A stretch of DNA of 64,000 nt, from the NCBI GenBank assembly GCA_044892505.1, contig CM097884.1, positions 29,202,001 to 29,266,000 of the forward strand, read 5' to 3'. Shown piece after piece: positions 1 through 64,000 of this stretch. Made by a program: the position numbers and the translations under genes. The notes under the pieces are model-generated. The model was given only the letters and a program-made list of their open reading frames with translations. It searched no databases and was not told the origin of the DNA. Positions within the stretch are counted from its first letter, which is position 1, and each line of letters opens with the position of its first letter. Origin of the DNA: Schmidtea nova (taxonomy: Eukaryota).

Positions 1-1076
1 ATGAAAAACTTCAAATTGGTAACCCAAAGTGCAGTAGAAATATTTAGATCTCATTATATTATAGAAATCATAATTACTTTTATTTAGTTGAAAATTATTC
101 CTAAAAAGTGTTTAATTTGGACCATTATTTCGAGTATTTGAAGTTTCCAAGTGAATTGTCTCGAAAAATTTGTGTACACTTTGCTTGGAAAATTCACATT
201 CGTGTTTAGTGGTATGGGTGTTATTATAAAAACTATTAACGATTTCTAAGGGTTAATACAACCCACACCGCAACATAAATACCAATCCATGACACACGTG
301 TACCCATAGTTAATGATTTAATCCGATGTTCGTTACAGATTATCATTAGCAATATACACAAAACAAACCTACTCACCTACGCGACTGGCTGTCGAAAACA
401 CGAAATCGAAATTTCTGTTAACTACAAACTAACTGAATTACTCCAACTGATTTTTTGCGTCTAATTATACTAAAATAGACTGACACCCACGCATGTTTTC
501 ATTTAATTAATTATATCGACTATTAAACTTATTTTATTAGCTTTAATAAATGATTAATTATTTATTTTTTTGTAATTTTAATTTTTTAATTTGATATATT
601 TATTTTTAAAATATTTGTTTTTAATTCCGTTAAATAATGTGTGTATCCAATAATTTTTGTATATTAATTGATTGATTAAAACAATCAACTTTAATTTAAT
701 TCTATTTTTATTCCTACCTCTTATTTTTCCGATATTTCAAAGGGGATTTTTCCTATAAATTTAATAAATTATTTTCATTATTCTGATAGCAATTTTATTA
801 TTTGATCATGCTTTTGGTTATTTTGTACAGCGATGATATTCCCCATTCAATTCTCGTGCGGTCCTTCGTGTGTAAATGCGACCTGCACTCAAATTGTGGG
901 CTCTCTCGACCGACTTATCGAATGCGGTTCGTATGATTACTATTATACCTCACATTGTTTATTTTCTTTTGCGTTAGTTTACTGCGTAATGCTTTATCAT
1001 GGGGTTTTTAACTTGTTTCTTTTTAATTTTTGATGAATTCAAACAAAATTTTATTACCGATTTCCCCAGTCCAACA
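1..1076 (-). mobile_element. Diverged LTR of the A/C family, truncated by the window edge
   Basis: About 400-1076 is similar to 28250-28950 (e.g. tttgatcatgctttt...ccccattcaattctc..gcggtc.ttcgtgtgtaaat..gacctgcactcaaattgtg). It ends ...cagtccaaca, i.e. TGTTGGACTG on the minus strand, matching the family 5' terminus TGTTGG. Confidence 0.8.
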
Positions 1077-2987
1077 TACGATAGAAATTAATTTTGTTTG
1101 CAAAAACCTATTATTGGAAATAATATGATGTGAAAAGTCTTGGATTTAAATTATAATATATAAAAATTGTAAAGCTGGAAATTTTATTATTATATAGATT
1201 TTATAAAATTTTTTTTAATTTTAAAATATCCTTTTTTACGTAGAAAAATTATAAATCAAAAATTTTATTGTTGTATGAATTTTTTAAAAATTCCAATATT
1301 AATTTATCTCAATTTATTTAGGAAAATTTATAAATATTAAAATCGGTTACTANNNNNNNNNNNNNNNNNNNNNNNNNNNNNNNNNNNNNNNNNNNNNNNN
1401 NNNNNNNNNNNNNNNNNNNNNNNNNNNNNNNNNNNNNNNNNNNNNNNNNNNNNNNNNNNNNNNNNNNNNNNNNNNNNNNNNNNNNNNNNNNNNNNNNNNN
1501 NNNNNNNNACCAGAAATAATTCATAAAACAATATTAGCAGATTAATACGCACTCATTAAATCACTCATTAACCCTTATGTCTATACATAGTTCTGGGCAG
1601 GCCTTTACCTATTTAAAATGTTGTTTTTTCATTAACACACTTATATGACCCATTCTCACTTCATGATATCCTCAAGCTATATAATAAAATGTGGTGGGTT
1701 GTTGACCGTCAATATGACCTTGACGTCTCTATGGCTCTCATCAACAACTCAACACATAAAACATTGAAATTACCACCTTGCTACCCGTCACTATGTAACG
1801 TTGGTACTGTAACAAGTGGGTGGGTATTCGCAATCAGTGAGCGTCGTCAATACGAAACTATGATTGACCGAATATCTCCTGGGTCCAAGGGCTACCGATG
1901 GAAGGTTTCTTGCCCATTTTGTCCCTTCTTACATGATTTACCTATAAGCTTTCAATACAAATTTTATCAGAAATTTACCTAAATGTTCTACATAACTTTA
2001 GATTTATTATTACATCCAAATAAATTATTTCGAGCATCAAAAACACTAATATAACCCTATTTTTACCAATATTGCATTTTATGATAATTAATACATAAAA
2101 TATTATATTTTTATAGAAAAATTTTAATCTGCATTTGAAATTTAAGAAAAATTTTAATTATTACCGTAATTTAATCCAGTTTAGAAATAATAAAAATAAA
2201 ATTTCCGTTTGTTTAAAATTGCTAATTTAATCAAAAGGACAAATTTACTCAATTTAAAAATTTTATTAATTTTAAAGGTAATTTTCTGAATTTTCTCACT
2301 AAATTGATTAATTAACGATTTTTATAGTTCAGATCAACAAGAAATGGATCTTCCCAGAAACTACGAAGCCAGAGGAAAATTCTCCCACCCCAAATGGGTC
2401 AATCCAATTAGATCTCGAGCTTCTACGAAGCAAAATAGCCCGCTCTACCAACCAAGTAAAATTTTGATTATTTCAGAATTATAATTTATTTTGAACAATT
2501 TTAGAAAATTTCTTGAAGAGAATATGTTGGAACTGGCCCTTCAAGTACTGCAAACCGGAAAAATCCTTGCCGGGGACTCTTATCCCTCAAACTGAATTTT
2601 TTTCAATAAATCTTTAGATAAAAAAAAATTTTTTGTCTTTACTCTTTTTAGTTTGAGTTTTTATTAGTTTTATGAAATTTTTGTAAATTAAAAATAAACT
2701 GTAATGTAAATGGCCTATTTGCCTGGGTATATTCAATTTTATATGGTAGGTTTGAATGATAGAAATTTTTGTATGGTTTTTCTGGATGTATGTTGCCGAC
2801 TAACATAACTGTGTAGAATTTTCAGTATTGTTTGCTTGTGTGTATATAACTATTGAATGCTAATAAATGATACTGTGTATGTGTGTATATTGTATTTTAA
2901 ATATATGTTGCTTGTGTATTAGTATGGGAAATGTTATTGAATGACATGGATGTAATTTTTTGCAAATAGGGATGCATTATGATTTTT

Positions 2988-3120
2988 GNNNNNNNNNNNN
3001 NNNNNNNNNNNNNNNNNNNNNNNNNNNNNNNNNNNNNNNNNNNNNNNNNNNNNNNNNNNNNNNNNNNNNNNNNNNNNNNNNNNNNNNNNNNNNNNNNNNN
3101 NNNNNNNNNNNNNNNNNNNN
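2988..3120. other. N run, probably hard-masked low-complexity DNA (also ~1353-1509, 26032-26184, 26980-27182, 41946-42077)
   Basis: Occurs at the same place with almost the same length in both B LTRs; several runs are flanked by AAT-rich repeats. Confidence 0.7.
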
Positions 3121-4887
3121 AATTTTTATGAAGTAATATAATAATAAAATTTCCAATTTTTATATTATAAATTTTTATAATACTTTTTATAAATTTTAGT
3201 TTTATAATTTTATGAAAATAATACAATAATAAAATTCCTAATTTTTATATTATAAATTTTTATAATGCTTTTTATAATTTTAATAATATAATAATACCAT
3301 TTCTAATTTTTATAATATGAATTTTTATATTCGAATTTTTATATTTTAAGTATATATATATAGTAAAAAAAATTTTCCCTATAGAATTTTGAAATTTTGG
3401 ATTTTTTGAAATAATATTTTCGATTTAAAATTTTTATGGGTTTCAATATAATTTTTGATTTATAAATTCTTAGGAATTTTATAAAATGACAAAATCTTTT
3501 ATATCATAATAATATTCGGAGAATTTTTGGTTCACAATTATTCATTACAAAAATTTTCCAAAAGTAAATTTTTATTTTTTGATCGAAACGAAATTCACAT
3601 AATAATAAATTTTTCATCCATAAATTTCGAAATCTAAATAAGCATCTAATCTAAAAAATTTTATATGCTAAATAAAAATGAAATAAAAATAAGTTATAAA
3701 TTTTTCAACGAATATTTTTAACCTCAAGTAAAGTAAATTTCGGTTTTGTTGAGCATGAATTTCCCAATCAAAGTACACGCGAATTTTTCGGGGCACTTCA
3801 CTTAGGAATTTCAGGCTCTCGAAAAACAAGATTCACTGGAGAAACTTATTTAGACCATAATGAGTTTTAATTCAGATTAAATCAATACTTGTTTCACAAT
3901 TCGTTTTCATTTCAGGAGCATTATTCTAGCTTTGAGCATTATTTCGAACGATTTGCCTTTCATCATTAGCTTCCAATTTTCTTGTGTTTTCCCATAAGAT
4001 GATCGTCGATTGAGAGCGTGAAGGTGAAGGTGAGTACGAGTCGATTTTTAATCAATAATATTTCCTATTTTAGATTTCAAGTCATGAATTAGAAAATGTT
4101 GTGTTATATTACGAAAATGTTTATGTAGATAATAAAAATATACTACTCTATTATAATAAAAATCATTAGTATAACAAAACCTTGCTCTTGGCCAAACCAC
4201 GATTCCCCAGTTGGGATGACGAGAATTTGGATGTATGAGCCTCACCTTAAAGTGGAAATATGGGCTGGCCGATTACCAATCAGACAACGATCCACCCAGG
4301 CTACTAACAGATCCGCACAACTAAGGCTGGACGGATCGTCAGAGGATATGGGAGAAAAAAAAATTTCTTTACTTATTTTCGATAATTTTATTCAAATAAC
4401 TGCTGGTAAACTAATCGTTAGGTAGGGAATTTGTGTCTTATTATGATAATAATAACAAGAAAATTTTTAATAAGAATTGATATTTTAATAATTTCATAAT
4501 AGCAATGTATAAATCCATAAAATAATACATAACAAATTATCAAAGAACGAGGAGTGGAATGATCGTCAGGCATGATGGACGACCATTCCAATCCTCAATA
4601 AAAACAAATATAACATAAGAAAAAAACAATTACTGTTTACGTTTCCTCACGAATTTTGGGAATTAATAAATTCTTCTAAATCGGATTGAAATTCTCTGGG
4701 ATTCTAAAAATCTTCTTGGAAAATAATGAATTCTTCTTAGCTAGAAGCTTTTCAACAGAGTTTTTTCACAATTAAGATGTTGTAAATTAAATTCTAAATT
4801 CTTAATAGAAAAAAATTTTCTTTTTTTTTTTTTCACAAATTCTGAGTTAAAGAAAACGAAAAATTTTTTCACCAAATTCTGAACTCT

Positions 4888-4913
4888 GCCATTTTGATGG
4901 CGGTATATATACC
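4888..4913 (-). promoter_or_regulatory. Putative LTR core promoter: TATA palindrome followed by a YY1-like motif
   Basis: GGTATATATACCGCCATCAAAATGG(C) is conserved in B (also 43844-43869), D (57121-57146) and E (59118-59142) despite diverged flanks. Confidence 0.55.
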
Positions 4914-5514
4914 ATCAAATTTTCTCTATCTCCGGTAGTGCAATAAAACAAATTGTTCTAGAATTTTCTCTTAATTTTTTCTAAATTAATTCTAATGATT
5001 TTCCGAAAATTAATTCCATATTTTTGTATAATAATTTTTTATAAACTATAAATAATTTATTTTAATTAAAAAATTTTTATGTTTGAATCGAAATTTGTTC
5101 GATTTGATTTAATTTATGATTTTCGATCCATATTAATTCTTTCTATTGTTATATGTGAAATTTTGTGATAAATTCACAATTTTCCTCTAGAATTGCGTTA
5201 ATTTTTCTGTACTTGAAGGTTTATGACAAAATTCTGTTCTTTATGGGCATTTTCCATGGGTTTTTTGCCTATTCTAGCTTCCAAACATTCTGCTTTTAAT
5301 TTTTTCCGAGATTTCAGTGAAAATATTTATAAATTCGCAGTTAGCGCTTACTCTACCGGTTGATGTGTTTTGATTCCACTTCACCTTTTGATGTTTTCCA
5401 CTTAATTGTTGGATTTTTAATGGCAGCTAAGGTTAAAAATGGAATCTTGCGCGTTCTCTACCTATGGGGTTATCGCTTTATAAAAACAAATTGCGTTTTG
5501 GCCCAACATAAAAT

Positions 5515-5549
5515 ACTCGGGGGCCCGCAAAAATTGCGTCCCGCAATTT
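5515..5549 (-). other. Conserved hairpin motif at the PPT position of element B
   Basis: AAATTGCG-GGA-CGCAATTT plus GCGGGCCCCCGAGT just upstream of the 3' LTR; the same motif lies at 28953-28985 in A; no polypurine run. Confidence 0.75.
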
Positions 5550-5691
5550 CTCAGAGGGGTTAAGAACCAAGACTAATCAAAGGTCAAAAGGTTGTACATT
5601 ATACACGAGCTACTTGGTCGTGATCATGCCGTTCGCGACAATAAAAATAAAAAGTGATAAAAATTAATAAAAAGTTAATACGTATACAATA

Positions 5692-5850
5692 ATATGAGTC
5701 TACATCGACTCGCAAGCACGAAAAATTAAATGTAATATATGTGCCTACAGCGGCTAATCAAAATTCGATATGAGTCTACAACGACTCGGATAAAAGTTTT
5801 ACGCCTACAGCGGCTAATCAAAGTTCAATATGAGTCTACAACGACTCAGA
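5692..5850. repeat. Three GAGTC-N6-GACTC inverted-repeat units in the 3' region of B
   Basis: gagtc..gactc at 5696-5711, 5772-5787 and 5832-5847, with cctacagcggctaatcaaa repeated between them. Confidence 0.85.
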
Positions 5851-6594
5851 TAAAAGTTTTATAAAGTTCAGTTAAATTGTTTTTATTCTGGAACTTGACG
5901 AACAGTACTGCATTGATTGTTCCATTGCAAATTGATGATTTGTTTCTCGTTTTCTGAGTCGTCTTGGGGATTGTTCCGCTTTGGTTGACATAGTTGACAA
6001 TTCGTTTGGTAATAGAGTGGAGCGATTATGAGATGATTGGGTATGCTCCGTAATGTTTATCCGTTTGGTCTTGATTTGGATCATGTAATTCGGGTTTTTC
6101 GGATGTGACCGCTCGTAACTGGCCATTAGAAGTTCATCATTTGACTTTGTCTATTCTTTCATAGATTATCTGATCTCGATTCATTGGACGATTTTGGTTC
6201 TTGCTTCGAAGGTTTGATTTTTCTCTTGATTGGAGCTTTGTTTTAAGATTCCAGATAGAATTTTCTGGCTTCTTTTTCGCATTATTTCTTTTAATTGTTT
6301 CTTTCAAATTCTTTTGTTTTGACTTAGGTTTCTACTTCAGTAGTTAAATTAGCAACTTTTCCTTTCCACTTTTCTGGGTTGGATTGTTTTGATTTAATTG
6401 GCTTTCTGATTTGTCTGGTCTTGAAGTCTGATAATTTTTGTTGATGTTCGGTCTTTTTATTCTCTGTTTTTTCTGATTTACACAAATATTTTTCTGGCTT
6501 TCCGATTAATTCATTTTTTAATGGCAACTTTTCTGCGAACAAGTTTGACTTTAAATGATCTCTTTAATTTATTTCTACCAGTTTTTTGTTTTTG

Positions 6595-6627
<33 letters not shown>

Positions 6628-6650
6628 ATACAATTAATCATACTTTTATT
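6595..6650 (-). other. AATAAA followed by a genomic A27 tract downstream of the polyprotein stop
   Basis: tttatt at 6645-6650 and a T-run at 6595-6621 on the plus strand. Confidence 0.7.
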
Positions 6651-6806
6651 ATAATATATTTTGTACATTATTTACACTTCCTTTTGTTTGTTACACCAAC
6701 GTCTTCAAACACATTTTTTGATTTTTTGGTGTTTTTCATTATACAATTTTCTCATACTTTTATGATACTATATATTTTATACATTATTTACACTTTGTTT
6801 CGTTTG

Positions 6807-8746
6807 TTACACCAACGTCTCCTGAGGGCCGAAATGTAGGTTTCGCATTCCCCCATATAATTCATTTGTAGTTCGATATATATCTGCTTCTATTATTGAC
6901 GGATTTATCGTTGGTGGTAGTCCTTGCATCCACATTCCATTGAATTCTGATCCATTGCATATCTCATATTCGTCTTCCGTCTTTACTTCTTCTAAACTGA
7001 TTCCATATTCGAACTTCTCGATGCTTGGCCATTGTCTCTTTCTTTTCGTTTTTCTTTTACATCTTCCAGTGATTTTTGCATGTTGTGTGAGAATCAAAAC
7101 CAATATTGCGCCTATTATTCCGGCAGTTATCCATATCATTTTGATTGCTATTTTTGATTCCTCTACTGCTGCTGACATTGTTGTTGGAGATTCCGTTGTT
7201 GTTTGTACGATTTTGATCGGTCTCCCTCCTTGAATTATTCGTTCGGCTTCTTCCTCCGATATATATTTATTATAAACTGTTGGTTTGGTTGTTGTTAGTA
7301 TTTGATCTTCTATACTGAATTCTCTGGTATCGTCTACTCGTCTAGGTAATTTCGAAATAAATTGACATGTTGGATCTTCATTTAATTTTTTGTAGAGGCA
7401 TACCCGGTATTTGGTTCCTCGTTCCCATCCGGCTACATAATATTCCTCTTCTTCAATGAATGATTTTTCTTCTTTATTGCTCACACTTTTACACTTTTCT
7501 TGTTGTAGTTTTACTTCATAAATGCATATTCTAGCAATAAGATGTCCTTGTACGTTCTTGACTTTTATAATATCATTTTGAAAGAATTTTTCGGTTTCCT
7601 TTTGTATTTGGTTTGGAGTGATTGATATTTCTATTTCTTTTCTGTAACCTTTGACTATCGTTGGTTTTTCTGTTACAGTTATTGTTGCTCTCGGGAGTCT
7701 TATTGCTTTTTCATCCGGTTCTCTCCCGCTTTCTGTGCTTGTTATTATTTGTTCTGTCGTGGTGTGTTCTTGACAAATTGGGACGAAAGTTCTCCATATG
7801 CATATTAGATACGTTGTTTTTGATTCTAACTCTTTGATTATCATTTGCTCCTTTCCCTTTACTGACTGTTGATAACATTTGCTAGGGTTGTCAAGCCCAC
7901 TATTCATATCGACCTTTCTCCAACAAACCTTTTTGATTACTTCCTCGTGGTTGTTTATTAGTATTATTTCCGTGGATTTCGTTTCTACTATCAGAGGGTA
8001 ATACGTAGTTGTTCCACTGGTTGTTGTAGTTGTCGTTATGATTTCCTTGGTGAGTTTTTCTAGACATAGTTTTTGTGTCCATATTCTTCTTATGCATATC
8101 GTATAGCTTGTTCTTGGTTTCAATCCTGGTATTCTGAATTTTCCATTTTGGCCTGTCATTTGAAATTTACACGATAATTGTCTGTCCTTATTTTGCATAT
8201 GGATGGTTTTTATCCAACAAATTTGAGTTATAGGCTCTCTCACATTGTTTGTTACCATCATTTCTTTTTCTTTCACTTCTATTGTTGTTTTGTTCTGGAT
8301 CGTCATCATAACCTTTTTATCTTGTTCTTCTTCTTCGTTTTCTTCTTCATTTTCATCTATTGGGGTTTTTGTGACACTTTGTATTTTTTCTAGCTTGTTC
8401 CTCTCGTTTCCCATTTTCGTAATCATTTCTTTAGCTGCACAGATTGCTCTTATTTGATTTGTTCGATATATACATATTATATATATGTTGTTCCTGATTC
8501 GAGTTTTTCGATCTTTTGTTCTTCTCCTATTGCTAATGCTGTTCTTATGCATTTCTGGTGATCACTGACTCCATTTTTCCGTATTGCAACTGTACATATT
8601 TTAATTATTAGCTCTCCTTTGATATTCGTTATCCATATATTTTCTGTATCTGTAACTATTCTTGCCTCTGCTCTCCTCTGATCAAATATATAATCGATTG
8701 CTTTCACCCAATTCAACATTGTCAATAATATTGTCATAATTATTGT
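6807..8746 (-). CDS. C-terminal polyprotein module: signal peptide, four Cys-containing FN3-like domains, Thr-rich stalks and a TM (type I membrane protein); frameshift at ~8485
   Basis: TIIMTILLTMLNWVKA signal-like segment; FN3 F-strand motifs KLESGTTYIICIY, GLKPRTSYTICIR, ELESKTTYLICIW, GWERGTKYRVCLY; TM MIWITAGIIGAILVLIL (7090-7139). An extra TA in the ACATATATATAAT run joins the two track ORFs. Confidence 0.75.
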
Positions 8747-11270
8747 ATTTTTACCTGGATTTTTAAGTAGACATACCGTTCGATTTTCATAGTTGGAATT
8801 TTCTTGTTCATTCTTGTTCTCTTGTTCATCTTCGTTTCCGTTGTTTTTATTCTCCCATTTCTCACTGTTTCCGTGATTTCCGTGATCACTGTTATCATCA
8901 TTTTGCTGCTGTTCGTTGCTATCGTTGTCTTCATCGTCTGGTTTATCGTTTGATTTATCGTCATCGGGGTCGTTTAGATCACCCTCGGTTTCTTTTGAAA
9001 TGTCGTCCTCGACATTTATATCCTTTATTATTTCCCAATACAATTTGATAATTCTTTGTTCATCTAGTTTTATTTCACCCATTTTGCATTTCAATGTTCC
9101 AGCATCGTCGTGAAGATAACTCTTGTCTTTATTTTTGATCTTTTTTCGCCATTCTTTAACCAATTCAAGTAGTTTTTCTCTCTTTGTTTTTATTTTCATT
9201 TCTTCGTTTGGCTTGTTTGTGAATCTGAAATCTGGTCTTTTTAGTAGTGCTTTTGCTACTCTAGGTAATGTCCAATTTTCAATCAAAGCTCGCTCCATTA
9301 ACACGTTTTTATCATATTTGAACTCGTTGTTCACATTCATCAGTCCTTCTCCAGAGAGTGGATCTTTCCATTTTATCATTTTTGAAGCTACTATTTCATC
9401 TTTTCTTATCACTGCCCTTAATAATGGCTTTGGATTTAAACTCAGTATTTCAATGTCCTCTTGACTTGCTTTTGATAAAAGATACTTGGCTATTGTATAA
9501 TAAGGTGATCTGTAGACATATGATAATACAGTTTCATTGTTGTTATCCCTTTCTTTGATACTTGACCCTGTTCTTAATAACTCCTCGATTAAGTCTTTGG
9601 ACCCTCCTTCTTCTACCGCTAGCATTAATGGTGTTTGTCCTTTCCAATTTTTTATATTCGAGTGTTGTCCGCATCTTTCCATGAGTTTAATTATTTCCAT
9701 AGCTCTTTTTCCTTCTCCCTTCCTCAAGGCTACATTTAGCGGTGTTTCCTCGTTAAAATCAGTCATTGTAAATAATATTGGCATCCGCTCCTTGATTATA
9801 TCAATAACTTTTGGTGTTGCCTTTCCTCTGGCATAGTCATCTATTATCCGGTTTAGTCCGTTTATTATTTCGAATACGTGTTTGCCTTCTGTCCATTCTG
9901 GCATAATCTCTTTTGCTGTTTCTATTATCAGATCCATTTCTTTTATATGTTCAATTCTCGCATCATCCGTTATTTCTTGCTTAATTTGTAATGTTGGACT
10001 TCTCATCTTTGGTGCAAAGAATGTTGTATCTCCACAACATCCACATCCTTTACTCTTTCTAAGCATGCATATTTGTCTTGTCTGTGATCTGGTCATTATT
10101 CTCCTTTCCTCTGGTTCTTTTGTCGCAGTTTTTTCTACTCGTTTACATCTACACACGTTCACGTATATCGGTCGAACTAACGGATTGTTGACTAATTTTA
10201 CCCGGATGTTATTTTCGCTAACAAATATGACTTCATATGGTCCTTTTCCCGTTCTCTGTAATTTTTTCGCTGTTCCTGGGATGATTTCTGGTGTTTCGAC
10301 TATCACCCAATCACCTAGCTTGAACTGATTTTCGTGTACATTTCTCTTTTTGTCGTGTAGTTCTTTGTAGCTCTCTTGATTGAATCGTATATTCATACCT
10401 GCAACTTTCCAAATTTCTTGCATTCGCTCCTTGAATTTTGTTAAGTAATCGTCGATTTCCATATATTGTGATATTGGTGGTTGATATTCAAGATCCATTG
10501 GCATGTTACATTCTCTGCCGTACATCAATTTAAACGGACTCATTTTTGTTGCCGAGTGAATCGACATACGGTATGCCATTAGACATAGATTCACATATTC
10601 ATCCCAATCCTTTTGGTGTTTACTGACATAATTTGACATCATCTCAATCAATATTCCGTTAAATCTCTCCGTTTGTCCATTTGTTTGGGGATGATATGGT
10701 GAAGTTCTCAACTTAGCAATTCTGAAATAATTGGTAACTTCGTTGATGATCTCGCTCATAAAATTTGTTCCTTGATCGGTTAATATTTGTTTTGGTGTTC
10801 CATATCTACAACATACTTCTTCGACTAATATTTTGGCTATTGTTCTAGCTTTCTGATCTGGCATTGCAAATGCTTCTGGGAATTTTGTTAAGTAATCAGT
10901 TATTACTAATATATAAACATTTCCATGATTCGTTTCTGGTAATGGTCCTACTACATCCATTGCGATCATTGTCATAGGTTCTGGTGGAATTGGCATTGGT
11001 TTTAAAGGTGTTTTCATTTTACTGCCAGTGCTTTTTCGCGTTGCACATATTAAACAATTCCTAATCCATTCTTTCACATCTTCTCCAATATTTGGCCAGA
11101 AATACTTCTGTTTTAATCTCGCTTCCGTTTTCTTAGCTGACATATGTCCACCAAGTTTTCCATCGTGATATTGCATCAAGATGTCTTTCCTTCTACTTTC
11201 TGGTAAACACATGAGTCTTTTTTCTCCATCCATTGCTAATAACCAGCCTTTTTCGATTGTATATTTGTGC
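8477..11270 (-). CDS. Integrase (HHCC, DDE core, GPY) followed by ankyrin repeats and an acidic linker
   Basis: HDGKLGGH...CLIC zinc finger; MDVVGPLP, TDQGTNF, YHPQTNGQTERFN; GKGPYEV; ankyrins ETPLNVAL, GQTPLMLAV, NETVLSYV (~9450-9750). The frame stays open upstream of the ATG (YTIEKGWLLAM). Confidence 0.95.
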
Positions 11271-14200
11271 CTGTTTTCTCCATATGTTCCTTTAGTTGGC
11301 TGTTATGATCAAAGATTTTCATATCATTCTTATTCAAATATTCGATGATTAGTTTTAGCTCCTCATCTTCATTTTGTTCTTGTTGTAGTTTAGTGAAATC
11401 AATATCTTCTGCGATTATCATACATATTCGCCTGACATCTTTATCCATTAGTTCCTCAAACATAAATCTTGACATGCAATCCGCATTTGCATTCGCTTTC
11501 CCTGACTTGAACTTTATATATGGCGAATATTCTTGTAGCTGCATTGCCCATCTCATTAATCTGCTTGACGCTTCTTTGTGCTGGCCTAACCATACTAACG
11601 GTTGATGATCTGTTGTGATGTATATTTCGTGACCCCATAATAGATATTTGAAATGTTTAATCGCCTGAATGATTGCTAGCGCTTCTCTTTCCGTTACCGA
11701 GTAATTCTTCTCGTGTTTTCGAAAGGTTTTGCTGTAATATCCTATCACTCTTTCTCTCCCATCTTCATCCCATTGTCCTAGTACGGCTCCTGACGCGTAT
11801 CCACTTGCGTCGGTTGCTAATAGAAATGGTTTTTTGAAATCTGGGTGTACTAATATTGGCGATGAAATTAACTTGTCTCGCAACTCTTCAAATGCATTTT
11901 GTTGCTCTCTTTCCCAGATAAATGGTGTATCTTTCTTGACTAGCTCTTGTACAGGCTTTGCAATTCCGGCATAGTTTTTAATAAATTTCCGATAATAACC
12001 ACATAGTCCTAAAAATTCTTGTACTTGGGTTATGGTTTTCGGTATAGGACAATTTTTTATCTTTTCGATATTTCTTGGGTCCGGCTCTTTTCCTTTAGCT
12101 GATACAATGTGACCCAAAAAGGTAACTTTTGGTTTTGCCCAATCACATTTTGATGGTTTCAATTTTAATTTCCATTGCCTTAATCGGATGAATACGTTTT
12201 GGATATCTTGTAGATGTTGTTCAAACGTACCCGAGTAAATCAATAAATCATCAATATATACCATACATTGTTTTATCCCGTGAGTTACAAAATTCATGCA
12301 TCTTTGAAATGACGCAGGTGCATTAGTTAAACCAAATGGCATCTTCTTGAACTGGTACAGATCTTTTCCGATGGTAAACGCTGTTTTCTCTCTGTCCTCT
12401 TCTTTCACTTTAATCTGCCAGTAACCACTTTTCAAATCTAATGACGTGAAGTATGCTGCACCATGTAATGTTTGTAACATTTCGTTGATATCTGGTAACG
12501 GGTATGTATCTCTCTTGGTTACTGCGTTCAATTGTCGATAATCAATACAAAATCGTTGGGTACCATCTTTCTTTTTTACCATTACTACTGGAAATTGCCA
12601 TGGTGAACAACTTGGTTCAATCACATCTGCGTCTAACATCTTTTGCACTTCGGCTTCGGCCACTGCTTTCTGCGCCTCTGCTAGTCGATATGGTCTCAAT
12701 GTGATCGGTGTTTCGTCTGTTAGGGGAATAGTATGTTGAGTTACATCACTCGTTCCCAAGTCTAAATCTGATGCTGCAAAGATGTCTTTAAATTCTAACA
12801 ATACTGTTTTTAGTTTTTCTTTTTCAATCTCGTTTAAAATTTCACTGTCGATTACCCATAACTCTTCCACTTTACTCTCATCCTCTTGAATTTTAGGTAA
12901 TTCAATATTCATCATCGGGGTTAATTTTCCCAATCTCTCATTTTCGTAAATGATTTTGTCTTCCTCATCGAAATTGGTGATGTTGATTGGTATTTCGTTT
13001 TCTTTATTGACGTTCACTATTTCTCTTGCCAATGGTAACTCTTTTCTCATCTCAAAATTTTGATTTGGCTCAAATATCATTTCACCGACTGCCGTGTCTT
13101 TCACTTTGGTGAAACATATCATTTGCGTTCTTCCTGGTACGACAATTTTCTTTGAACACCTTACTTCCGTTTTCATTGAACAGATTTGTCCGCTTTTATC
13201 TTTCAATCTCATCGTACTCAAATCGATAACAATCTCCTTTAATAATTCTGGCATTAAGTCTGTACCAATGATACATGAGGCACCCAATTGTTTTATTACA
13301 GCTAAATAAGTAGACATCTCTACATCTTTATACTTAATATCTGACCATATTTTCCCAATAACTTTGACTGATTCTTTATTGCACGTGACCACATCCATTG
13401 GTGCTTCTTCAATGCAAGGCCATAACATGCCTGGTATCATATTCATGTTTATTGCTGATATATTTGCACCGGTATCTATCATTGCATCCATTTCAACACC
13501 GTTGATTTCAATGGTAATAGTAAGGGTTGGTCCAGCTGATGTTCTCATCATGGCTATTGTCATTGTTTCTAGATTTTTCTCTTCGCTTTGTGGTCTGTTT
13601 AGTATTGTTGGGTCTGGTCTGTTTAGTATTGCCGGGTCAATCATTGCCCAATTTGGTTCGTAATGTGCTGGGTAGAAATTTGGCATTGGTAACATTCGTA
13701 GTCCAGCTCGTGTTTTTTCTCTCACTGTTCCTGGTCTTTGTGGGTTAGGGTATGTCATTGGTGGTAAATTTTGACCTTCCCATTGTTTTGATTTTTCTGC
13801 TTCCCATATTGGTGCGGTACCATTTGATCCGGAGTTCGTTCCTCCTTGATTTCCTTTGTCATCGTTATCACTATCGTCATCATCCGAATCTTTCCTTCGG
13901 TTATCCCACCATCTTTTCCATCCACTACGTCTGGTTTCTTTATATTTCGTTCTCTCTGCTTCGTTTTTCATAATGAATCTAAATTTTCTACCGATCTCTT
14001 CGTCGGTTCCTTTCATCTTGGTCAGTATTCCAATTAACCTCTTTATTCTATGAATGTCTTTTGAATGCCCATGCAATACCATAGTTTTAGCCAAAAACGG
14101 TAGAAATCCAAGTGCCATTTTCCAATTGATTTGTCTCTCTCTTTTATAGATATCAAAACAAGCTAGCATCTGAGTTATAATAACTCTGACTATTTGAATA

Positions 14201-17200
14201 ATTAGGATTATCCCTAATATTCCTGCCATCATCTGTCCAAATACTAAGAATCTTCCCCACATGGCTTTCATCATATTATTGGTTGCGTGTTTAAAATGTT
14301 CTGGTGACAACAATAACTCGTAGTTCGGACTTCCCACGAAATTTGTTCCACCGGTTATGGCTATAATATTTGATAATACTGCTTGTCTTTGGGTTGGAAA
14401 TAGTATATGCTTTCTCGCTGCTTCTAAATCTGCATCTCTGTACACTCCACTGTGTGAAATATCTATGGGTTTAAATTCTATTTCCGTTGTTAACTCTGTT
14501 AATCCAAATCGTTTTGGTGCTGATACAATTTGCCGATTTGGAAAAACTACCCATTTTGCATTTCCCATGTCATACATTGGTCCATACGCATTACTGCAAT
14601 TGAACTGATGGGGTTCGTAATTTGGTGGATTTATTATTCTCGTTACTGCTTGTACAAATCGACTTCTTCCTTTGTAGAATATTTCCAATTCGTTAGTACA
14701 TCGGTTTTCTGGTATTCTTGGTCTTTCCGGTAGTCTTGCTATCTCCTTTTTGCATTTGTATGTATACATAACTTCTCCCACAATTCGACCAAAATGTCCT
14801 TCTTGCAGTGGTAATAGTGGTATTGCGTTATCTGGATTCGTTATAGCCATTGCTAATTTGGTTCTAAAAATTTCTCTGTTCAATAGACAATCGTTTTGTA
14901 TCAAATCATGATATACTTTCTCTGTTGTTGCCATACCTCTATGGTATAAGAAATCCATTTTATTATTAGCGTACAAATACGTTTTTATGTCCACTTTATC
15001 TGGTTTTGGTGTTGCTTCAGCTATCCCTGTTGTAGATAGGAAAATACCTTTGTAATTCGTTTTTATTACTAGTCTTCCGCATTTACTGACGGTTTCACCT
15101 TTTATGAATCTCATTCCTACTCCTGGATCTTTCGATATAATTGCTGTGGGTGTATTTACTAATTTAAGTCTTTCCGTTGTCTCTCTATGCTGGAATGTTC
15201 TTGTTCTTTTGAGCTGTTCCATTTCTTGTCTGGTTGAATCATCTTTGGGCTCGTCATAAACTTTGTCTAGTATTTCCTCGAATTCAGCTTCTTGTAATAA
15301 CATTAGTCGACATTTATTCGCATCTGCCTTATAAATCAATGTTGATGCACCGGTATTACACGAGGTATGTTCTGCAGAACAACTTGGGAATTTTCTCATT
15401 GATAGCGTGTCTGGATCAAAATATCCCGGATATGTTTCCAATTTCACTTGATACATATCTATTACTACTACATTGCTGACCACTTTTCCTAATAGAGTGT
15501 ATGCTCCTCCTTTACAACTTCCGTCTGGTTTATTGACGTATCCAGCTGCATAAACTCTTGTTATTTTAATTGCTCCTGGTTGGGCAGCTATTATTATGTT
15601 TCCTGCTAACGATATCCGTTTTGAGGTAAACGCTTCATTGCACTTTTCGCTATCCAATGATATTACTGTTGATTCCATTCCTGGTTCGATAATTGTTGAA
15701 TATGAATATTGTCCACAGTAATACGCGAATAATTTTCTCGTAACCGTGCATTCTCTTATTTCTGCTTTGATAAGGTCTGATTCCTGATACACGTTGTAAC
15801 TTATTTTATTCACAATTTGTTCCAACTTTTTCGGCGTGGCTTGTTTACAATCTTCCGTATCTTTTAATGAATATTTCTCGCTAAGCTCGATTTTGTCACA
15901 ATCGTATACCACAAACGATGTTGCTCCCTTTATGCACATCATCCAAATTAATATTGTGGTCAATATCGCATTCATACTCTTCCCATATGTTCTTTGATCG
16001 CGAAAATTCATTGATCCTTCGAATTCTGTTAATAATTCTCTCAACTTTACTTGCATGGTTTCCGTTTGATCTATTTTATCTACTGAGTTGATGAATGTTT
16101 TCCAACCTCCTTGTTTCATTACATACGGCTCTATCAGTTTTTCAATGATTTCCGTTATTGTGAATATATGACCATTTGAACTGTATCTGGGTGTCCTCCG
16201 TTTGTACAAGACGATCATATTGTACATTAAATATGCCAAGCTTACTAAATATTTTGCTGGTTCGTTCGTGTTGTTTGTCAGTTTTTCGATAATTTCTTTT
16301 ATTTCTGCAGGATTTCTCAACGTCATTCGTACTTTTCCTTCGATGATTTTTGAGATTATTGGTTTAATTGTTATCCACAGTTGTTTGGCTTCTTGTTGGA
16401 TATGGTCTCTTTTTAACGCTCTTTTTATTTCTGGGTTTGCCAATGCAAGCATATCAGATACTAATTCATTTATCCATCGGATTCCTTGTTCGGTTATTGG
16501 TGTATTACCTTTCACTTGATTTGCAACTGACACTAGTTTGCTTACTTTTAGTTGTAATTGTTCCGTCTTGCTTGTTGGTTTTGGATTTCTTTCTGTTTGA
16601 TCTTTCGCCGGCCTCCCTCTTGGGCGTTTATCTATCATCGTTCCAGCTTCTCGTCTACTTAGCTGATTATTCGCGATTTCTCTCGATGCTGTCGCTCCTC
16701 TATCTGTGATCCAATTACTCCATTCGTCAGTTGTAGAATTTTCTCTTGCTCGTTTTTGTACTTTTTCTCGGTCGGTTTCATCATCGGTTGCTGTGATTTT
16801 TTGCCGTTTTACCCAAGGAATTCTCTGGTCATCGGTTGTTGTTTCATTTTCTATATTTGAGAATAAATCCCCTGAGTAAAATGCTGTTTCATCGTTTTCT
16901 CTATTCGCAATATTTGTCAGTTCTTCTAATACGTCTTCATCAGTTGTTTCGACAATAATTTCACTTGCAGCTTCCGGTATTTCTGGTTCGTCTAAGTTTC
17001 CGAACAATTTTCTCATTTGAGTTCGATTTCCCTCTTTTCTGATTAGTTCATTGCCTGCAATTTTAGAAACAGTTAAATGATTACTGGTTCCGATTCGTAT
17101 CGGGGTTACACCAATTTCTATCTCATCATCGAGTGATCTTCCTTCGTACTGTAGATGAAATGGTAATTCAAATGGCAGTTTCTTTTTAATCTCTTTTATT

Positions 17201-20200
17201 TTCATGGTTGCTAATACTTCCATTTCTTCCTTTCCAAAGTCTGGAAAATGGATTTTTAATCCACATTTTTGTGGTTCGTCACTTTCCCATTCCATTTGCC
17301 TCCATTTTCTTTTAAGCTCATCGAATTGTTCTGGATACCAAGTGTATACTCGTCCATATTCCTCGATTTCCTTCACGAGCATTGTCAATGTTAATCTATC
17401 CTTGCCATTCTCGAGAATCCATTTTGCTAATTCATCTACCGCTCTTCGTTGATTTTTGGCACCTTTTTCTAAAATATCGATTAACTGTCTACTTTTTTGG
17501 GCTTCAGTTCTCTCTAATACTTCAGGGTCCATCAGTTCATCCATATCTACAGGACGTAATCTCGAGGTTGTTTCTTGTTTTCTCAGCACGCTGATTCTGG
17601 GAATTGTCAACTTTTCCCTTACGTCTTCCTCAATTTTGCATGAAACATAAATATCTCCTTCGCTTTGATATCGAGATTTTTTATCTAACAGCAGGTGTTG
17701 CAAGATAAATTTTGGCGCTCCTGATGCTATATTTTCCTCTTTTCCTGGTTTATGATAGCAGCTGCTGAGCTTTTCTGGATAAATTTCTTCACTATGACCC
17801 TTCTCTGAATTGTAGGATGATCCTATAGACAATGTTACTTTTTGATCGAACGGCCATGTTAATTCCTCGTCATTGATCCCTTTACAGATGATATAAAATA
17901 ATGACGTATGAGTTCCTTTACCAACTCCATCTCCGTTTGGATAAATTCTCATTTTTAATTTATATCCGCCTGGGTAAGTGTAAAATTGTGGGCTTGTCAA
18001 TCGCGTTACTTCGCCCTCCTTTGCTGCTCTCACTTTATCTGCCCAATTTGAAATTCTCCATTTGAATGGTGCAAGATATTTCTCCTCGCATATGTTTTCG
18101 TCGACTTCCAAAGGTTTCCCAGTTATTTCTGATGGTTCGTAAATCTCATGGGTTTCCTCATATAACAGTTCCTCAGGTATTCGTTCTGGTTCGCATGTTA
18201 CCCATCTATCCTCCACATTTGGTTGTTCCCATCTGTATCGATTTTCTAGTTCTATCCATGTCTTTATCCACGGCGTTGGTTTACAATCTCCATAATGAAG
18301 AGGTTTTATTTTCCCCTTTATTTCATTATCCGCTCTCCAAAAATTATATAAATCGATTATCTGGTCTAATTTTCCGACCATTTTTCTTTTAAATCTCCTC
18401 ACGTGACCATCGTCTTTCTCTGGTTCGTCCATTGCCCATATTTTGACTGTTTGACCGTCTTCCCAAATACCCAGTTTATATAAGGGTGTCTGATCATCCT
18501 TTTCTAATACATGTTTATTGTACACGATTATTACATCTTCTATTAATCCGTCATCACTATTTTGTTTCACGTTATGCATAATTTTCTCATCGATTATCCG
18601 TATGAATTCGTCTACCGTACAATCTGGTTCTATTTCAATTGTTTGTTCGTCTCCACTTGGCAACGTTAGATTGACTTTTATCGTTTCCGCTCGATTCTTT
18701 GATCTCTGATAGCCGCCATATTGACTTATTAATTCGATTGCTCGTTTATCATCTAATCTCACTAACTCGGTATCTCGTACGAACTCTACAAATCTCTTCA
18801 TTGATGCTGGTCTTCTTCTATTTATACTATCGATCATTTTCCTCGTCTGGTCTATTGCTTGTGTCGAAAGCATTAATCGATTTTCCCATATTGCTTGTTC
18901 GGCCAATTTTAATAATTTTGGTCCGATTTCGTAATCGTATCTATCTCCAATTTTTGTCAGTAGTTTCATCACTGTTTCTTCAATCGCGTTCTTCTTTAAC
19001 GTTAAGGTATTCAACTCGTTCGGCCATATCATAGCATCTACTAGATGTATTCCCTTTTTGATTCGCCAATTATTCAAATAAAGATAATCGTTTTTAAAAC
19101 TGCTACCCATTTTCTCTTGCATCCAGTCATATAATGCGTTAGTATTTGGGTCGTTTATTTTTATTCCTAATACATCGATTTCGGGGTGGTGTACTTCTAT
19201 CGTATACTCTTGAGTTGGCGTTTCTTTTAATTGCTTCTTGTATTCCGCTATTGAGTTGTTCCACTCTGCGGTGAATACTTGATTTTCTACCTGATTTGCT
19301 TGGGTGACTTCCTTCATAAACTTCTGATATACTTTTTCATCAATAAACTCCCGATTCTTCATGGCTAATTCAACCTTGCCTGTTACTTCTCCGATGATAT
19401 TCCAATCGTCTTCACTTAACAACGCGTTGCTTGATGTTTCGGTATCACTTTCTTCGCTAGCCAAAGGTGCTTTTAAATCGTTGTTTTCCTCACTTGACGG
19501 AAATAAGTCACCTCCTAAACTACTTACTTCGCTAATCTCGTCTTCTGGATCTGTTTGATCATCATTTCGCATTCTCATCATATTTATTTTATACACATTT
19601 TTAAGATCTCTTTCTTTTTCCTTTTGCGTTCTTGCTTGTGACCACTTCATTGTTGCGTCCCATCGTTTTCTTTTCAGTGCTTCTACTTCGTCATCTGTCA
19701 ATGTGTTATTCGCTTTTCGAATTGAAGCTTCAATTTTCTGCAGTAGTGCTCGTTGAAGTCGGTTTCTGGTTATAATTTTTTGAGCTTTCTTTGTGATCTC
19801 TTCAACTTCTTCAGTGCTAGTTTTTTTCAATTTCTGATTTAACTTTCCTACTTCATTCGCGACAATAGTTGTTATTTTCTGTTCTATTTCCTTCGCTTTT
19901 ATTTTCACTATTTCTTCCAATTCTTCACAGGTGTTGCAAACATTCCCACTGTCTCTTTTTTCTTTTCTTCTTTGATTATATTCTTGAATGAATATTTTCC
20001 TTTCTTCTTCGTTCATTGATTTCATTGAAACTTCGAATTCTCCATCTTTTTCATTAATCTCTACATCTGGTAACTCTGTTATCATTTCCTTCACTTTTTC
20101 TATTACATTCTTCTGCAATTTACTCATTTCCTCTGGATCTTCTTTATCTTCGCTTTTAACTCTCATCATGTTAATTTGCCTTGTATTATTTCCTCGATTT

Positions 20201-21480
20201 TTCCATCTCTCCTCAATTTCCCGTGCTTCCTCCAACTGAAGTCTCTGCCATTCTGCTTGTTGTTTCGTTTGATTTTTGTTCGTCCTTAACTTGTGAGGCT
20301 CGGTGATTTGCAAAGCATTAATTCTTGGCTGTTGTGGTTGGCTGACTGTTGTTCGTTCGATTAATTCCCTCAGTTGTTCAAGTTCCTGCATCACATTGAT
20401 TTGTGGTGTTTGATTTTGGTTTTCGGTTCGCTGTGGTGCATTGACTTGGTTTGGGCATTCTCTCGCCATATGTCCAGGTTGTTGGCATTTGAAACAATTG
20501 GCGTTTCTTCTAAAATTTCCTCCATTATTGTTATTTCTTACGTAGTAATTTCCTGCACTAGCATTTACGGTTCTGCATACATTTTCTGTATGACCTTTTC
20601 TACCACAACTTTGACATGTTTTAGTGCTATAACATTCATGACTCAGATGTCCAGATTTTTGACAAATGTTACATATTTTGCTGGTGAATAAATTGTTATT
20701 CCCGTAATTATTCCTATTACTATACGCGTTGCTGTAAGTATTGTTATTTCTGTCTGTATTGTTTCGATTACGGTTGTCCATATTTGTATTTTGATTTCTC
20801 ATTGGAGTTTTGAACATTTGTTGCGCTCTTGGTATAAATTGATTCATCATTGGAGTCGTGTTGCCTGGTTGATTACCTTCGTTGGTCGTATTGGTTGTTA
20901 ATTTTGTTGTTGGTTCCGCTGTCAAAACAGCAACTGTCAATGGTGGTTTTAAATACATTTCGCATCGATTCGCGATTGTCAGTGCTTCCTCCAACGTTTT
21001 TGGTGCCTGACATCCGATATTTGCACGAATATCATCTCTTCTGAGTCCACTCAGAAATACTCCTACCAATCCTTCATCTTTTACTTTTTCCTCGCCGTAG
21101 GCATCTCTTGCCATACGTTTTAATTCGCACGCGAACATCGCATTGGATTCGTTGGGTTTTTGTTTTCTGTGGAAGAAATCTAACATTTTCTGATTTTCTT
21201 CTTTCGCCACTCCAAAGGTTTTTTCTAAAAAGTCCTTGATTTCTTTCCATGTTCTCAATTTTTCATCATCTCGTCTTGCCTCTAAATAAACATCTTGTGC
21301 GCTTTCTTTTAAATATAGCGGCATTCGTTCTCGGGTGGCTTCGTCTGACCAGCGACAGATCGTAATATAAACCTCAAATTCCTTTAGGAAGGTTTGTAAT
21401 TTACTGATATTACCATCAAATGGTTCTCCACGGAATTTTTCTTTAAAATCTCCAAGGTTGGCTGCTGACGTGGTACTCAT
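11236..21480 (-). CDS. 3414-aa Gag-accessory-Env-PR-RT-RNaseH portion of the giant polyprotein
   Basis: Uninterrupted ORF with gag CCHC x3, DTG protease (13468-13476), RT ([10 protein letters not shown], YIDD at 12247-12258) and RNase H ([23 protein letters not shown]). Confidence 0.97.
   Translation of the reverse strand: [3414 protein letters not shown]
11480..12720 (-). other. RT and RNase H domains, Ty3/Gypsy type
   Basis: [56 protein letters not shown]; RNase H TDASG/E/D residues. Confidence 0.97.
13230..13530 (-). other. Retropepsin aspartic protease domain
   Basis: [23 protein letters not shown] ... CIIGTDL. Confidence 0.95.
14075..15975 (-). other. Chuvirus-like (gB-related class III) envelope glycoprotein domain
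   Basis: Signal peptide [20 protein letters not shown], then FVVYDC; Cys-rich ectodomain; [16 protein letters not shown]; membrane region [28 protein letters not shown] plus a second hydrophobic stretch, as I recall for chuvirus-type glycoproteins. Confidence 0.75.
16085..16560 (-). other. Bcl-2-like domain 2
   Basis: BH2-like [11 protein letters not shown] at 16093-16125, preceded by a hydrophobic core helix ([16 protein letters not shown]) and a BH3-like helix ([11 protein letters not shown]). Confidence 0.7.
17065..17270 (-). other. Ubiquitin-like domain 3
   Basis: [15 protein letters not shown]...MKIKEIKKK...[12 protein letters not shown]...I..G..NHLTV follows the beta-grasp pattern. 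Confidence 0.6.
17630..18069 (-). other. TRAF-type MATH domain
   Basis: FKWRISNW...[55 protein letters not shown]...G.PKFI...GDIYVSCKI. Confidence 0.92.
18430..18681 (-). other. Ubiquitin-like domain 2
   Basis: [26 protein letters not shown]...[31 protein letters not shown]. Confidence 0.75.
18705..18990 (-). other. Bcl-2-like domain 1 (divergent)
   Basis: BH3-like LTKIGDRYD (18934-18960), BH1-like SMKRFVEFV and BH2-like ISQYGGY, in the expected order and spacing. Confidence 0.55.
18995..19208 (-). other. Possible ubiquitin-like domain 1
   Basis: [19 protein letters not shown]...[10 protein letters not shown]...[30 protein letters not shown]; beta-grasp-like pattern only. Confidence 0.4.
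20450..21480 (-). other. Gag capsid-like domain and three CCHC zinc knuckles
   Basis: [64 protein letters not shown]. Confidence 0.95.
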
Positions 21481-22031
21481 TTTTATCCCTTCTTTCTCCT
21501 CGTCCGAGTTTAAAAATTCTGTGTCGTTCTGGTTAATCTGTTCAATATAATTCCTTTCTACTTCCTCGCTGGTATCAACAGATAAACTTTCCGATGTTGC
21601 AAACTCTGTTTGTTCGGATGAAGGCCTTCTGTTGTGTATTCTTGAAGATTTCGCAGCTTTTCTCTCTCGGTTTTCTAGTAAACTTGGATCTTTGTCTAGA
21701 TTTGGATCTTTGTCTTGATTTTTACGCTTTAACAGCCGCTCTGCGATACTCTCAATATCCTCTGTTTTGTCAATTGTTGATTATTTCTCTTACGGTTAGA
21801 TTCTCTTTTATATTTTTCTTCTTTTACTTCTTTCCTCTTCAATGAGTCTTCTTTTTCTTCTTTTTCTTCCTTTATTCCTTTTTTCAAAACTGATTCACTT
21901 GAATTTGATGGTTTTGGTTTTGGTTTGATGTTATCTAAAAATATAAAAAAAATGGATCCATTTATAATTAATTTGTTCGTCATTTTAGGCTTCTTCCTCT
22001 TTCCCACCGTTCCGACATCGTCGCTACTCAC
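21481..22031 (-). pseudogene. N-terminal Gag extension with a candidate 97-nt intron
   Basis: The gag frame is open 100 codons upstream of ATG 21480 (to TAA at 21781-21783). Donor GG|GTGAGT at 22031; acceptor TTTTTAG|AT at 21935. Confidence 0.5.
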
Positions 22032-22439
22032 CCCCCGTAATTTAGGTGGATTTTAATTTATCTATACCTCGTAATAATTATCTATGTAGGGTCGTATGGT
22101 TTACCTGGTACCTTCATCAATAATAATAACGATAATAATAATAATAATACTAATTATAATAATAATTTGCACAAAATTTCACGTAACATAACTCTAATAC
22201 TTCGTTTCAAAATCATGATTTTCACAAATACTTTATTTATTTATTGTCGTCGTTTTCTTTCAGATTTTCTAATGTTTCCAGCTAGCTTTTTATAATATTT
22301 CTTAACGGATGTTACAATTCTTACGCTGTCATTTTATCCTATTTCTCCTAGATGTACCTTCTTTAATCTCTTTTTACTAACTCCCATTTTCTCAAAATGC
22401 ATTTTATTTCTTCTACGAGCTCTCAAAATTTCTCACATG

Positions 22440-23530
22440 CATGAATTTCTAAATATTTTTGGATTCTCAAAGTCTCTCATACATGAACTCTCAAAGTTTC
22501 TCAATTATCTGGACTCTCAAAGTCTCTCATACATGAACTCTCAAAGTTTCTCAATTATCTGGACTCTCAAAGTCTCTCATACATGAACTCTCAAAGTTTC
22601 TCAATTATCTGGACTCTCAAAGTCTCTCATACATGAACTCTCAAAGTTTCTCAATTATCTGGACTCTCAAAGTCTCTCAATTATCTGGACTCTCAAAGTC
22701 TCTCCCAGAGCGCTCAATTATCTGGACTCTCAAAGTCTCTAAATTACCTGGACTCTCAAAGTCTCTCAATTATCTGGACTCTCAAAGTCTCTCAATTATC
22801 TGGACTCTCAAAGTCTCTCACATACATGAACTCTCAAAGTTTCTCAATTATCTGGACTCTCAAAGTCTCTCACATACATGAACTCTCAAAGTTTCTCAAT
22901 TATCTGGACTCTCAAAGTCTCTCACATACATGAACTCTCAAAGTTTCTCAATTATCTGGACTCTCAAAGTCTCTCACATACATGAACTCTCAAAGTTTCT
23001 CAATTATCTGGACTCTCAAAGTCTCTCACATACATGAACTCTCAAAGTTTCTCAATTATCTGGACTCTCAAAGTCTCTCACATACATGAACTCTCAAAGT
23101 TTCTCAATTATCTGGACTCTCAAAGTCTCTCACATACATGAACTCTCAAAGTTTCTCAATTATCTGGACTCTCAAAGTCTCTCACATACATGAACTCTCA
23201 AAGTTTCTCAATTATCTGGACTCTCAAAGTCTCTCACATACATGAACTCTCAAAGTTTCTCAATTATCTGGACTCTCAAAGTCTCTCACATACATGAACT
23301 CTCAAAGTTTCTCAATTATCTGGACTCTCAAAGTCTCTCACATACATGAACTCTCAAAGTTTCTCAATTATCTGGACTCTCAAAGTCTCTCACATACATG
23401 AACTCTCAAAGTTTCTCAATTATCTGGACTCTCAAAGTCTCTCACATACATGAACTCTCAAAGTTTCTCAATTATCTGGACTCTCAAAGTCTCTCACATA
23501 CATGAACTCTCAAAGTTTCTCAATTATCTC
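22440..23530. repeat. Tandem array in B's leader, 50-52-nt unit, about 20 copies
   Basis: Unit catacatgaactctcaaagtttctcaattatctggactctcaaagtctctca, a dimer of two related 26-mers. Confidence 0.97.
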
Positions 23531-23693
23531 GGCCGTCTTCAATTTATTCTCTTCATACTATTTAATCACTCATTTTCCTATTCTCAATAAATTCGCTGTT
23601 ACTGACTGTTTTTCTCAGATTGTTCTACTACTTCTCAATTATGAATTCATCAGGGTAAAATCGTCGAAATTCACTTTCTACTCTTTCGACTTT

Positions 23694-23960
23694 CTAGAAT
23701 CTGCATCTAATTTTCTCAGCAGCTTTCTCTTTATTAATGTTACTGCCTTCTACCTCAGTGTACCAATCATGCCTTGGCAAACTGGTGTATAAGACGAACA
23801 TTACGGGTTTAGCCCTTTCACCTAATTCAAAATCGTAAAATAATCGCGTTAACTCGTTTCGCAATTTGTGATGATCAGTCACAAACGAAATTTCGCCAAC
23901 ATATGCGATGGATATCCTATTCTACTCTCTTTCCTCAAGGTGATCAAGTTTTTCCCCGTT
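23694..23960 (-). pseudogene. Degenerate leader ORF of B, apparently homologous to 36245-36439 in A
   Basis: Manual translation gives ...ISIAYVGEISFVTDHHKL vs GTIAEAGKFLRVTDHHTI in A. Confidence 0.45.
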
Positions 23961-24692
23961 TGTTGTCTGCTAATTTTAACAACAAAAATATTGACGTACT
24001 ATCTTTTGATAGCTCTGTTAAAATTTGGCGTACTATCTTTTGATAGCTCAGTTATGAATTTGTGGACTATTTTCTCGTTTCTACTCAGACACTCATTTCT
24101 CACTGTATTTCGGAAGATTCCCTTATAAATCAACTTCTATAACGCTACTAATGGCTCGTCCTAATACATACATATTTATATATATAATGATCAGTATAAT
24201 AATGATAATCAATATAATAATGGTAATAAGGAAGATTATAGTAATGAAATTCGGTTCAATATAATAATTATGAGGAGGATTTATAATAAAGAAAATTCAA
24301 AAAGAAAAGAAAAGTAACTTTGTCACAAATTCCCATTTTCCTAATGTTTGATTTTTCGGCATTAGCCGTTACTTGTTATGTTTTTTCACGATTCTCAGTT
24401 ATTAATTACTTAGTGTTCTGTGTTTATTTAATTTTTTCAACGGTTTGGAGTATTGGATGATCAACGAAGTTCAACACGGCTAAAACGTTTATTTCGAACG
24501 ACATTCTTTATGAACAAAATACGACGATTTTCTCATCAATTGTCTGTTTGCAGATTACGCATCTCTTTATTTCTCTAGAGCACGGCTGGCAATAACACAA
24601 ATGCCCACATGGCATGAATAAAATGTTCGCTTCTTTTTGTCGACAGATATAGCATCTTTCGAACGAATCGATCTGTTGATTTATCGATCTCT

Positions 24693-24992
24693 CTAGCTTG
24701 TCCGTGATTTTATCGATTTTTTTTCAATCCATTCTTGTATTTTCAGATTAAAACTCGGATTATTCAGTCGCAATCGTTGTAATTCATAAATCGTTTCTAA
24801 CGAAATATCGTTTGTTGTTCCTGTAATTCCTGCAATCACTATTAGGTTCTCAGGTTGTGGTCTAGGATTCAACAATAATTCATCTTTTATTCCCTTTACT
24901 CGTTCGAGTTTCTCGCTCAACACCTGCAATGGGTCATTTTTAAAATCGAAAAACAACTCGATTCGTAGTAAAATATGCTCAATCGATTCCAT
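24693..24992 (-). CDS. Small leader ORF of unknown function (99 aa)
   Basis: Protein-like composition; the ATG is immediately preceded by an acceptor-like TATTTTAG. Confidence 0.35.
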   Translation of the reverse strand: MESIEHILLRIELFFDFKNDPLQVLSEKLERVKGIKDELLLNPRPQPENLIVIAGITGTTNDISLETIYELQRLRLNNPSFNLKIQEWIEKKSIKSRTS

Positions 24993-26226
24993 CTAAAATA
25001 TTCATGATGACTGGTGTTTGTAACTTTTTGAATTAACCATTCATTATAATTTGAACGAAAAAAAATAAATAATAAAAACTTCAACAGCTATGTACACGAA
25101 TTTTTATAATTTTTTATATTTTTTTGTATTTTTTCAAAACTACTATTAACAGAATAATCAGCCATTTTTATACATATTTTTTTTTTTATATTTTTATATT
25201 TTTTATATTTTTATAATTTTATAATTTTCTCCATTCGTCCATATTCGATATTTTCGAATAAAATACTCAGCCATTAAGTACATAATTTTTATGATTTTTT
25301 ATATTTTTTTTTTAAATATACTAATATTCTCTACATAGAAATAATTAAACATTTATTTACACAATTTTTTCATGATTTTTACACTTTTTATCAATTTTAA
25401 GATAATTATATTTTTTATTTGTAGTATTCGCAATTTTTTGGTAATTTTTCGTTTACTGAAATCAATTTTTGTGTCTTCGAATATTTATTCTCTAAGTGAT
25501 TCGCGTGAACTCTATCCCATATCTTATGGTCATATAACATCTCCTTTTACTAAGTTCCTAATTTTGTGCATCTCGAACTTTCATATTTGTGTTAAGGCTC
25601 ACGCTTCCTTATTTGATTCTATATCATTATATTCGTTTGTTAAGTCGTTGCCAGATATTATTTTATGATTTCATAAGATTTTTGAATTATTCCCGATTTC
25701 GATTCCCGAATTGAGTCGCGATCAACATTCCAATATCACCATGCATCATTTTGACTTCAACAATCTAATTTTTCGCAACATTCAAACTTCAAACTTATTA
25801 GATTATATCATTCATTCTCTACTGTATCATTATATCAATTAAAACAATTAATTCACGCATTGATCCATTTTCGTTGTTATTTCTTTCAGACCCGATACTT
25901 TCCATGTCCTTCTTTGCCAATAAAATAAAATTACAGGGGTCATACTTCAGTCATTCTCAATCAAACAACATAACACCAATATCGCTAGTAATAATAATGT
26001 CATCCACAGTAACACTCATGATAATAACAGTNNNNNNNNNNNNNNNNNNNNNNNNNNNNNNNNNNNNNNNNNNNNNNNNNNNNNNNNNNNNNNNNNNNNN
26101 NNNNNNNNNNNNNNNNNNNNNNNNNNNNNNNNNNNNNNNNNNNNNNNNNNNNNNNNNNNNNNNNNNNNNNNNNNNNNNNNNNNNCTAGTAGTACTATTAG
26201 TAATAATAACTAAAATGATAATAATA

Positions 26227-26257
<31 letters not shown>

Positions 26258-27209
26258 TGCGCGTTACACGGCAATTTACCCAATATATTTCTTATATATT
26301 ATTACGTAATAATTATAATAAAAATATAATAAATCCGTCTTATTTTTATATTATTTGACCAAATTATTGTTTCTACTGTTAAAATGACAATAATACTAAT
26401 CCTGATACCTATATTATCCTTATTACTCGGTGTTACTGCTTTCTTGGGTCAAAATTCCGAAATTTCTTCAATCTTTTAAATTTCTTAGCGGCGATTTTCT
26501 ACACTTTTTGCGGATTCCGGTGTCATATTCTATCTTTCGAGGTATTTTTCACTTGCCGGTACTGTGTACCCACTTTCTACGCTCTATGGACGTTATTTGA
26601 ACAATTTTACGATTATTGGTTGTTCGTGGGGTTCATTTGTCGCGATTTGGTATTTTGACTATTTTACCCGTGATTTTCTTAGACTTTTGGCCCATTCCGG
26701 CTCAACTTTTTATCCTATGCTATGTTTGATGTTTATTTGTATTAAAGACACTTATTCTACGCTCTGTTGTTATTATTCATTCTCAATTTCAATCGTTGGC
26801 TGTTCGTGGGGCTTAAAGATCGTTTTTTCGGCTTAACTTTTTTATTCGCTTTCGCGGTGATTTTGATTCGGAACTTTTTATTTTCTAAATTTTTTCTAAA
26901 TTCAAAATGGTACTTAAAACAATATTCTCTACTTATAATAGTATTGTCAATAATAATAATAGCCATAATAATTATTATTNNNNNNNNNNNNNNNNNNNNN
27001 NNNNNNNNNNNNNNNNNNNNNNNNNNNNNNNNNNNNNNNNNNNNNNNNNNNNNNNNNNNNNNNNNNNNNNNNNNNNNNNNNNNNNNNNNNNNNNNNNNNN
27101 NNNNNNNNNNNNNNNNNNNNNNNNNNNNNNNNNNNNNNNNNNNNNNNNNNNNNNNNNNNNNNNNNNNNNNNNNNNNNNNNNNTAATCCTAATAATATTAC
27201 TTATAATGG

Positions 27210-28950
27210 TGCTGGGTTTATGGGTGGGTTTTAAATAATTAATAATAAATAAATAAATAATAATCAAACAAATAATCATAACTAAGTATACTTGGGATGC
27301 CTCACCCATAACCATACATAAAAAACAAATCGTCTCACTCGCACGCCCCTAACTATTCCCTATCTAGTTAGGTTGGAACTGCGCGCGGTGGTTGAAAAAT
27401 GATGGGCAGGTGAGCTCCATCGCTGGAACTACTCCCCATTTATTTTCACGGGTTCCCGCTGCCGCTAGAAGGTCTTACGCGTTATTCTCTCAATGTCTAC
27501 GCTCAAATTCCTTTAAAAAAATTAACAAACGTCTTTTAAATAGAGATTTTATTTAGCTGCAAACTCCTTACGCTATATAAAACCCAAAATAATGCGCTGC
27601 ACCTTAAAATTATATTTATTTATAAAAACTCTCGAAAATTTCCTTTACTCAAAATCACCGCTATGTCGTTGCATTGTTATGCGTAACAAAATCTATTGAT
27701 CAAGTTCGTCTTGCTAACATTTTAATTCTGAAATTAAATCACTACATAAGATATAAAATTCCTGTAAAGCTCCAAAATTATCGCTGAAAAATGCGCAAAC
27801 CTCAAAACCTATCGTTCAACACTCAAAAATCCTATCATTATATGAAACCCTCAAAATCTATCGCAATTTCCAAAACTATTCTCTATGTGCAACCATTCAT
27901 TATGTGCAAAGTTCACTAAACTCAAAAATATCCGAAAAAATCCCAGATACATAAATTATAAAAAGGTACAACCGCCGTGTGAAGCGACGAGGCTCCACGA
28001 TGACGACTATGTCTCCCTCGCCGCGTTAGCAGCCTAGGAAGCATAACTATGTAAATATTTTATATAATAACTACAATAATACTCATCATCGAATATTTAT
28101 TTTCGGAAAAATTAGCCTCAAAACTTTACTAGGACCACTACTTAACAAATTAACCAACACATCTCACACAAAAATATTCAAATAACACAAAAATACCCGT
28201 TCGAAATCGATCCACACGACTGGCGAAATCAAAACCAAAATTTTGCTCTCAGTAAATTAATGCCAAGTAAGTTTAGATTGTGATTTTTCAGCGTCTATTT
28301 ATACTAATTTTACTGACGCTTAGATATTTTGTTATTAACATAATTTATTAACAATTTAAACTTACTTATTAGTTTTAATAAGTGAGCATTTATTTATCTT
28401 TCATAAATTTAACTTTATAATTTGATTTATTTATTTCGAAAATATTTGTTTTTAATTCTATTAAATTAGGTGTGTATCCATTGTTTTATTGTGCATTTAT
28501 TGATTAAAACAATTTATTTTTAAATCTATTATCATTCCTATCTCTCTTAATTTTTGCGATATTTCAATAGGGATTTATTCTATAATTTTTAATAAATTAT
28601 TTTCTTTATTCTGATACTGATTTTATTCTTTGATCATGCTTTTCATAATCACTTTACAAGCACTGATCTTCCCCATTCAATTCTCATGCGGTCTTTCGTG
28701 TGTAAATCTGACCTGCACTCAAATTGTGTGCTCTCCTTTGAGATGCATCTTTTTATCGCTTTAACCCTATCTCGACAGACTTATAAGATGCAGTTCGTAA
28801 GACTACTATTGTACTTAACTGTTTTTATTTTCCCTTGCGTTATTTTACTGCTTAACGTCTTGTCGTTCGTTTCTTTTTGTTTCTCTTTGTATGTATTTAT
28901 TTTTTAATAAATTTTAATAAAATTTTATTTTTGATTTCACCAGCCCAACA
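27210..28950 (-). repeat. 3' LTR of element A
   Basis: Minus strand TGTTGGGCTGG...CCCATAAACCCAGCA. Confidence 0.95.
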
Positions 28951-30677
28951 ACACTCCGGGGCCCGTTTAAATTGCGTCCCGCAATGTGATTAATTATACA
29001 ACATAAAATCTATTTCATCATTCTGTCATTACTCTTTACATTGAAGGAAAATAAATTAGATTACACCAATAAATATCAAAATTATAAGTATGCAAGAATC
29101 ATTCAAGGTGTTTGGTTTATACGTACAATCACAATAATTATTATTGTTTAATGCAACTGTTAGTTCATTTGTTGGATCCTTCGACTCGTTGTGGGTTTGT
29201 TTTTATCTAATGGGTTTATTTCGTTGATGGTTTCCAATTTCATATTTGATTTGATTCCTGAGTTAGGGTGGTATTGATTTTGGGTTTCTCCTTTCTCGGG
29301 TGTATCGAATTGTAGATTGACTTGAATGATTTCGGGGTTTTCTTTTTTCTTAGTCGGACGAATTGTTGGGTTGTTGATTGTATTCTCTTTAATGTTTTTG
29401 CTTGGAATGAAATCCTAGTGATTCGGGTGTAGATTAATAGTATGCTGAGGAGATGATTATGATGATGACGATGCTTCATCCTTTCGTTTGGCTTCTTTGG
29501 ATTTGATAGATCTTTTAATAGTCTCTTTGTTCTCCTTCGATAATCTTTAGGTTTCTTGAATTTGTAGGGGTTGGGTTTTATCGCCTTCGTTTGGGATTGA
29601 TCTCTCTTGGATCTTTGTCATTGATTCGGTAAGTCTTCGTTTGATTTGTGATTGCTCATTGGTTTCTTATTTTGATTGGGTTGAATTCGGTGTTTTTACT
29701 ATTAATTCTATTTTAAGGATTGTTGGGATAACGAGTTGATTCTCCTTGATTCTCTTTGATAAATATACCTTGCTACTTTGTACGTTCATTTACCATTACG
29801 GTTTTATTCACATAAGCAATTTTCCATTATTTTATACAGATGTTCCTGAACCCAGTCTTTCTCCCTGCATTCCTCTGTTAAAATTCACATTCTTGTTTTA
29901 TTTTCTCAAGGTGGTTAATTATTGCTTTCGTTCTTTCGTTCTTTGACGCATTTCTGTCTATTCTGACCCCATTTCCTGGCTGAAGCTTCTTGTCGATTCT
30001 TTCTTCTTTTTGTTTTCTTTTCTCAATTTTGTTTCTGTCATGTTCATCAGGTTCTTGTAAGTTTCGGTAATTTTCTGGTCTCTTGATGTACTCTTTCTGT
30101 CTTTCTTTATTTCTTTAAAGTTCTATAATATACATACCCCTCGATACCACGACTGTTCTTTTTACTTCGTATTGACTAGCGTTTCTTAATTCCTTTCATT
30201 TCTTTTCGTATCAAATTTCGTTTGCCTTCATTTTCAATTAGCTCAATTGATCCACCATTTCAAATACTTTCGTTTTGTCTGTCATATTGGTTTTTTGCTT
30301 TACTCTTATCGCGCCTGATGAGGTTTAATCTACCTTTGTATTCCGTTGTATTGATTCGTTTAATATAGTCTAATTTTAGGTTTTCTTTTCTAGATCTCTT
30401 TTCTGGCTCGATTTACCCATTTTCCTTTCTGATTTTCTTTGTCACCTTGTTTTTTTTTTTTTTTTTTTTTAAATTTTTGTTGTCTGGGTTTACAGTGAAC
30501 TAGCTTGATGACTTCTTGATTTTTTGCTTATTGATTTTTGAAATACATATACATCGGGTTTACATATATCTGTTTCATTACTGGCATTTAAATTTCTTTG
30601 ATTTCTACAAATAGTAATACCATATTGATACGTATACATTGAATTTGCTATTTACAATTTATCCACTTTATTTCTTT

Positions 30678-33372
30678 CTACACTTCCCTCTTCACTACCT
30701 CATTGTTTGCGGTGAGAGCTTTTACGGTTTCTACATTTTTTGCAATTTCGACGTAATCTGATGCCGACTCTTGATAGTTTCGATTTTCCTTCTCTTCTAA
30801 TCGAGTTATTACTGACATTAGTTGGTTTTGAGATCTGGTTATTATTTCCTTTTGTATAATAATTTCTTGTTGATAAATGAGAGCTAATCGCATCATATTA
30901 GTAAATTGTGTCTCTTGACTTTTATTTTCTTTCATCAAGATTTTTTGTATTCTACTGAGATTGTTTACTTGCTTTTCCAACATGTGGACTCTATTATTTT
31001 CCCATTTGTTTATGTTCCTCAACTGCTTTTGTTTTCCTTGATTTGCGTATTCCTTGTTGTTTTGATTAATTTTCGCCTGATTCCTTGCTATGGTACACTG
31101 GAATGCTAAATGTCCTCTTTGTCTGCATTGGTAACATATTTGTACATACTCATGAGTCACGTTGTTTCGTTTCTTCTTGTGATCGTTTTGAACAATTTGA
31201 TTTTCGTAATACCCTTCTACATGTTTGTTATTATTATTTATGAATTCGTATTGCTTCGTTTCTTTGGTTGTCTTTGACATAATTTTGTTACTGATTTTGT
31301 CCAGCTGATTTTGGTTTTCCTGTTGTTTCTTGCGATTCCGGCAATTTCTTGAAATGTGTCCTTTTTTCCCACAATTGTAATATCCTTGAATACCACAAAC
31401 TTTCTTTCCATGTCCTTTTCTTCCACATTTGGTACATATTTTGTTCTTGAAACAGCTGCTTTCTAAGTGTCCTTGTCTTTGGCAGCATTTACACCATTTG
31501 TCCTTTTTGTATAGATACTCTTCTTTTAGTTCTTGTTGGCCTTTCTTTTCCTTCTTTTCATTTTTGTTTCCTTCTGCGTTTCTGGTTTGTTCTTTTCTCT
31601 TTTCGACTTCTGTCATATCGTTTATTACTGACTGCTTGCTGTGTTTATTTCCCGTGACAAGTTGATCTATTGTTATCTTTCCCATTTCTTCGATTATTTC
31701 GCTTTCAATTATGGTTTTTCTGTCCTGTTCTGTTTGATTCCTAGTTTCTATTTGTCTTAGCATATTGATTCTTGGTTTATTCTTTTCTTTTTGTTTCCAT
31801 AATTCTTCTATCTTTTGTGCACTATTACGTCTATTCGCCATTTTCAACCTATCTGCTTTTAGTAGTTCTTCCTTTATCTTCCTGCAATGTTCCTCGTTGT
31901 CACAGGCCTGCAATCCTCCTAATTTACTCCATGTGAATTCTTCTTGACGGGCTTCTTTGATTGTTGGCTTTTGTAGTTCTGATTGGCAACTGGTCATCAT
32001 GTTGATTCTCCCTATTTTTCTTGCTAGTTCATTTCCATTTTCTTTGAATTTCGCGGTTTCGTCCTTTTCATTTGTGACTGTTATCTGTTTGCGTACTTCT
32101 TCAAATTGCTCCTTTCGTTCTTGGAATCTTCCTTGTAATATACGAGCTTCATCCGCATTTAGTTTGCTACCACGTTCTTCTCCTATTCTTGCTTCATCTA
32201 ATTGCAACTCTAGCCATTCTCGACGTTGTTTCTCTTGTGGTGTTTCTTCTGTTAGTGTTGGTTCGATGAATGTAAGTTTGTTGATTTTTGGTTGTTGCGT
32301 TATTCTTGTCCTCTTTTTGATCACCTCATTTAGTCTTAAGATTTCTTGCATTAGTCTTATTTCTCTGTCATTCGGGTTGTTACTCAGACTATTGTTTTGA
32401 TTATAGCTGTTTACTCCGTTTCCATTGGTCTGCTGGTTTCCTTGTAGATTATTTTTTTGTCCCACATTTTCGTGCTATATGTCCTAATTCGCCACAACTA
32501 TAGCATCCCCGTATTCCACATATTTTCTCAGAATGTCCCCACATCTTGCACTTCTCGCAAAATTGATTTTTATAACACTCACTACTCGAATGTCCGGATT
32601 TCCAACATTTTTGGCATTGTTTGGTGTTGTTCAAGGTGTTATTGTTTCTGGGGTTATTCTTGTTGTTGCCTCTATCGTCGTTATTTTCTTTCCTCGTTTG
32701 TCTGTTCCCAGTTCCTTGGTTTGATTTCTTTGGCTTAACTTGATTCCCTTCGTCTTCCGATTCGTTTGGTGTTACTGTTACGATTCTGATGTCGTTTACT
32801 CCTATGTGTAACTCATATCTATTTGCAATTTCTAGCGCATCGTCAATTGTTAGGCATCCTTTACATCCCACTTGAGCTCGAATATCTGGCCTTCTCAACC
32901 CTCGCACAAATATTGCGGTCATTAATTCTTCGTTTATAGGGTTTTCTCTGTTGAATGCTAGTTTGGATAATTTCCTTAGTTCGCATGCGTATACCGCATT
33001 TGACTCGTTCTTCCTCTGCCTTCTTGCTGAAAAATCATCGAATGCCTGGCTTAATACTTTGTTTATTCCGAATGTTTGTCGGAAGAATTCTTTTATTTCG
33101 TCCCAATTTTTAAATGGTTTGGTTCCTCCTTGGGCTTCTAGGTACAAGTCTAACGCACTGTCTCTAAGGTATAGTGGGATTCGACCGATTATTGTTTCTG
33201 GATCCCATCTATATACCTCGACGAATACACCAAATTCCTTTAAAAACGTTTCTAATCTACTAGCGTCTCCGTTGAATGGTTCGCCTTGAAATCTTTCTCG
33301 ATATTCTTTTCTCTTTTGTGCTATTGACGTTGCTGGTGTATCTGACTCATTTCCGTTTCTTTCGATATTCAT
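30678..33372 (-). pseudogene. Element A gag, frameshifted at ~32460, with a duplicated knuckle cluster
   Basis: 307-aa and 595-aa ORFs overlap at TGTGGGACAAAAAAAT; similar to B Gag (FQGEPFNG..LETFLKEF); one triple CCHC cluster, a second (partly degenerate) triple cluster and a further single knuckle. Confidence 0.9.
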
Positions 33373-33955
33373 TTTCCTGTTTCTTGTTTCCCTGTTTCTT
33401 GTTTCCCTATTTGTTGTTTTATTCTCCGTATACTTTTCTGGTTGTTCAATTTGTGCTTAGCTTTTCCTAGAGTTATCTTCGATGCTTGTTTTTGTTGTCT
33501 TAAAATAGAATTGGGTGTTTATTGTAATTTCTCTGTTTTCTTTGATGCTTGATTCACTGTTTGTATTCTGGGTGTATTTATCGTTTGTTATTTGATAGGG
33601 TCTTTTTATTGATACTGATCGTGCTCTTTTAATTTTTTTTTTCACTACGGATTTGTCTAATAATTGGTTAAATTTAGAACTGAGTCTGAATTTTTCTCTG
33701 TAAAGATTCTCAATGATGGCGAATTTCTTTCCTGATTTGGATTCCGATTTTGGTACGGTTACTCAATTTACCGTTGGCTTCTTTTTGACTTGGGTTTGTC
33801 CTCTTGAATTATGTTTTACTTGTTCTGTATCTGTAGCTTTCTGTTCGTTTGACTTGTTGGTTGTTGTTGACTTGAATTGGTTGCTTGGTTCGTTGTTTGA
33901 TTGAAATCTACAAAAAAAAACACTTTTAACCATTTGGGTGGCTGTCACCGCTCAC
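33373..33955 (-). pseudogene. In-frame N-terminal extension of A gag with two stops and a candidate 48-nt intron
   Basis: Same frame as gag with TAA (33457-33459) and TGA (33763-33765). Donor GG|GTGAGC at 33955; acceptor TTTTTTTTTGTAG|A at 33908. Confidence 0.5.
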
Positions 33956-34775
33956 CCAGTTCCTTCAAATAATTATTATTAAATAAATTCTGCTCTTTAG
34001 TTTTTTCGAATATTTATGGGTATTTTATGGCTCGGTTATCTTTCTCCCTTGATTTTAGTCTATTCTATCTGTATTGCAATATTAATTGTACTTTACCTCG
34101 TCGTAATTCATCTTAGACAATTAGTTTATTAACTTCATCACTTTGAACTTTTCAGTGTTTTGTTGCTTTTATTATTTTGGTAATTATGTTTCTTGACACT
34201 TAATTCTCTAAATCGATGTAATTCTTTTGAATTATTCTATATCCTTGCTTCTTGTGGTCTTTATGTCCTTTCTTATGATATCTCGAATTCTCTCATATTT
34301 AGTTGTTTTACTCTCGTCGTCTTCACTATTTTCTCTAGTCTATGATTCTTAGTTTATTTGTCTTAGGTTTTATTTCACACAATTATTATCTACTCGTTCC
34401 TACAACTTTTACTTGCTCGTACAGCTATGGTTTTAATTGTTTATAACACTTTTATTTTACTTGTTTATACCCCTTTTACTTGTTCGTTTTTTACTCCGTT
34501 CTATCCTTTGTTATTTTACTTTAACTATGTATGCTGGTTTTTTTAGTCAGTATTTAGACTACATCATCAGCTTGTCTCTCGTATCCTTTTAATCCTCTGA
34601 TGCGCACCTTTTAACTCTATGAAACTCTAATCGTCGACGACTTTATTTTCCTCAATCGCTATTACTATTTCTACTATCCGGATAGTTTTTAATATGACTC
34701 TCTTTAATCTAATAATTTCTAAAATAAACCCTTAACCTCTTTCAAATTATTTTATGCCCCTTTTAATATATTGAC

Positions 34776-35820
34776 GGCTATATGTCTCTTGGCCTCAATT
34801 TTATTTTATGTCCCTTTTAATATATTCATGGCTCTATATGTCCCTTGGCCTCAATTTTATTTTATGTCCCTTTTAATATATTCATGGCTCTATATGTTCC
34901 TTGGCCTCAATTTTATTTTATGTCCCTTTTAATATATTCATGGCTTTATATGTCCCTTGGCCTCAATTTTATTTTATGTCCCTTTTAATATATTCATGGC
35001 TCTATATGTCCCTTGGCCTCAATTTTATTTTATGTCCCTTTTAATATATTCATGGCTCTATATGTCCCTTGGCCTCAATTTTATTTTATGTCCCTTTTAA
35101 TATATTCATGGCTCTATATGTCCCTTGGCCTCAATTTTATTTTATGTCCCTTTTAATATATTCATGGCTCTATATGTCCCTTGGCCTCAATTTTATTTTA
35201 TGTCCCTTTTAATATATTCATGGCTCTATCTGTCCCTTGGCCTCAATTTTATTTTATGTCCCTTTTAATATATTCATGGCTCTATATGTCCCTTGGCCTC
35301 AATTTTATTTTATGTCCCTTTTAATATATTCATGGCTCTATATGTCCCTTGGCCTCAATTTTATTTTATGTCCCTTTTAATATATTCATGGCTCTATATG
35401 TCCTTTGGCCTCAATTTTATTTTATGTCCCTTTTAATATATTCATGGCTCTATATGTCCCTTGGCCTCAATTTTATTTTATTTCCCTTTTAATATATTCA
35501 TGGCTCTATATGTCCCTTGGCCTCAATTTTATTTTATGTCCCTTTTAATATATTCATGGCTCTATATGTCCCTTGGCCTCAATTTTATTTTATGTCCCTT
35601 TTAATATATTCATGGCTCTATATGTCTCTTGGCCTCAATTTTATTTTATGTCCCTTTTAATATATTCATGGCTCTATATGTCCTTTGGCCTCAATTTTAT
35701 TTTATGTCCCTTTTAATATATTCATGGCTCTATCTGTCCCTTGGCCTCAATTTTATTTTATGTCCCTTTTAATATATTCATGGCTCTATATGTCCCTTGG
35801 CCTCAATTTTATTTTATGTT
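34776..35820. repeat. Tandem array in A's leader, 56-nt unit, about 18-19 copies
   Basis: Unit ttttattttatgtcccttttaatatattcatggctctatatgtcccttggcctcaa, with an internal repeat tatgtccctt. Confidence 0.97.
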
Positions 35821-37699
35821 TCTCACATGGCACACTGGCCCTATTTATCCTATTCTGAGTTGATTTTCCATTTATCTTATTCTAGACCGGTCTATTTATG
35901 GCCGTTAATTATCGGCAATTATATTTACTAATCTCAGTTGATTAATTCCTACTACCTCTATTCATTCTAACTTCTACAACGTCGTTTTATTCTGATTTTT
36001 CGGTATTCTCGTTTTTATGCTATCGTCTTTTATCGTTACTTAATTGTTATTCATGCTAGCTAGCTTTTATTTCACTTTCCTTATTCGCTATATTTACCTG
36101 GTTCGTTTCAATTGTTACTTTTCCCTTGTTTTCTTGGTTCTGACAGCGCTGTTTCTACTATGTTTCAAATTCTCGTGATGTTTTATTAGTTTAATTTTAT
36201 TCCTTGTAAGCTTACAGATTTTCTCTCTTGCTTCTATGATTTAACTATTCACGGTGTATTTTTATATTACCTATTTTTATTGCGCACTTTTTATAATTTA
36301 TATTCGTTATGGGATTTCCTTCACTTCCTGACTCCAGATAAGAGACAATCGCACTAGTCCATTCCAGAATCGTATGGTGATCAGTCACACGCAAGAATTT
36401 TCCAGCCTCTGCGATGGTACCCAGTCTCTCATCCTTCATCGAGGATGATCGGTAATTTCCAAATTATTATATCGTACTACCTTTGTGGTAGCTCAAAAAT
36501 TCGTTTTACTATTACCTAACAAGCTATTCAACATACACTAAATTGAAAATAATTGGTTCTATTCGAATGATTTGGTTCTAAATCTTTTCCTTTTTAATTT
36601 ACCCATCTTTTAGTTTGATTTCCCTACCAGCCAGTCTTTATTCGGTTACTTTGTGATCTACTATCGTCTATCTTAATTTTGTTATCCCTTTTTTTAACTT
36701 ATTTTGTCTCTACCCAGTTATTTCTGGATTCTGTTTTGAGTTTAGCTCATTTTTTTTTAATTGTCCTTTTACACGATTTTACTTTTGCTTCCGTTCATTT
36801 CGTTTAATTTTTATTATTTGTCTCTGTTCGTAATGTTTACTGTTGTTTGTTTCCCCCGATTCCCCGGTCTTACTTTATTAGACCTGCTTTTCTTTCTCGT
36901 CGAATTTATCTTTCAAGTAGGCATGTCATCCGTTTTTTATAGTTTTAATTTCCGGTTAGCGTTTTCTTTTAATATTTTCTGTGCTGTTCTCTCCGCGGTT
37001 TCCTCCAAATGTCGTCCTCGACATAATGTTCGTTTTGTATTTGTTAACGTCATATATGTTGTTTGCAATTTATCTTTGATCTTGACTTTTTCTCTTTGAG
37101 TAACGTAGTTCTCGTCCGATAAGTTTTCAGCTTGTGTATTTTCCCTGGTTATTTACTACTTTTAGAGCTTTTACTTTAGCTTGGTTCGACTTTACCTCTT
37201 GATTTACTACTAACTTCCTTATAACTTTCATATTTTTCGCAAACAAACGTCTTTATCCATTTACATTAGTTGTTTTTATATTTACTTTACTTTTGGCTTT
37301 ATATCGGTTATTTCTTTCATTTTATTCAATCATACTTCCTTTCCCACCTTTCTCTATTCAAACGTTCCTCTATGCGAATCTTTCAACAAATTCTAAGCAC
37401 TTATCCTTTATTCACTCACATTTTTCTATCTGTTAATGGTTTTTATCACAAAAGCCAGATCAAAACATAATACTTTGCACTAATTGCATTCCATTTGCTG
37501 ATTTCGACATAATTTCTGTAACGACGCTGTATTTCTTTTTCCAATATTTGCTCTAGCAACTACAAAATTTGATTTATTCCTTGTTTTTCGTTTCATTATA
37601 GCTTTGAACGTTAATCATTGTCTTTCCGCTTAAATTTTCGGCGGGTCCTATTCATTCTAACAAGATGAGTATTTTCCGTTTTCGGGCATTATTCATTGT

Positions 37700-38230
37700 T
37701 AGTCAATGCATATTTTCAATTTTGACGTTAATTACTGCAATATTTCCTATATTTCCGATTTTGATTTTTTTTTTCACTGTACTGCAACACATTCTTTTTA
37801 TTTTGATGTTGTTCACTGAAATATTACATATCTTATCGCTTTTGATATTATTCACTGATATGTCACGTATCTTTTCGATTTCGATGATATTCATTGACAC
37901 GCAATATACATTTTCGCCTTTGGTGTTATTTGTTGAAGCTCCTCATTAAATTTCGATTTTATTGGTTGATATACAATCCTTTTCCAACTTTTGATGTTAA
38001 TCACTGAAATATGTTCGTTCTCATTACTTTCGATGCAGTACAATTTTGTTTCGTCAGTTTTGATGTTATTCACAGTCATATTATGCATTTTAAATATTTT
38101 AATATTATTCATTGTCATATCACAAATTTTACCTATTTTTATGTTATTCATCGTCATATCAACTATTTTATCTATTTTGATGTTAATCATTGTACTACTA
38201 TTTATTTTACAGAATTTGCTGTTATTCACT
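37700..38230 (-). repeat. Degenerate 39-nt (13-aa) coding-like repeat
   Basis: Repeats of NNIKIxKIxDMTV across two frameshifted ORFs (37703-37900, 37891-38229). Confidence 0.65.
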
Positions 38231-38620
38231 GCAATCTAACCATCCGTTTTTAGGTATAATTTAATGTCTGCTTGTTCTACCATTAATTCATTGTAACACG
38301 AATCATCCTACTAAATTCAACGACATTCATACCATACAGCTCTTAATATTTGTTTTGTACTGTAATTTACTGTTAACTTATTCAACTATCAATCTGAATG
38401 CTATTCATTATCCTTACAATGTTATTACTTGCCTAGTCACTCCCCATCAACTATTGCTTCGCTTTCCTTAATATAATCACTTTCATCTCGCGGGAGAACG
38501 CACTCTTTTTCATTTTATTTTTATTTTTACACATAAAAATTGCTATCAATTCCGGCTAATTATGCACGACAAAACTCTTTCTTTATGTTTGTTTTTCACT
38601 TTCCCCATAAAACTACTTTC

Positions 38621-38638
38621 ATCCCGGCTGAGCCCCCA
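38621..38638 (-). promoter_or_regulatory. Primer-binding site of A (tRNA-Pro)
   Basis: TGGGGGCTCAGCCGGGAT, differing at two positions from the classic tRNA-Pro PBS TGGGGGCTCGTCCGGGAT. Confidence 0.9.
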
Positions 38639-38644
38639 AATTTA

Positions 38645-40385
38645 TGCTGGGTTTATGGGTGGGTTTTAAATAATTAATAATAAATAAATAAATAATAATC
38701 AAACAAATAATCATAACTAAGTATACTTGGGATGCCTCACCCATAACCATACATAAAAAACAAATCGTCTCACTCGCACGCCCCTAACTATTCCCTATCT
38801 AGTTAGGTTGGAACTGCGCGCGGTGGTTGAAAAATGATGGGCAGGTGAGCTCCATCGCTGGAACTACTCCCCATTTATTTTCACGGGTTCCCGCTGCCGC
38901 TAGAAGGTCTTACGCGTTATTCTCTCAATGTCTACGCTCAAATTCCTTTAAAAAAATTAACAAACGTCTTTTAAATAGAGATTTTATTTAGCTGCAAACT
39001 CCTTACGCTATATAAAACCCAAAATAATGCGCTGCACCTTAAAATTATATTTATTTATAAAAACTCTCGAAAATTTCCTTTACTCAAAATCACCGCTATG
39101 TCGTTGCATTGTTATGCGTAACAAAATCTATTGATCAAGTTCGTCTTGCTAACATTTTAATTCTGAAATTAAATCACTACATAAGATATAAAATTCCTGT
39201 AAAGCTCCAAAATTATCGCTGAAAAATGCGCAAACCTCAAAACCTATCGTTCAACACTCAAAAATCCTATCATTATATGAAACCCTCAAAATCTATCGCA
39301 ATTTCCAAAACTATTCTCTATGTGCAACCATTCATTATGTGCAAAGTTCACTAAACTCAAAAATATCCGAAAAAATCCCAGATACATAAATTATAAAAAG
39401 GTACAACCGCCGTGTGAAGCGACGAGGCTCCACGATGACGACTATGTCTCCCTCGCCGCGTTAGCAGCCTAGGAAGCATAACTATGTAAATATTTTATAT
39501 AATAACTACAATAATACTCATCATCGAATATTTATTTTCGGAAAAATTAGCCTCAAAACTTTACTAGGACCACTACTTAACAAATTAACCAACACATCTC
39601 ACACAAAAATATTCAAATAACACAAAAATACCCGTTCGAAATCGATCCACACGACTGGCGAAATCAAAACCAAAATTTTGCTCTCAGTAAATTAATGCCA
39701 AGTAAGTTTAGATTGTGATTTTTCAGCGTCTATTTATACTAATTTTACTGACGCTTAGATATTTTGTTATTAACATAATTTATTAACAATTTAAACTTAC
39801 TTATTAGTTTTAATAAGTGAGCATTTATTTATCTTTCATAAATTTAACTTTATAATTTGATTTATTTATTTCGAAAATATTTGTTTTTAATTCTATTAAA
39901 TTAGGTGTGTATCCATTGTTTTATTGTGCATTTATTGATTAAAACAATTTATTTTTAAATCTATTATCATTCCTATCTCTCTTAATTTTTGCGATATTTC
40001 AATAGGGATTTATTCTATAATTTTTAATAAATTATTTTCTTTATTCTGATACTGATTTTATTCTTTGATCATGCTTTTCATAATCACTTTACAAGCACTG
40101 ATCTTCCCCATTCAATTCTCATGCGGTCTTTCGTGTGTAAATCTGACCTGCACTCAAATTGTGTGCTCTCCTTTGAGATGCATCTTTTTATCGCTTTAAC
40201 CCTATCTCGACAGACTTATAAGATGCAGTTCGTAAGACTACTATTGTACTTAACTGTTTTTATTTTCCCTTGCGTTATTTTACTGCTTAACGTCTTGTCG
40301 TTCGTTTCTTTTTGTTTCTCTTTGTATGTATTTATTTTTTAATAAATTTTAATAAAATTTTATTTTTGATTTCACCAGCCCAACA
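38645..40385 (-). repeat. 5' LTR of element A
   Basis: Direct copy of 27210-28950, followed by TAAATT and the PBS. Confidence 0.95.
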
Positions 40386-40620
40386 ATGGTATAAAATAAA
40401 TATTGTCATAATAATAATAATAGTAATATTAATAATCAAGCATAAATTTTTTCCATTTTCGTCGAAAATACTCAAATGATTATTGATTTTTATAAAACTT
40501 TTACCAAATCTCGTTTTTCTTTAAAACACTTCTATCTTTCCAACGCAAAAACATTAACAAACTCCCACGTAAAGCCATTTTCATTGAATTTCGCTTCAAA
40601 CAAAACAACTAGATGAGATG

Positions 40621-40638
40621 ATCCCGGCTGAGCCCCCA
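40621..40638 (-). promoter_or_regulatory. Primer-binding site of B (tRNA-Pro)
   Basis: The identical 18-mer TGGGGGCTCAGCCGGGAT, 10 nt from the LTR end. Confidence 0.9.
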
Positions 40639-40648
40639 AATTTTTATA

Positions 40649-43600
40649 TGGTGGGTTGTTGACCGTCAATATGACCTTGACGTCTCTATGGCTCTCATCA
40701 ACAACTCAACACATAAAACATTGAAATTACCACCTTGCTACCCGTCACTATGTAACGTTGGTACTGTAACAAGTGGGTGGGTATTCGCAATCAGTGAGCG
40801 TCGTCAATACGAAACTATGATTGACCGAATATCTCCTGGGTCCAAGGGCTACCGATGGAAGGTTTCTTGCCCATTTTGTCCCTTCTTACATGATTTACCT
40901 ATAAGCTTTCAATACAAATTTTATCAGAAATTTACCTAAATGTTCTACATAACTTTAGATTTATTATTACATCCAAATAAATTATTTCGAGCATCAAAAA
41001 CACTAATATAACCCTATTTTTACCAATATTGCATTTTATGATAATTAATACATAAAATATTATATTTTTATAGAAAAATTTTAATCTGCATTTGAAATTT
41101 AAGAAAAATTTTAATTATTACCGTAATTTAATCCAGTTTAGAAATAATAAAAATAAAATTTCCGTTTGTTTAAAATTGCTAATTTAATCAAAAGGACAAA
41201 TTTACTCAATTTAAAAATTATATTAATTTTAAAGGTAATTTTCTGAATTTTCTCACTAAATTGATTAATTAACGATTTTTATAGTTCAGATCAACAAGAA
41301 ATGGATCTTCCCAGAAACTACGAAGCCAGAGGAAAATTCTCCCACCCCAAATGGGTCAATCCAATTAGATCTCGAGCTTCTACGAAGCAAAATAGCCCGC
41401 TCTACCAACCAAGTAAAATTTTGATTATTTCAGAATTATAATTTATTTTGAACAATTTTAGAAAATTTCTTGAAGAGAATATGTTGGAACTGGCCCTTCA
41501 AGTACTGCAAACCGGAAAAATCCTTGCCGGGGACTCTTATCCCTCAAACTGAATTTTTTTCAATAAATCTTTAGATAAAAAAAAATTTTTTGTCTTTACT
41601 CTTTTTAGTTTGAGTTTTTATTAGTTTTATGAAATTTTTGTAAATTAAAAATAAACTGTAATGTAAATGGCCTATTTGGCTGGGTATATTCAATTTTATA
41701 TGGTAGGTTTGAATGATAGAAATTTTTGTATGGTTTTTCTGGATGTATGTTGCCGACTAACATAACTGTGTAGAATTTTCAGTATTGTTTGCTTGTGTGT
41801 ATATAACTATTGAATGCTAATAAATGATACTGTGTATGTGTGTATATTGTATTTTAAATATATGTTGCTTGTGTATTAGTATGGGAAATGTTATTGAATG
41901 ACATGGATGTAATTTTTTGCAAATAGGGATGCATTATGATTTTTGNNNNNNNNNNNNNNNNNNNNNNNNNNNNNNNNNNNNNNNNNNNNNNNNNNNNNNN
42001 NNNNNNNNNNNNNNNNNNNNNNNNNNNNNNNNNNNNNNNNNNNNNNNNNNNNNNNNNNNNNNNNNNNNNNNNNNNNNAATTTTTATGAAGTAATATAATA
42101 ATAAAATTTCCAATTTTTATATTATAAATTTTTATAATACTTTTTATAAATTTTAGTTTTATAATTTTATGAAAATAATACAATAATAAAATTCCTAATT
42201 TTTATATTATAAATTTTCATAATGCTTTTTATAATTTTAATAATATAATAATACCATTTCTAATTTTTATAATATGAATTTTTATATTCGAATTTTTATA
42301 TTTTAAGTATATATATATAGTAAAAAAAAATTTTCCCTATAGAATTTTGAAATTTTGGATTTTTTGAAATAATATTTTCGATTTAAAATTTTTATGGGTT
42401 TCAATATAATTTTTGATTTATAAATTCTTAGGAATTTTATAAAATGACAAAATCTTTTATATCATAATAATATTCGGAGAATTTTTGGTTCACAATTATT
42501 CATTACAAAAATTTTCCAAAAGTAAATTTTTATTTTTTGATCGAAACGAAATTCACATAATAATAAATTTTTCATCCATAAATTTCGAAATCTAAATAAG
42601 CATCTAATCTAAAAAATTTTATATGCTAAATAAAAATGAAATAAAAATAAGTTATAAATTTTTCAACGAATATTTTTAACCTCAAGTAAAGTAAATTTCG
42701 GTTTTGTTGAGCATGAATTTCCCAATCAAAGTACACGCGAATTTTTCGGGGCACTTCACTTAGGAATTTCAGGCTCTCGAAAAACAAGATTCACTGGAGA
42801 AACTTATTTAGACCATAATGAGTTTTAATTCAGATTAAATCAATACTTGTTTCACAATTCGTTTTCATTTCAGGAGCATTATTCTAGCTTTGAGCATTAT
42901 TTCGAACGATTTGCCTTTCATCATTAGCTTCCAATTTTCTTGTGTTTTCCCATAAGATGATCGTCGATTGAGAGCGTGAAGGTGAAGGTGAGTACGAGTC
43001 GATTTTTAATCAATAATATTTCCTATTTTAGATTTCAAGTCATGAATTAGAAAATGTTGTGTTATATTACGAAAATGTTTATGTAGATAATAAAAATATA
43101 CTACTCTATTATAATAAAAATCATTAGTATAACAAAACCTTGCTCTTGGCCAAACCACGATTCCCCAGTTGGGATGACGAGAATTTGGATGTATGAGCCT
43201 CACCTTAAAGTGGAAATATGGGCTGGCCGATTACCAATCAGACAACGATCCACCCAGGCTACTAACAGATCCGCACAACTAAGGCTGGACGGATCGTCAG
43301 AGGATATGGGAGAAAAAAAAATTTCTTTACTTATTTTCGATAATTTTATTCAAATAACTGCTGGTAAACTAATCGTTAGGTAGGGAATTTGTGTCTTATT
43401 ATGATAATAATAACAAGAAAATTTTTAATAAGAATTGATATTTTAATAATTTCATAATAGCAATGTATAAATCCATAAAATAATACATAACAAATTATCA
43501 AAGAACGAGGAGTGGAATGATCGTCAGGCATGATGGACGACCATTCCAATCCTCAATAAAAACAAATATAACATAAGAAAAAAACAATTACTGTTTACGT

Positions 43601-44464
43601 TTCCTCACGAATTTTGGGAATTAATAAATTCTTCTAAATCGGATTGAAATTCTCTGGGATTCTAAAAATCTTCTTGGAAAATAATGAATTCTTCTTAGCT
43701 AGAAGCTTTTCAACAGAGTTTTTTCACAATTAAGATGTTGTAAATTAAATTCTAAATTCTTAATAGAAAAAAATTTTCTTTTTTTTTCTCACAAATTCTG
43801 AGTTAAAGAAAACGAAAAATTTTTTCACCAAATTCTGAACTCTGCCATTTTGATGGCGGTATATATACCATCAAATTTTCTCTATCTCCGGTAGTGCAAT
43901 AAAACAAATTGTTCTAGAATTTTCTCTTAATTTTTTCTAAATTAATTCTAATGATTTTCCGAAAATTAATTCCATATTTTTGTATAATAATTTTTTATAA
44001 ACTATAAATAATTTATTTTAATTAAAAAATTTTTATGTTTGAATCGAAATTTGTTCGATTTGATTTAATTTATGATTTTCGATCCATATTAATTCTTTCT
44101 ATTGTTATATGTGAAATTTTGTGATAAATTCACAATTTTCCTCTAGAATTGTGTTAATTTTTCTGTACTTGAAGGTTTATGACAAAATTCTGTTCTTTAT
44201 GGGCATTTTCCATGGGTTTTTTGCCTATTCTAGCTTCCAAACATTCTGCTTTTAATTTTTTCCGAGATTTCAGTGAAAATATTTATAAATTCGCAGTTAG
44301 CGCTTACTCTACCGGTTGATGTGTTTTGATTCCACTTCACCTTTTGGTGTTTTCCACTTAATTGTTGGATTTTTAATGGCAGCTAAGGTTAAAAATGGAA
44401 TCTTGCGCGTTCTCTACCTATGGGGTTATCGCTTTATTAAAACAAATTGCGTTTTGGCCCAACA
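40649..44464 (-). repeat. 5' LTR of element B (3816 bp)
   Basis: Direct copy of 1692-5508; PBS adjacent; followed by TSD AATG. Confidence 0.95.
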
Positions 44465-44762
44465 AATGTAAATAAAAAAATATTTAAATTTATTATTGGG
44501 ATTTAGAGTCATTTAAACAAAACATTATCGTTTGTCTACACTATAGGTCTGTGTAGACCTCTTTACATTAACATACATTTATGTTGTGTTCGTTGTGCTA
44601 AAAATAGAAATTTAATGTTCGTTTTGCAGTAACTTCAGCATTTGCCGTTATTGTTTTGGTTTTGTTTCAGTGCATATATATATTTTTTGTTACAATTAGT
44701 TTATTCGTGCCATGGTTATCATCGGTCACGCATAAAATCGATTGATTTTATGCTAAATACAT

Positions 44763-45626
44763 GAGTAAAAATGAGTGATGAGTTTGATTTTGTGTCTGCA
44801 TATAGATTACGTTGGTAAGTCATTTCCATATTATCTGAAGTTTGGCATTTATTTAGTTAATATGGATTTTATTGACCATTTTAGTATGACAGAGGGAGAA
44901 AAAGAATCGTATTATTCGTGACTCGCTGAGCATTATAACAATGATGACATTGAAAGTGATATCGGGGAGGATGAGCAAGATGATGATGACGATGCAGATT
45001 ATGTTCCTGAGGGAGATGCTCCAGACGTTGAGCCCGATCTGGTAGTTGAACGGCCAATTAATTGTGAAGACAGCGATGATGAGGTCGGATTAGAAGAAAT
45101 AGCGCAAAAGACACCGGATCTCTTTCACAACAAGAAAATATTTGCAATGAATATTTCTTGTCTCGTGATGGAACAAAATGAAATAAATTACCACCACCGT
45201 GTTCTCGAATTCGTTTACATAATATATTACGTATTCCCGCTCGAAATGTCAAGGCATCATTATCGTCGGATCCACTTGCAATTTTCCAGTCATTGATTAC
45301 AACAGATATGGTTGTTTTGATTATTCGAGAAACGAATAAAAAAGCATTTGAGGCCACAATCAAATTCAATATTGAGAAAAATCCAATCAGACAGCGTATT
45401 TGGAAAAATGTGACGGAAACCAATTTTTATGCATTCTTCGGATTGTTGCTCGCAGCTGGAGTGAATCAGTTTAATGGCCAGCACAGAAAAGAATTGTGGC
45501 AAACGAATGCTCTACTTGTCTTCAGAGTCACAATGTCGCTGCTGCGATTCTGGGCTATCAGTCGTTTTATATGATTTGATAATCAACGAACTTGTGTTGA
45601 ACGGAAAATTGACGATAAGGCTGCAG
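44763..45626 (+). pseudogene. piggyBac-like transposase, 5' part
   Basis: Acidic N-terminus; FYAFFGLLLAAGV...ELW...FRVTMSLLRF..ISRFI*FDN...DKAA (DDE_Tnp_1_7 pattern), with stops and frameshifts. Confidence 0.85.
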
Positions 45627-48415
45627 TAGGGTTGGCAATCCCGTGCTATATTTTCAATCCCGGGATTTCGGGATTGCATTTTCCTAATCCCGGGATCCCG
45701 GGATTAGTCCCGGGATTTTTAAATACATGTTCTTGAAATATATTAACATACTATTTTAACCAAATTAATAGAAAAAGAAAGAGATTAATTTTGTTAAAAT
45801 AATATGTTAATATATTTCAAGAACAGGTATTTAAAAATCCCGTTAATATATTTCAAGAACAGGTATTTAAAAAAAATGACACATTCAAAAATAAGTTTAT
45901 AAAAAATAGTTTATTAAATTATAAAGAAAATAAAGCTTTTTATAATATTATACATCAAATTCATACATCAAATAACTTTTAAGAAAGCATAGTGCATCCA
46001 AAGTTTCATCGCCCATACGACTTCTTCTTTTCGTTGCAAAAAGTCCGGCCGCAGAAAAGGCACGTTCGGACTCTACACTGGTTGGTTTGATTGTCATTAG
46101 AAAATCATACGCTCTTTGCAAAAAATCACAACGTGTTCCTCCATTTTCAAACAATACCATTTCCTTTTGAATTTTCGCTGACAGCATCTCACATCGAATT
46201 GGCATCCTCGGAAAATGTGCTTGTTTTATAGCTTTATTGAGCTCGTCTGCAATAGTTAAAGGTTGTTCAAGAGAAAAGGACAGAGATTCAGATGGAGAAT
46301 CAGAAGAATCTGAAACAATTTCGATAGGTGCCTCATTTGAAACAGAAGATTCAACTTCGGACTCATGAGCTGTTAGTGCTGTAGCTGAATTTGCAGCATC
46401 TAATCTTTCGAGTAACTCAACTATTATTTTGCGACATTTTACGGCAGATGGAACTGTTACGAGCGCTATTTCAGATTCGGGCTGAACGTTTGTCCTACCA
46501 TTATGTAAATACTGAAGTACACCACTGATATCTGTCCGCCTTTGTTGCATGCGAAGAATGAGAGCTGAATGCAACTTTTGACATATAACGTTGTTAGAAT
46601 CTTTAAGTTTTTTTAACATAAAAGTTATAGCAACATCGGCTGTGAACAGACTAGCATCCCGACGACAAAGGACCTCGACTGTTGCTTTTACTGGTACTAG
46701 AGCACTAATGATAGAAGATATCATTTTAAGCTCATCATTAGATAAAGCAAATGATTCACCTTCAGGTAGACTTATGTCTATCAATGCCTTTTGAATACAA
46801 TTTTTTAATAAATAGATACGTTCAAGCATTGAAAAAAGGCTGTTCCACCTAGTCTTGCAATCTTTTATTAGAGTTATTTGCTTCCCAAATTCAGCCGCAA
46901 CATATTTCTGCAAGATATCGTTTTTTGTTGGCGATCGTCTGAACATTACTATCAATTTTCGTACCTTTTTGATCACTGGAGCGGAATTTATCTCAGTAAC
47001 ATCACTTTGGTTTCCTCCATGCCTATGACCAGAATCGAGATCAACCAATTCTTCGTTGTCAGAAAAAATTTCATCGTCCTTACTCTCCGAAAAATCGTGT
47101 TCTACTTCTGATTGTTCGTCTTCGTCGAATTGCTGATCTGTTTCTATATTTTGCTTTTGATATAGTACTTCAATTACGGCCAGTTGCACACCATGGGCAA
47201 AACATAATTGTTGATTTACAGATAATAATCTCCCAACTTTTTTCATTACACTTGCTCCGTCAGTCATAATTCCGACGATATCTTTTCGCAAATCAAGTCC
47301 ATATTCTGCGAGCTTTTGTTCTAGGAGCTCAATACATTTATCTGCAGGCATTGATCCTGTTATTCGAATTAAGCCTAAGCTCCAGAACTGGCAATTTTGA
47401 GCATGTAAATTAATATTCATGTACCGACGGTTACGTAGTGATGTCCATTCATCAAACGGTAAGGAAAATCTCTCACCAACACCGAATTGTGGGTTTTTTT
47501 TGCCATCTATTTCCGTAATTAATGAATTCTTAATTTTTTTGCTGTAATCTACAACTATTTTGCGCACTGTGTTGACTGTTGTAGGTAAACTTTTGAATCC
47601 TGTTGCTATAAGACCTGCACGTAAATCAGAAGAACGGCATATAACGTTAAATGAAATCCCATCAAGTGCGGTTAACCTTGCAAGTGTAGCAGGAAGTGAT
47701 TTTTCTTCTCGTTCCAGCATCGGAAAATACTTGGTTAACGTTTTCGATTTTTTTGTTGGTGGTTCATCTGATGTGTTAGCCGAAGTAGTAGCTGTTGTGA
47801 TGTTAATTTTATGGACGGAAAGTAGATGCGTATGGAGACCTTTCGTTGACCCACCCCCAATTTTTAGAATTTTTTTGCAGTCGGTATACTTACACATCGC
47901 TGTCTGTCCTTTTTCTTCTCGTAAAAAATGTTTCCAAACAGCAGAATTACTTTTCTTTTCATGGTCTATGTAAGAAGCCATTATATTTTTAAAATTTGTT
48001 GTTCAAATAGTGCGAATGATAATTTAAATAAATCTACACTTTAAAATAATCAAAAACAATAACACGTGAAAACAATTATATACTAATTACGTCTGAGCGC
48101 CAACAAAAAATTTTAAGAATATAATTACAAATTGAATATTGAAAAAAAAAAGTTCCAAGAATTTCGATTTTTAAAATTTATATATTTTAAGAATTTGAAT
48201 GCAAAAAAAATTCCAAGTATTTTATATATGACAAAATTCAAATCTCAACCGAAAAAATTTAAATTTGAAAATGTTCAACCAAAAACGATTGTTTTAAAGA
48301 ATTTTTAAGGAAACTGTAAGGTATTTTTCCTTTTAGGCTTAAAAAGTCAAATCCCGGGATCAAGTGCTCGATCCCGGGATTTTGGGATCCCGGGATCCCG
48401 GGATTCCGAACCCTA
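45627..48415 (-). mobile_element. hAT DNA transposon
   Basis: TIRs TAGGGTTGGCAATCCCG / TAGGGTTCGGAATCCCG; subterminal CCCGGGAT repeats; 8-bp TSD GGCTGCAG/GGCTGCAC (7/8), interrupting the piggyBac codons KAA|PIRDIW. Confidence 0.92.
45948..47981 (-). CDS. hAT transposase with BED finger, apparently intact (677 aa)
   Basis: AVWKHF..C..C..H..H BED finger; FDEWTS; DGASVM; CFAH; TRWNS; PTSVESERAFS dimerisation motif. Confidence 0.95.
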   Translation of the reverse strand: MASYIDHEKKSNSAVWKHFLREEKGQTAMCKYTDCKKILKIGGGSTKGLHTHLLSVHKINITTATTSANTSDEPPTKKSKTLTKYFPMLEREEKSLPATLARLTALDGISFNVICRSSDLRAGLIATGFKSLPTTVNTVRKIVVDYSKKIKNSLITEIDGKKNPQFGVGERFSLPFDEWTSLRNRRYMNINLHAQNCQFWSLGLIRITGSMPADKCIELLEQKLAEYGLDLRKDIVGIMTDGASVMKKVGRLLSVNQQLCFAHGVQLAVIEVLYQKQNIETDQQFDEDEQSEVEHDFSESKDDEIFSDNEELVDLDSGHRHGGNQSDVTEINSAPVIKKVRKLIVMFRRSPTKNDILQKYVAAEFGKQITLIKDCKTRWNSLFSMLERIYLLKNCIQKALIDISLPEGESFALSNDELKMISSIISALVPVKATVEVLCRRDASLFTADVAITFMLKKLKDSNNVICQKLHSALILRMQQRRTDISGVLQYLHNGRTNVQPESEIALVTVPSAVKCRKIIVELLERLDAANSATALTAHESEVESSVSNEAPIEIVSDSSDSPSESLSFSLEQPLTIADELNKAIKQAHFPRMPIRCEMLSAKIQKEMVLFENGGTRCDFLQRAYDFLMTIKPTSVESERAFSAAGLFATKRRSRMGDETLDALCFLKSYLMYEFDV

Positions 48416-49480
48416 GGCTGCACCAATCCGTGATATTTGGACTATGTTCTACGCCCATTTAAAATCTGTGTATTTGCCGAAATCTTCCATCACAGTTGAC
48501 GAACAACTGTTGTCTTACAGGGGTAAAACTAAATTTACTCAATACATTCCTTTGAAGACAGCGAAGTACAGAATTAAAGTATGATGGGCGTGTATGCAAC
48601 CAATAGCTTTCCGTTGAAATAGCTTCTATACACAGGCAAAGAAACGGGTCAGGCCAGAGATGTAAACCAAGGTGAGTGAATTTTGATTGATATTACCAAA
48701 AACTATGCATCGTCAAGTAGAACCATAGTGACCGCTAATTTTTTACTACATAGGATGGTGTGCAAAAATTACGAAATAACTTTTTGGCTTTTGTTGGTAC
48801 TATTCGGCAAAATAATAAATGCATTCCTCAGGAAATGTTAGCGAGCCGTTCCCGGCCGATCCAGTCCACCAAATTCGGATTCAACAATGATGTCTCTCTG
48901 ATTTCTTCTGTGCCAAAAAAAATAAACCCGTTCTTCTGTTATCGACTGTTCACAACAATACGGAAGTAATTGATTCAAAAAAACCAGAATCAATAATATA
49001 TTACAACAAAAACAAATGTGGTGTTGATGTAATGGATCAGATGTTGGGCAAATATTTCTGTAAAAGAAGAACGCAACGGTGGCTATTGGTTTTTTTATAA
49101 TATTCTTGACGTGGCAGGATTAGCATCGTATGTCATTCACATTGAGCTTGAAAAGAAAACAGCTACCAATGCACGACGGTTATTTTTGCAAGCACTTGTG
49201 GATCAACTGGTACGCCCTAAATTGAAGAACAAATAAACAACACTCCGTGATGGCACAGTTTAGCACACGTTCTGGCATTGAAGCTTTTCTTGGTGCTCAA
49301 ATTCAGCAAAGAGTTACAATTCCGACCACAAGTACTTCTTTCACCAGCAAAAAATAATGCAAATTATGTTGGGAAAATGATAAACGGAAACGGAAGACAC
49401 AATTTTAATGTGTGGATTGTAGCCCACCAATTTCTTTGCAACATTCACAACAGATGCAAAGGTGTTTTAAATGTGAAAAA
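48416..49480 (+). pseudogene. piggyBac-like transposase, 3' part
   Basis: PIRDIW...ITVDEQLLSYRGKTKFTQYIP..AKY.IK; YNKNKCGVDVMDQM; Cys-rich C-terminal remnant; multiple lesions. Confidence 0.85.
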
Positions 49481-49919
49481 CCATAAAAGACAAACCATAA
49501 TTGTTTTTTTTAACTATTTAAGTTCCTTTTCTTTACTTTGAAATAAATTGAAATGTTTTTTGAAATTAAAAACCCACATTATATTAATTCCTTATATATT
49601 TTACATGTAGGTCTCGTTAGACCTATTGTGTGGACAATACGTGGAAAACATTGGTGTAGACACAAGGGTTAACATCATCCATATCTAATAGTACTGTGGT
49701 GTACTCACCAATCATGTTTAATTATTCGTTTTTAGAATAGTGGGTGTCAGTATGGACAGTTTGGATTTCCTCCACATTTATTTGGGCGCAGTGTGATTTT
49801 AATTTTTATTATAATTGGCAAGTTGTAATAATAATTATTATTTGTAAATTTGAATTTGGCTTGCTATAGCAAATTGCTATAGTAAGCCAAATCACAAACT
49901 AATGAAATTGATTGTTTTT

Positions 49920-50260
49920 TTTAATATTAAATATTGTTGGAGACGATTCAATTCAAATTCAATTCAAATAATAATTAGAGAAAATCTTCCATTCTAATTA
50001 TTACATTGAAAGCTTTAAAATATTAAATATTGTCACAGACGATTAATTCATTTCTCCAAAAATTCAATTCAAATAATAATTGGAGAAATTTTTCCATTCC
50101 AATTCTCACAAAGAAAGCTTTAAAATATTAAATATTGTCACAGACTATTAATTCATTTTCCGTAAATACTATTCAAATAATAAGTGGAGAAATTCTTCCA
50201 TACTAATTCTCGCTAAGAAAGTTAAAAAATATTAAATATTGTTGGAGAGATATTGGAACA
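49920..50260. repeat. Degenerate ~100-nt tandem repeat, 3+ copies
   Basis: aatattaaatattgt...aattcaaataataatt.gaga.aa..ttccat recurs at about 49922, 50017, 50122 and 50226. Confidence 0.7.
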
Positions 50261-50402
50261 AAATATAGTTACAGTGAGTAGAATTATTGAAATTTTCGAT
50301 CTTAAATAAATATGTTATTATTTATATTAGTTTTTTATTAACATGTTGTAATAGCTATTTCACATTCAGACATACTCGTGCACACACACAAAAGTATATA
50401 CG

Positions 50403-53400
50403 TGTTGGGCCCACCAAATAGCCTAAAAATAGCGGAAAAAAGTAGTAACAATTAAAACAAAATAATAAAAAATAATTTTTCTTAAACTAAGAAATTTAAC
50501 GAAAAAAAAATAAAAATAGAGAGTTAATTAATAATAAATAAATTACCAGGAGAAAATATTCTGAATTTCGCAACAAAGCGACCAGCAGGGGGCCTGAAAC
50601 AGAAAATTATAAATTAATAAAAAATAAAAGTCCAAGTAATTGAATAATTACTTGAAAAATCAGGACTACCCAATGAGAAATCTGAAACGGAAATAAAATA
50701 TTATTTAGAATAAAATAAAATGATCGACATACTTTGATTGGTCAATCTGGCCAACTGGATCAGTATAAATACCGATCCGAAAATCACAATGTAGTAGTTT
50801 TTACCTAACTTCAATTTGAAGCTTTAAACGACTATAGCGTTTTTGAGTTTTCAGTACTGATATTATTAAAATCTCGATTTACACTCGGAAGAAGAAGTAA
50901 AGATTTTTTTTATTTTTTATTTTAATTTGTTTTAATTGCACTATGTCGGTTTTCCATGATTTCGTTTTTACATTATATTAATATATGTTCTGATGATTTA
51001 GTTTATTTAATCATTTATTTAATTATATAGATATATGCTTCCTCGACTGCTAACGCGGCAAAGGAGTTAGTCGTTGTCGTGGAGCCTTGTGGCGTCACAC
51101 GGCGGTAAGACCTTTTTATTTATTTTTTTAGGTTAAAGTTTTGATAATTTTGTTAGAACTATTTTATTCGATGAAAACTTTTAAAGACTAGTTTCAGTAG
51201 GAAACCTGTTTTATTTTTGTAGATTATTTTTGCATTTCCACGGTTGCACATAGGATGGGTCGGAACACCTAGAGGTGAAAGACATCTTCGTAAAGGAAAG
51301 AATAGCTCAGCCTTAATTGACACCCTGAAATTTTCGCTGTCATATCATATATTTACCAGAGGGCCTGTTCATATTCTAATGATGCATTTAATAAGGGGCA
51401 AATTGACATTTTCAGTACAAGACATTTAACAGGGATTTTAACACTATTGTACCAATAGCAAGTAAACGAGGTTCTGTGAGAAATAGCTCAATCAACTCAA
51501 CACATGGCAGACGAATTAACTAGATAATTATAATGCGATCCTTTGATTTTTAATCGACAGTTTTACTATAAAATCGATTGCGAATTGAACGATTCGGCGT
51601 AATACATAAACACCTCGTAGTTGTCATATTATTTTGTTACTAAACCATCCACATTCTCAGTGAAGCGAACAAAGTCGAAAAATTTTCTCGATCGAACTAT
51701 CCAGCGGATAATGCGGGTACCGATTTAGAGTAAACAAGATCAAATCTAGTTAATGTAACCGCTAATCCTGATCGCTGTAGATAGCGCAGGAATTTAATGA
51801 AAATTTTTATGGTATTTATCTTGATTGTGGTACATCACGACAGTATTAATGTAATAAAGGGAATAGAAAAACCTATTTTACCGTATCTTACCCTTCGCAA
51901 TTGGGCCCTTAACCTATTTTATGGGCAATACCTGATTAAAGATCTTATAATTAATGATTCGGTTCATTCATTTTCGTCACACGTGTTAAAATAGATGGAG
52001 TTAACTACAGTGAAACAATTCTTAATCGTTCAAAAGGAATCATCGAGACCTTCCGATATTAACCGTCAGATGGAGCTAAAAGCATTACCACCCTCAATAT
52101 TGCGAACCGTGAAAGTGCAAATGTTTAAATGGCGGAGGGAGTTTGGGAAGAGATGCCCGTTCTCCATTTGGAATACTGGCAAGGATAGTGTACTGTATCG
52201 GGGAGGCCTGGGGGGGCCGTTTTCCAACCAGAACTATTCATCAAAGTTCGGACGACTGATAATTAAAAATGGAGCGAATCGAGAACTAGCTAAAATTGTT
52301 TATTGGGGACATATCCAGCAAAGTGAAATAGCAGAATTGGGCCTGCAATTATTTACATAGCCTCGGCCTCTTGGAGATGAATACGAACAGAGCCAACCGA
52401 CGTTTTCCCTGAGCAATTTGCGTCAATCACCGATCAATCAAGGACTTCATGTTGCCTATGTTTTTAAAACAGATTTTTCCAGTTCATAAATCCGTGTGTA
52501 TTAGTACAAAATAAATAATTGCGTTTAAATTTTCCTGTTTTGTTTCATGTTTTAAACATTTATATGCATAGGATCCATTATTCCGAACTTGAGAGATAAA
52601 ATAATCATCTAGTAAATTATTTCAGTATGAACTCAGAAACTCATCAACAGAAGGAGATTGAGAAGTTATGGCGAATCAGACGGGCTCAATAGAAAGAGCT
52701 GGTTCAAGTAAAAGTCCAGTTATCCAAAGCTGAGGCGCAAATAACATATCTACGAAAAAGTTGGTTTGCTCCTGCCAGGGTGAAGGATCAAATTTCCCGA
52801 ACCGAAAAAGTGCAACGAACTGCAGAGGACTACAAACTGGAGTGGGAGGCCACCAAGATCGAGTTGAGAAAATGTCTCCACTCCGTAACAACGTCCTACA
52901 TAGAGAAAGAATTAAGGTCACAGATCAGACCGGTCACTTATCAAAGCTGGGTATCAGAGCAAAAACCCATGTGCTCGATTGGTACTGACGTCGAGGGGTT
53001 AACAGATGGAAAAGTAGACAACGCCCAACAGGCTACGAATGACGTCACCACGAGTAGTACATACCTAAAGCGAAAAAGAATTGGTCAAAAGCGCAGAAGG
53101 CAAAAGAAACTCTTTGCACAGCGACTCCAGCTACAAGTAAATCATTTAGCAAGTTTGAGTGAAATCGACTTACTCGCCGAAATCTTTCCACCAGAAGGAA
53201 ACTTCACAGAATTGTTATGATCAATAAAGATTTGTGCGAAGTATACCGTGATCTCTGTTGTTATTCATGATTTTCCTCTAATTATAGTGCAAGTAAATAA
53301 GACGTAAATAATTAATATCAAGCACATTTTGGTTAAAACTCAATAATAAATAATTAACACATATGAAATAAAGTAATGAATTAATAAATAAAGCGTAAGA

Positions 53401-53626
53401 CCTTCTAACGGCAGCATGAACCCGTGAATATAAATTGGGAGTAATTCTAGCAATATAGCTCACCTGCCCATCATTGTTCAATCATCTTGCGCATCACCAA
53501 CTTGGCTATATAGGGAGATAGTCAAGAGCGCTCGAGTGAGATAGTAAATATTTATGCATGATCATGGACGAGGTATCCCTAGTCACTATTAGAAATTTTT
53601 TATCTAACCCCTCCATGAATCCAGCA
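50403..53626 (+). mobile_element. LTR C (3224 bp), long variant of the A family, followed by a truncated PBS
   Basis: Starts TGTTGGGCCC, ends CCATGAATCCAGCA, then TAAATT-TGGGGGC. Blocks at 51040-51115 and 53390-53590 are homologous to LTR A. Confidence 0.88.
52627..53220 (+). pseudogene. LTR-internal coiled-coil/Arg-rich ORF (~197 codons, one premature TAG at codon 22)
   Basis: ATG 52627 is in frame with track ORF 52780-53220; MNSETHQQKEIEKLW...KRKRIGQKRRRQKK. Confidence 0.65.
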
Positions 53627-53702
53627 TAAATTTGGGGGCGTAAAATAAATTAGGGTAAAAAAGATTTACTTGATTTTCTTTTGGGAAAAAACATTTACTT
53701 TC

Positions 53703-54691
53703 GGATCAGGTAAATCTTTGTTCCCAAAATAAATCAAATAAATCTTGGAATAAAAGAAGAAATAACAATTTTTATTTTAAAACAAATAACTAACAAAATT
53801 TTAATTAATTCGAGTATTTTTTGAGATCGAGGCACTTTATTGTTCCATTTCCAATTGAATTCTTTCAAAAAGAAAGGTCTTAATTCAGTTTTAATACCAT
53901 TACGTCTTTTGATTTCGAGCTTTAGCTCATTGTTGAATGCCTCTACTGCCTGAGTATTAACCCCGTTTTCTTTATTCACAAAAACGAACTTGTGACACAC
54001 TGTTCCGTGCCAAAACCCATGCAAAATCAAAGAGTAAGACTTATGCTCGTCCATCCATATTATAGTGCCATTGATGACGTTGTCGCATATTATAGGAATT
54101 ATAGTGGACGCTGCTTTGTTTGGTATGATAGTAGACACTATACATAAAGCGTCAGTACGATTTGCAGTTGACCTTCCTCGGTGGCTCTTACATTTGTAAT
54201 TTAGCATGGTTTCAACAACCTACACTAACTTACTCGAGCCACCGAGTTTGTCTTCTTTAAAGTCATGAGGGCCGCTACCATTTATAAACTTTTTGATAAT
54301 TCTTTTTACCGTTTGTTTTCTCAATCCTAGGTTTCTTGAAATGGCCGTTAAGGGCATATTTTCTGCCCAACGTATTAAAACTTTGAATACATATTCAAAT
54401 GTAATATTGATATTTTGGAAAAAACTTGATTCTCGTATGGACTTCCTTGTTTTCTTGGTTATACAAGCATTTGTTTTGCATCTCCAAATAAAACCATCTG
54501 TAGGATTTTTAAACTTGTCTAATACCATATAGGCATTGCATCCATCACAAAACATTTCTCTTTTTAAAAATCTCTCTGGCATAAGCCGCTCCATCAATTC
54601 TTCTTGTGTCATTTTAATAATCTTTATAATCTTTATTATTAATTATCAGGTAAATGTTTTTTTCCAATGGGAAAAAACATTTACTTGATCC
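53703..54691 (-). mobile_element. Merlin (IS1016/IS1595-like) DNA transposon with a disrupted transposase
   Basis: 23-bp TIRs GGATCAGGTAAATCTTTGTTCCC / GGATCAAGTAAATGTTTTTTCCC; Zn ribbon (FCDGC...WRC); HRGR, GTIIWMDEHKSY, HGTVCH..FV...GVNTQAVE motifs. Confidence 0.85.
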
Positions 54692-56256
54692 AAACTTTCC
54701 TAAAAGAATTTGGCATATTCGTGGAAGTATGCAAGTGGAAACCCGAAACGACAACAAGCAGAATTCAGCTGTACTTAAAAGACAGCGCATTGGACTTATA
54801 TTTGGAAGCGAAAAATGGAACCACCCTACCTAAGGATTGGCCGGAGATAAAGAATTTTTTCCAACAAACGTTCGGGATAAATAAAGTATTGAATGAAGCA
54901 TTCGCAGAATTCTCAATAAGGAAACAAAAAATAAACGAATCAAATGCAGTATATGCGAGCGAGTTAAAAAAGTTGGCAAAATTGGCGTTTAATCAAAATA
55001 ATTCAATAAGCGACGAGTTAATGGTAGCCATCTTCGTAGGAGGGCTAAGAAGACCAGACATAAGAGCACAAGTTGGATGTCAAGGATGTAAAAACATAGA
55101 TCAAGCATTGGAAACAGCAAATAGATTTGAATTATATATGGTGGGAAACGATGGCAGAATTTACTTAGCCATGGATACAACACAAAATGAACCAGAAATA
55201 AATTTAAATAACCATATTCCAAATTCACAACAATTAAACCGACCACCACCTCAACGGAGAAATGAAGGGAACAAAGTACAAAATTTCGGAAATCAAAACA
55301 ATTACAACACCCAAGGACAAACAAAACAATGTAAAACATGTAGGAAGTTAGGACACTGGCAACAAGAGTGTTTCCAGAACTTAAAATGCAAAAAGTGCGG
55401 AATAAAAGGACATTCAGAGAGTAGATGTTATATAAAATCATGTTTTAACTGTGGACAACCTGGCCACATATCAAGAGACTGCAGACAAAGAAGCAATAAA
55501 CAAGGAAACTGGCAGAATAATAGAAACCGACAAAATTTTGGAAATCAACCAAACAATGGAAATCGACAAGATTACGGGAACCAACAAAATAACAATAACC
55601 AAAATAAAAACACCACCAAAGAAATACACTTAATGCAAGAAGTCCAAAGATTGACGGAACTTATAAACAATACGACAAGAGGAAATCCGGAAACAGGCCA
55701 ACAACAAATCAACATGATGAGAAAGGTAGAAAGTAAAAATGAACGGCTAAATCGATAAAGCCAATCACGATATGCTCAAGAATGGGCAAGAATACAAAGA
55801 GAATACGAATAAAAACAGCAAGAAAGAGAACAACAACCACTAAGAATTAATATGATGAGAGCAGCGAATCAAACAGGAAACAACGAGAAAGATATCAAGG
55901 AGAAACAAATCCAATAAACCCAAATCTAGTAAATGACGAAAGTCAAAGAGAAATAGTACAAGAAAACGGAGAAGTCAGTAAACAGAGATGCATGCTAGTC
56001 GTAATGCCAAATGACGATGTATATCGATTTAATTTCGAACCAACAGAAAAAATAGAGGAATTGTTAAATAAAATAGATGAAATAATTCCCGCAGAAACGG
56101 CAAACAAGCGAGAAGCATTCTGGAAAACTGGAGATAAAGAGGAAATGAAATTAAAACCAACTGACATATGGGAAGATCTAGGAATATCAATGAGCAAAAT
56201 AAATTTCACCTTTATACGAGAGGTAGAGAAAAACAAAGATGAAGAGAAACAAAAAT
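54692..56256 (+). pseudogene. Gag remnant of element C with three CCHC knuckles and a downstream UBL-like segment
   Basis: QTFLKEFGIFVEVCKW...; three knuckles; then stops and frameshifts; MLVVMPNDDVYRFNFEPTEKIEELLNKIDEII..WEDLGI resembles B's UBL2. Confidence 0.85.
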
Positions 56257-56340
56257 CAGTATTCTATGTACTAACTCTTTTCTTCCCTTTTTTCCCTTTT
56301 CTTCATCTTTTTCTTCATAAAGCCACATGTTTTTTAAACA

Positions 56341-56516
56341 TTATAGTAAGTGGGCGATTTCGCTTACTTCCTCTTTAAGAGTTAATTTTTGATGTTTGTC
56401 TCTAATGAGAACAGCTTCTTTAAGTCTGAGATTTTTTTCGTCATTTTCGCTTGTCAATATTCTCACTGATATTAATTTTTCTTTATTTGCTGTCTGACAT
56501 TGTTGAAGATGCCTAT
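56341..56516 (-). pseudogene. Penelope-like GIY-YIG endonuclease C-terminal fragment
   Basis: RHLQQC...VRILTSENDEKNLRLKEAVLIRDKHQKLTLKEE matches the PLE C-terminal pattern (IL..E....R...EA..I...P.LN); interrupted by LTR D. Confidence 0.55.
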
Positions 56517-58523
56517 TGTTGGGCCAAAACTGCAAATTGTTCAAATGAAGCGATAACATCACTGTAGAGAGCGCACAAGATTCTATTTTTACCAAAACAT
56601 CATTTAAAACCGAAGTGGTTAAGTGAAAACACGCCAAAAATTAAAGTGGACAAAAGTGCATTAACCAGTAGAGAAGGCGCAAGCTTTTAATTTACAAGTC
56701 CTTAAACCAAAACACCAAGCAAAACTAAAGTGGTTAAAAGAAGAACGTTTAAAAAGCTAGAATAGACAGAAAACCCATTGGATATGCACGTGAAGAACGC
56801 ATTTAAGTTATAAAACCTCAGTTGTCGAAATTTAGCATGCTTTTAGAAGGAAAGTTACGATTTTATCTTAAAAATTTGTAAAAATATAAAAGGAAAACAA
56901 TTTTGACCAAATTACAACAAATTAAATCAAATTAGAATAAACTTTAATCCAAAAGTAAAATTTTGGATTGAAAATAAATTATTTAAAGTTTTATGAAAAT
57001 TTTATGAAAAAATATTAACTTAATTTTGCGGAAAATTGTTGGAATTAATTTAGAGAAAATTAGAAACTCCTTCTAGAACAATTTGTTTTAATACATCAAT
57101 GAAGGTAACACATCGAAGGAGGTATATATACCGCCATCAAAATCGCAAGAATCAGAATTTTGCGGAAAATTTTGCCAACAACCTGTTTTAAAACTCTATT
57201 AGAAGATTTTAGACGATTTCAAGTTTAGAAGATTTTTGCAATCCTTCAAAGATTTGCCGAAAACTTATTTTAAACTCCACTAGAAGATTTCAGACGATTT
57301 CTAGTTTAGAAATTTTTCACAACATCCATAGGAGGAGAGATCAGAATTTTCAAGAAGACTCCTGATTTTATTTAGAAGACAATCAATTCGTTAGAGGATG
57401 TAAGAATATTTTTCTTATTTAGTGCGGAGTCATCGAAAAGTCATGCCCATTCAATCACCTCTTACCCAGTAATTTTTTTTATTTATCATTCGATATATGA
57501 TTATTGATTTATTATTATTGTTATACATATTTAAATTTTATGAAAATATTAATTTTATATTCATCTTTTGATTATTATAATTTTGAAGAATTTCCTTTTC
57601 GACACTGTCACAGATTTCCATTATGGACACAAAAATTTCATTTATAGATTATTTATTAGATAAATATGAAACATTTTTTTACGCTCCCAGACAATCTGAC
57701 ATCCGTCCGGCTTTGTGCTGTACGGATGGAAGTAGCCTGGATGGATCGCTATTCGATTCGTAATCGGCCAGTCCATTTTTCCGCCTCAAGGTTAATCCCA
57801 AACATCCATGCTCACTTCATCCCAACTGGGGAACAGTGGCTTGGCCAAGGGCAAGAGTGTTCATACTAATGATTTTAGTTATAATATTGTAGTGTATCTG
57901 AATTATATTATATAAGATAAAAATGAAAGACAAAAATGATAGCTTGATAAAACATGTCGTTACTCCATCCAACAATCATCTTTAATCTAACAGGATCAAT
58001 TTTGATAAAAAGTTCCAACTCGTTATACGCCTTCACTCTCACAACAATTGTCATCTTATCAGAATCTACAAGTCAAATAAAAGTCGATACTATAAAAATC
58101 GTTCAAAATAATGCTCAAAACTGATAAAACATTTGCAAAGAAATGAAATATGAGAACAAGTATTGATTTATTTGAATTAAATCTCATTTAATTCAGAATC
58201 ATCTATAATAATTTACTCCAGTGAACATTAATTTCGGGAATCTGAAGTTCTCGAGTAGAGTGTCTTGAAAAATTCGCGAGCACTTTGCTCGGGAGATTCA
58301 CGTTCGAACGAAATTAAAATTAATCACGTTTGATATCGAAAAAACATGATCGAATTGATTTTGAAGAATAATTAAATAAAAATCCTAAATCTGAAATTGC
58401 TATAATTTTGTAAAACTTACAATTTCAGATTACAATTTCAGAATTTTATTAGAAATTTGGTACCATCTTATATAATTTGGATTTATTTTATTTCGTTTAA
58501 AAATTTTTTTAGACTATTATATA
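56517..58523 (+). mobile_element. LTR D (diverged B family), interrupted by LTR E; probably resumes at 63734
   Basis: Starts TGTTGGGCCAAAAC; shares the TATA/YY1-like block, the GC-rich block (57696-57860) and downstream blocks with B and E. Confidence 0.8.
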
Positions 58524-61500
58524 TGTTGGGCCAAAACGCAATTTGTTTTAATAAAGCGATAACCCCATAGGTAGAGAACGCGCAAGATTCCATTTTTAAC
58601 CCTAGCATCCATTAAAAATCCAACAATTAAGTGGAAAACACCAAAAGGTGAAGTGGAATCAAAACTTATCAACCAGTAGAGTACGCGCTAGCTGCGAGTT
58701 TGTAAGTCTTTTCACTGAAATCTCGAGAAAAATAAAAGCAGAACGTTTGGAAGTTAGAATAAGCGGAAAACCCATTGAAAATGCTCATAAAGAACAGAAT
58801 TTTGTCATAAACCTTCAAGTGCAGAAAAATTAACACAATTCTAGAGGAAAATTGTGAATTTATCACAAAATTTCACATTTAACAATAGAAAGAATTAATA
58901 TGGATCGAAATATCATAAATTAAATCAAATCGAACAAATTTCGATTCAAACATAAAAATTTTGAATTAAAATAAATTATTTATGGTTTAATAAAAATTAT
59001 TATATAAAAATATGGATTTAATTTTCGGAAAATCATCAGAATTAATTTAGAAAAAATTAAGAGAAAATTCTAGAACAATTTGTTTTATTGCACTAGTGAA
59101 GATAGCGAAAAATGGATGGTATATATACCGCCATCAAAATGGAACTTAGCAGAATTTGTGAGAATTTTATCGAAAAATTTTTTTTATTTATTCCAACAGA
59201 ATTTGTAGAAAAATTTGAGATTTCGTGAAAAAATCCGATTTAAAAAAATTTTTTTTTCCTACTCCAGACGACAGCTTAATTGAAGAGAATTTAATTTACG
59301 ACAACTTAATTGAAGAGAATTTGTGAAAAAACTCTGTTGAAAAACTTCTAGCTAAGAAGAATTTGTTACTTTCCGAGAAAATTTTGAGGACCTCAGAGAA
59401 TTCCAAATCCAATTTAGAAGAATTTGTTAATTTCCAAAACTTGTGAGGAAACGTAAGGAGTAATTGCTTTTTAATATTATATAATATAATTTATATTTAT
59501 TTTTATTGGGGATTGGAATGGTCGTCCATCATGCCTGACGATCATCCCACTCCTCGTTCTTTGATAATTTGTTATTTATTATTTTATGGATTTATATATT
59601 GTTATTATGAAATTATTAAAATATTAATTCTTGTTAAAATTTTTCTTGTTATTATTATCATAATAAGACATAAATTCCCTACCTAATGATTAGTTTACAA
59701 GCAGTTATTTGAATAAAATTATCAAAAATAAGTAAAGAAATTTCTTTTTCTCCCATATCTTCTGACGATCCGTCCAGCATTGCGTTGTGCGGATCTGTTA
59801 GTAGCCTGGGTGGATCGTTGTCTGATTTGTAATCGGCCAGCCCATATTTCCACTTTAAGGTGAGGCTCATACATCCATAATCACGTCATCCCAACTGGGG
59901 AATCGTGGTATGGCCAAGAGCAAGGATTTGTTATACTAATGATCGTTATTATAATAGAGTAGTATATTATTATTATTTTACATAAACAATTTCGTAATAT
60001 AACACAACATTTTCTAACTCATGTCTTGAAATCTAAAATAGAAAATATCACTGATTAAAAATAAACTTGTACTCACCTTCACCTTCACACTCTCAACAAC
60101 GATCATCTCAGGCGAAAAACGCAAGAAAAATGGAAGAAAATGACGAAAAGAAAATCGTTCGAAATAATGCTCAAGGCTAGAATAATGCTCACGAAATAAA
60201 ACGAATTGTGAAACAAGTATTGATTTGATCTGAATTAAACTCATTATGGTCTAAATAAGTTTTTCCTGTGAATCTTGTTTTCGAGAGCCTGAAGTTCCTA
60301 AGTGAAGTGCCCCGAAAATTCGCGCGCACTTTGGTTGGGAAATTCATGCTCAACAAAACCGAAATTCATTTTGCTCGATATCGAAAAATATTCTTGAAGA
60401 ATTTATAATTTATGATTTATATTTTTTATTCAGTGTATAAAACTTTTTAGGTTGAATGTTTATTTGGATTTCGAAATTTATGGATAAAAATTTTATTATT
60501 ATTTCATTTTGATCAAGAATAAAAATTTGCTTTTTATTATACTGCAAAAATTTTAAAATGAAAAAATTGTAAACCAAAAATTTTCCTAATATTGTTATTA
60601 TATAAAAGATTTTATCATTTCGTAAAATTCCAGAGAATTTGCAAATCAAAAGTTATATTAAACCCCATAAAAATTATAGATTGAAATTTTATTATTATAT
60701 TAATAATTTTTATCATTTCATAAAAATCTGAATTCGAAATTTTATAGAAAAATTTTATGATTAATAGATCTATTCTTAAAATATAAAAATTCAAATTCAA
60801 AAACCTATATTATAAAAATTATAAATTTTATCATTATTTAATTTTTCATAAAATTATAAATTAGAACTCCATAAAACTATTGTAAAAATTATTATTATTA
60901 TTTTGATTTAAAAATTATTATTATTAATTTAATTTTAGAAATATTTATATAATTTACATTATAACGACCCCCACGATATCTAAAAACCATAATGCATCCC
61001 TAATTGCAAAAAATTACACCCTTTTCATTCAATAGCATCATCCATACTAATTCACAAGCAACATACATATAAAATACAATAGACACACCTACACCGTATC
61101 ATTCAATAACATTCAACAATCATATACACACAAGCAAACCATACCGAAAAATCTACACAGTTATGTAGTTAGCATCGAATCTCGCATATACAATCACACG
61201 ATGATACATGTAAACTTATACATTCAAATTATCATATTAAGTCTCACCCATCCATTCGTAAAGTACAAAAATTCCATAAGTCAGTAATATATATCAACCA
61301 AGTACAATTATCATGCACCTATAAAGCCTTAAGATTCCGATTCCCCGAAAATATAATCCTCATTTATAATAAACGAAGAATTTAACGTTCTCTAAAAGTT
61401 TTATCTCTTATCGTCGATTTGAAATCGTTTCCCGGAATTGTTATGTTAATGTGGATCTCGTACGGTGATCTGATCACGTCTATATTAATGTCATCAACTT

Positions 61501-63733
61501 CATTTATACCACAATACGTGAATCTCGGGTTCGCGAATGAGGATAGACCCCACTCTGGATCGATGAAATTTCACACTTCCGATCATAAAATTGTATTTTT
61601 AAATTTTGTATAAAATTTCAATATTACGGAGAACATAAATAAATTAAGGTAAGATTTCCTAAGTTTTATTATTATTACATCATAGAAGTCATAATAAGAA
61701 AAAATTTTCTAGAGAAAATTCATAGAATCTTTATTTCTACTTACAAAATGACAATTAATTACATTCCAAAGAACTATTTGTGGAAATAGTTCAGATATCG
61801 TGGCAACATTTCTTCTGAAAATTTCAAATTTCGAGGCGAGTTCCACGAGAGAATCGATAAATTCTGAAGTTTTAATGTAAAAATTAGTAATTTAATCTTA
61901 TCCCACTTACGAGTTCACTGGTCGAACGGCTCATACCGATAGCTTCTTTGAATGGTTAACATCGGAAACTAGTATCTAAATTAGGAATGAAATATCATAA
62001 AGGAGTAAATACAAATCAACTTACCGCTAAATCCAATTGAGATCAGGGGGAATCCTATTCTAAAAATAGAAAAATAATCAATAATTATAATATACAAAAT
62101 CAAATTCGTATACTATAAATTAACCAATAGGAATCCACCAATTTTGCTTACTTGTTTATATAGTTTTCTTCTTTTACGGGGGAACAGCCTTGTGTTTAGG
62201 GGTGTCCGGACTAGATTTGAATTTTCTAAAATAAAATTTAATTTAGAATCTGAAAATATAGGGAATATCTAAAATTAATGGGTAATAATTAGATTGAATC
62301 TACTTAATATCTAGGCAGTTTATATTGATACCGTTGCTAATGCCTCGGCAAATTTTGGAAAATTAAATAAAAATTAAAATTTAGAAAAATTATAATTATG
62401 TTTCTGCAAGATAGACATTAGGGATAAGGAATAAGTGAGATATTGTTAAATTTATCGACACGGAAAAATACAAATTTAAAAAATCTTGAAACTAATAATA
62501 AAGTTTAGTTAAAAATCATTAAAAATCAAATATCTTGAGTAGATGTGTTGATAAAAGGTTTTCCCTTTTGATTTCCCGAGTTGAGGCTCGATGGGCGTAC
62601 CCATGGAAGATTCATAGTCAAATATGTGTTTTATAAAGTTTTTATGAATAACGTTATATGTTAAAATGGTTGTGCAGTAGCTACGTTCGACATGTACTAA
62701 ATGCTTGCATAATTTTAGAAAATGAACCCAATACAACAGCTCGAGGAGATCCGTGCGTTATTACTGGAAAACGCAAAACACAACAAAAAGGTCGACGCAC
62801 GGCTGGCCGAACTAGAAGCCAAAGGTGCATCCAACTCAGACGCACTCCAGATAATGACCGGCCGAATGGAAAAATTCCGGGCCCGCTGTCGCGAAATGGA
62901 GGCGACATGGTCCGATAAGGAGACAGTAGACCGGCTGAAGAAGCAGAATCAGCTGCTAATGCAACAGGCCGCCGAGGACGCAATGCGATTGCGGGCGTGT
63001 CGGGTTTCTATGCGAGAACAGGAACTCGTGAACCAGAAATTACAGGTAGATAGTGGCATCATAGCGGCCATACTACCGAAACCTCAACTTCCACCTCAAG
63101 AACTATTTCCGGTGAGGGTGGAGGAGGAAATTGCAGCAGCCGCGGCTCCAACCAAGCCGAAACGATGGAGGCCCAGTAAAGGAACAAGGGCCAGAAACAA
63201 GCGCCGGCAAGAAGCACGAATACTAGGACAATTGAGGGTCGAGGCCTCGAAAATCGGCGACTTAACTATTGACCTGACTCATGCACATTTTTGAGTGATT
63301 TTTGTAATAAATGTCGTTATTTCTATGCTATAATTATAAGTTTTCCATTAGTTTTCTTTTGTGTGATTGAATGGGGATAAAGATAAAAATAAAAACACTC
63401 AAATGCATTGATTAATTAATAAATAAATCACAGTCTCCGAAGATATTCAAATGAAAATCTCGAATGAAGAATCTACAGTGATAGAGCAGATAAATTAAGG
63501 GGACAAAATAGGCAAGAAACCTTCTATCGGTAGCCCTTGGACCCAGGAGATATTCGGTCAATCATAGTTTCGTATTGACGACGCTCACTGATTGCGAATA
63601 CCCACCCACTTGTTACAGTACCAACGTTACATAGTGACGGGTAACAAGATGGTTATTTCAATGTTTTATGTGTTGAGTTGTTGATGAGAGCCATAGAAAC
63701 GTCAAGGTCATATTGACGGTCAACAACCCACCA
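58524..63733 (+). mobile_element. Solo LTR E (5210 bp), long variant of the B family
   Basis: TGTTGGGCCAAAACGC...GGTCAACAACCCACCA, flanked by TATA on both sides (inside TATATA); no PBS follows. Confidence 0.92.
62722..63294 (+). CDS. LTR-encoded 190-aa coiled-coil protein with an Arg/Lys-rich C-terminal motif
   Basis: Intact ORF forming a GC-rich island in an AT-rich LTR; heptad-rich N-half; KPKRWRPSKGTRARNKRRQ. Confidence 0.75.
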   Translation: MNPIQQLEEIRALLLENAKHNKKVDARLAELEAKGASNSDALQIMTGRMEKFRARCREMEATWSDKETVDRLKKQNQLLMQQAAEDAMRLRACRVSMREQELVNQKLQVDSGIIAAILPKPQLPPQELFPVRVEEEIAAAAAPTKPKRWRPSKGTRARNKRRQEARILGQLRVEASKIGDLTIDLTHAHF

Positions 63734-64000
63734 TATATAACATTTTGTAAAATTCAGAATTATATAAAACTTCAAACTCAAATGTATGTAAATATCTTAT
63801 GATCTACTTCGAGAATAATAAAATCGAAAAATTCGACCATTATGCTAAATTAAAAAAATTTCTAATTTGTTCACTCTAGGAAAATTTTAAATATAAAAGT
63901 AGATTTATTATTTTATATAACCATAAAAAACCAGTTTATGAAAATATTACCTTATAAAATTTCTAATAATAAAATCTGGTAAATGTTATAAATATAAAAG
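63734..64000 (+). mobile_element. Probable continuation of LTR D
   Basis: Follows the TATA TSD; AT-rich sequence resembling the corresponding part of E (~60540-60800). Confidence 0.45.

Follow-up and report, generated by a model that had tools for sequence, protein, structure and literature searches.

The locus examined here raises the question of what kind of membrane protein a giant planarian LTR element carries downstream of its integrase, and what that protein might do. Within the window (the whole stretch of Schmidtea nova DNA that was analysed, 64,000 nucleotides), a sequence-only reading had picked out a Cys-rich module on the minus strand at 8746-6807; it placed the module in the canonical env position, denied that it was a fusogen and suggested either an attachment protein paired with the class III fusogen, or a receptor decoy or superinfection-exclusion factor. 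The elements concerned, known as Burro, have already been published; the FN3 surface module is a real and conserved feature within this known family, and its architecture is well supported.

The module belongs to a complete LTR element on the minus strand, as do all of its features given below. The element spans 1692..44464, which amounts to ~29.6 kb when a nested element of ~13 kb is subtracted, and it is bounded by a 4-bp target-site duplication. Its 5' LTR (40649..44464, with TG...CA ends) and 3' LTR (1692..5508) each measure ~3.8 kb and are 99.7-99.8% identical over their unmasked blocks. The 5' part of the polyprotein (11236..21780), whose frame is closed by a frameshift in the window copy, encodes Gag through RNase H, and the complete order of the Pfam matches is Gag, CCHC knuckles, MATH (E 1.5e-23), Monjiviricetes (class III) fusion protein, protease, RT, RNase H, integrase and ankyrin repeats (Ank_2, E 1.6e-13). 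The Env portion consists of a first internal signal and a Monjiviricetes-type fusion-protein ectodomain (14257..15975; PF24664, E 4e-69) followed by a TM (~14176-14220); it lies in frame, with the Gag and MATH matches on one side and the protease match on the other.

Giant gypsy-like elements of planarians, called Burro or GYPSM1, are described in PMC6431247 (citing Jurka 2007 and Grohme 2018). The main text of that article gives them a length of ~30 kb, long LTRs and one ORF of ~4,900-5,100 aa, with Gag, MATH and Env in frame before protease, RT-RNase H-integrase and ankyrin repeats. Since the size, the multi-kb LTRs, the single ORF (4,992-5,010 aa in intact copies, see below), the in-frame Env between Gag and protease and the MATH and ankyrin cargo all match this description, we assign the window element to the Burro type: it is a young, high-copy Ty3/gypsy element, whose family we call A. 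With respect to two further Burro domains, a BCL2-like one before Env and a Ubi2/SUMO-like one, family A gave no Pfam or PDB sequence match, and the related family D (see below) gave a weak Rad60-SLD match (E 0.022). A GGW-containing helical domain, again with no Bcl-2 match at the sequence level in family A, lies at ~15975-16100, directly before the Env signal; given this placement, the Env signal could tail-anchor the published Bcl-2-like domain. Family A has neither a BIR domain nor an accessory ORF 3' of the polyprotein.

In the window copy the module begins with a predicted internal signal peptide (8708..8764), which has a basic n-region, a weak h-region of ~12 residues (11-residue KD 2.4) and small residues at -3/-1; it was judged by eye and hydropathy, and the Met at 8746 lies inside this short hydrophobic segment. 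There follow FN3-like repeat 1 (8412..8707), an acidic linker (8316..8411), FN3-like repeat 2 (8040..8315, the best Pfam fn3 stretch), a Thr run (8007..8039, 82% Thr/Ser), FN3 repeat 3 (7752..8006), FN3-like repeat 4 (7341..7619), a membrane-proximal stalk (7146..7340, 23% Thr/Ser), a transmembrane helix (7083..7145, 19-residue KD maximum 2.44) and, up to and including the polyprotein stop codon, a cytoplasmic tail (6807..7082) with a basic stop-transfer cluster and a hydrophobic C-terminus. The signal-like segment, the four Cys repeats, the Thr-rich linkers, the single TM and the tail of ~90 residues that had been described earlier are all present (the tail has 91 aa, with four Tyr including that of a YEIC motif), and they form the expected type I membrane layout. 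Each of the four ~90-residue repeats has four Cys, for 16 in the ectodomain, and from their positions two disulfides per repeat may be envisaged. Repeat 4 departs from the L.p.T.Y.IC portion of the per-repeat motif that had been proposed and reads WERGTKYRVC. Local alignments of the six repeat pairs gave Z values of 3.4-14.5 against 1000 shuffles, with no shuffle reaching the observed score in four of the pairs and 2/1000 and 6/1000 doing so in the other two; at the level of sequence, the four repeats are thus related to each other beyond chance. A duplication of ~106 bp (6599-6704 and 6714-6820, 83% identical, with three units apparent in some copies) overlaps the polyprotein stop.

The claim that the repeats fold as FN3 domains could be followed at several levels of sensitivity. 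Pfam fn3 scored 27.5 bits (cut-off 25) over the whole module of a natural copy (L002); it stayed below the cut-off for single repeats and for the modules of families B and C (see below), and it matched at all, taken repeat by repeat, only two of the 17 members of our alignment, which combines repeats from four families. When the profile of these 17 repeats was compared with the PDB, FN3 proteins were among the top matches, all of them weak (Tie2 at E 0.057, fibronectin, tenascin). The AlphaFold2 model of repeat 3 made from the same alignment is a seven-strand sandwich (pLDDT 73, pTM 0.62). For this model Foldseek places FN3 domains and monobodies at the top of its PDB matches (best E 9.5e-4), and the top VIA matches are all FN3 (best Z 9.1, rmsd 3.1, 84 residues aligned). 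The model thus indicates that repeat 3 adopts the FN3 fold, as had been foreseen, and by homology to it repeats 1, 2 and 4 are probably FN3-like; a single-sequence AlphaFold2 run on the whole ectodomain gave a pLDDT of 31. A Trp in strand B is a conserved hallmark of FN3 domains, and a Trp near this strand is found in one of the four family A repeats, which are divergent FN3s. Because the VIA matches tie among FN3 domains of cytokine receptors, Dscam, fibronectin and phosphatases, they single out no class of donor, and FLRT/LRFN chains were not among the 50 matches listed by Foldseek (PDB) and VIA. In BFVD the repeat model gave nothing at E<=0.001; the top matches were proteins of large DNA viruses and phages, several annotated as FN3, and no retroelement protein was among the matches listed. 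Unlike the canonical env of errantiviruses, which is a separate fusogen ORF following pol, this module has an FN3 fold, is in frame with integrase and ankyrin repeats and shows no fusogen match in Pfam.

The reading frame that leads into the module is that of the integrase. A single frame at 8477..11302 covers the integrase, the ankyrin repeats, an acidic linker, the second signal and the first two thirds of FN3 repeat 1, with no stop codon between these parts; as the frame runs uninterrupted from integrase to module, the latter is the end of the polyprotein rather than a free-standing ORF. The canonical env position originally ascribed to the module is correct inasmuch as nothing coding stands between it and the 3' LTR, but not if env is taken to mean a separate ORF. 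The window copy itself has two frameshifts, one near 8480 (inside repeat 1) and one near 11270 (at the RNase H/integrase boundary), so that in this copy 8746-6807 cannot be read as one frame. Other copies are open, and the breaks of the window copy are absent from most of them. Of 737 candidates in a DNA search, the 40 that were scored are all full-length at ~100% identity. From the 2,631 candidates of a protein search with repeats 2-3 we scored 150, counting the classes by hand: open frames of 4,992-5,010 aa hold 62 and frames of 1,346-1,350 aa hold 34, seven (the window included) are in frames shorter than the module, and one has a stop inside the match. All 20 fetched copies finish with the 642-aa module, with at most one substitution each, and in 28 of 30 checked copies no break interrupts the frame between a point 499 codons upstream of repeat 2 and the stop, these three sets (150, 20 and 30) being overlapping and drawn from the best-scoring copies. 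This makes the module the C-terminal end of a single polyprotein of ~5,000 residues, not a separate env-like gene. Its absence or decay in most copies had been named as an outcome that would speak against it; what is seen instead is a module kept open in nearly all of the 30 copies and retained by two distant families.

The class of ~1,350 aa is a high-copy deletion subfamily of family A (L013, L015, L017, L019, L028, L032). Its members have lost Gag, Env, protease, RT, RNase H and the N-terminal part of the integrase (window equivalent 22017 to ~10950) and keep a frame of ~1,350 codons with the ankyrin repeats and the whole FN3 module. The same deletion junction, decayed and not a clean splice, is common to all six copies examined. 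The module of this subfamily is identical to that of the full-length form, and the rest is homogenised with the full-length elements.

How might a surface protein be released from so long a polyprotein? Four hydrophobic segments are seen along it (the Env signal, the Env TM, the second short h-region and the module TM), and the chain would accordingly cross the ER membrane four times, at signal 1, Env TM, signal 2 and module TM, which would keep Gag and Pol on the cytosolic side and place both Env and the FN3 repeats in the lumen. The viral protease could then cleave ~13 residues ahead of the second h-region, and signal peptidase behind it, which would free a type I surface protein produced in a 1:1 ratio to the Env fusogen from the same polyprotein. 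Analogous protease and signal-peptidase cuts occur at the flavivirus capsid-anchor junction. The putative viral-protease site (8765..8779) is a short motif, defined post hoc, that also occurs at the borders of protease, RNase H and integrase. This five-residue motif occurs 11 times (window positions 20937, 20403, 20325, 20178, 19590, 17598, 13560, 13188, 11430, 10075 and 8779) against ~1.2 expected in shuffles, the pattern having been drawn from these same sequences, and its recurrence at or near domain borders is likely to be a map of protease cleavage. Before the signal it is present in family A and had no match at this site in B or C. The small residues at -3/-1 after the h-region are found in A, B and C and, by eye, fit signal-peptidase cleavage. 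It seems unlikely that a dedicated mRNA, spliced or subgenomic and beginning at Met 8746 like that of a canonical env, is the main source of the module. In family A a CAG does stand 17 nt ahead of this ATG, but the sequence before it is A-rich with no pyrimidine tract, a spliced junction at the signal is present in none of 30 copies, and the frame is open from Gag to the stop in the 62 long copies mentioned above. In family B, moreover, no Met is suitably placed: its h-region is preceded by ~110 residues without one, and an internal signal is thereby favoured.

Families B (5,140 aa) and C (5,147/4,118 aa) were found in the same genome through their related Gag. Both of their polyproteins end like that of family A, with a signal, four Cys-FN3 repeats, a TM and a tail, at module identities to A of 24% (B) and 21% (C), and all three of the full-polyprotein families examined have module and Env together. 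The main text of PMC6431247 mentions a Burro-like ORF1 of 5,140 aa, a length equal to that of the family B polyprotein, without MATH and with an accessory ORF upstream. In our families B and C there is no MATH match in the polyprotein and a TRAF ORF lies downstream (L063:8498-9901, L067:8335-9816, L075:5706-6809); family C also has a 368-aa ORF of no known family. For the module we obtained dN/dS values of 0.22-0.23 among the three family B pairs, 0.12-0.28 among 21 non-independent pairs of family C and, at a dS of ~1.1-1.2, 0.26-0.27 between B and C; each repeat and the TM plus tail, taken separately, gave 0.20-0.35. In B and C the module is thus under purifying selection. Between A and C, identity falls from 92% in RT and 87% in integrase through 49-50% in Env and 30% in the ankyrin region to 21% in the FN3 ectodomain, which makes the FN3 module the fastest-diverging folded part among those compared. 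The tails of A, B and C have in common a WPxI motif and a hydrophobic last residue. Their Tyr counts are 4, 3 and 0, respectively; the several tyrosines that the sequence-only reading saw in the tail are therefore not a conserved feature, and tail-Tyr signalling as a property of the families is rejected.

The Env-less family D retains protease, ankyrin repeats, a weakened signal-like segment and one FN3 repeat with no TM. Its signal plus repeat have a dN/dS of 0.2-1.4, compared with 0.12-0.47 in its own ankyrin region, and a Cys is lost in four of seven copies; this remnant of the module is decaying under relaxed constraint. Family D (L079-L090, e.g. L080:852-9899 and L089:431-4775) is also RT-less and multi-ORF, and has at least 150 copies. 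Its ORFs encode a RING protein, a protease-ankyrin-single FN3 protein, a full TRAF and an IAP, and there are further signal-plus-TM ORFs of 275 and 297 aa and one of 484 aa with an EGF-like Cys pattern (by eye, L083). A Gag-only family showed no module at two loci or in the nested window copy.

The module resembles animal FN3 receptors that have a Cys in the F strand, with which it shares the fold and the FN3-TM-tail order; its Y-x-x-C strand F aligns with Tie2 in the weak profile match mentioned above, and family B has a weak Fn3_ELFN match (E 0.078). It is unlike such receptors (Tie2, LRR-FN3) in its four tandem 4-Cys repeats, in having no LRR, Ig or kinase, and in having no significant sequence match to them. 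Word-indexed searches gave no relatives of the module at E<=0.01, either with a single sequence among longer proteins or with the three-family alignment among proteins of near and shorter lengths. Against 1.84 billion representatives phmmer returned one match, P0001 (E 2e-5); this bacterial-type repeat protein matches a short E/F-strand motif only, through chance or convergence, and was rejected as a relative. The phmmer search of the PDB with the window frame gave a weak match to RAP2A only. In the host genome Pfam fn3 has 92 matches; a scan of 50 host fn3 loci with the 17-domain profile gave a best E of 0.018, without the 4-Cys pattern, and the Fn3_ELFN search of the genome gave four matches, all sub-threshold. 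The LRR-FN3 receptors, which include FLRT, LRFN and ELFN, had been proposed as the donor; the 50 loci and the Fn3_ELFN search, which could miss exon-split or divergent donors, yielded no convincing match. Repeated clusters of host FN3 exons (G000 C2:83-85 Mb and C1:428-432 Mb) suggest expanded receptor families; loci sampled from these clusters did not match the Burro FN3 profile.

What, then, is the module for? It is hardly credible that it is a neutral passenger amplified with a young element. Among the 20 family A modules 11 of 13 single changes are non-synonymous, as in post-insertion drift, but this reading is largely refuted by the dN/dS of 0.12-0.28 in B and C; architecture and Cys pattern alike have been kept across a saturated synonymous distance. 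To the proposal that the FN3 protein is an attachment or adhesion factor, helping enveloped particles to reach neighbouring cells alongside the class III fusogen, we would give an even chance. It draws on the fact that the intact module tracks with Env in all three full families, decays in D and diverges fastest while constrained, and the fastest divergence among the folded parts is what one would expect of a host-facing ectodomain. That the protein serves attachment rather than acting on host cell signalling is nevertheless the least certain part of the explanation. Two things count against it. The cargo of the elements includes TRAF/MATH, IAP and ankyrin, and further membrane-protein ORFs exist in family D, which together suggest a general host-manipulation toolkit. 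The Env-less deletion subfamily of A, moreover, keeps the whole module open, although the identity of this module to the full-length form means that the subfamily can be read neither for nor against attachment.

The main rival, which we consider possible but doubtful, is a captured receptor mimic: an FN3 protein on the producer cell that soaks up a ligand or damps down signalling in immunity or cell death, in concert with the TRAF/MATH, IAP, Bcl-2-like and ankyrin cargo. The TRAF ORFs downstream in B and C and the IAP/TRAF/RING cassette of D would suit such a role, as would Env-less derivatives that keep the module whole (the A deletion) or in part (D), and a tail that is under purifying selection (dN/dS 0.20), with its WPxI common to the families and its hydrophobic C-terminus. 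The Burro1 IAP, moreover, is reported in PMC13465017 (citing Lee et al. 2026) to protect stem cells. The tail tyrosines, however, are unconserved, with none in family C; the remnant in D is decaying; and no host donor was identified among the loci scanned. Class I cytokine receptors have a WSxWS motif and a Pro-rich Box1. There is no WSxWS in A, B or C, and the Box1-like motif is half present (a WPxI without the following PxP), so that the modules do not qualify as class I cytokine receptors of the gp130/Domeless type, and a Domeless-like decoy is disfavoured. In addition, STAT is reported as not detected in Platyhelminthes in PMC13203501, which contradicts itself on JAK. It is very unlikely that the FN3 protein acts in superinfection exclusion by occupying or down-regulating the receptor used by the fusogen. 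Its surface location and co-expression with Env would be compatible with this, and the fast divergence between families could give family-specific exclusion; there is, however, nothing specific in favour of it, in retroviruses exclusion is usually the task of Env itself, and at least 150 near-identical copies give no hint of a strong effect. The comparative pattern as a whole leans modestly towards attachment over a decoy.

Taking attachment as the preferred role, we would tentatively propose, at somewhat less than even chances, that the planarian Burro elements belong among endogenous viruses and enter cells by means of two components. One would be a class III fusogen acquired from a lineage of negative-strand RNA viruses, the other an attachment protein made out of an FN3 domain captured from an animal; a single four-pass polyprotein, of which Gag and Pol are also part, would yield both by cleavage. 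The FN3 protein, with its fast divergence, would then determine the cells, and perhaps the species, open to each family. Two-component entry is familiar from herpesviruses (gB with gC/gD) and paramyxoviruses (F with H/HN/G), which likewise combine a fusogen with a faster-diverging type I or type II surface protein. The analogy is one of function only and involves neither sequence nor fold, the pairing is putative, and unlike in those viruses both proteins would come from a single Gag/Pol-containing polyprotein. Env-bearing retrotransposons are, to our knowledge, known with one envelope protein. If the proposal is true, a second conserved surface protein of host type from the same polyprotein would add a new layer to the way in which Ty3/gypsy elements become virus-like. 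It would also be a candidate determinant of tropism for elements that take up much of planarian genomes and show activity in stem cells, and it would provide a defined antigen and an RNAi target with which their possible spread from cell to cell could be addressed.

As listed in PMC6431247, the Burro/GYPSM1 elements have no FN3 domain, second signal or second TM, and in the main text of that article (its figure apart) neither "fibronectin" nor "FN3" occurs; the module thus annotates ~640 residues left unexplained in the readable Burro literature. The GAG-ENV-POL errantiviruses of HSV/gB type from Platyhelminthes, Nematoda and Bryozoa (Chary and Hayashi, PMC13524379) share with family A a Ty3/gypsy pol, a class III fusogen before pol and multicopy intact elements, and six of them, with spans of 14.5-18 kb, are given for Schmidtea mediterranea. 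In the text and seven supplements of that work, taken without the figures and with the long cells only in part, neither of the two terms occurs and no second surface protein is mentioned. Our literature search met no description of FN3 domains in Burro elements or errantiviruses; the maps and supplements of Lee et al. 2026 (Dev Cell), Grohme et al. 2018 and Jurka 2007 may already annotate them.

Several other features of the window deserve mention. Public contigs (runs X1-X4), which come from a single study and from three organisms with different codes, span the module over window 6500-11300 with ~98-99% identity at low depth, and variants are common to the X1, X2 and X4 contigs; recent transfer between hosts is a possible explanation, as is labelling or contamination. 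A PBS-like 18-mer (~40620-40640), which we take to resemble tRNA-Pro sites, lies 9-10 nt inward of the 5' LTR end, and the 5' leader has a 26/52-bp tandem array (22410-23660) whose length varies between copies. The nested LTR element (~27210-40386) has LTRs of at least 1.7 kb that are 100% identical; it belongs to a high-copy family with a Gag-like frame of ~1,020 aa in other copies and no FN3 or Env match, and within it is a 56-bp tandem array (~34600-35970). Finally, outside the Burro element, the ORFs at 45948-48002, 45182-45574 and 53734-54642 look by eye like hAT, piggyBac-like and ISXO2/Merlin-like transposases.

What the first reader, a model, noticed from the sequence alone, without database searches (positions are those of the whole stretch)
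16085..18990. Two Bcl-2-like domains, the upstream one with a textbook BH3 motif
Seen: domain 2 has BH2-like YVMKQGGWKTF. Domain 1 has LTKIGDRYD (LxxIGD), SMKRFVEFV in the BH1 position and ISQYGGY in the BH2 position. Both lack the NWGR signature, as many viral Bcl-2 folds do. Inference: apoptosis or innate-signalling modulators; domain 2 abuts the Env signal peptide, which could act as its tail anchor.
Basis: partly seen in the sequence, partly recalled or inferred. Interest (0 to 1): 0.72.

Follow-up and report, generated by a model that had tools for sequence, protein, structure and literature searches.

The report
One Bcl-2 domain, not two
A giant retrovirus-like jumping gene with the published 'Burro' layout carries one domain related to the cell-death regulator Bcl-2 just ahead of its envelope protein (already in print), while the proposed second Bcl-2 domain upstream is likely only a helical spacer whose BH3-like motif is missing from its sister elements.

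Summary
All quoted motifs are present, inside a 3,414-aa gag-cargo-env-pol frame (minus strand, 11236-21480) of a 29.6-kb Ty3/gypsy element with the published Burro layout of planarians. Domain 2 (16081-16563) is a diverged Bcl-2 relative. A profile of it and its relatives finds Bcl-xL at E 5e-6, its BH1-to-BH2 spacing is 52 against 45-52 in host genes, and it has a hydrophobic central helix. This domain, at this place, is in print (PMC6431247), and the scan noted it before on other DNA of this genome. Domain 1 (18691-18990) is not supported. LxxIGD and the GG-aromatic motif are absent from 8 of 8 sister-family copies, the spacing is 29-30, there is no hydrophobic core helix, and no profile links it to Bcl-2. 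The BH3-like 12-mer is real and kept within the family, but such patterns arise in 3-8% of shuffles. Both AlphaFold models were too poor to decide. A signal-peptidase-type site is conserved in 6 of 6 sequences checked, 45 residues past BH2, so the Env signal peptide likely anchors domain 2 on the ER (untested). Known system; the new half of the claim fails.

The parts
1692..44464 (-). Giant Ty3/gypsy LTR element with Burro-type layout; 29.6 kb once a nested 13.2-kb LTR element (27210-40385) is set aside; TG...CA ends and a 4-bp target duplication
40649..44464 (-). 5' LTR (about 3.8 kb)
   Evidence: 99.7-99.8% identical to the 3' LTR over the unmasked stretches; ends
1692..5508 (-). 3' LTR
11236..21480 (-). 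3,414-aa frame: Gag, CCHC knuckles, cargo, Env, protease, RT, RNase H. This copy's frame is broken near 11,240-11,300 and near 8,480-8,550; many other copies lie in one open frame of about 4,990 codons
18991..19218 (-). Conserved 76-aa module (aa 755-830) directly before 'domain 1'; looks ubiquitin-like by eye, not confirmed by any search
   Evidence: 33-39% identity to sister families; no significant PDB or Pfam match
18691..18990 (-).
18937..18972 (-). BH3-like 12-mer VMKLLTKIGDRY (aa 837-848), specific to this family
   Evidence: LxxIGD in 40 of 40 sequences of this family that cover it; 0 of 12 identities in 3 of 3 sister families
18427..18687 (-). Ubiquitin-like stretch 1 (aa 932-1018), weakly supported
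   Evidence: Pfam FERM_f0, OTU1_UBXL, PI3K_rbd at E 0.01-0.08, all below cut-off; ubiquitin variants at E 0.4-1
17632..18066 (-). MATH/TRAF domain (aa 1139-1283); absent from the sister families aligned
   Evidence: PF21355 E 1.6e-23, PF22486 E 3.4e-23
17053..17553 (-). Conserved helical module (aa 1310-1400) and ubiquitin-like stretch 2 (aa 1405-1476), at the place of the published Ubi2/SUMO-like motif
   Evidence: 32-41% and 50-53% identity to sisters; the Ubl label comes from its place in PMC6431247; no Pfam match here
16594..16629 (-). AT-hook-like RGRP motif before domain 2, also seen in sister families
   Evidence: PF02178 E 0.083, below cut-off
16081..16563 (-). Domain 2: diverged Bcl-2-family domain (aa about 1640-1800); BH1 position reads EPAK (aa 1740-1743), BH2 reads PYVMKQGGW
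15916..15987 (-). Likely internal signal peptide of Env and tail anchor of domain 2 (aa 1832-1855)
   Evidence: hydrophobic stretch; small residues at -3 and -1 in 6 of 6 sequences
14161..15915 (-). Env: mononegavirus/gB-type fusion glycoprotein with C-terminal membrane helix
   Evidence: PF24664 E 4e-69
11527..13524 (-). Protease, RT, RNase H
6807..11233 (-). Integrase with ankyrin repeats (8477-11233) and a final frame with a weak fn3 match and a membrane helix (6807-8552)

Best explanation
This is a recently inserted, high-copy gag-env-pol retroelement whose polyprotein holds one diverged Bcl-2-family domain (domain 2) before Env, and that domain is likely left tail-anchored on the ER by the Env signal peptide, where it would help keep the host cell alive, while 'domain 1' is likely a helical spacer between ubiquitin-like modules with a chance BH3 look-alike. 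Shown: the element's anatomy, domain 2's homology to Bcl-2, the conserved signal-peptidase-type site, purifying selection over the whole cargo, and the loss of domain 1's motifs in sister families. Inferred: (1) the hydrophobic stretch at aa 1839-1855 sends Env into the ER and is cut behind S1855; (2) the element's own protease cuts at recurring R/Q-I-N/S-M/V-M/L junctions, one at about aa 1296; (3) this frees a roughly 560-aa cytosolic protein (helical module, Ubl, acidic linker, AT-hook, Bcl-2 fold, anchor); (4) because the BH1 Gly is replaced while the following basic residue is kept, the groove probably binds host Bak/Bok-type or signalling partners in an altered way rather than as Bcl-xL does.
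For: Domain 2: profile A3 (window plus 9 relatives) ranks Bcl-xL or Bcl-2 in 60 of 60 rows shown, best E 4.9e-6, over helices 4-8. Profile A5, built only from the window and 6 copies picked by Gag similarity, gives 55 of 55 PDB matches in Bcl-xL/Bcl-2, though weak (best E 0.2), and matches host Bcl-2 genes by hhalign (prob 62.5, E 7.3e-5, 70 columns). A3 against host genes gives prob 94, E 1.1e-7. 7 of 10 members of A3 hit PF00452 at E up to 1. Smaller relatives carry a PF00452 hit over the cut-off at the same place before Env. BH1-BH2 spacing is 52 in 4 of 4 against 45-52 in 7 host genes, and the most hydrophobic 15-mer scores 1.43-1.70 against 1.33-2.05. dN/dS is 0.05-0.08 in 3 of 3 sister pairs. 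Domain 1: the G-D of the BH3-like motif and the GG-aromatic are kept in 0 of 8 sister rows; at 20-23% identity it is the least conserved of the modules other than the acidic linker; spacing 29-30 in 4 of 4 and hydrophobic maximum 0.21-0.59 in 5 of 5; 0 of 10 and 0 of 18 PDB matches are Bcl-2; no Bcl-2 Pfam hit in 9 members; hhalign prob 0.2 against host Bcl-2 and against domain 2. Signal site. Layout in print: PMC6431247 section 7.
Against: The window's own domain 2 hits neither PF00452 nor any Bcl-2 chain by itself. Three rows of A3 were picked by a Bcl-2 search, so searches are partly circular. Its N-terminal half (BH4/BH3) is aligned only by position. No confident fold was obtained for either domain (pLDDT 48.9 and 39.1). 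The hydrophobicity test is imperfect: two Pfam-positive element Bcl-2 domains score only 0.74-0.99. Domain 1's BH3-like 20-mer ranks 1 of 3,395 windows against six host BH3/helix-3 segments, and the sisters' equivalent ranks 41-108 of about 3,313, much like domain 2's own helix 2. The motif is kept in 40 of 40 covering sequences and in one contig about 88% identical. The domain 1 helix is under purifying selection. Cleavage, topology and anti-death activity are untested.
Confidence: 0.72

Rival explanations
1. Domain 1 is not a Bcl-2 fold, but its LxxIGDxY helix is a working, family-specific BH3 ligand (a short linear motif gained by convergence) that binds host pro-survival Bcl-2 proteins or the element's own domain 2.
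For: It has the four hydrophobic positions plus the acid that PMC9171138 names as essential (passages). It is the best BH3-like window of the polyprotein. It is kept in 40 of 40 covering sequences, and in an 88%-identical contig only the third hydrophobe changes, conservatively (read by hand). BH3 motifs can arise convergently (PMC9171138).
Against: It arises in 3-8% of shuffles of this one polyprotein, and its score (2.2) is below the top chance windows in two sister polyproteins (6.8, 6.2). The i, i+4, i+7, i+11 hydrophobes are those of any amphipathic helix, and the sisters keep the helix with other residues. The whole cargo, acidic linker included, shows shared pN/pS of 0.04-0.18, so retention does not single out the motif. 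PMC9171138 warns that BH3 patterns have little predictive value. A pro-death ligand is hard to square with an element that depends on its host cell's survival (inference).
Confidence: 0.1
2. Both domains are Bcl-2 folds, domain 1 being a shortened, highly diverged copy like the poxviral Bcl-2-fold immune modulators.
For: The motif order BH3, BH1, BH2 is right. A Pro 13 residues after the BH3 Leu is invariant in domain 1 and matches a Pro in three host segments. Viral Bcl-2 folds can lose all sequence signal (recalled). No confident fold excludes it.
Against: The BH1-BH2 distance is about 21 residues short, leaving no room for helix 6. The would-be helix 5 carries invariant E, R and D. A conserved beta-rich module fills the place where helix 1 should be. 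No profile signal in five comparisons. The best model, though poor, draws one 58-residue helix.
Confidence: 0.05
3. Domain 2 keeps the Bcl-2 fold but no longer binds BH3 helices; it acts as a scaffold or signalling decoy together with the TRAF, Ubl and ankyrin modules, or serves Env biogenesis.
For: The BH1 W-G positions read P-A in the window, D-N or equivalent in sisters and K-D in family F2. PMC8998228 argues that loss of this Gly makes a working groove unlikely (passage). The neighbouring cargo is signalling-type. Domain 2 has no recognisable BH3 of its own.
Against: The basic residue of NWGR and the BH2 motif are kept across families with only 17-33% identity. A Burro1 IAP is reported to block apoptosis in stem cells (Lee et al. 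2026, known only through PMC13465017), which makes an anti-death role plausible for the cargo.
Confidence: 0.3

Closest known systems
Burro1-4 / GYPSM1 giant Ty3/gypsy elements of dugesiid planarians (PMC6431247, section 7 read whole, figure not seen; Grohme 2018 and Jurka 2007 known only through it)
   Same: About 30 kb; one polyprotein of about 4,900 aa (4,893 from Met in a second copy, against 4,873 published); Gag with CCHC knuckles, MATH/TRAF, a Ubl between MATH and BCL2, a BCL2-like domain directly before an in-frame mononegavirus-type Env, PR-RT-RH-IN, ankyrins. Sister families here have 5,140-codon frames without MATH, like the published Dugesia element.
   Different: No BIR match in the three coding frames scanned; in this genome a BIR-RING frame was seen on a related element without RT or Env. 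No sequence comparison with named Burro entries was possible. The paper mentions one BCL2 motif only and does not mention a tail anchor in the section read.
Bcl-xL / Bcl-2 family (PF00452)
   Same: Domain 2: helices 4-8 align, BH2 P-[YW]-x4-GGW, BH1-BH2 spacing, basic residue of NWGR, C-terminal membrane helix.
   Different: No NWG; no recognisable BH3 or BH4; anchor about 45 residues past BH2 and likely an ER signal peptide; part of a polyprotein. Domain 1 shares only an isolated LxxIGD.
GAG-ENV-POL errantiviruses with HSV/gB-type Env in flatworms, nematodes and bryozoans (PMC13524379, passages)
   Same: Gene order and Env class.
   Different: The text search of that paper found no 'Burro', 'bcl' or 'ankyrin'; the cargo is extra here.
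Poxviral and herpesviral Bcl-2 folds (recalled, not from a call)
   Same: Captured Bcl-2 fold with eroded BH motifs.
   Different: Domain 2 keeps a clear BH2 and its best matches are cellular Bcl-xL; no viral Bcl-2 is among the 60 rows shown or the 55.

Membership tests
Bcl-2 family: domain 2 | Profile homology to Bcl-2 proteins | tested here: met
   7 of 10 members hit PF00452; the window sequence alone does not
Bcl-2 family: domain 2 | BH2 motif | tested here: met
   PYVMKQGGW; GGW invariant in 10 of 10 rows
Bcl-2 family: domain 2 | BH1 NWGR signature | tested here: not met
   EPAK in the window; only the basic residue is kept; NWDR in relative L023
Bcl-2 family: domain 2 | Hydrophobic central helix 5 and BH1-BH2 spacing near 51 | tested here: met
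   1.43-1.70 and 52 in 4 of 4
Bcl-2 family: domain 2 | Own BH3 motif in helix 2 | tested here: not met
   rank 556 of 3,395 against host BH3 segments; no L-x-x-x-G-D
Bcl-2 family: domain 2 | Eight-helix bundle | tested here: inconclusive
   single-sequence model pLDDT 48.9, generic helical matches
Bcl-2 family: domain 2 | C-terminal membrane anchor | tested here: inconclusive
   hydrophobic stretch and -3/-1 site present; cleavage and topology not shown
Bcl-2 family: domain 2 | Binds BH3 helices and regulates mitochondrial permeabilisation | not testable with these tools
   needs binding and cell assays
Bcl-2 family: domain 1 | Profile homology to Bcl-2 proteins | tested here: not met
   hhalign prob 0.2 against host Bcl-2 and against domain 2; no Bcl-2 among PDB and Pfam matches
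Bcl-2 family: domain 1 | Conserved BH3, BH1 and BH2 motifs | tested here: not met
   G-D and GG-aromatic in 0 of 8 sister rows
Bcl-2 family: domain 1 | Hydrophobic central helix and BH1-BH2 spacing near 51 | tested here: not met
   0.21-0.59 in 5 of 5; 29-30 in 4 of 4
Bcl-2 family: domain 1 | Eight-helix bundle | tested here: inconclusive
BH3-only ligands: aa 837-848 | Four hydrophobic positions plus conserved acid | tested here: met
   V837, L841, I844, D846, Y848 (definition in PMC9171138)
BH3-only ligands: aa 837-848 | Binding in a Bcl-2 groove | not testable with these tools
   needs a peptide-binding assay
Burro-type elements | About 30 kb, single polyprotein near 5,000 aa, env in frame between gag and pol | tested here: met
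Burro-type elements | MATH, Ubl, BCL2 and ankyrin cargo in the published order | tested here: met
Burro-type elements | Sequence identity to named Burro1-4 | not testable with these tools
   no relative found in the protein collections

The most novel reading that the evidence does not exclude
This family's polyprotein carries a two-part death switch: an ER-anchored Bcl-2-fold protein made by reusing the Env signal peptide, plus a separately released fragment with a newly evolved BH3 helix that docks in that groove or in host Bcl-2 grooves. A retroelement would then encode both a Bcl-2 and its own BH3-only regulator.
Probability: 0.08. Interest if true: 0.7.

Novelty: new member of a known kind. 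Interest (0 to 1): 0.2.

Why it matters
Burro elements are abundant in planarian genomes and one is reported to protect stem cells through a captured IAP. A Bcl-2 domain kept under purifying selection in several families of this genome gives a second, testable anti-death or signalling arm, and anchoring by the Env signal peptide is a neat untested mechanism. The domain itself is published, and the new claim, a second Bcl-2 fold with a real BH3, does not hold up. The value here is mostly a corrected annotation.

Full report
Setting. The finding lies on the minus strand inside one 3,414-aa frame (11236-21480). Pfam gives Gag, CCHC knuckles, MATH/TRAF (E 1.6e-23), a mononegavirus-type fusion glycoprotein (E 4e-69), protease, RT and RNase H, followed in two further frames by integrase, ankyrins and a weak fn3 match. 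LTRs of 3.8 kb at 1692-5508 and 40649-44464 are 99.7-99.8% alike, with TG...CA ends and a 4-bp target duplication; a 13.2-kb LTR element is nested at 27210-40385. A search of the own genome with domain 2 gave 895 candidates, of which 150 were scored, all 97-100% identical, many in open frames of about 4,990 codons. A second copy is 29.1 kb with a 4,893-aa frame. This copy's frame is broken twice, downstream of the finding. The layout Gag-MATH-Ubl-BCL2-Env-PR-RT-RH-IN-ankyrin matches the Burro/GYPSM1 elements of planarians as described in PMC6431247 (section 7 read whole; figure not seen), which names a BCL2-like motif between a Ubi2/SUMO-like motif and Env. The host is therefore likely a dugesiid planarian (inferred from layout only).

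Observation. All quoted motifs are where stated. In 1,000 shuffles of the element's three frames, LxxIGD appeared in 5.9%, the four-hydrophobe BH3 pattern in 3.2% (with GD) or 7.6% (with G/A/S-D), and the loose BH2 pattern in 1.6%; the pattern demanding a small residue at the second position is not met (patterns recalled).

Relatives used. No relative was found outside the genome, so I took them from inside it. A PF00452 search (149 matches) gave host-type Bcl-2 genes (8 used: L013-L016, L018, L020, L021, L032) and two smaller element families, F2 (L022, L025) and F3 (L023), in which the hit passes the cut-off and lies between an Ubl-like stretch and Env. A search with a Gag elsewhere in the window, blind to Bcl-2, gave sister families with frames up to 5,644 codons. 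Nine were fetched; they fall into four groups 66-87% identical to each other, align to the window over aa 11-1077 and about 1305-2500, and lack MATH.

Domain 2 is a Bcl-2 relative. Alone it finds no Bcl-2. It aligns pairwise with F2 and F3 (0 and 4 of 1,000 shuffles reached the score). The ten-row profile A3 ranks Bcl-xL or Bcl-2 in all 60 rows shown of 200 matches, best E 4.9e-6, over Bcl-xL residues 122-198, and matches the host alignment at prob 94; three of its rows were chosen by a Bcl-2 search. The seven-row profile A5, without them, still gives 55 of 55 matches in Bcl-xL/Bcl-2 (best E 0.2, BH2 region only) and prob 62.5, E 7.3e-5 against host genes. Seven of ten A3 members hit PF00452, the window's not among them, so at least four Gag-picked sisters do. 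The W position of BH1 lies 52 residues before the BH2 Trp (hosts 45-52), and the central helix is hydrophobic. NWG is replaced and the following basic residue is kept. dN/dS among sisters is 0.05-0.08. The single-sequence model was too poor to use.

Domain 1 is not supported. The sisters align to aa 826-930 without gaps. LTKIGDRY faces AKEANMCF-type sequence, with 0 of 12 identities in three families; ISQYGGY keeps one Gly only. The segment is 20-23% identical to sisters, against 34-39% for its two flanking modules and 30-34% for domain 2. The proposed BH1-to-BH2 distance is 29-30, the would-be helix 5 carries invariant E, R and D, and no 15-mer exceeds hydropathy 0.59. Profiles find no Bcl-2 in the PDB (0 of 10, 0 of 18 matches), in Pfam (9 members), or against host genes and domain 2. 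The AlphaFold model (pLDDT 39) draws one 58-residue helix and is inconclusive.

Results against this reading. The BH3-like 20-mer is the best of 3,395 windows against six host BH3/helix-3 segments, although its score (2.2) is below the top chance windows in 3 of 3 sister polyproteins (6.8, 3.3, 6.2); the sisters' equivalent ranks 41-108 of about 3,313. Among 40 copies taken from the 150 plus the window, 40 cover the motif and all 40 keep LxxIGD; 17 have K to R. In one contig about 88% identical (run X4, depth 7.6) the listed differences leave L, G, D and Y intact and change I to V (read by hand). Shared variants give pN/pS 0.13 for domain 1, the same as domain 2, but every module, the acidic linker included, gives 0.04-0.18. 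Two Pfam-positive element Bcl-2 domains score low on the hydropathy test (0.74, 0.99). A BH3 review (PMC9171138, passages) says both that BH3 motifs can arise convergently and that such patterns have little predictive value. I put a working BH3 at about 10% and a second Bcl-2 fold at about 5%.

Mechanism. A hydrophobic stretch (aa 1839-1857) lies about 45 residues after BH2. In 6 of 6 sequences checked, small residues stand at -3 and -1 of a homologous site four residues before the first Env Y/F-D-C, as signal peptidase requires (rule recalled). Env would enter the ER and the upstream part would stay cytosolic, held by the signal helix (inferred). A recurring R/Q/H/K-I-N/S-M/V/A-M/L motif lies at module borders in four families and may mark the element's protease sites (inferred); one at aa 1296 would put domain 2 in a product of about 560 aa and domain 1 in a different product with MATH. 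Planarians use Bak/Bcl-2-dependent cytochrome c release (PMC8998228, passages), and a Burro1 IAP is reported to guard stem cells (Lee 2026, seen only as cited in PMC13465017, passages). An anti-death role is thus the most likely, but PMC8998228 notes that losing the NWGR Gly argues against a normal groove, so a scaffold or signalling role is a real rival (30%).

Novelty. The Bcl-2-like domain before Env is in print, and five earlier notes of this scan report it, with the anchor idea, from other places in this genome. A look-up for a second Bcl-2 domain or BH3 motif in earlier notes found none. PMC13524379 (passages) covers gag-env-pol elements of flatworms without mentioning this cargo. Grohme 2018 and Lee 2026 and their supplements could not be read and may bear on prior annotation. 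Verdict: new member of a known kind; interest 0.2.

Noticed in passing
G000:C1:24183917-24208865 (L058-L063) and G000:C1:80818849-80844083 (L064-L069): A roughly 25-kb LTR element without RT or Env, with near-identical 4.2-4.3 kb LTRs, carries separate frames for a BIR domain with a RING-like end (399 codons), a MATH domain, and a protein sharing aa 1280-1482 and the protease with the window's polyprotein but lacking the Bcl-2 domain. The BIR search gave 1,295 candidates. The IAP may ride on a non-autonomous partner in this genome.
   Followed up: partly
window 27210-40385: Nested LTR element, LTRs 100% identical over 1,742 bases, 4-bp target duplication, Gag 44% identical to the host element's, no pol seen; other copies have frames of about 1,022 codons.
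   Followed up: partly
window 54643-55908 and about 58496-63740 (+): Gag of a sister family (80-88% identical to the 149 other scored matches, many in 5,140-codon frames) followed by pieces 82-97% like the LTR, in the opposite orientation: probably a deleted relative.
   Followed up: partly
G000:C1:411007190-411021078 (L038-L040) and G000:C1:280908154-280922848 (L042-L044): Compact 14-15 kb relatives (F2, F3) keep Gag, one Ubl-like stretch, Bcl-2 and Env-pol but no MATH or ankyrin; their Bcl-2 domain is closer to the canonical one (NWDR in F3). The Bcl-2-before-Env module may be the oldest cargo.
   Followed up: partly
polyprotein aa 361, 387, 436, 632, 1296, 2642, 3352: Recurring I-N/S/C/A-M/V/A-M/L/I motif at module borders, also in sister families: candidate protease cleavage sites.
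   Followed up: partly
window 1692-5508 against G000:C1:157660001-157663450: The two copies are 98.8% identical inside but only about 87% in the LTR pieces that align, suggesting LTR exchange between subfamilies.
   Followed up: no
window about 40610-40648 (minus strand): Sequence just inside the 5' LTR resembles a tRNA-Pro primer-binding site (resemblance recalled); the nested element has a similar one.
   Followed up: no
window 45948-47981 (-): 677-aa hAT transposase frame with BED finger and dimerisation domain.
   Followed up: no
window 22410-23636 and 34610-35973: Tandem arrays of 52 and 56 bases in the leader regions of the two elements.
   Followed up: no

Follow-up and report, generated by a model that had tools for sequence, protein, structure and literature searches.

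A gene under purifying selection, with a predicted spliced message, inside the long terminal repeats of Burro-like retroelements of Schmidtea nova

The window, that is, the whole 64,000-nt stretch of Schmidtea nova DNA that was analyzed, consisted of a nest of giant LTR elements (Table 1); the host genome searched amounted to 1.25 Gb. Element B, in which element A is nested, spanned ~25.8 kb from LTR to LTR after subtraction of A, and its 3,414-aa frame matched PF24664 (E 4e-69) at residues 2128-2446, between Retrotrans_gag and protease/RT. An in-frame env-like fusion protein between gag and pol, MATH and ankyrin cargo, an element of 25-30 kb and multi-kb LTRs were all found in B, and this domain layout places its clade among the Burro-like (gag-env-pol) Ty3/gypsy elements. 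The excerpted description of planarian Burro elements (Burro/GYPSM1; PMC6431247) gives a layout matching that of B, with a zinc-knuckle Gag, MATH, ankyrin, multi-kb LTRs and, between gag and pol, an in-frame fusion protein of the mononegavirus type. After the integrase of B, a 581-aa ORF (6807-8552, minus strand) showed sub-threshold fibronectin-III-like repeats and, close to its end, a hydrophobic stretch, and may encode a surface protein. Long tandem arrays with 26/52-nt and 56-nt units were located in the B leader (22400-23660) and the A interior (34600-35970), and an intact hAT-type transposase with zf-BED and dimerisation domains occupied 45948-47981 (minus strand).

LTR C is followed downstream by a primer-binding site and then by a gag remnant; between these two lies what we take to be a DDE transposase-like insertion (53734-54612, minus strand), and the stretch at 48400-49500 is presumably a decayed piggyBac-like copy. 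A single primer-binding motif was common to all lineages seen (40620-40642, minus strand; 53630-53640), and we assume that it resembles a tRNA-Pro site. LTR E is inserted in the older LTR D and is flanked by a 4-nt target duplication (58520-58523 and 63734-63737). Outside the window, D (L061) carries a broken copy of the gene described below (protein 59-65% identical).

Table 1. Features of the window (coordinates in the window; transcript features are predictions)
Feature	Position	Strand	Remarks
Element B 3' LTR	1692..5508	-	99.7% identical to its own 5' LTR
Element B integrase-ankyrin	8477-11233	-	other frame, after polyprotein
Element B polyprotein	11236..21480	-	Gag-MATH-Env-PR-RT-RNase H, 3,414 aa, single frame
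Element A 3' LTR	27210-28950		element A, nested in B
Element A 5' LTR	38645..40385	-	ORF-less; A nested in B
Element B 5' LTR	40649..44464	-	ORF-less; TATA box, donor and intron structure retained
LTR C	50403..53626	+	5' LTR; TATA-like box near 50764, donor-like site 50897
Shortened ORF-a, C lineage	51995..52360	+	second LTR gene, overlooked by the sequence-only reading
ORF-b, C lineage	52627..53220	+	197 codons with one stop (codon 22); acceptor 1 nt upstream of ATG
LTR D, 5' part	56517..58523	+	runs on beyond the window (L061)
LTR E	58524..63733	+	solo LTR, 5,210 nt, B clade, TG...CA ends
TATA-like box	59118..59129	+	flanks fixed; retained in the B, D and E lineages; start probably ~30 nt downstream
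Predicted non-coding leader exon	59150..59452	+	putative 5' end
Predicted GT-AG intron	59453..62718	+	3,266 nt; exactly absent from L005; equivalent absent from L092 and L022
Three-stem RNA structure	59750..59925	+	conserved among B, D and E, including B LTRs without the ORF; possible response or packaging element
Predicted splice acceptor	62710..62718	+	3 nt upstream of ATG
ORF-b, LTR E	62722..63294	+	intact, 190 aa
Arg/Lys-rich motif	63154..63207	+	residues 145-162, in predicted helix, conserved across E and D
Candidate poly(A) signal	63418..63423	+	316 nt before LTR end; more AATAAA at 63306 and 63388
Terminal 234-nt block	63500..63733	+	97% identical to ORF-less B; putatively U5-like

The intact ORF-b of LTR E, whose stop lies 439 nt from the LTR end, and the C-lineage ORF of ~197 codons with one stop, which ends 406 nt before its LTR end, were both found as an earlier sequence-only reading had described them. 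No further match to the E or C proteins was obtained inside the window by tblastn. The ORF forms an island of 48-53% GC in an LTR of ~28% GC. The two LTRs differ in status, E being a solo LTR and C the 5' LTR of an element; the view that the gene is carried in the LTR and left behind in solo LTRs was borne out, since a primer-binding site followed none of the 68 distinct E/D-type LTR ends. The same reading was right in that the short LTRs of A and B lack the ORF and are ~1.4-1.5 kb shorter (5,210 nt in E vs. 3,817 nt in B, and 3,224 nt in C vs. ~1,741 nt in A), but these are not simple deletions. B and E share LTR positions 1-2,640 (84-87% identity) plus the last 234 nt (97%), with 877 nt of its own in the middle of B where E has 2,333 nt, whereas A and C align over two blocks only, of 146 and 198 nt (77-78%). 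Derivation of the short LTR from the long one by deletion was rejected, as each carries its own middle sequence. The terminal 234-nt block folded no better than its shuffles (z -0.9).

Comparison of dN/dS across LTR copies, which had been suggested as a check, revealed strong purifying selection on the E-lineage ORF. The 150 genome matches scored, a set biased by its ranking on protein score, were all 94-100% identical to the ORF and 16 of them contained a stop. dN/dS ranged from 0.03 to 0.20 against 29 protein-ranked copies, a ranking that biases these values low, and was 0.097 and 0.071 for two intact copies taken from 60 evenly spaced 10-kb samples. Against 30 older copies chosen by DNA similarity to D, pN was 0.16-0.23 and pS 0.75-0.88, with synonymous sites saturated in 29 of the 30, and the differences at codon positions 1, 2, and 3 were 0.30, 0.17, and 0.57, respectively. 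When all six frames were compared, low ratios appeared only in the sense frame (0.03) and its antisense mirror (0.07), the other four exceeding 2. Genes of the C and F lineages gave dN/dS of 0.05-0.09 where unsaturated. A near-full frame was retained by three of the 30 older DNA-selected copies, one of them with a short deletion. Since copies decay after insertion, these data indicated that selection is acting on replicating lineages rather than on individual loci. Host domestication at the E locus was considered and found unsupported, given this decay.

Within the 600-kb sample, the gene stood upstream of 4 of 11 B-clade LTR ends (2 intact, 2 old), and a rough extrapolation gave ~8,000 copies in the genome (2,300-21,000), with ~4,000 intact (500-15,000). 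Tandem amplification of the ORF was seen at two places: 26 listed stop-free copies with identical scores at multiples of ~1.48 kb (G000:C1:610308393-610410303), and 6 stop-free copies at multiples of ~0.86 kb (G000:C2:9014884-9024791).

LTR E appears to hold a whole predicted transcription unit. The stretch from 35 nt past the TATA box up to the first donor-like site counted is free of ATG. A pyrimidine-AG acceptor precedes the ATG of the gene by 1-3 nt in four lineages, being present in 28/30 copies of E, 27/30 of C (at a fixed offset) and 20/20 of F vs. 38 of 768 background ATGs, counts that come from related and not independent copies; D copies have it too, though their upstream DNA is barely alignable. 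The two exceptions at E-type loci, L005 and L022, are both intron-less. In L005, itself a complete solo LTR, E position 929 is joined to 4196, with exactly GT...AG removed, and no other match to that joint was found genome-wide. In L022 the leader is joined to the same point, where 21 genomic sisters read GT, and the D-type copy L092 presents the same join, with GT at the joint in 10 of 11 sisters (17 matches, 12 fetched). Lineage F provided an exact intron loss between leader and ORF-a (L098, 200-1400). In total, the intron was absent from 3 of 90 mapped E/D loci, at least 8 of the 90 being duplicates. L035, L043, and L051 have joints that run into the middle of the ORF, and these were taken as deletions.

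The copies with the joint retain the sequence upstream of the TATA box as well as the downstream LTR and have no poly(A) tail, so they likely stem from reverse transcription of spliced element RNA. Three genomic copies without exactly the GT-AG intron thus point indirectly to a spliced message. Since these joints tie the ORF to the LTR's own leader, spliced-leader trans-splicing is not needed for the gene, and it could still serve as a second route. Four contig runs of unknown kind over 61250-63760 were uninformative on expression: they included a transposase adapter loose end and no joint at the acceptor among the 15 joints listed of 34, and the donor lies outside the stretch covered.

AATAAA occurred 260-400 nt from the LTR end in 53 of the 68 distinct ends, and 3 ends had it inside the final 235 nt; within 40 nt after the stop it was found in 16/16 F, 14/15 C, 11/27 E, and 1/11 D-length frames. 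From these signals we infer U3 at ~1-630, R at ~630-4,900 and U5 in approximately the last 300 nt of LTR E. With a start near 59150 and poly(A) near 63440, the gene would lie in a ~4.3-kb R and each intact solo LTR would be a self-contained minigene; alternatively, the intron could lie inside U3 under an internal promoter. The C and F LTRs displayed the same order, namely TATA, short leader, donor, structured stretch, ORF-a, ORF-b, and AATAAA. Small putative frames also occur behind acceptor-like sites in other LTRs: an AC-rich block (window 61160; B LTR position 2702) has such a site plus an ATG, which opens a 52-55-codon frame in B-type LTRs and meets an immediate stop in E, and in 4.4-kb LTR variants a similar site precedes a 46-codon frame (L227, LTR position 2940).

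The predicted intron contains a conserved RNA structure. Among 15 copies, 11 of 50 predicted pairs had changed on both sides, counted on the same alignment from which the structure was derived (0/500 shuffles as many; 1-2 in slid controls), and the E sequence alone folded at z -2.3. At the same position in the C/A clade (51030-51118 in LTR C) a different hairpin pair was found, with weaker support (4/27 pairs). Rfam returned no match for either structure, and the idea of a ribozyme, considered for both, likewise found no Rfam match. The intron structure could be a plain packaging signal.

The AlphaFold model of the E protein predicted helices at residues 3-34, 38-64, and 66-117, with a break after Trp63, followed by a low-confidence linker and a basic helix at 153-189 (pLDDT 66, pTM 0.23). 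The C protein model has the same plan, with its break likewise at the conserved Trp. Both basic motifs reported beforehand, GTRARNKRRQ and GQKRRRQKK, are present in the respective proteins, and the basic motif is reminiscent of those of Rev and Tat. Net charge was +7 to +15 in 14/14 proteins of the E/D and C/F/G lineages. A pattern similar to an export signal lies N-terminally (residues 7-15) in 5/5 E/D proteins and C-terminally in 4/9 of C/F/G, being absent from 2, with a chance rate of 9-94% of tail shuffles. Dimer prediction for residues 1-120 was uninformative (score 0.02).

No homologue was obtained at E <= 0.001 for the E protein among 463 candidates or for the C/F/G alignment among 4,656. 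A search of 1.84 billion representatives with the C/F/G-side profile returned a single match, P0001, a seven-fold tandem repeat whose coiled-coil segment aligned with profile positions 10-51; it was rejected as repeat-inflated. Pfam gave sub-threshold coiled-coil matches only, and among PDB sequences there were two matches at E 2 for A1 and none for A2. Foldseek found nothing at E <= 0.001 among viral and PDB structures, a blank that is weak because the models had pTM of 0.23 and 0.28. Profile, PDB, and Foldseek searches thus showed no sequence or fold similarity to a known member of the Rev/Rex/Rec/Rem group.

ORF-b of the C, F, G, and H lineages clearly forms one family (C-F identity 30-35%, E down to 1e-22). 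The shared MN..QQ start of the E and C proteins, to which attention had been drawn, did not hold as evidence of homology, BLASTP giving no link between them (E 1.4). The profile-profile alignment proposed as a check was suggestive only. With shallow profiles the E/D and C-side families gave an HH probability of 0.5%, and 6 of 60 shuffles scored as high; with deeper profiles (26 and 20 rows) the probability was 9.6% (E 0.0033), gapless over 63 columns and with Trp63 on Trp46, and 0 of 80 shuffles scored as high. The score of 25.8 compared with 17-18 for reversed controls, whereas cross-HMM scores were no better than reversed controls. Because this profile score comes together with a shared position, acceptor, length, and plan, we consider homology of the E/D and C/F/G/H genes more likely than not. 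Upstream of ORF-b, the C and F LTRs also carry the acceptor-led ORF-a (L093:713-1348; L047:792-1319), of 160-211 aa and rich in Trp, Arg, and Pro. Its dN/dS of 0.17-0.23 pointed to purifying selection; no Pfam family was found for it, and the C-type and F-type were not clustered by BLASTP.

Possession of the gene differed among elements, in carrier samples that are small and ranked, not random. All 20 young env-protease-bearing B relatives had LTRs (3,991-4,606 nt) without the gene according to tblastn and HMM, the longest sense ORF being of 31-79 codons; these were the 3' LTRs of 20 among the 40 listed copies (733 candidates) that matched the B env-protease junction at ~100%, and the interiors were checked only for B-like spacing to the LTR. 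Conversely, the 6 gene-bearing paired B-clade elements, picked by eye from genome matches and, in two, covered except for up to ~2 kb of leader, were all without gag, env, and B-type RT; all had protease, 5 an ankyrin match and 5 a MATH match, together with other acceptor-led ORFs, and one contained nested unrelated RT matches (35-44%). One lineage-F element has gag-env-pol, an RT 92% identical to that of B and a related gene in both LTRs. This indicated that complete elements may either retain or have lost the gene, that non-autonomous elements carry it, and, given the 20 gene-less young relatives, that it is dispensable in cis.

Several other features of these elements were observed. All 40 listed genome matches to window 13300-14100 were ~100% identical, which corresponds to a very recent burst, and the LTRs of these copies, 4.0-4.6 kb long, differ in their middle part, which suggests that this part is often exchanged. 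A young non-autonomous family with E-type LTRs (L207-L222) is devoid of gag, env, and RT but encodes a long protease-ankyrin ORF, a MATH ORF, and several further ORFs, many of them just behind an acceptor-like site and some with signal-peptide-like starts. Between F and B (L224; window 11236-21480), identity was 92% in RT, 54% in protease, and 52% in env, with unalignable LTRs, a sign of recombination. Lineage F (L110:3050-3505) encodes a 152-aa RING-finger ORF (PF13920, E 2.6e-09) just inside the 5' LTR.

As to function, the reading that we favor, tentatively and with considerable doubt, is that ORF-b encodes a Rev/Rex-like RNA-binding regulator, expressed from a spliced message within one LTR, which would aid export or 5' poly(A) read-through of intron-keeping RNA. 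The short spliced message would be the default product of the LTR. Full-length RNA would have to keep the intron, since most copied LTRs have it, and would also have to read through the first poly(A) signal. An R region with both an intron and a poly(A) signal would pose a difficulty that complex retroviruses overcome by means of Rev-type proteins, in that a short spliced message forms easily whereas the genome has to be exported unspliced. The N-terminal coiled coil is predicted to oligomerise and the basic helix to bind the intron structure, and a protein acting in trans would explain why gene-less young relatives keep that structure. The predicted spliced leader, the Arg/Lys-rich predicted helix, the covarying structure in the removed intron, and the architecture common to the lineages are in line with this proposal. 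It is weakened by the blank searches for a homologue or fold match to a known regulator, by an export-signal pattern that is variable and has a high chance rate, and by the lack of the gene in all 20 young env-protease copies; besides, strong selection on a purely trans-acting product would need a local benefit, the structure might serve packaging instead, and the positions of the start and poly(A) sites are themselves predictions.

According to the excerpted account in PMC2661877, Rev, Rex, Rec, and Rem come from spliced messages and have an arginine-rich motif, whereas fully spliced messages no longer contain the RRE. With them, as there described, the E gene shares a small basic protein, an arginine-rich stretch, a predicted spliced message, and structured RNA in the removed region. 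It differs from them in its longer coiled coil, in the absence of sequence or fold similarity, in that gene, intron, and structure all lie in the LTR, and in its absence from young env-protease relatives. MMTV Sag is a U3 membrane protein. Like sag, as covered in part by PMC2661877, the E gene is a protein gene inside an LTR; unlike sag, its product is predicted to be soluble and basic, and it lies behind the LTR's own TATA box and intron, in a predicted R.

A transcription activator or silencing antagonist of the Tat/Tas or VANC kind, in which a nuclear basic coiled-coil protein would bind the LTR DNA or nascent RNA of its own element and relieve piRNA/H3K9me3 silencing of its family, is a possibility to which we give less credit. 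The same spliced early-gene layout and basic motif would suit it, and a family-specific local benefit would fit the selection seen in gag- and RT-less elements. It sits poorly with the Pfam search, which found no DNA-binding or chromatin domain, and with the fact that, within the intron, non-coding conservation is highest in an RNA structure that has compensatory pairs. In bZIP proteins the basic region does not come after a coiled coil and linker, unlike in the protein studied here. BURRO1 and BURRO4 are under SMEDWI-2 control according to the part of PMC8532177 available to us, and VANDAL elements have family-specific suppressors in the excerpt of PMC6719617, both of which favor this alternative. 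VANC of VANDAL (PMC6719617, in excerpt) is, like the E product, a small accessory protein specific to its element and without a known protein family, which may act in trans on its own family, but it belongs to a plant DNA transposon and has no similarity to the E protein.

It is rather unlikely that the product is an RNA chaperone or packaging adaptor that would coat element RNA for helper Gag particles and would be most useful to gag-less elements. LINE ORF1p and the hepatitis delta antigen are models for such a role, with which the coiled coil and basic tail would agree. None of the 6 gene-bearing paired elements has gag, env, or an RT of its own, and the strong selection would be explained if the product preferred to act in cis; yet the complete lineage-F element keeps gag-env-pol plus the related gene in both LTRs, and neither an RRM nor a zinc knuckle was found with Pfam.

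We regard as improbable that the gene is cargo directed at the host, as are the TRAF/MATH, ankyrin, and RING genes of these elements, with the basic patch acting as a nuclear localisation signal only: many internal accessory ORFs begin behind an acceptor-like site as well, and apoptosis and ubiquitin domains abound in Burro cargo (PMC6431247, in excerpt), but no host homologue appeared among the searches and the fixed LTR position across lineages suggests a tie to the RNA cycle of the element. A chance or dead ORF in repeat DNA, to which the decay of individual copies might point, is refuted at the level of replicating lineages by the low dN/dS, the third-position excess, the frame controls, and the exact intron loss in three copies.

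Accessory ORFs in Burro interiors are known (PMC6431247, in excerpt). That description, as far as it was available to us, reports accessory ORFs and domains and no LTR gene, LTR intron or gag-less partner family, unlike the situation found here, and the part of PMC11410931 available contains one mention of Burro. No title or abstract in our literature search dealt with a gene inside Burro LTRs; the primary Burro description (Grohme 2018) and its supplements may bear on this. New here are the three exact joints for the gene family, the covariation in the intron structure, and the division of elements into those with and those without the gene.

More speculatively, and with low confidence, Burro-like elements might be complex retroelements in which the LTR is a complete early-gene unit with a 4-kb R and an independently arisen Rev-like switch that would bind the RNA structure of the LTR intron. 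B-clade gag-env-pol elements would have dropped the gene, which gag-less partners and thousands of solo LTRs would supply, in a mutual helper-satellite dependence.

Whereas solo LTRs are commonly regarded as non-coding remnants, those described here contain a gene under selection, with a predicted promoter, intron, and poly(A) signal of its own, and the gene-less and gene-bearing LTR variants within one clade provide a natural comparison. If the protein were an RNA export or read-through switch, regulation of the complex-retrovirus kind would have arisen independently in a Ty3/gypsy lineage.
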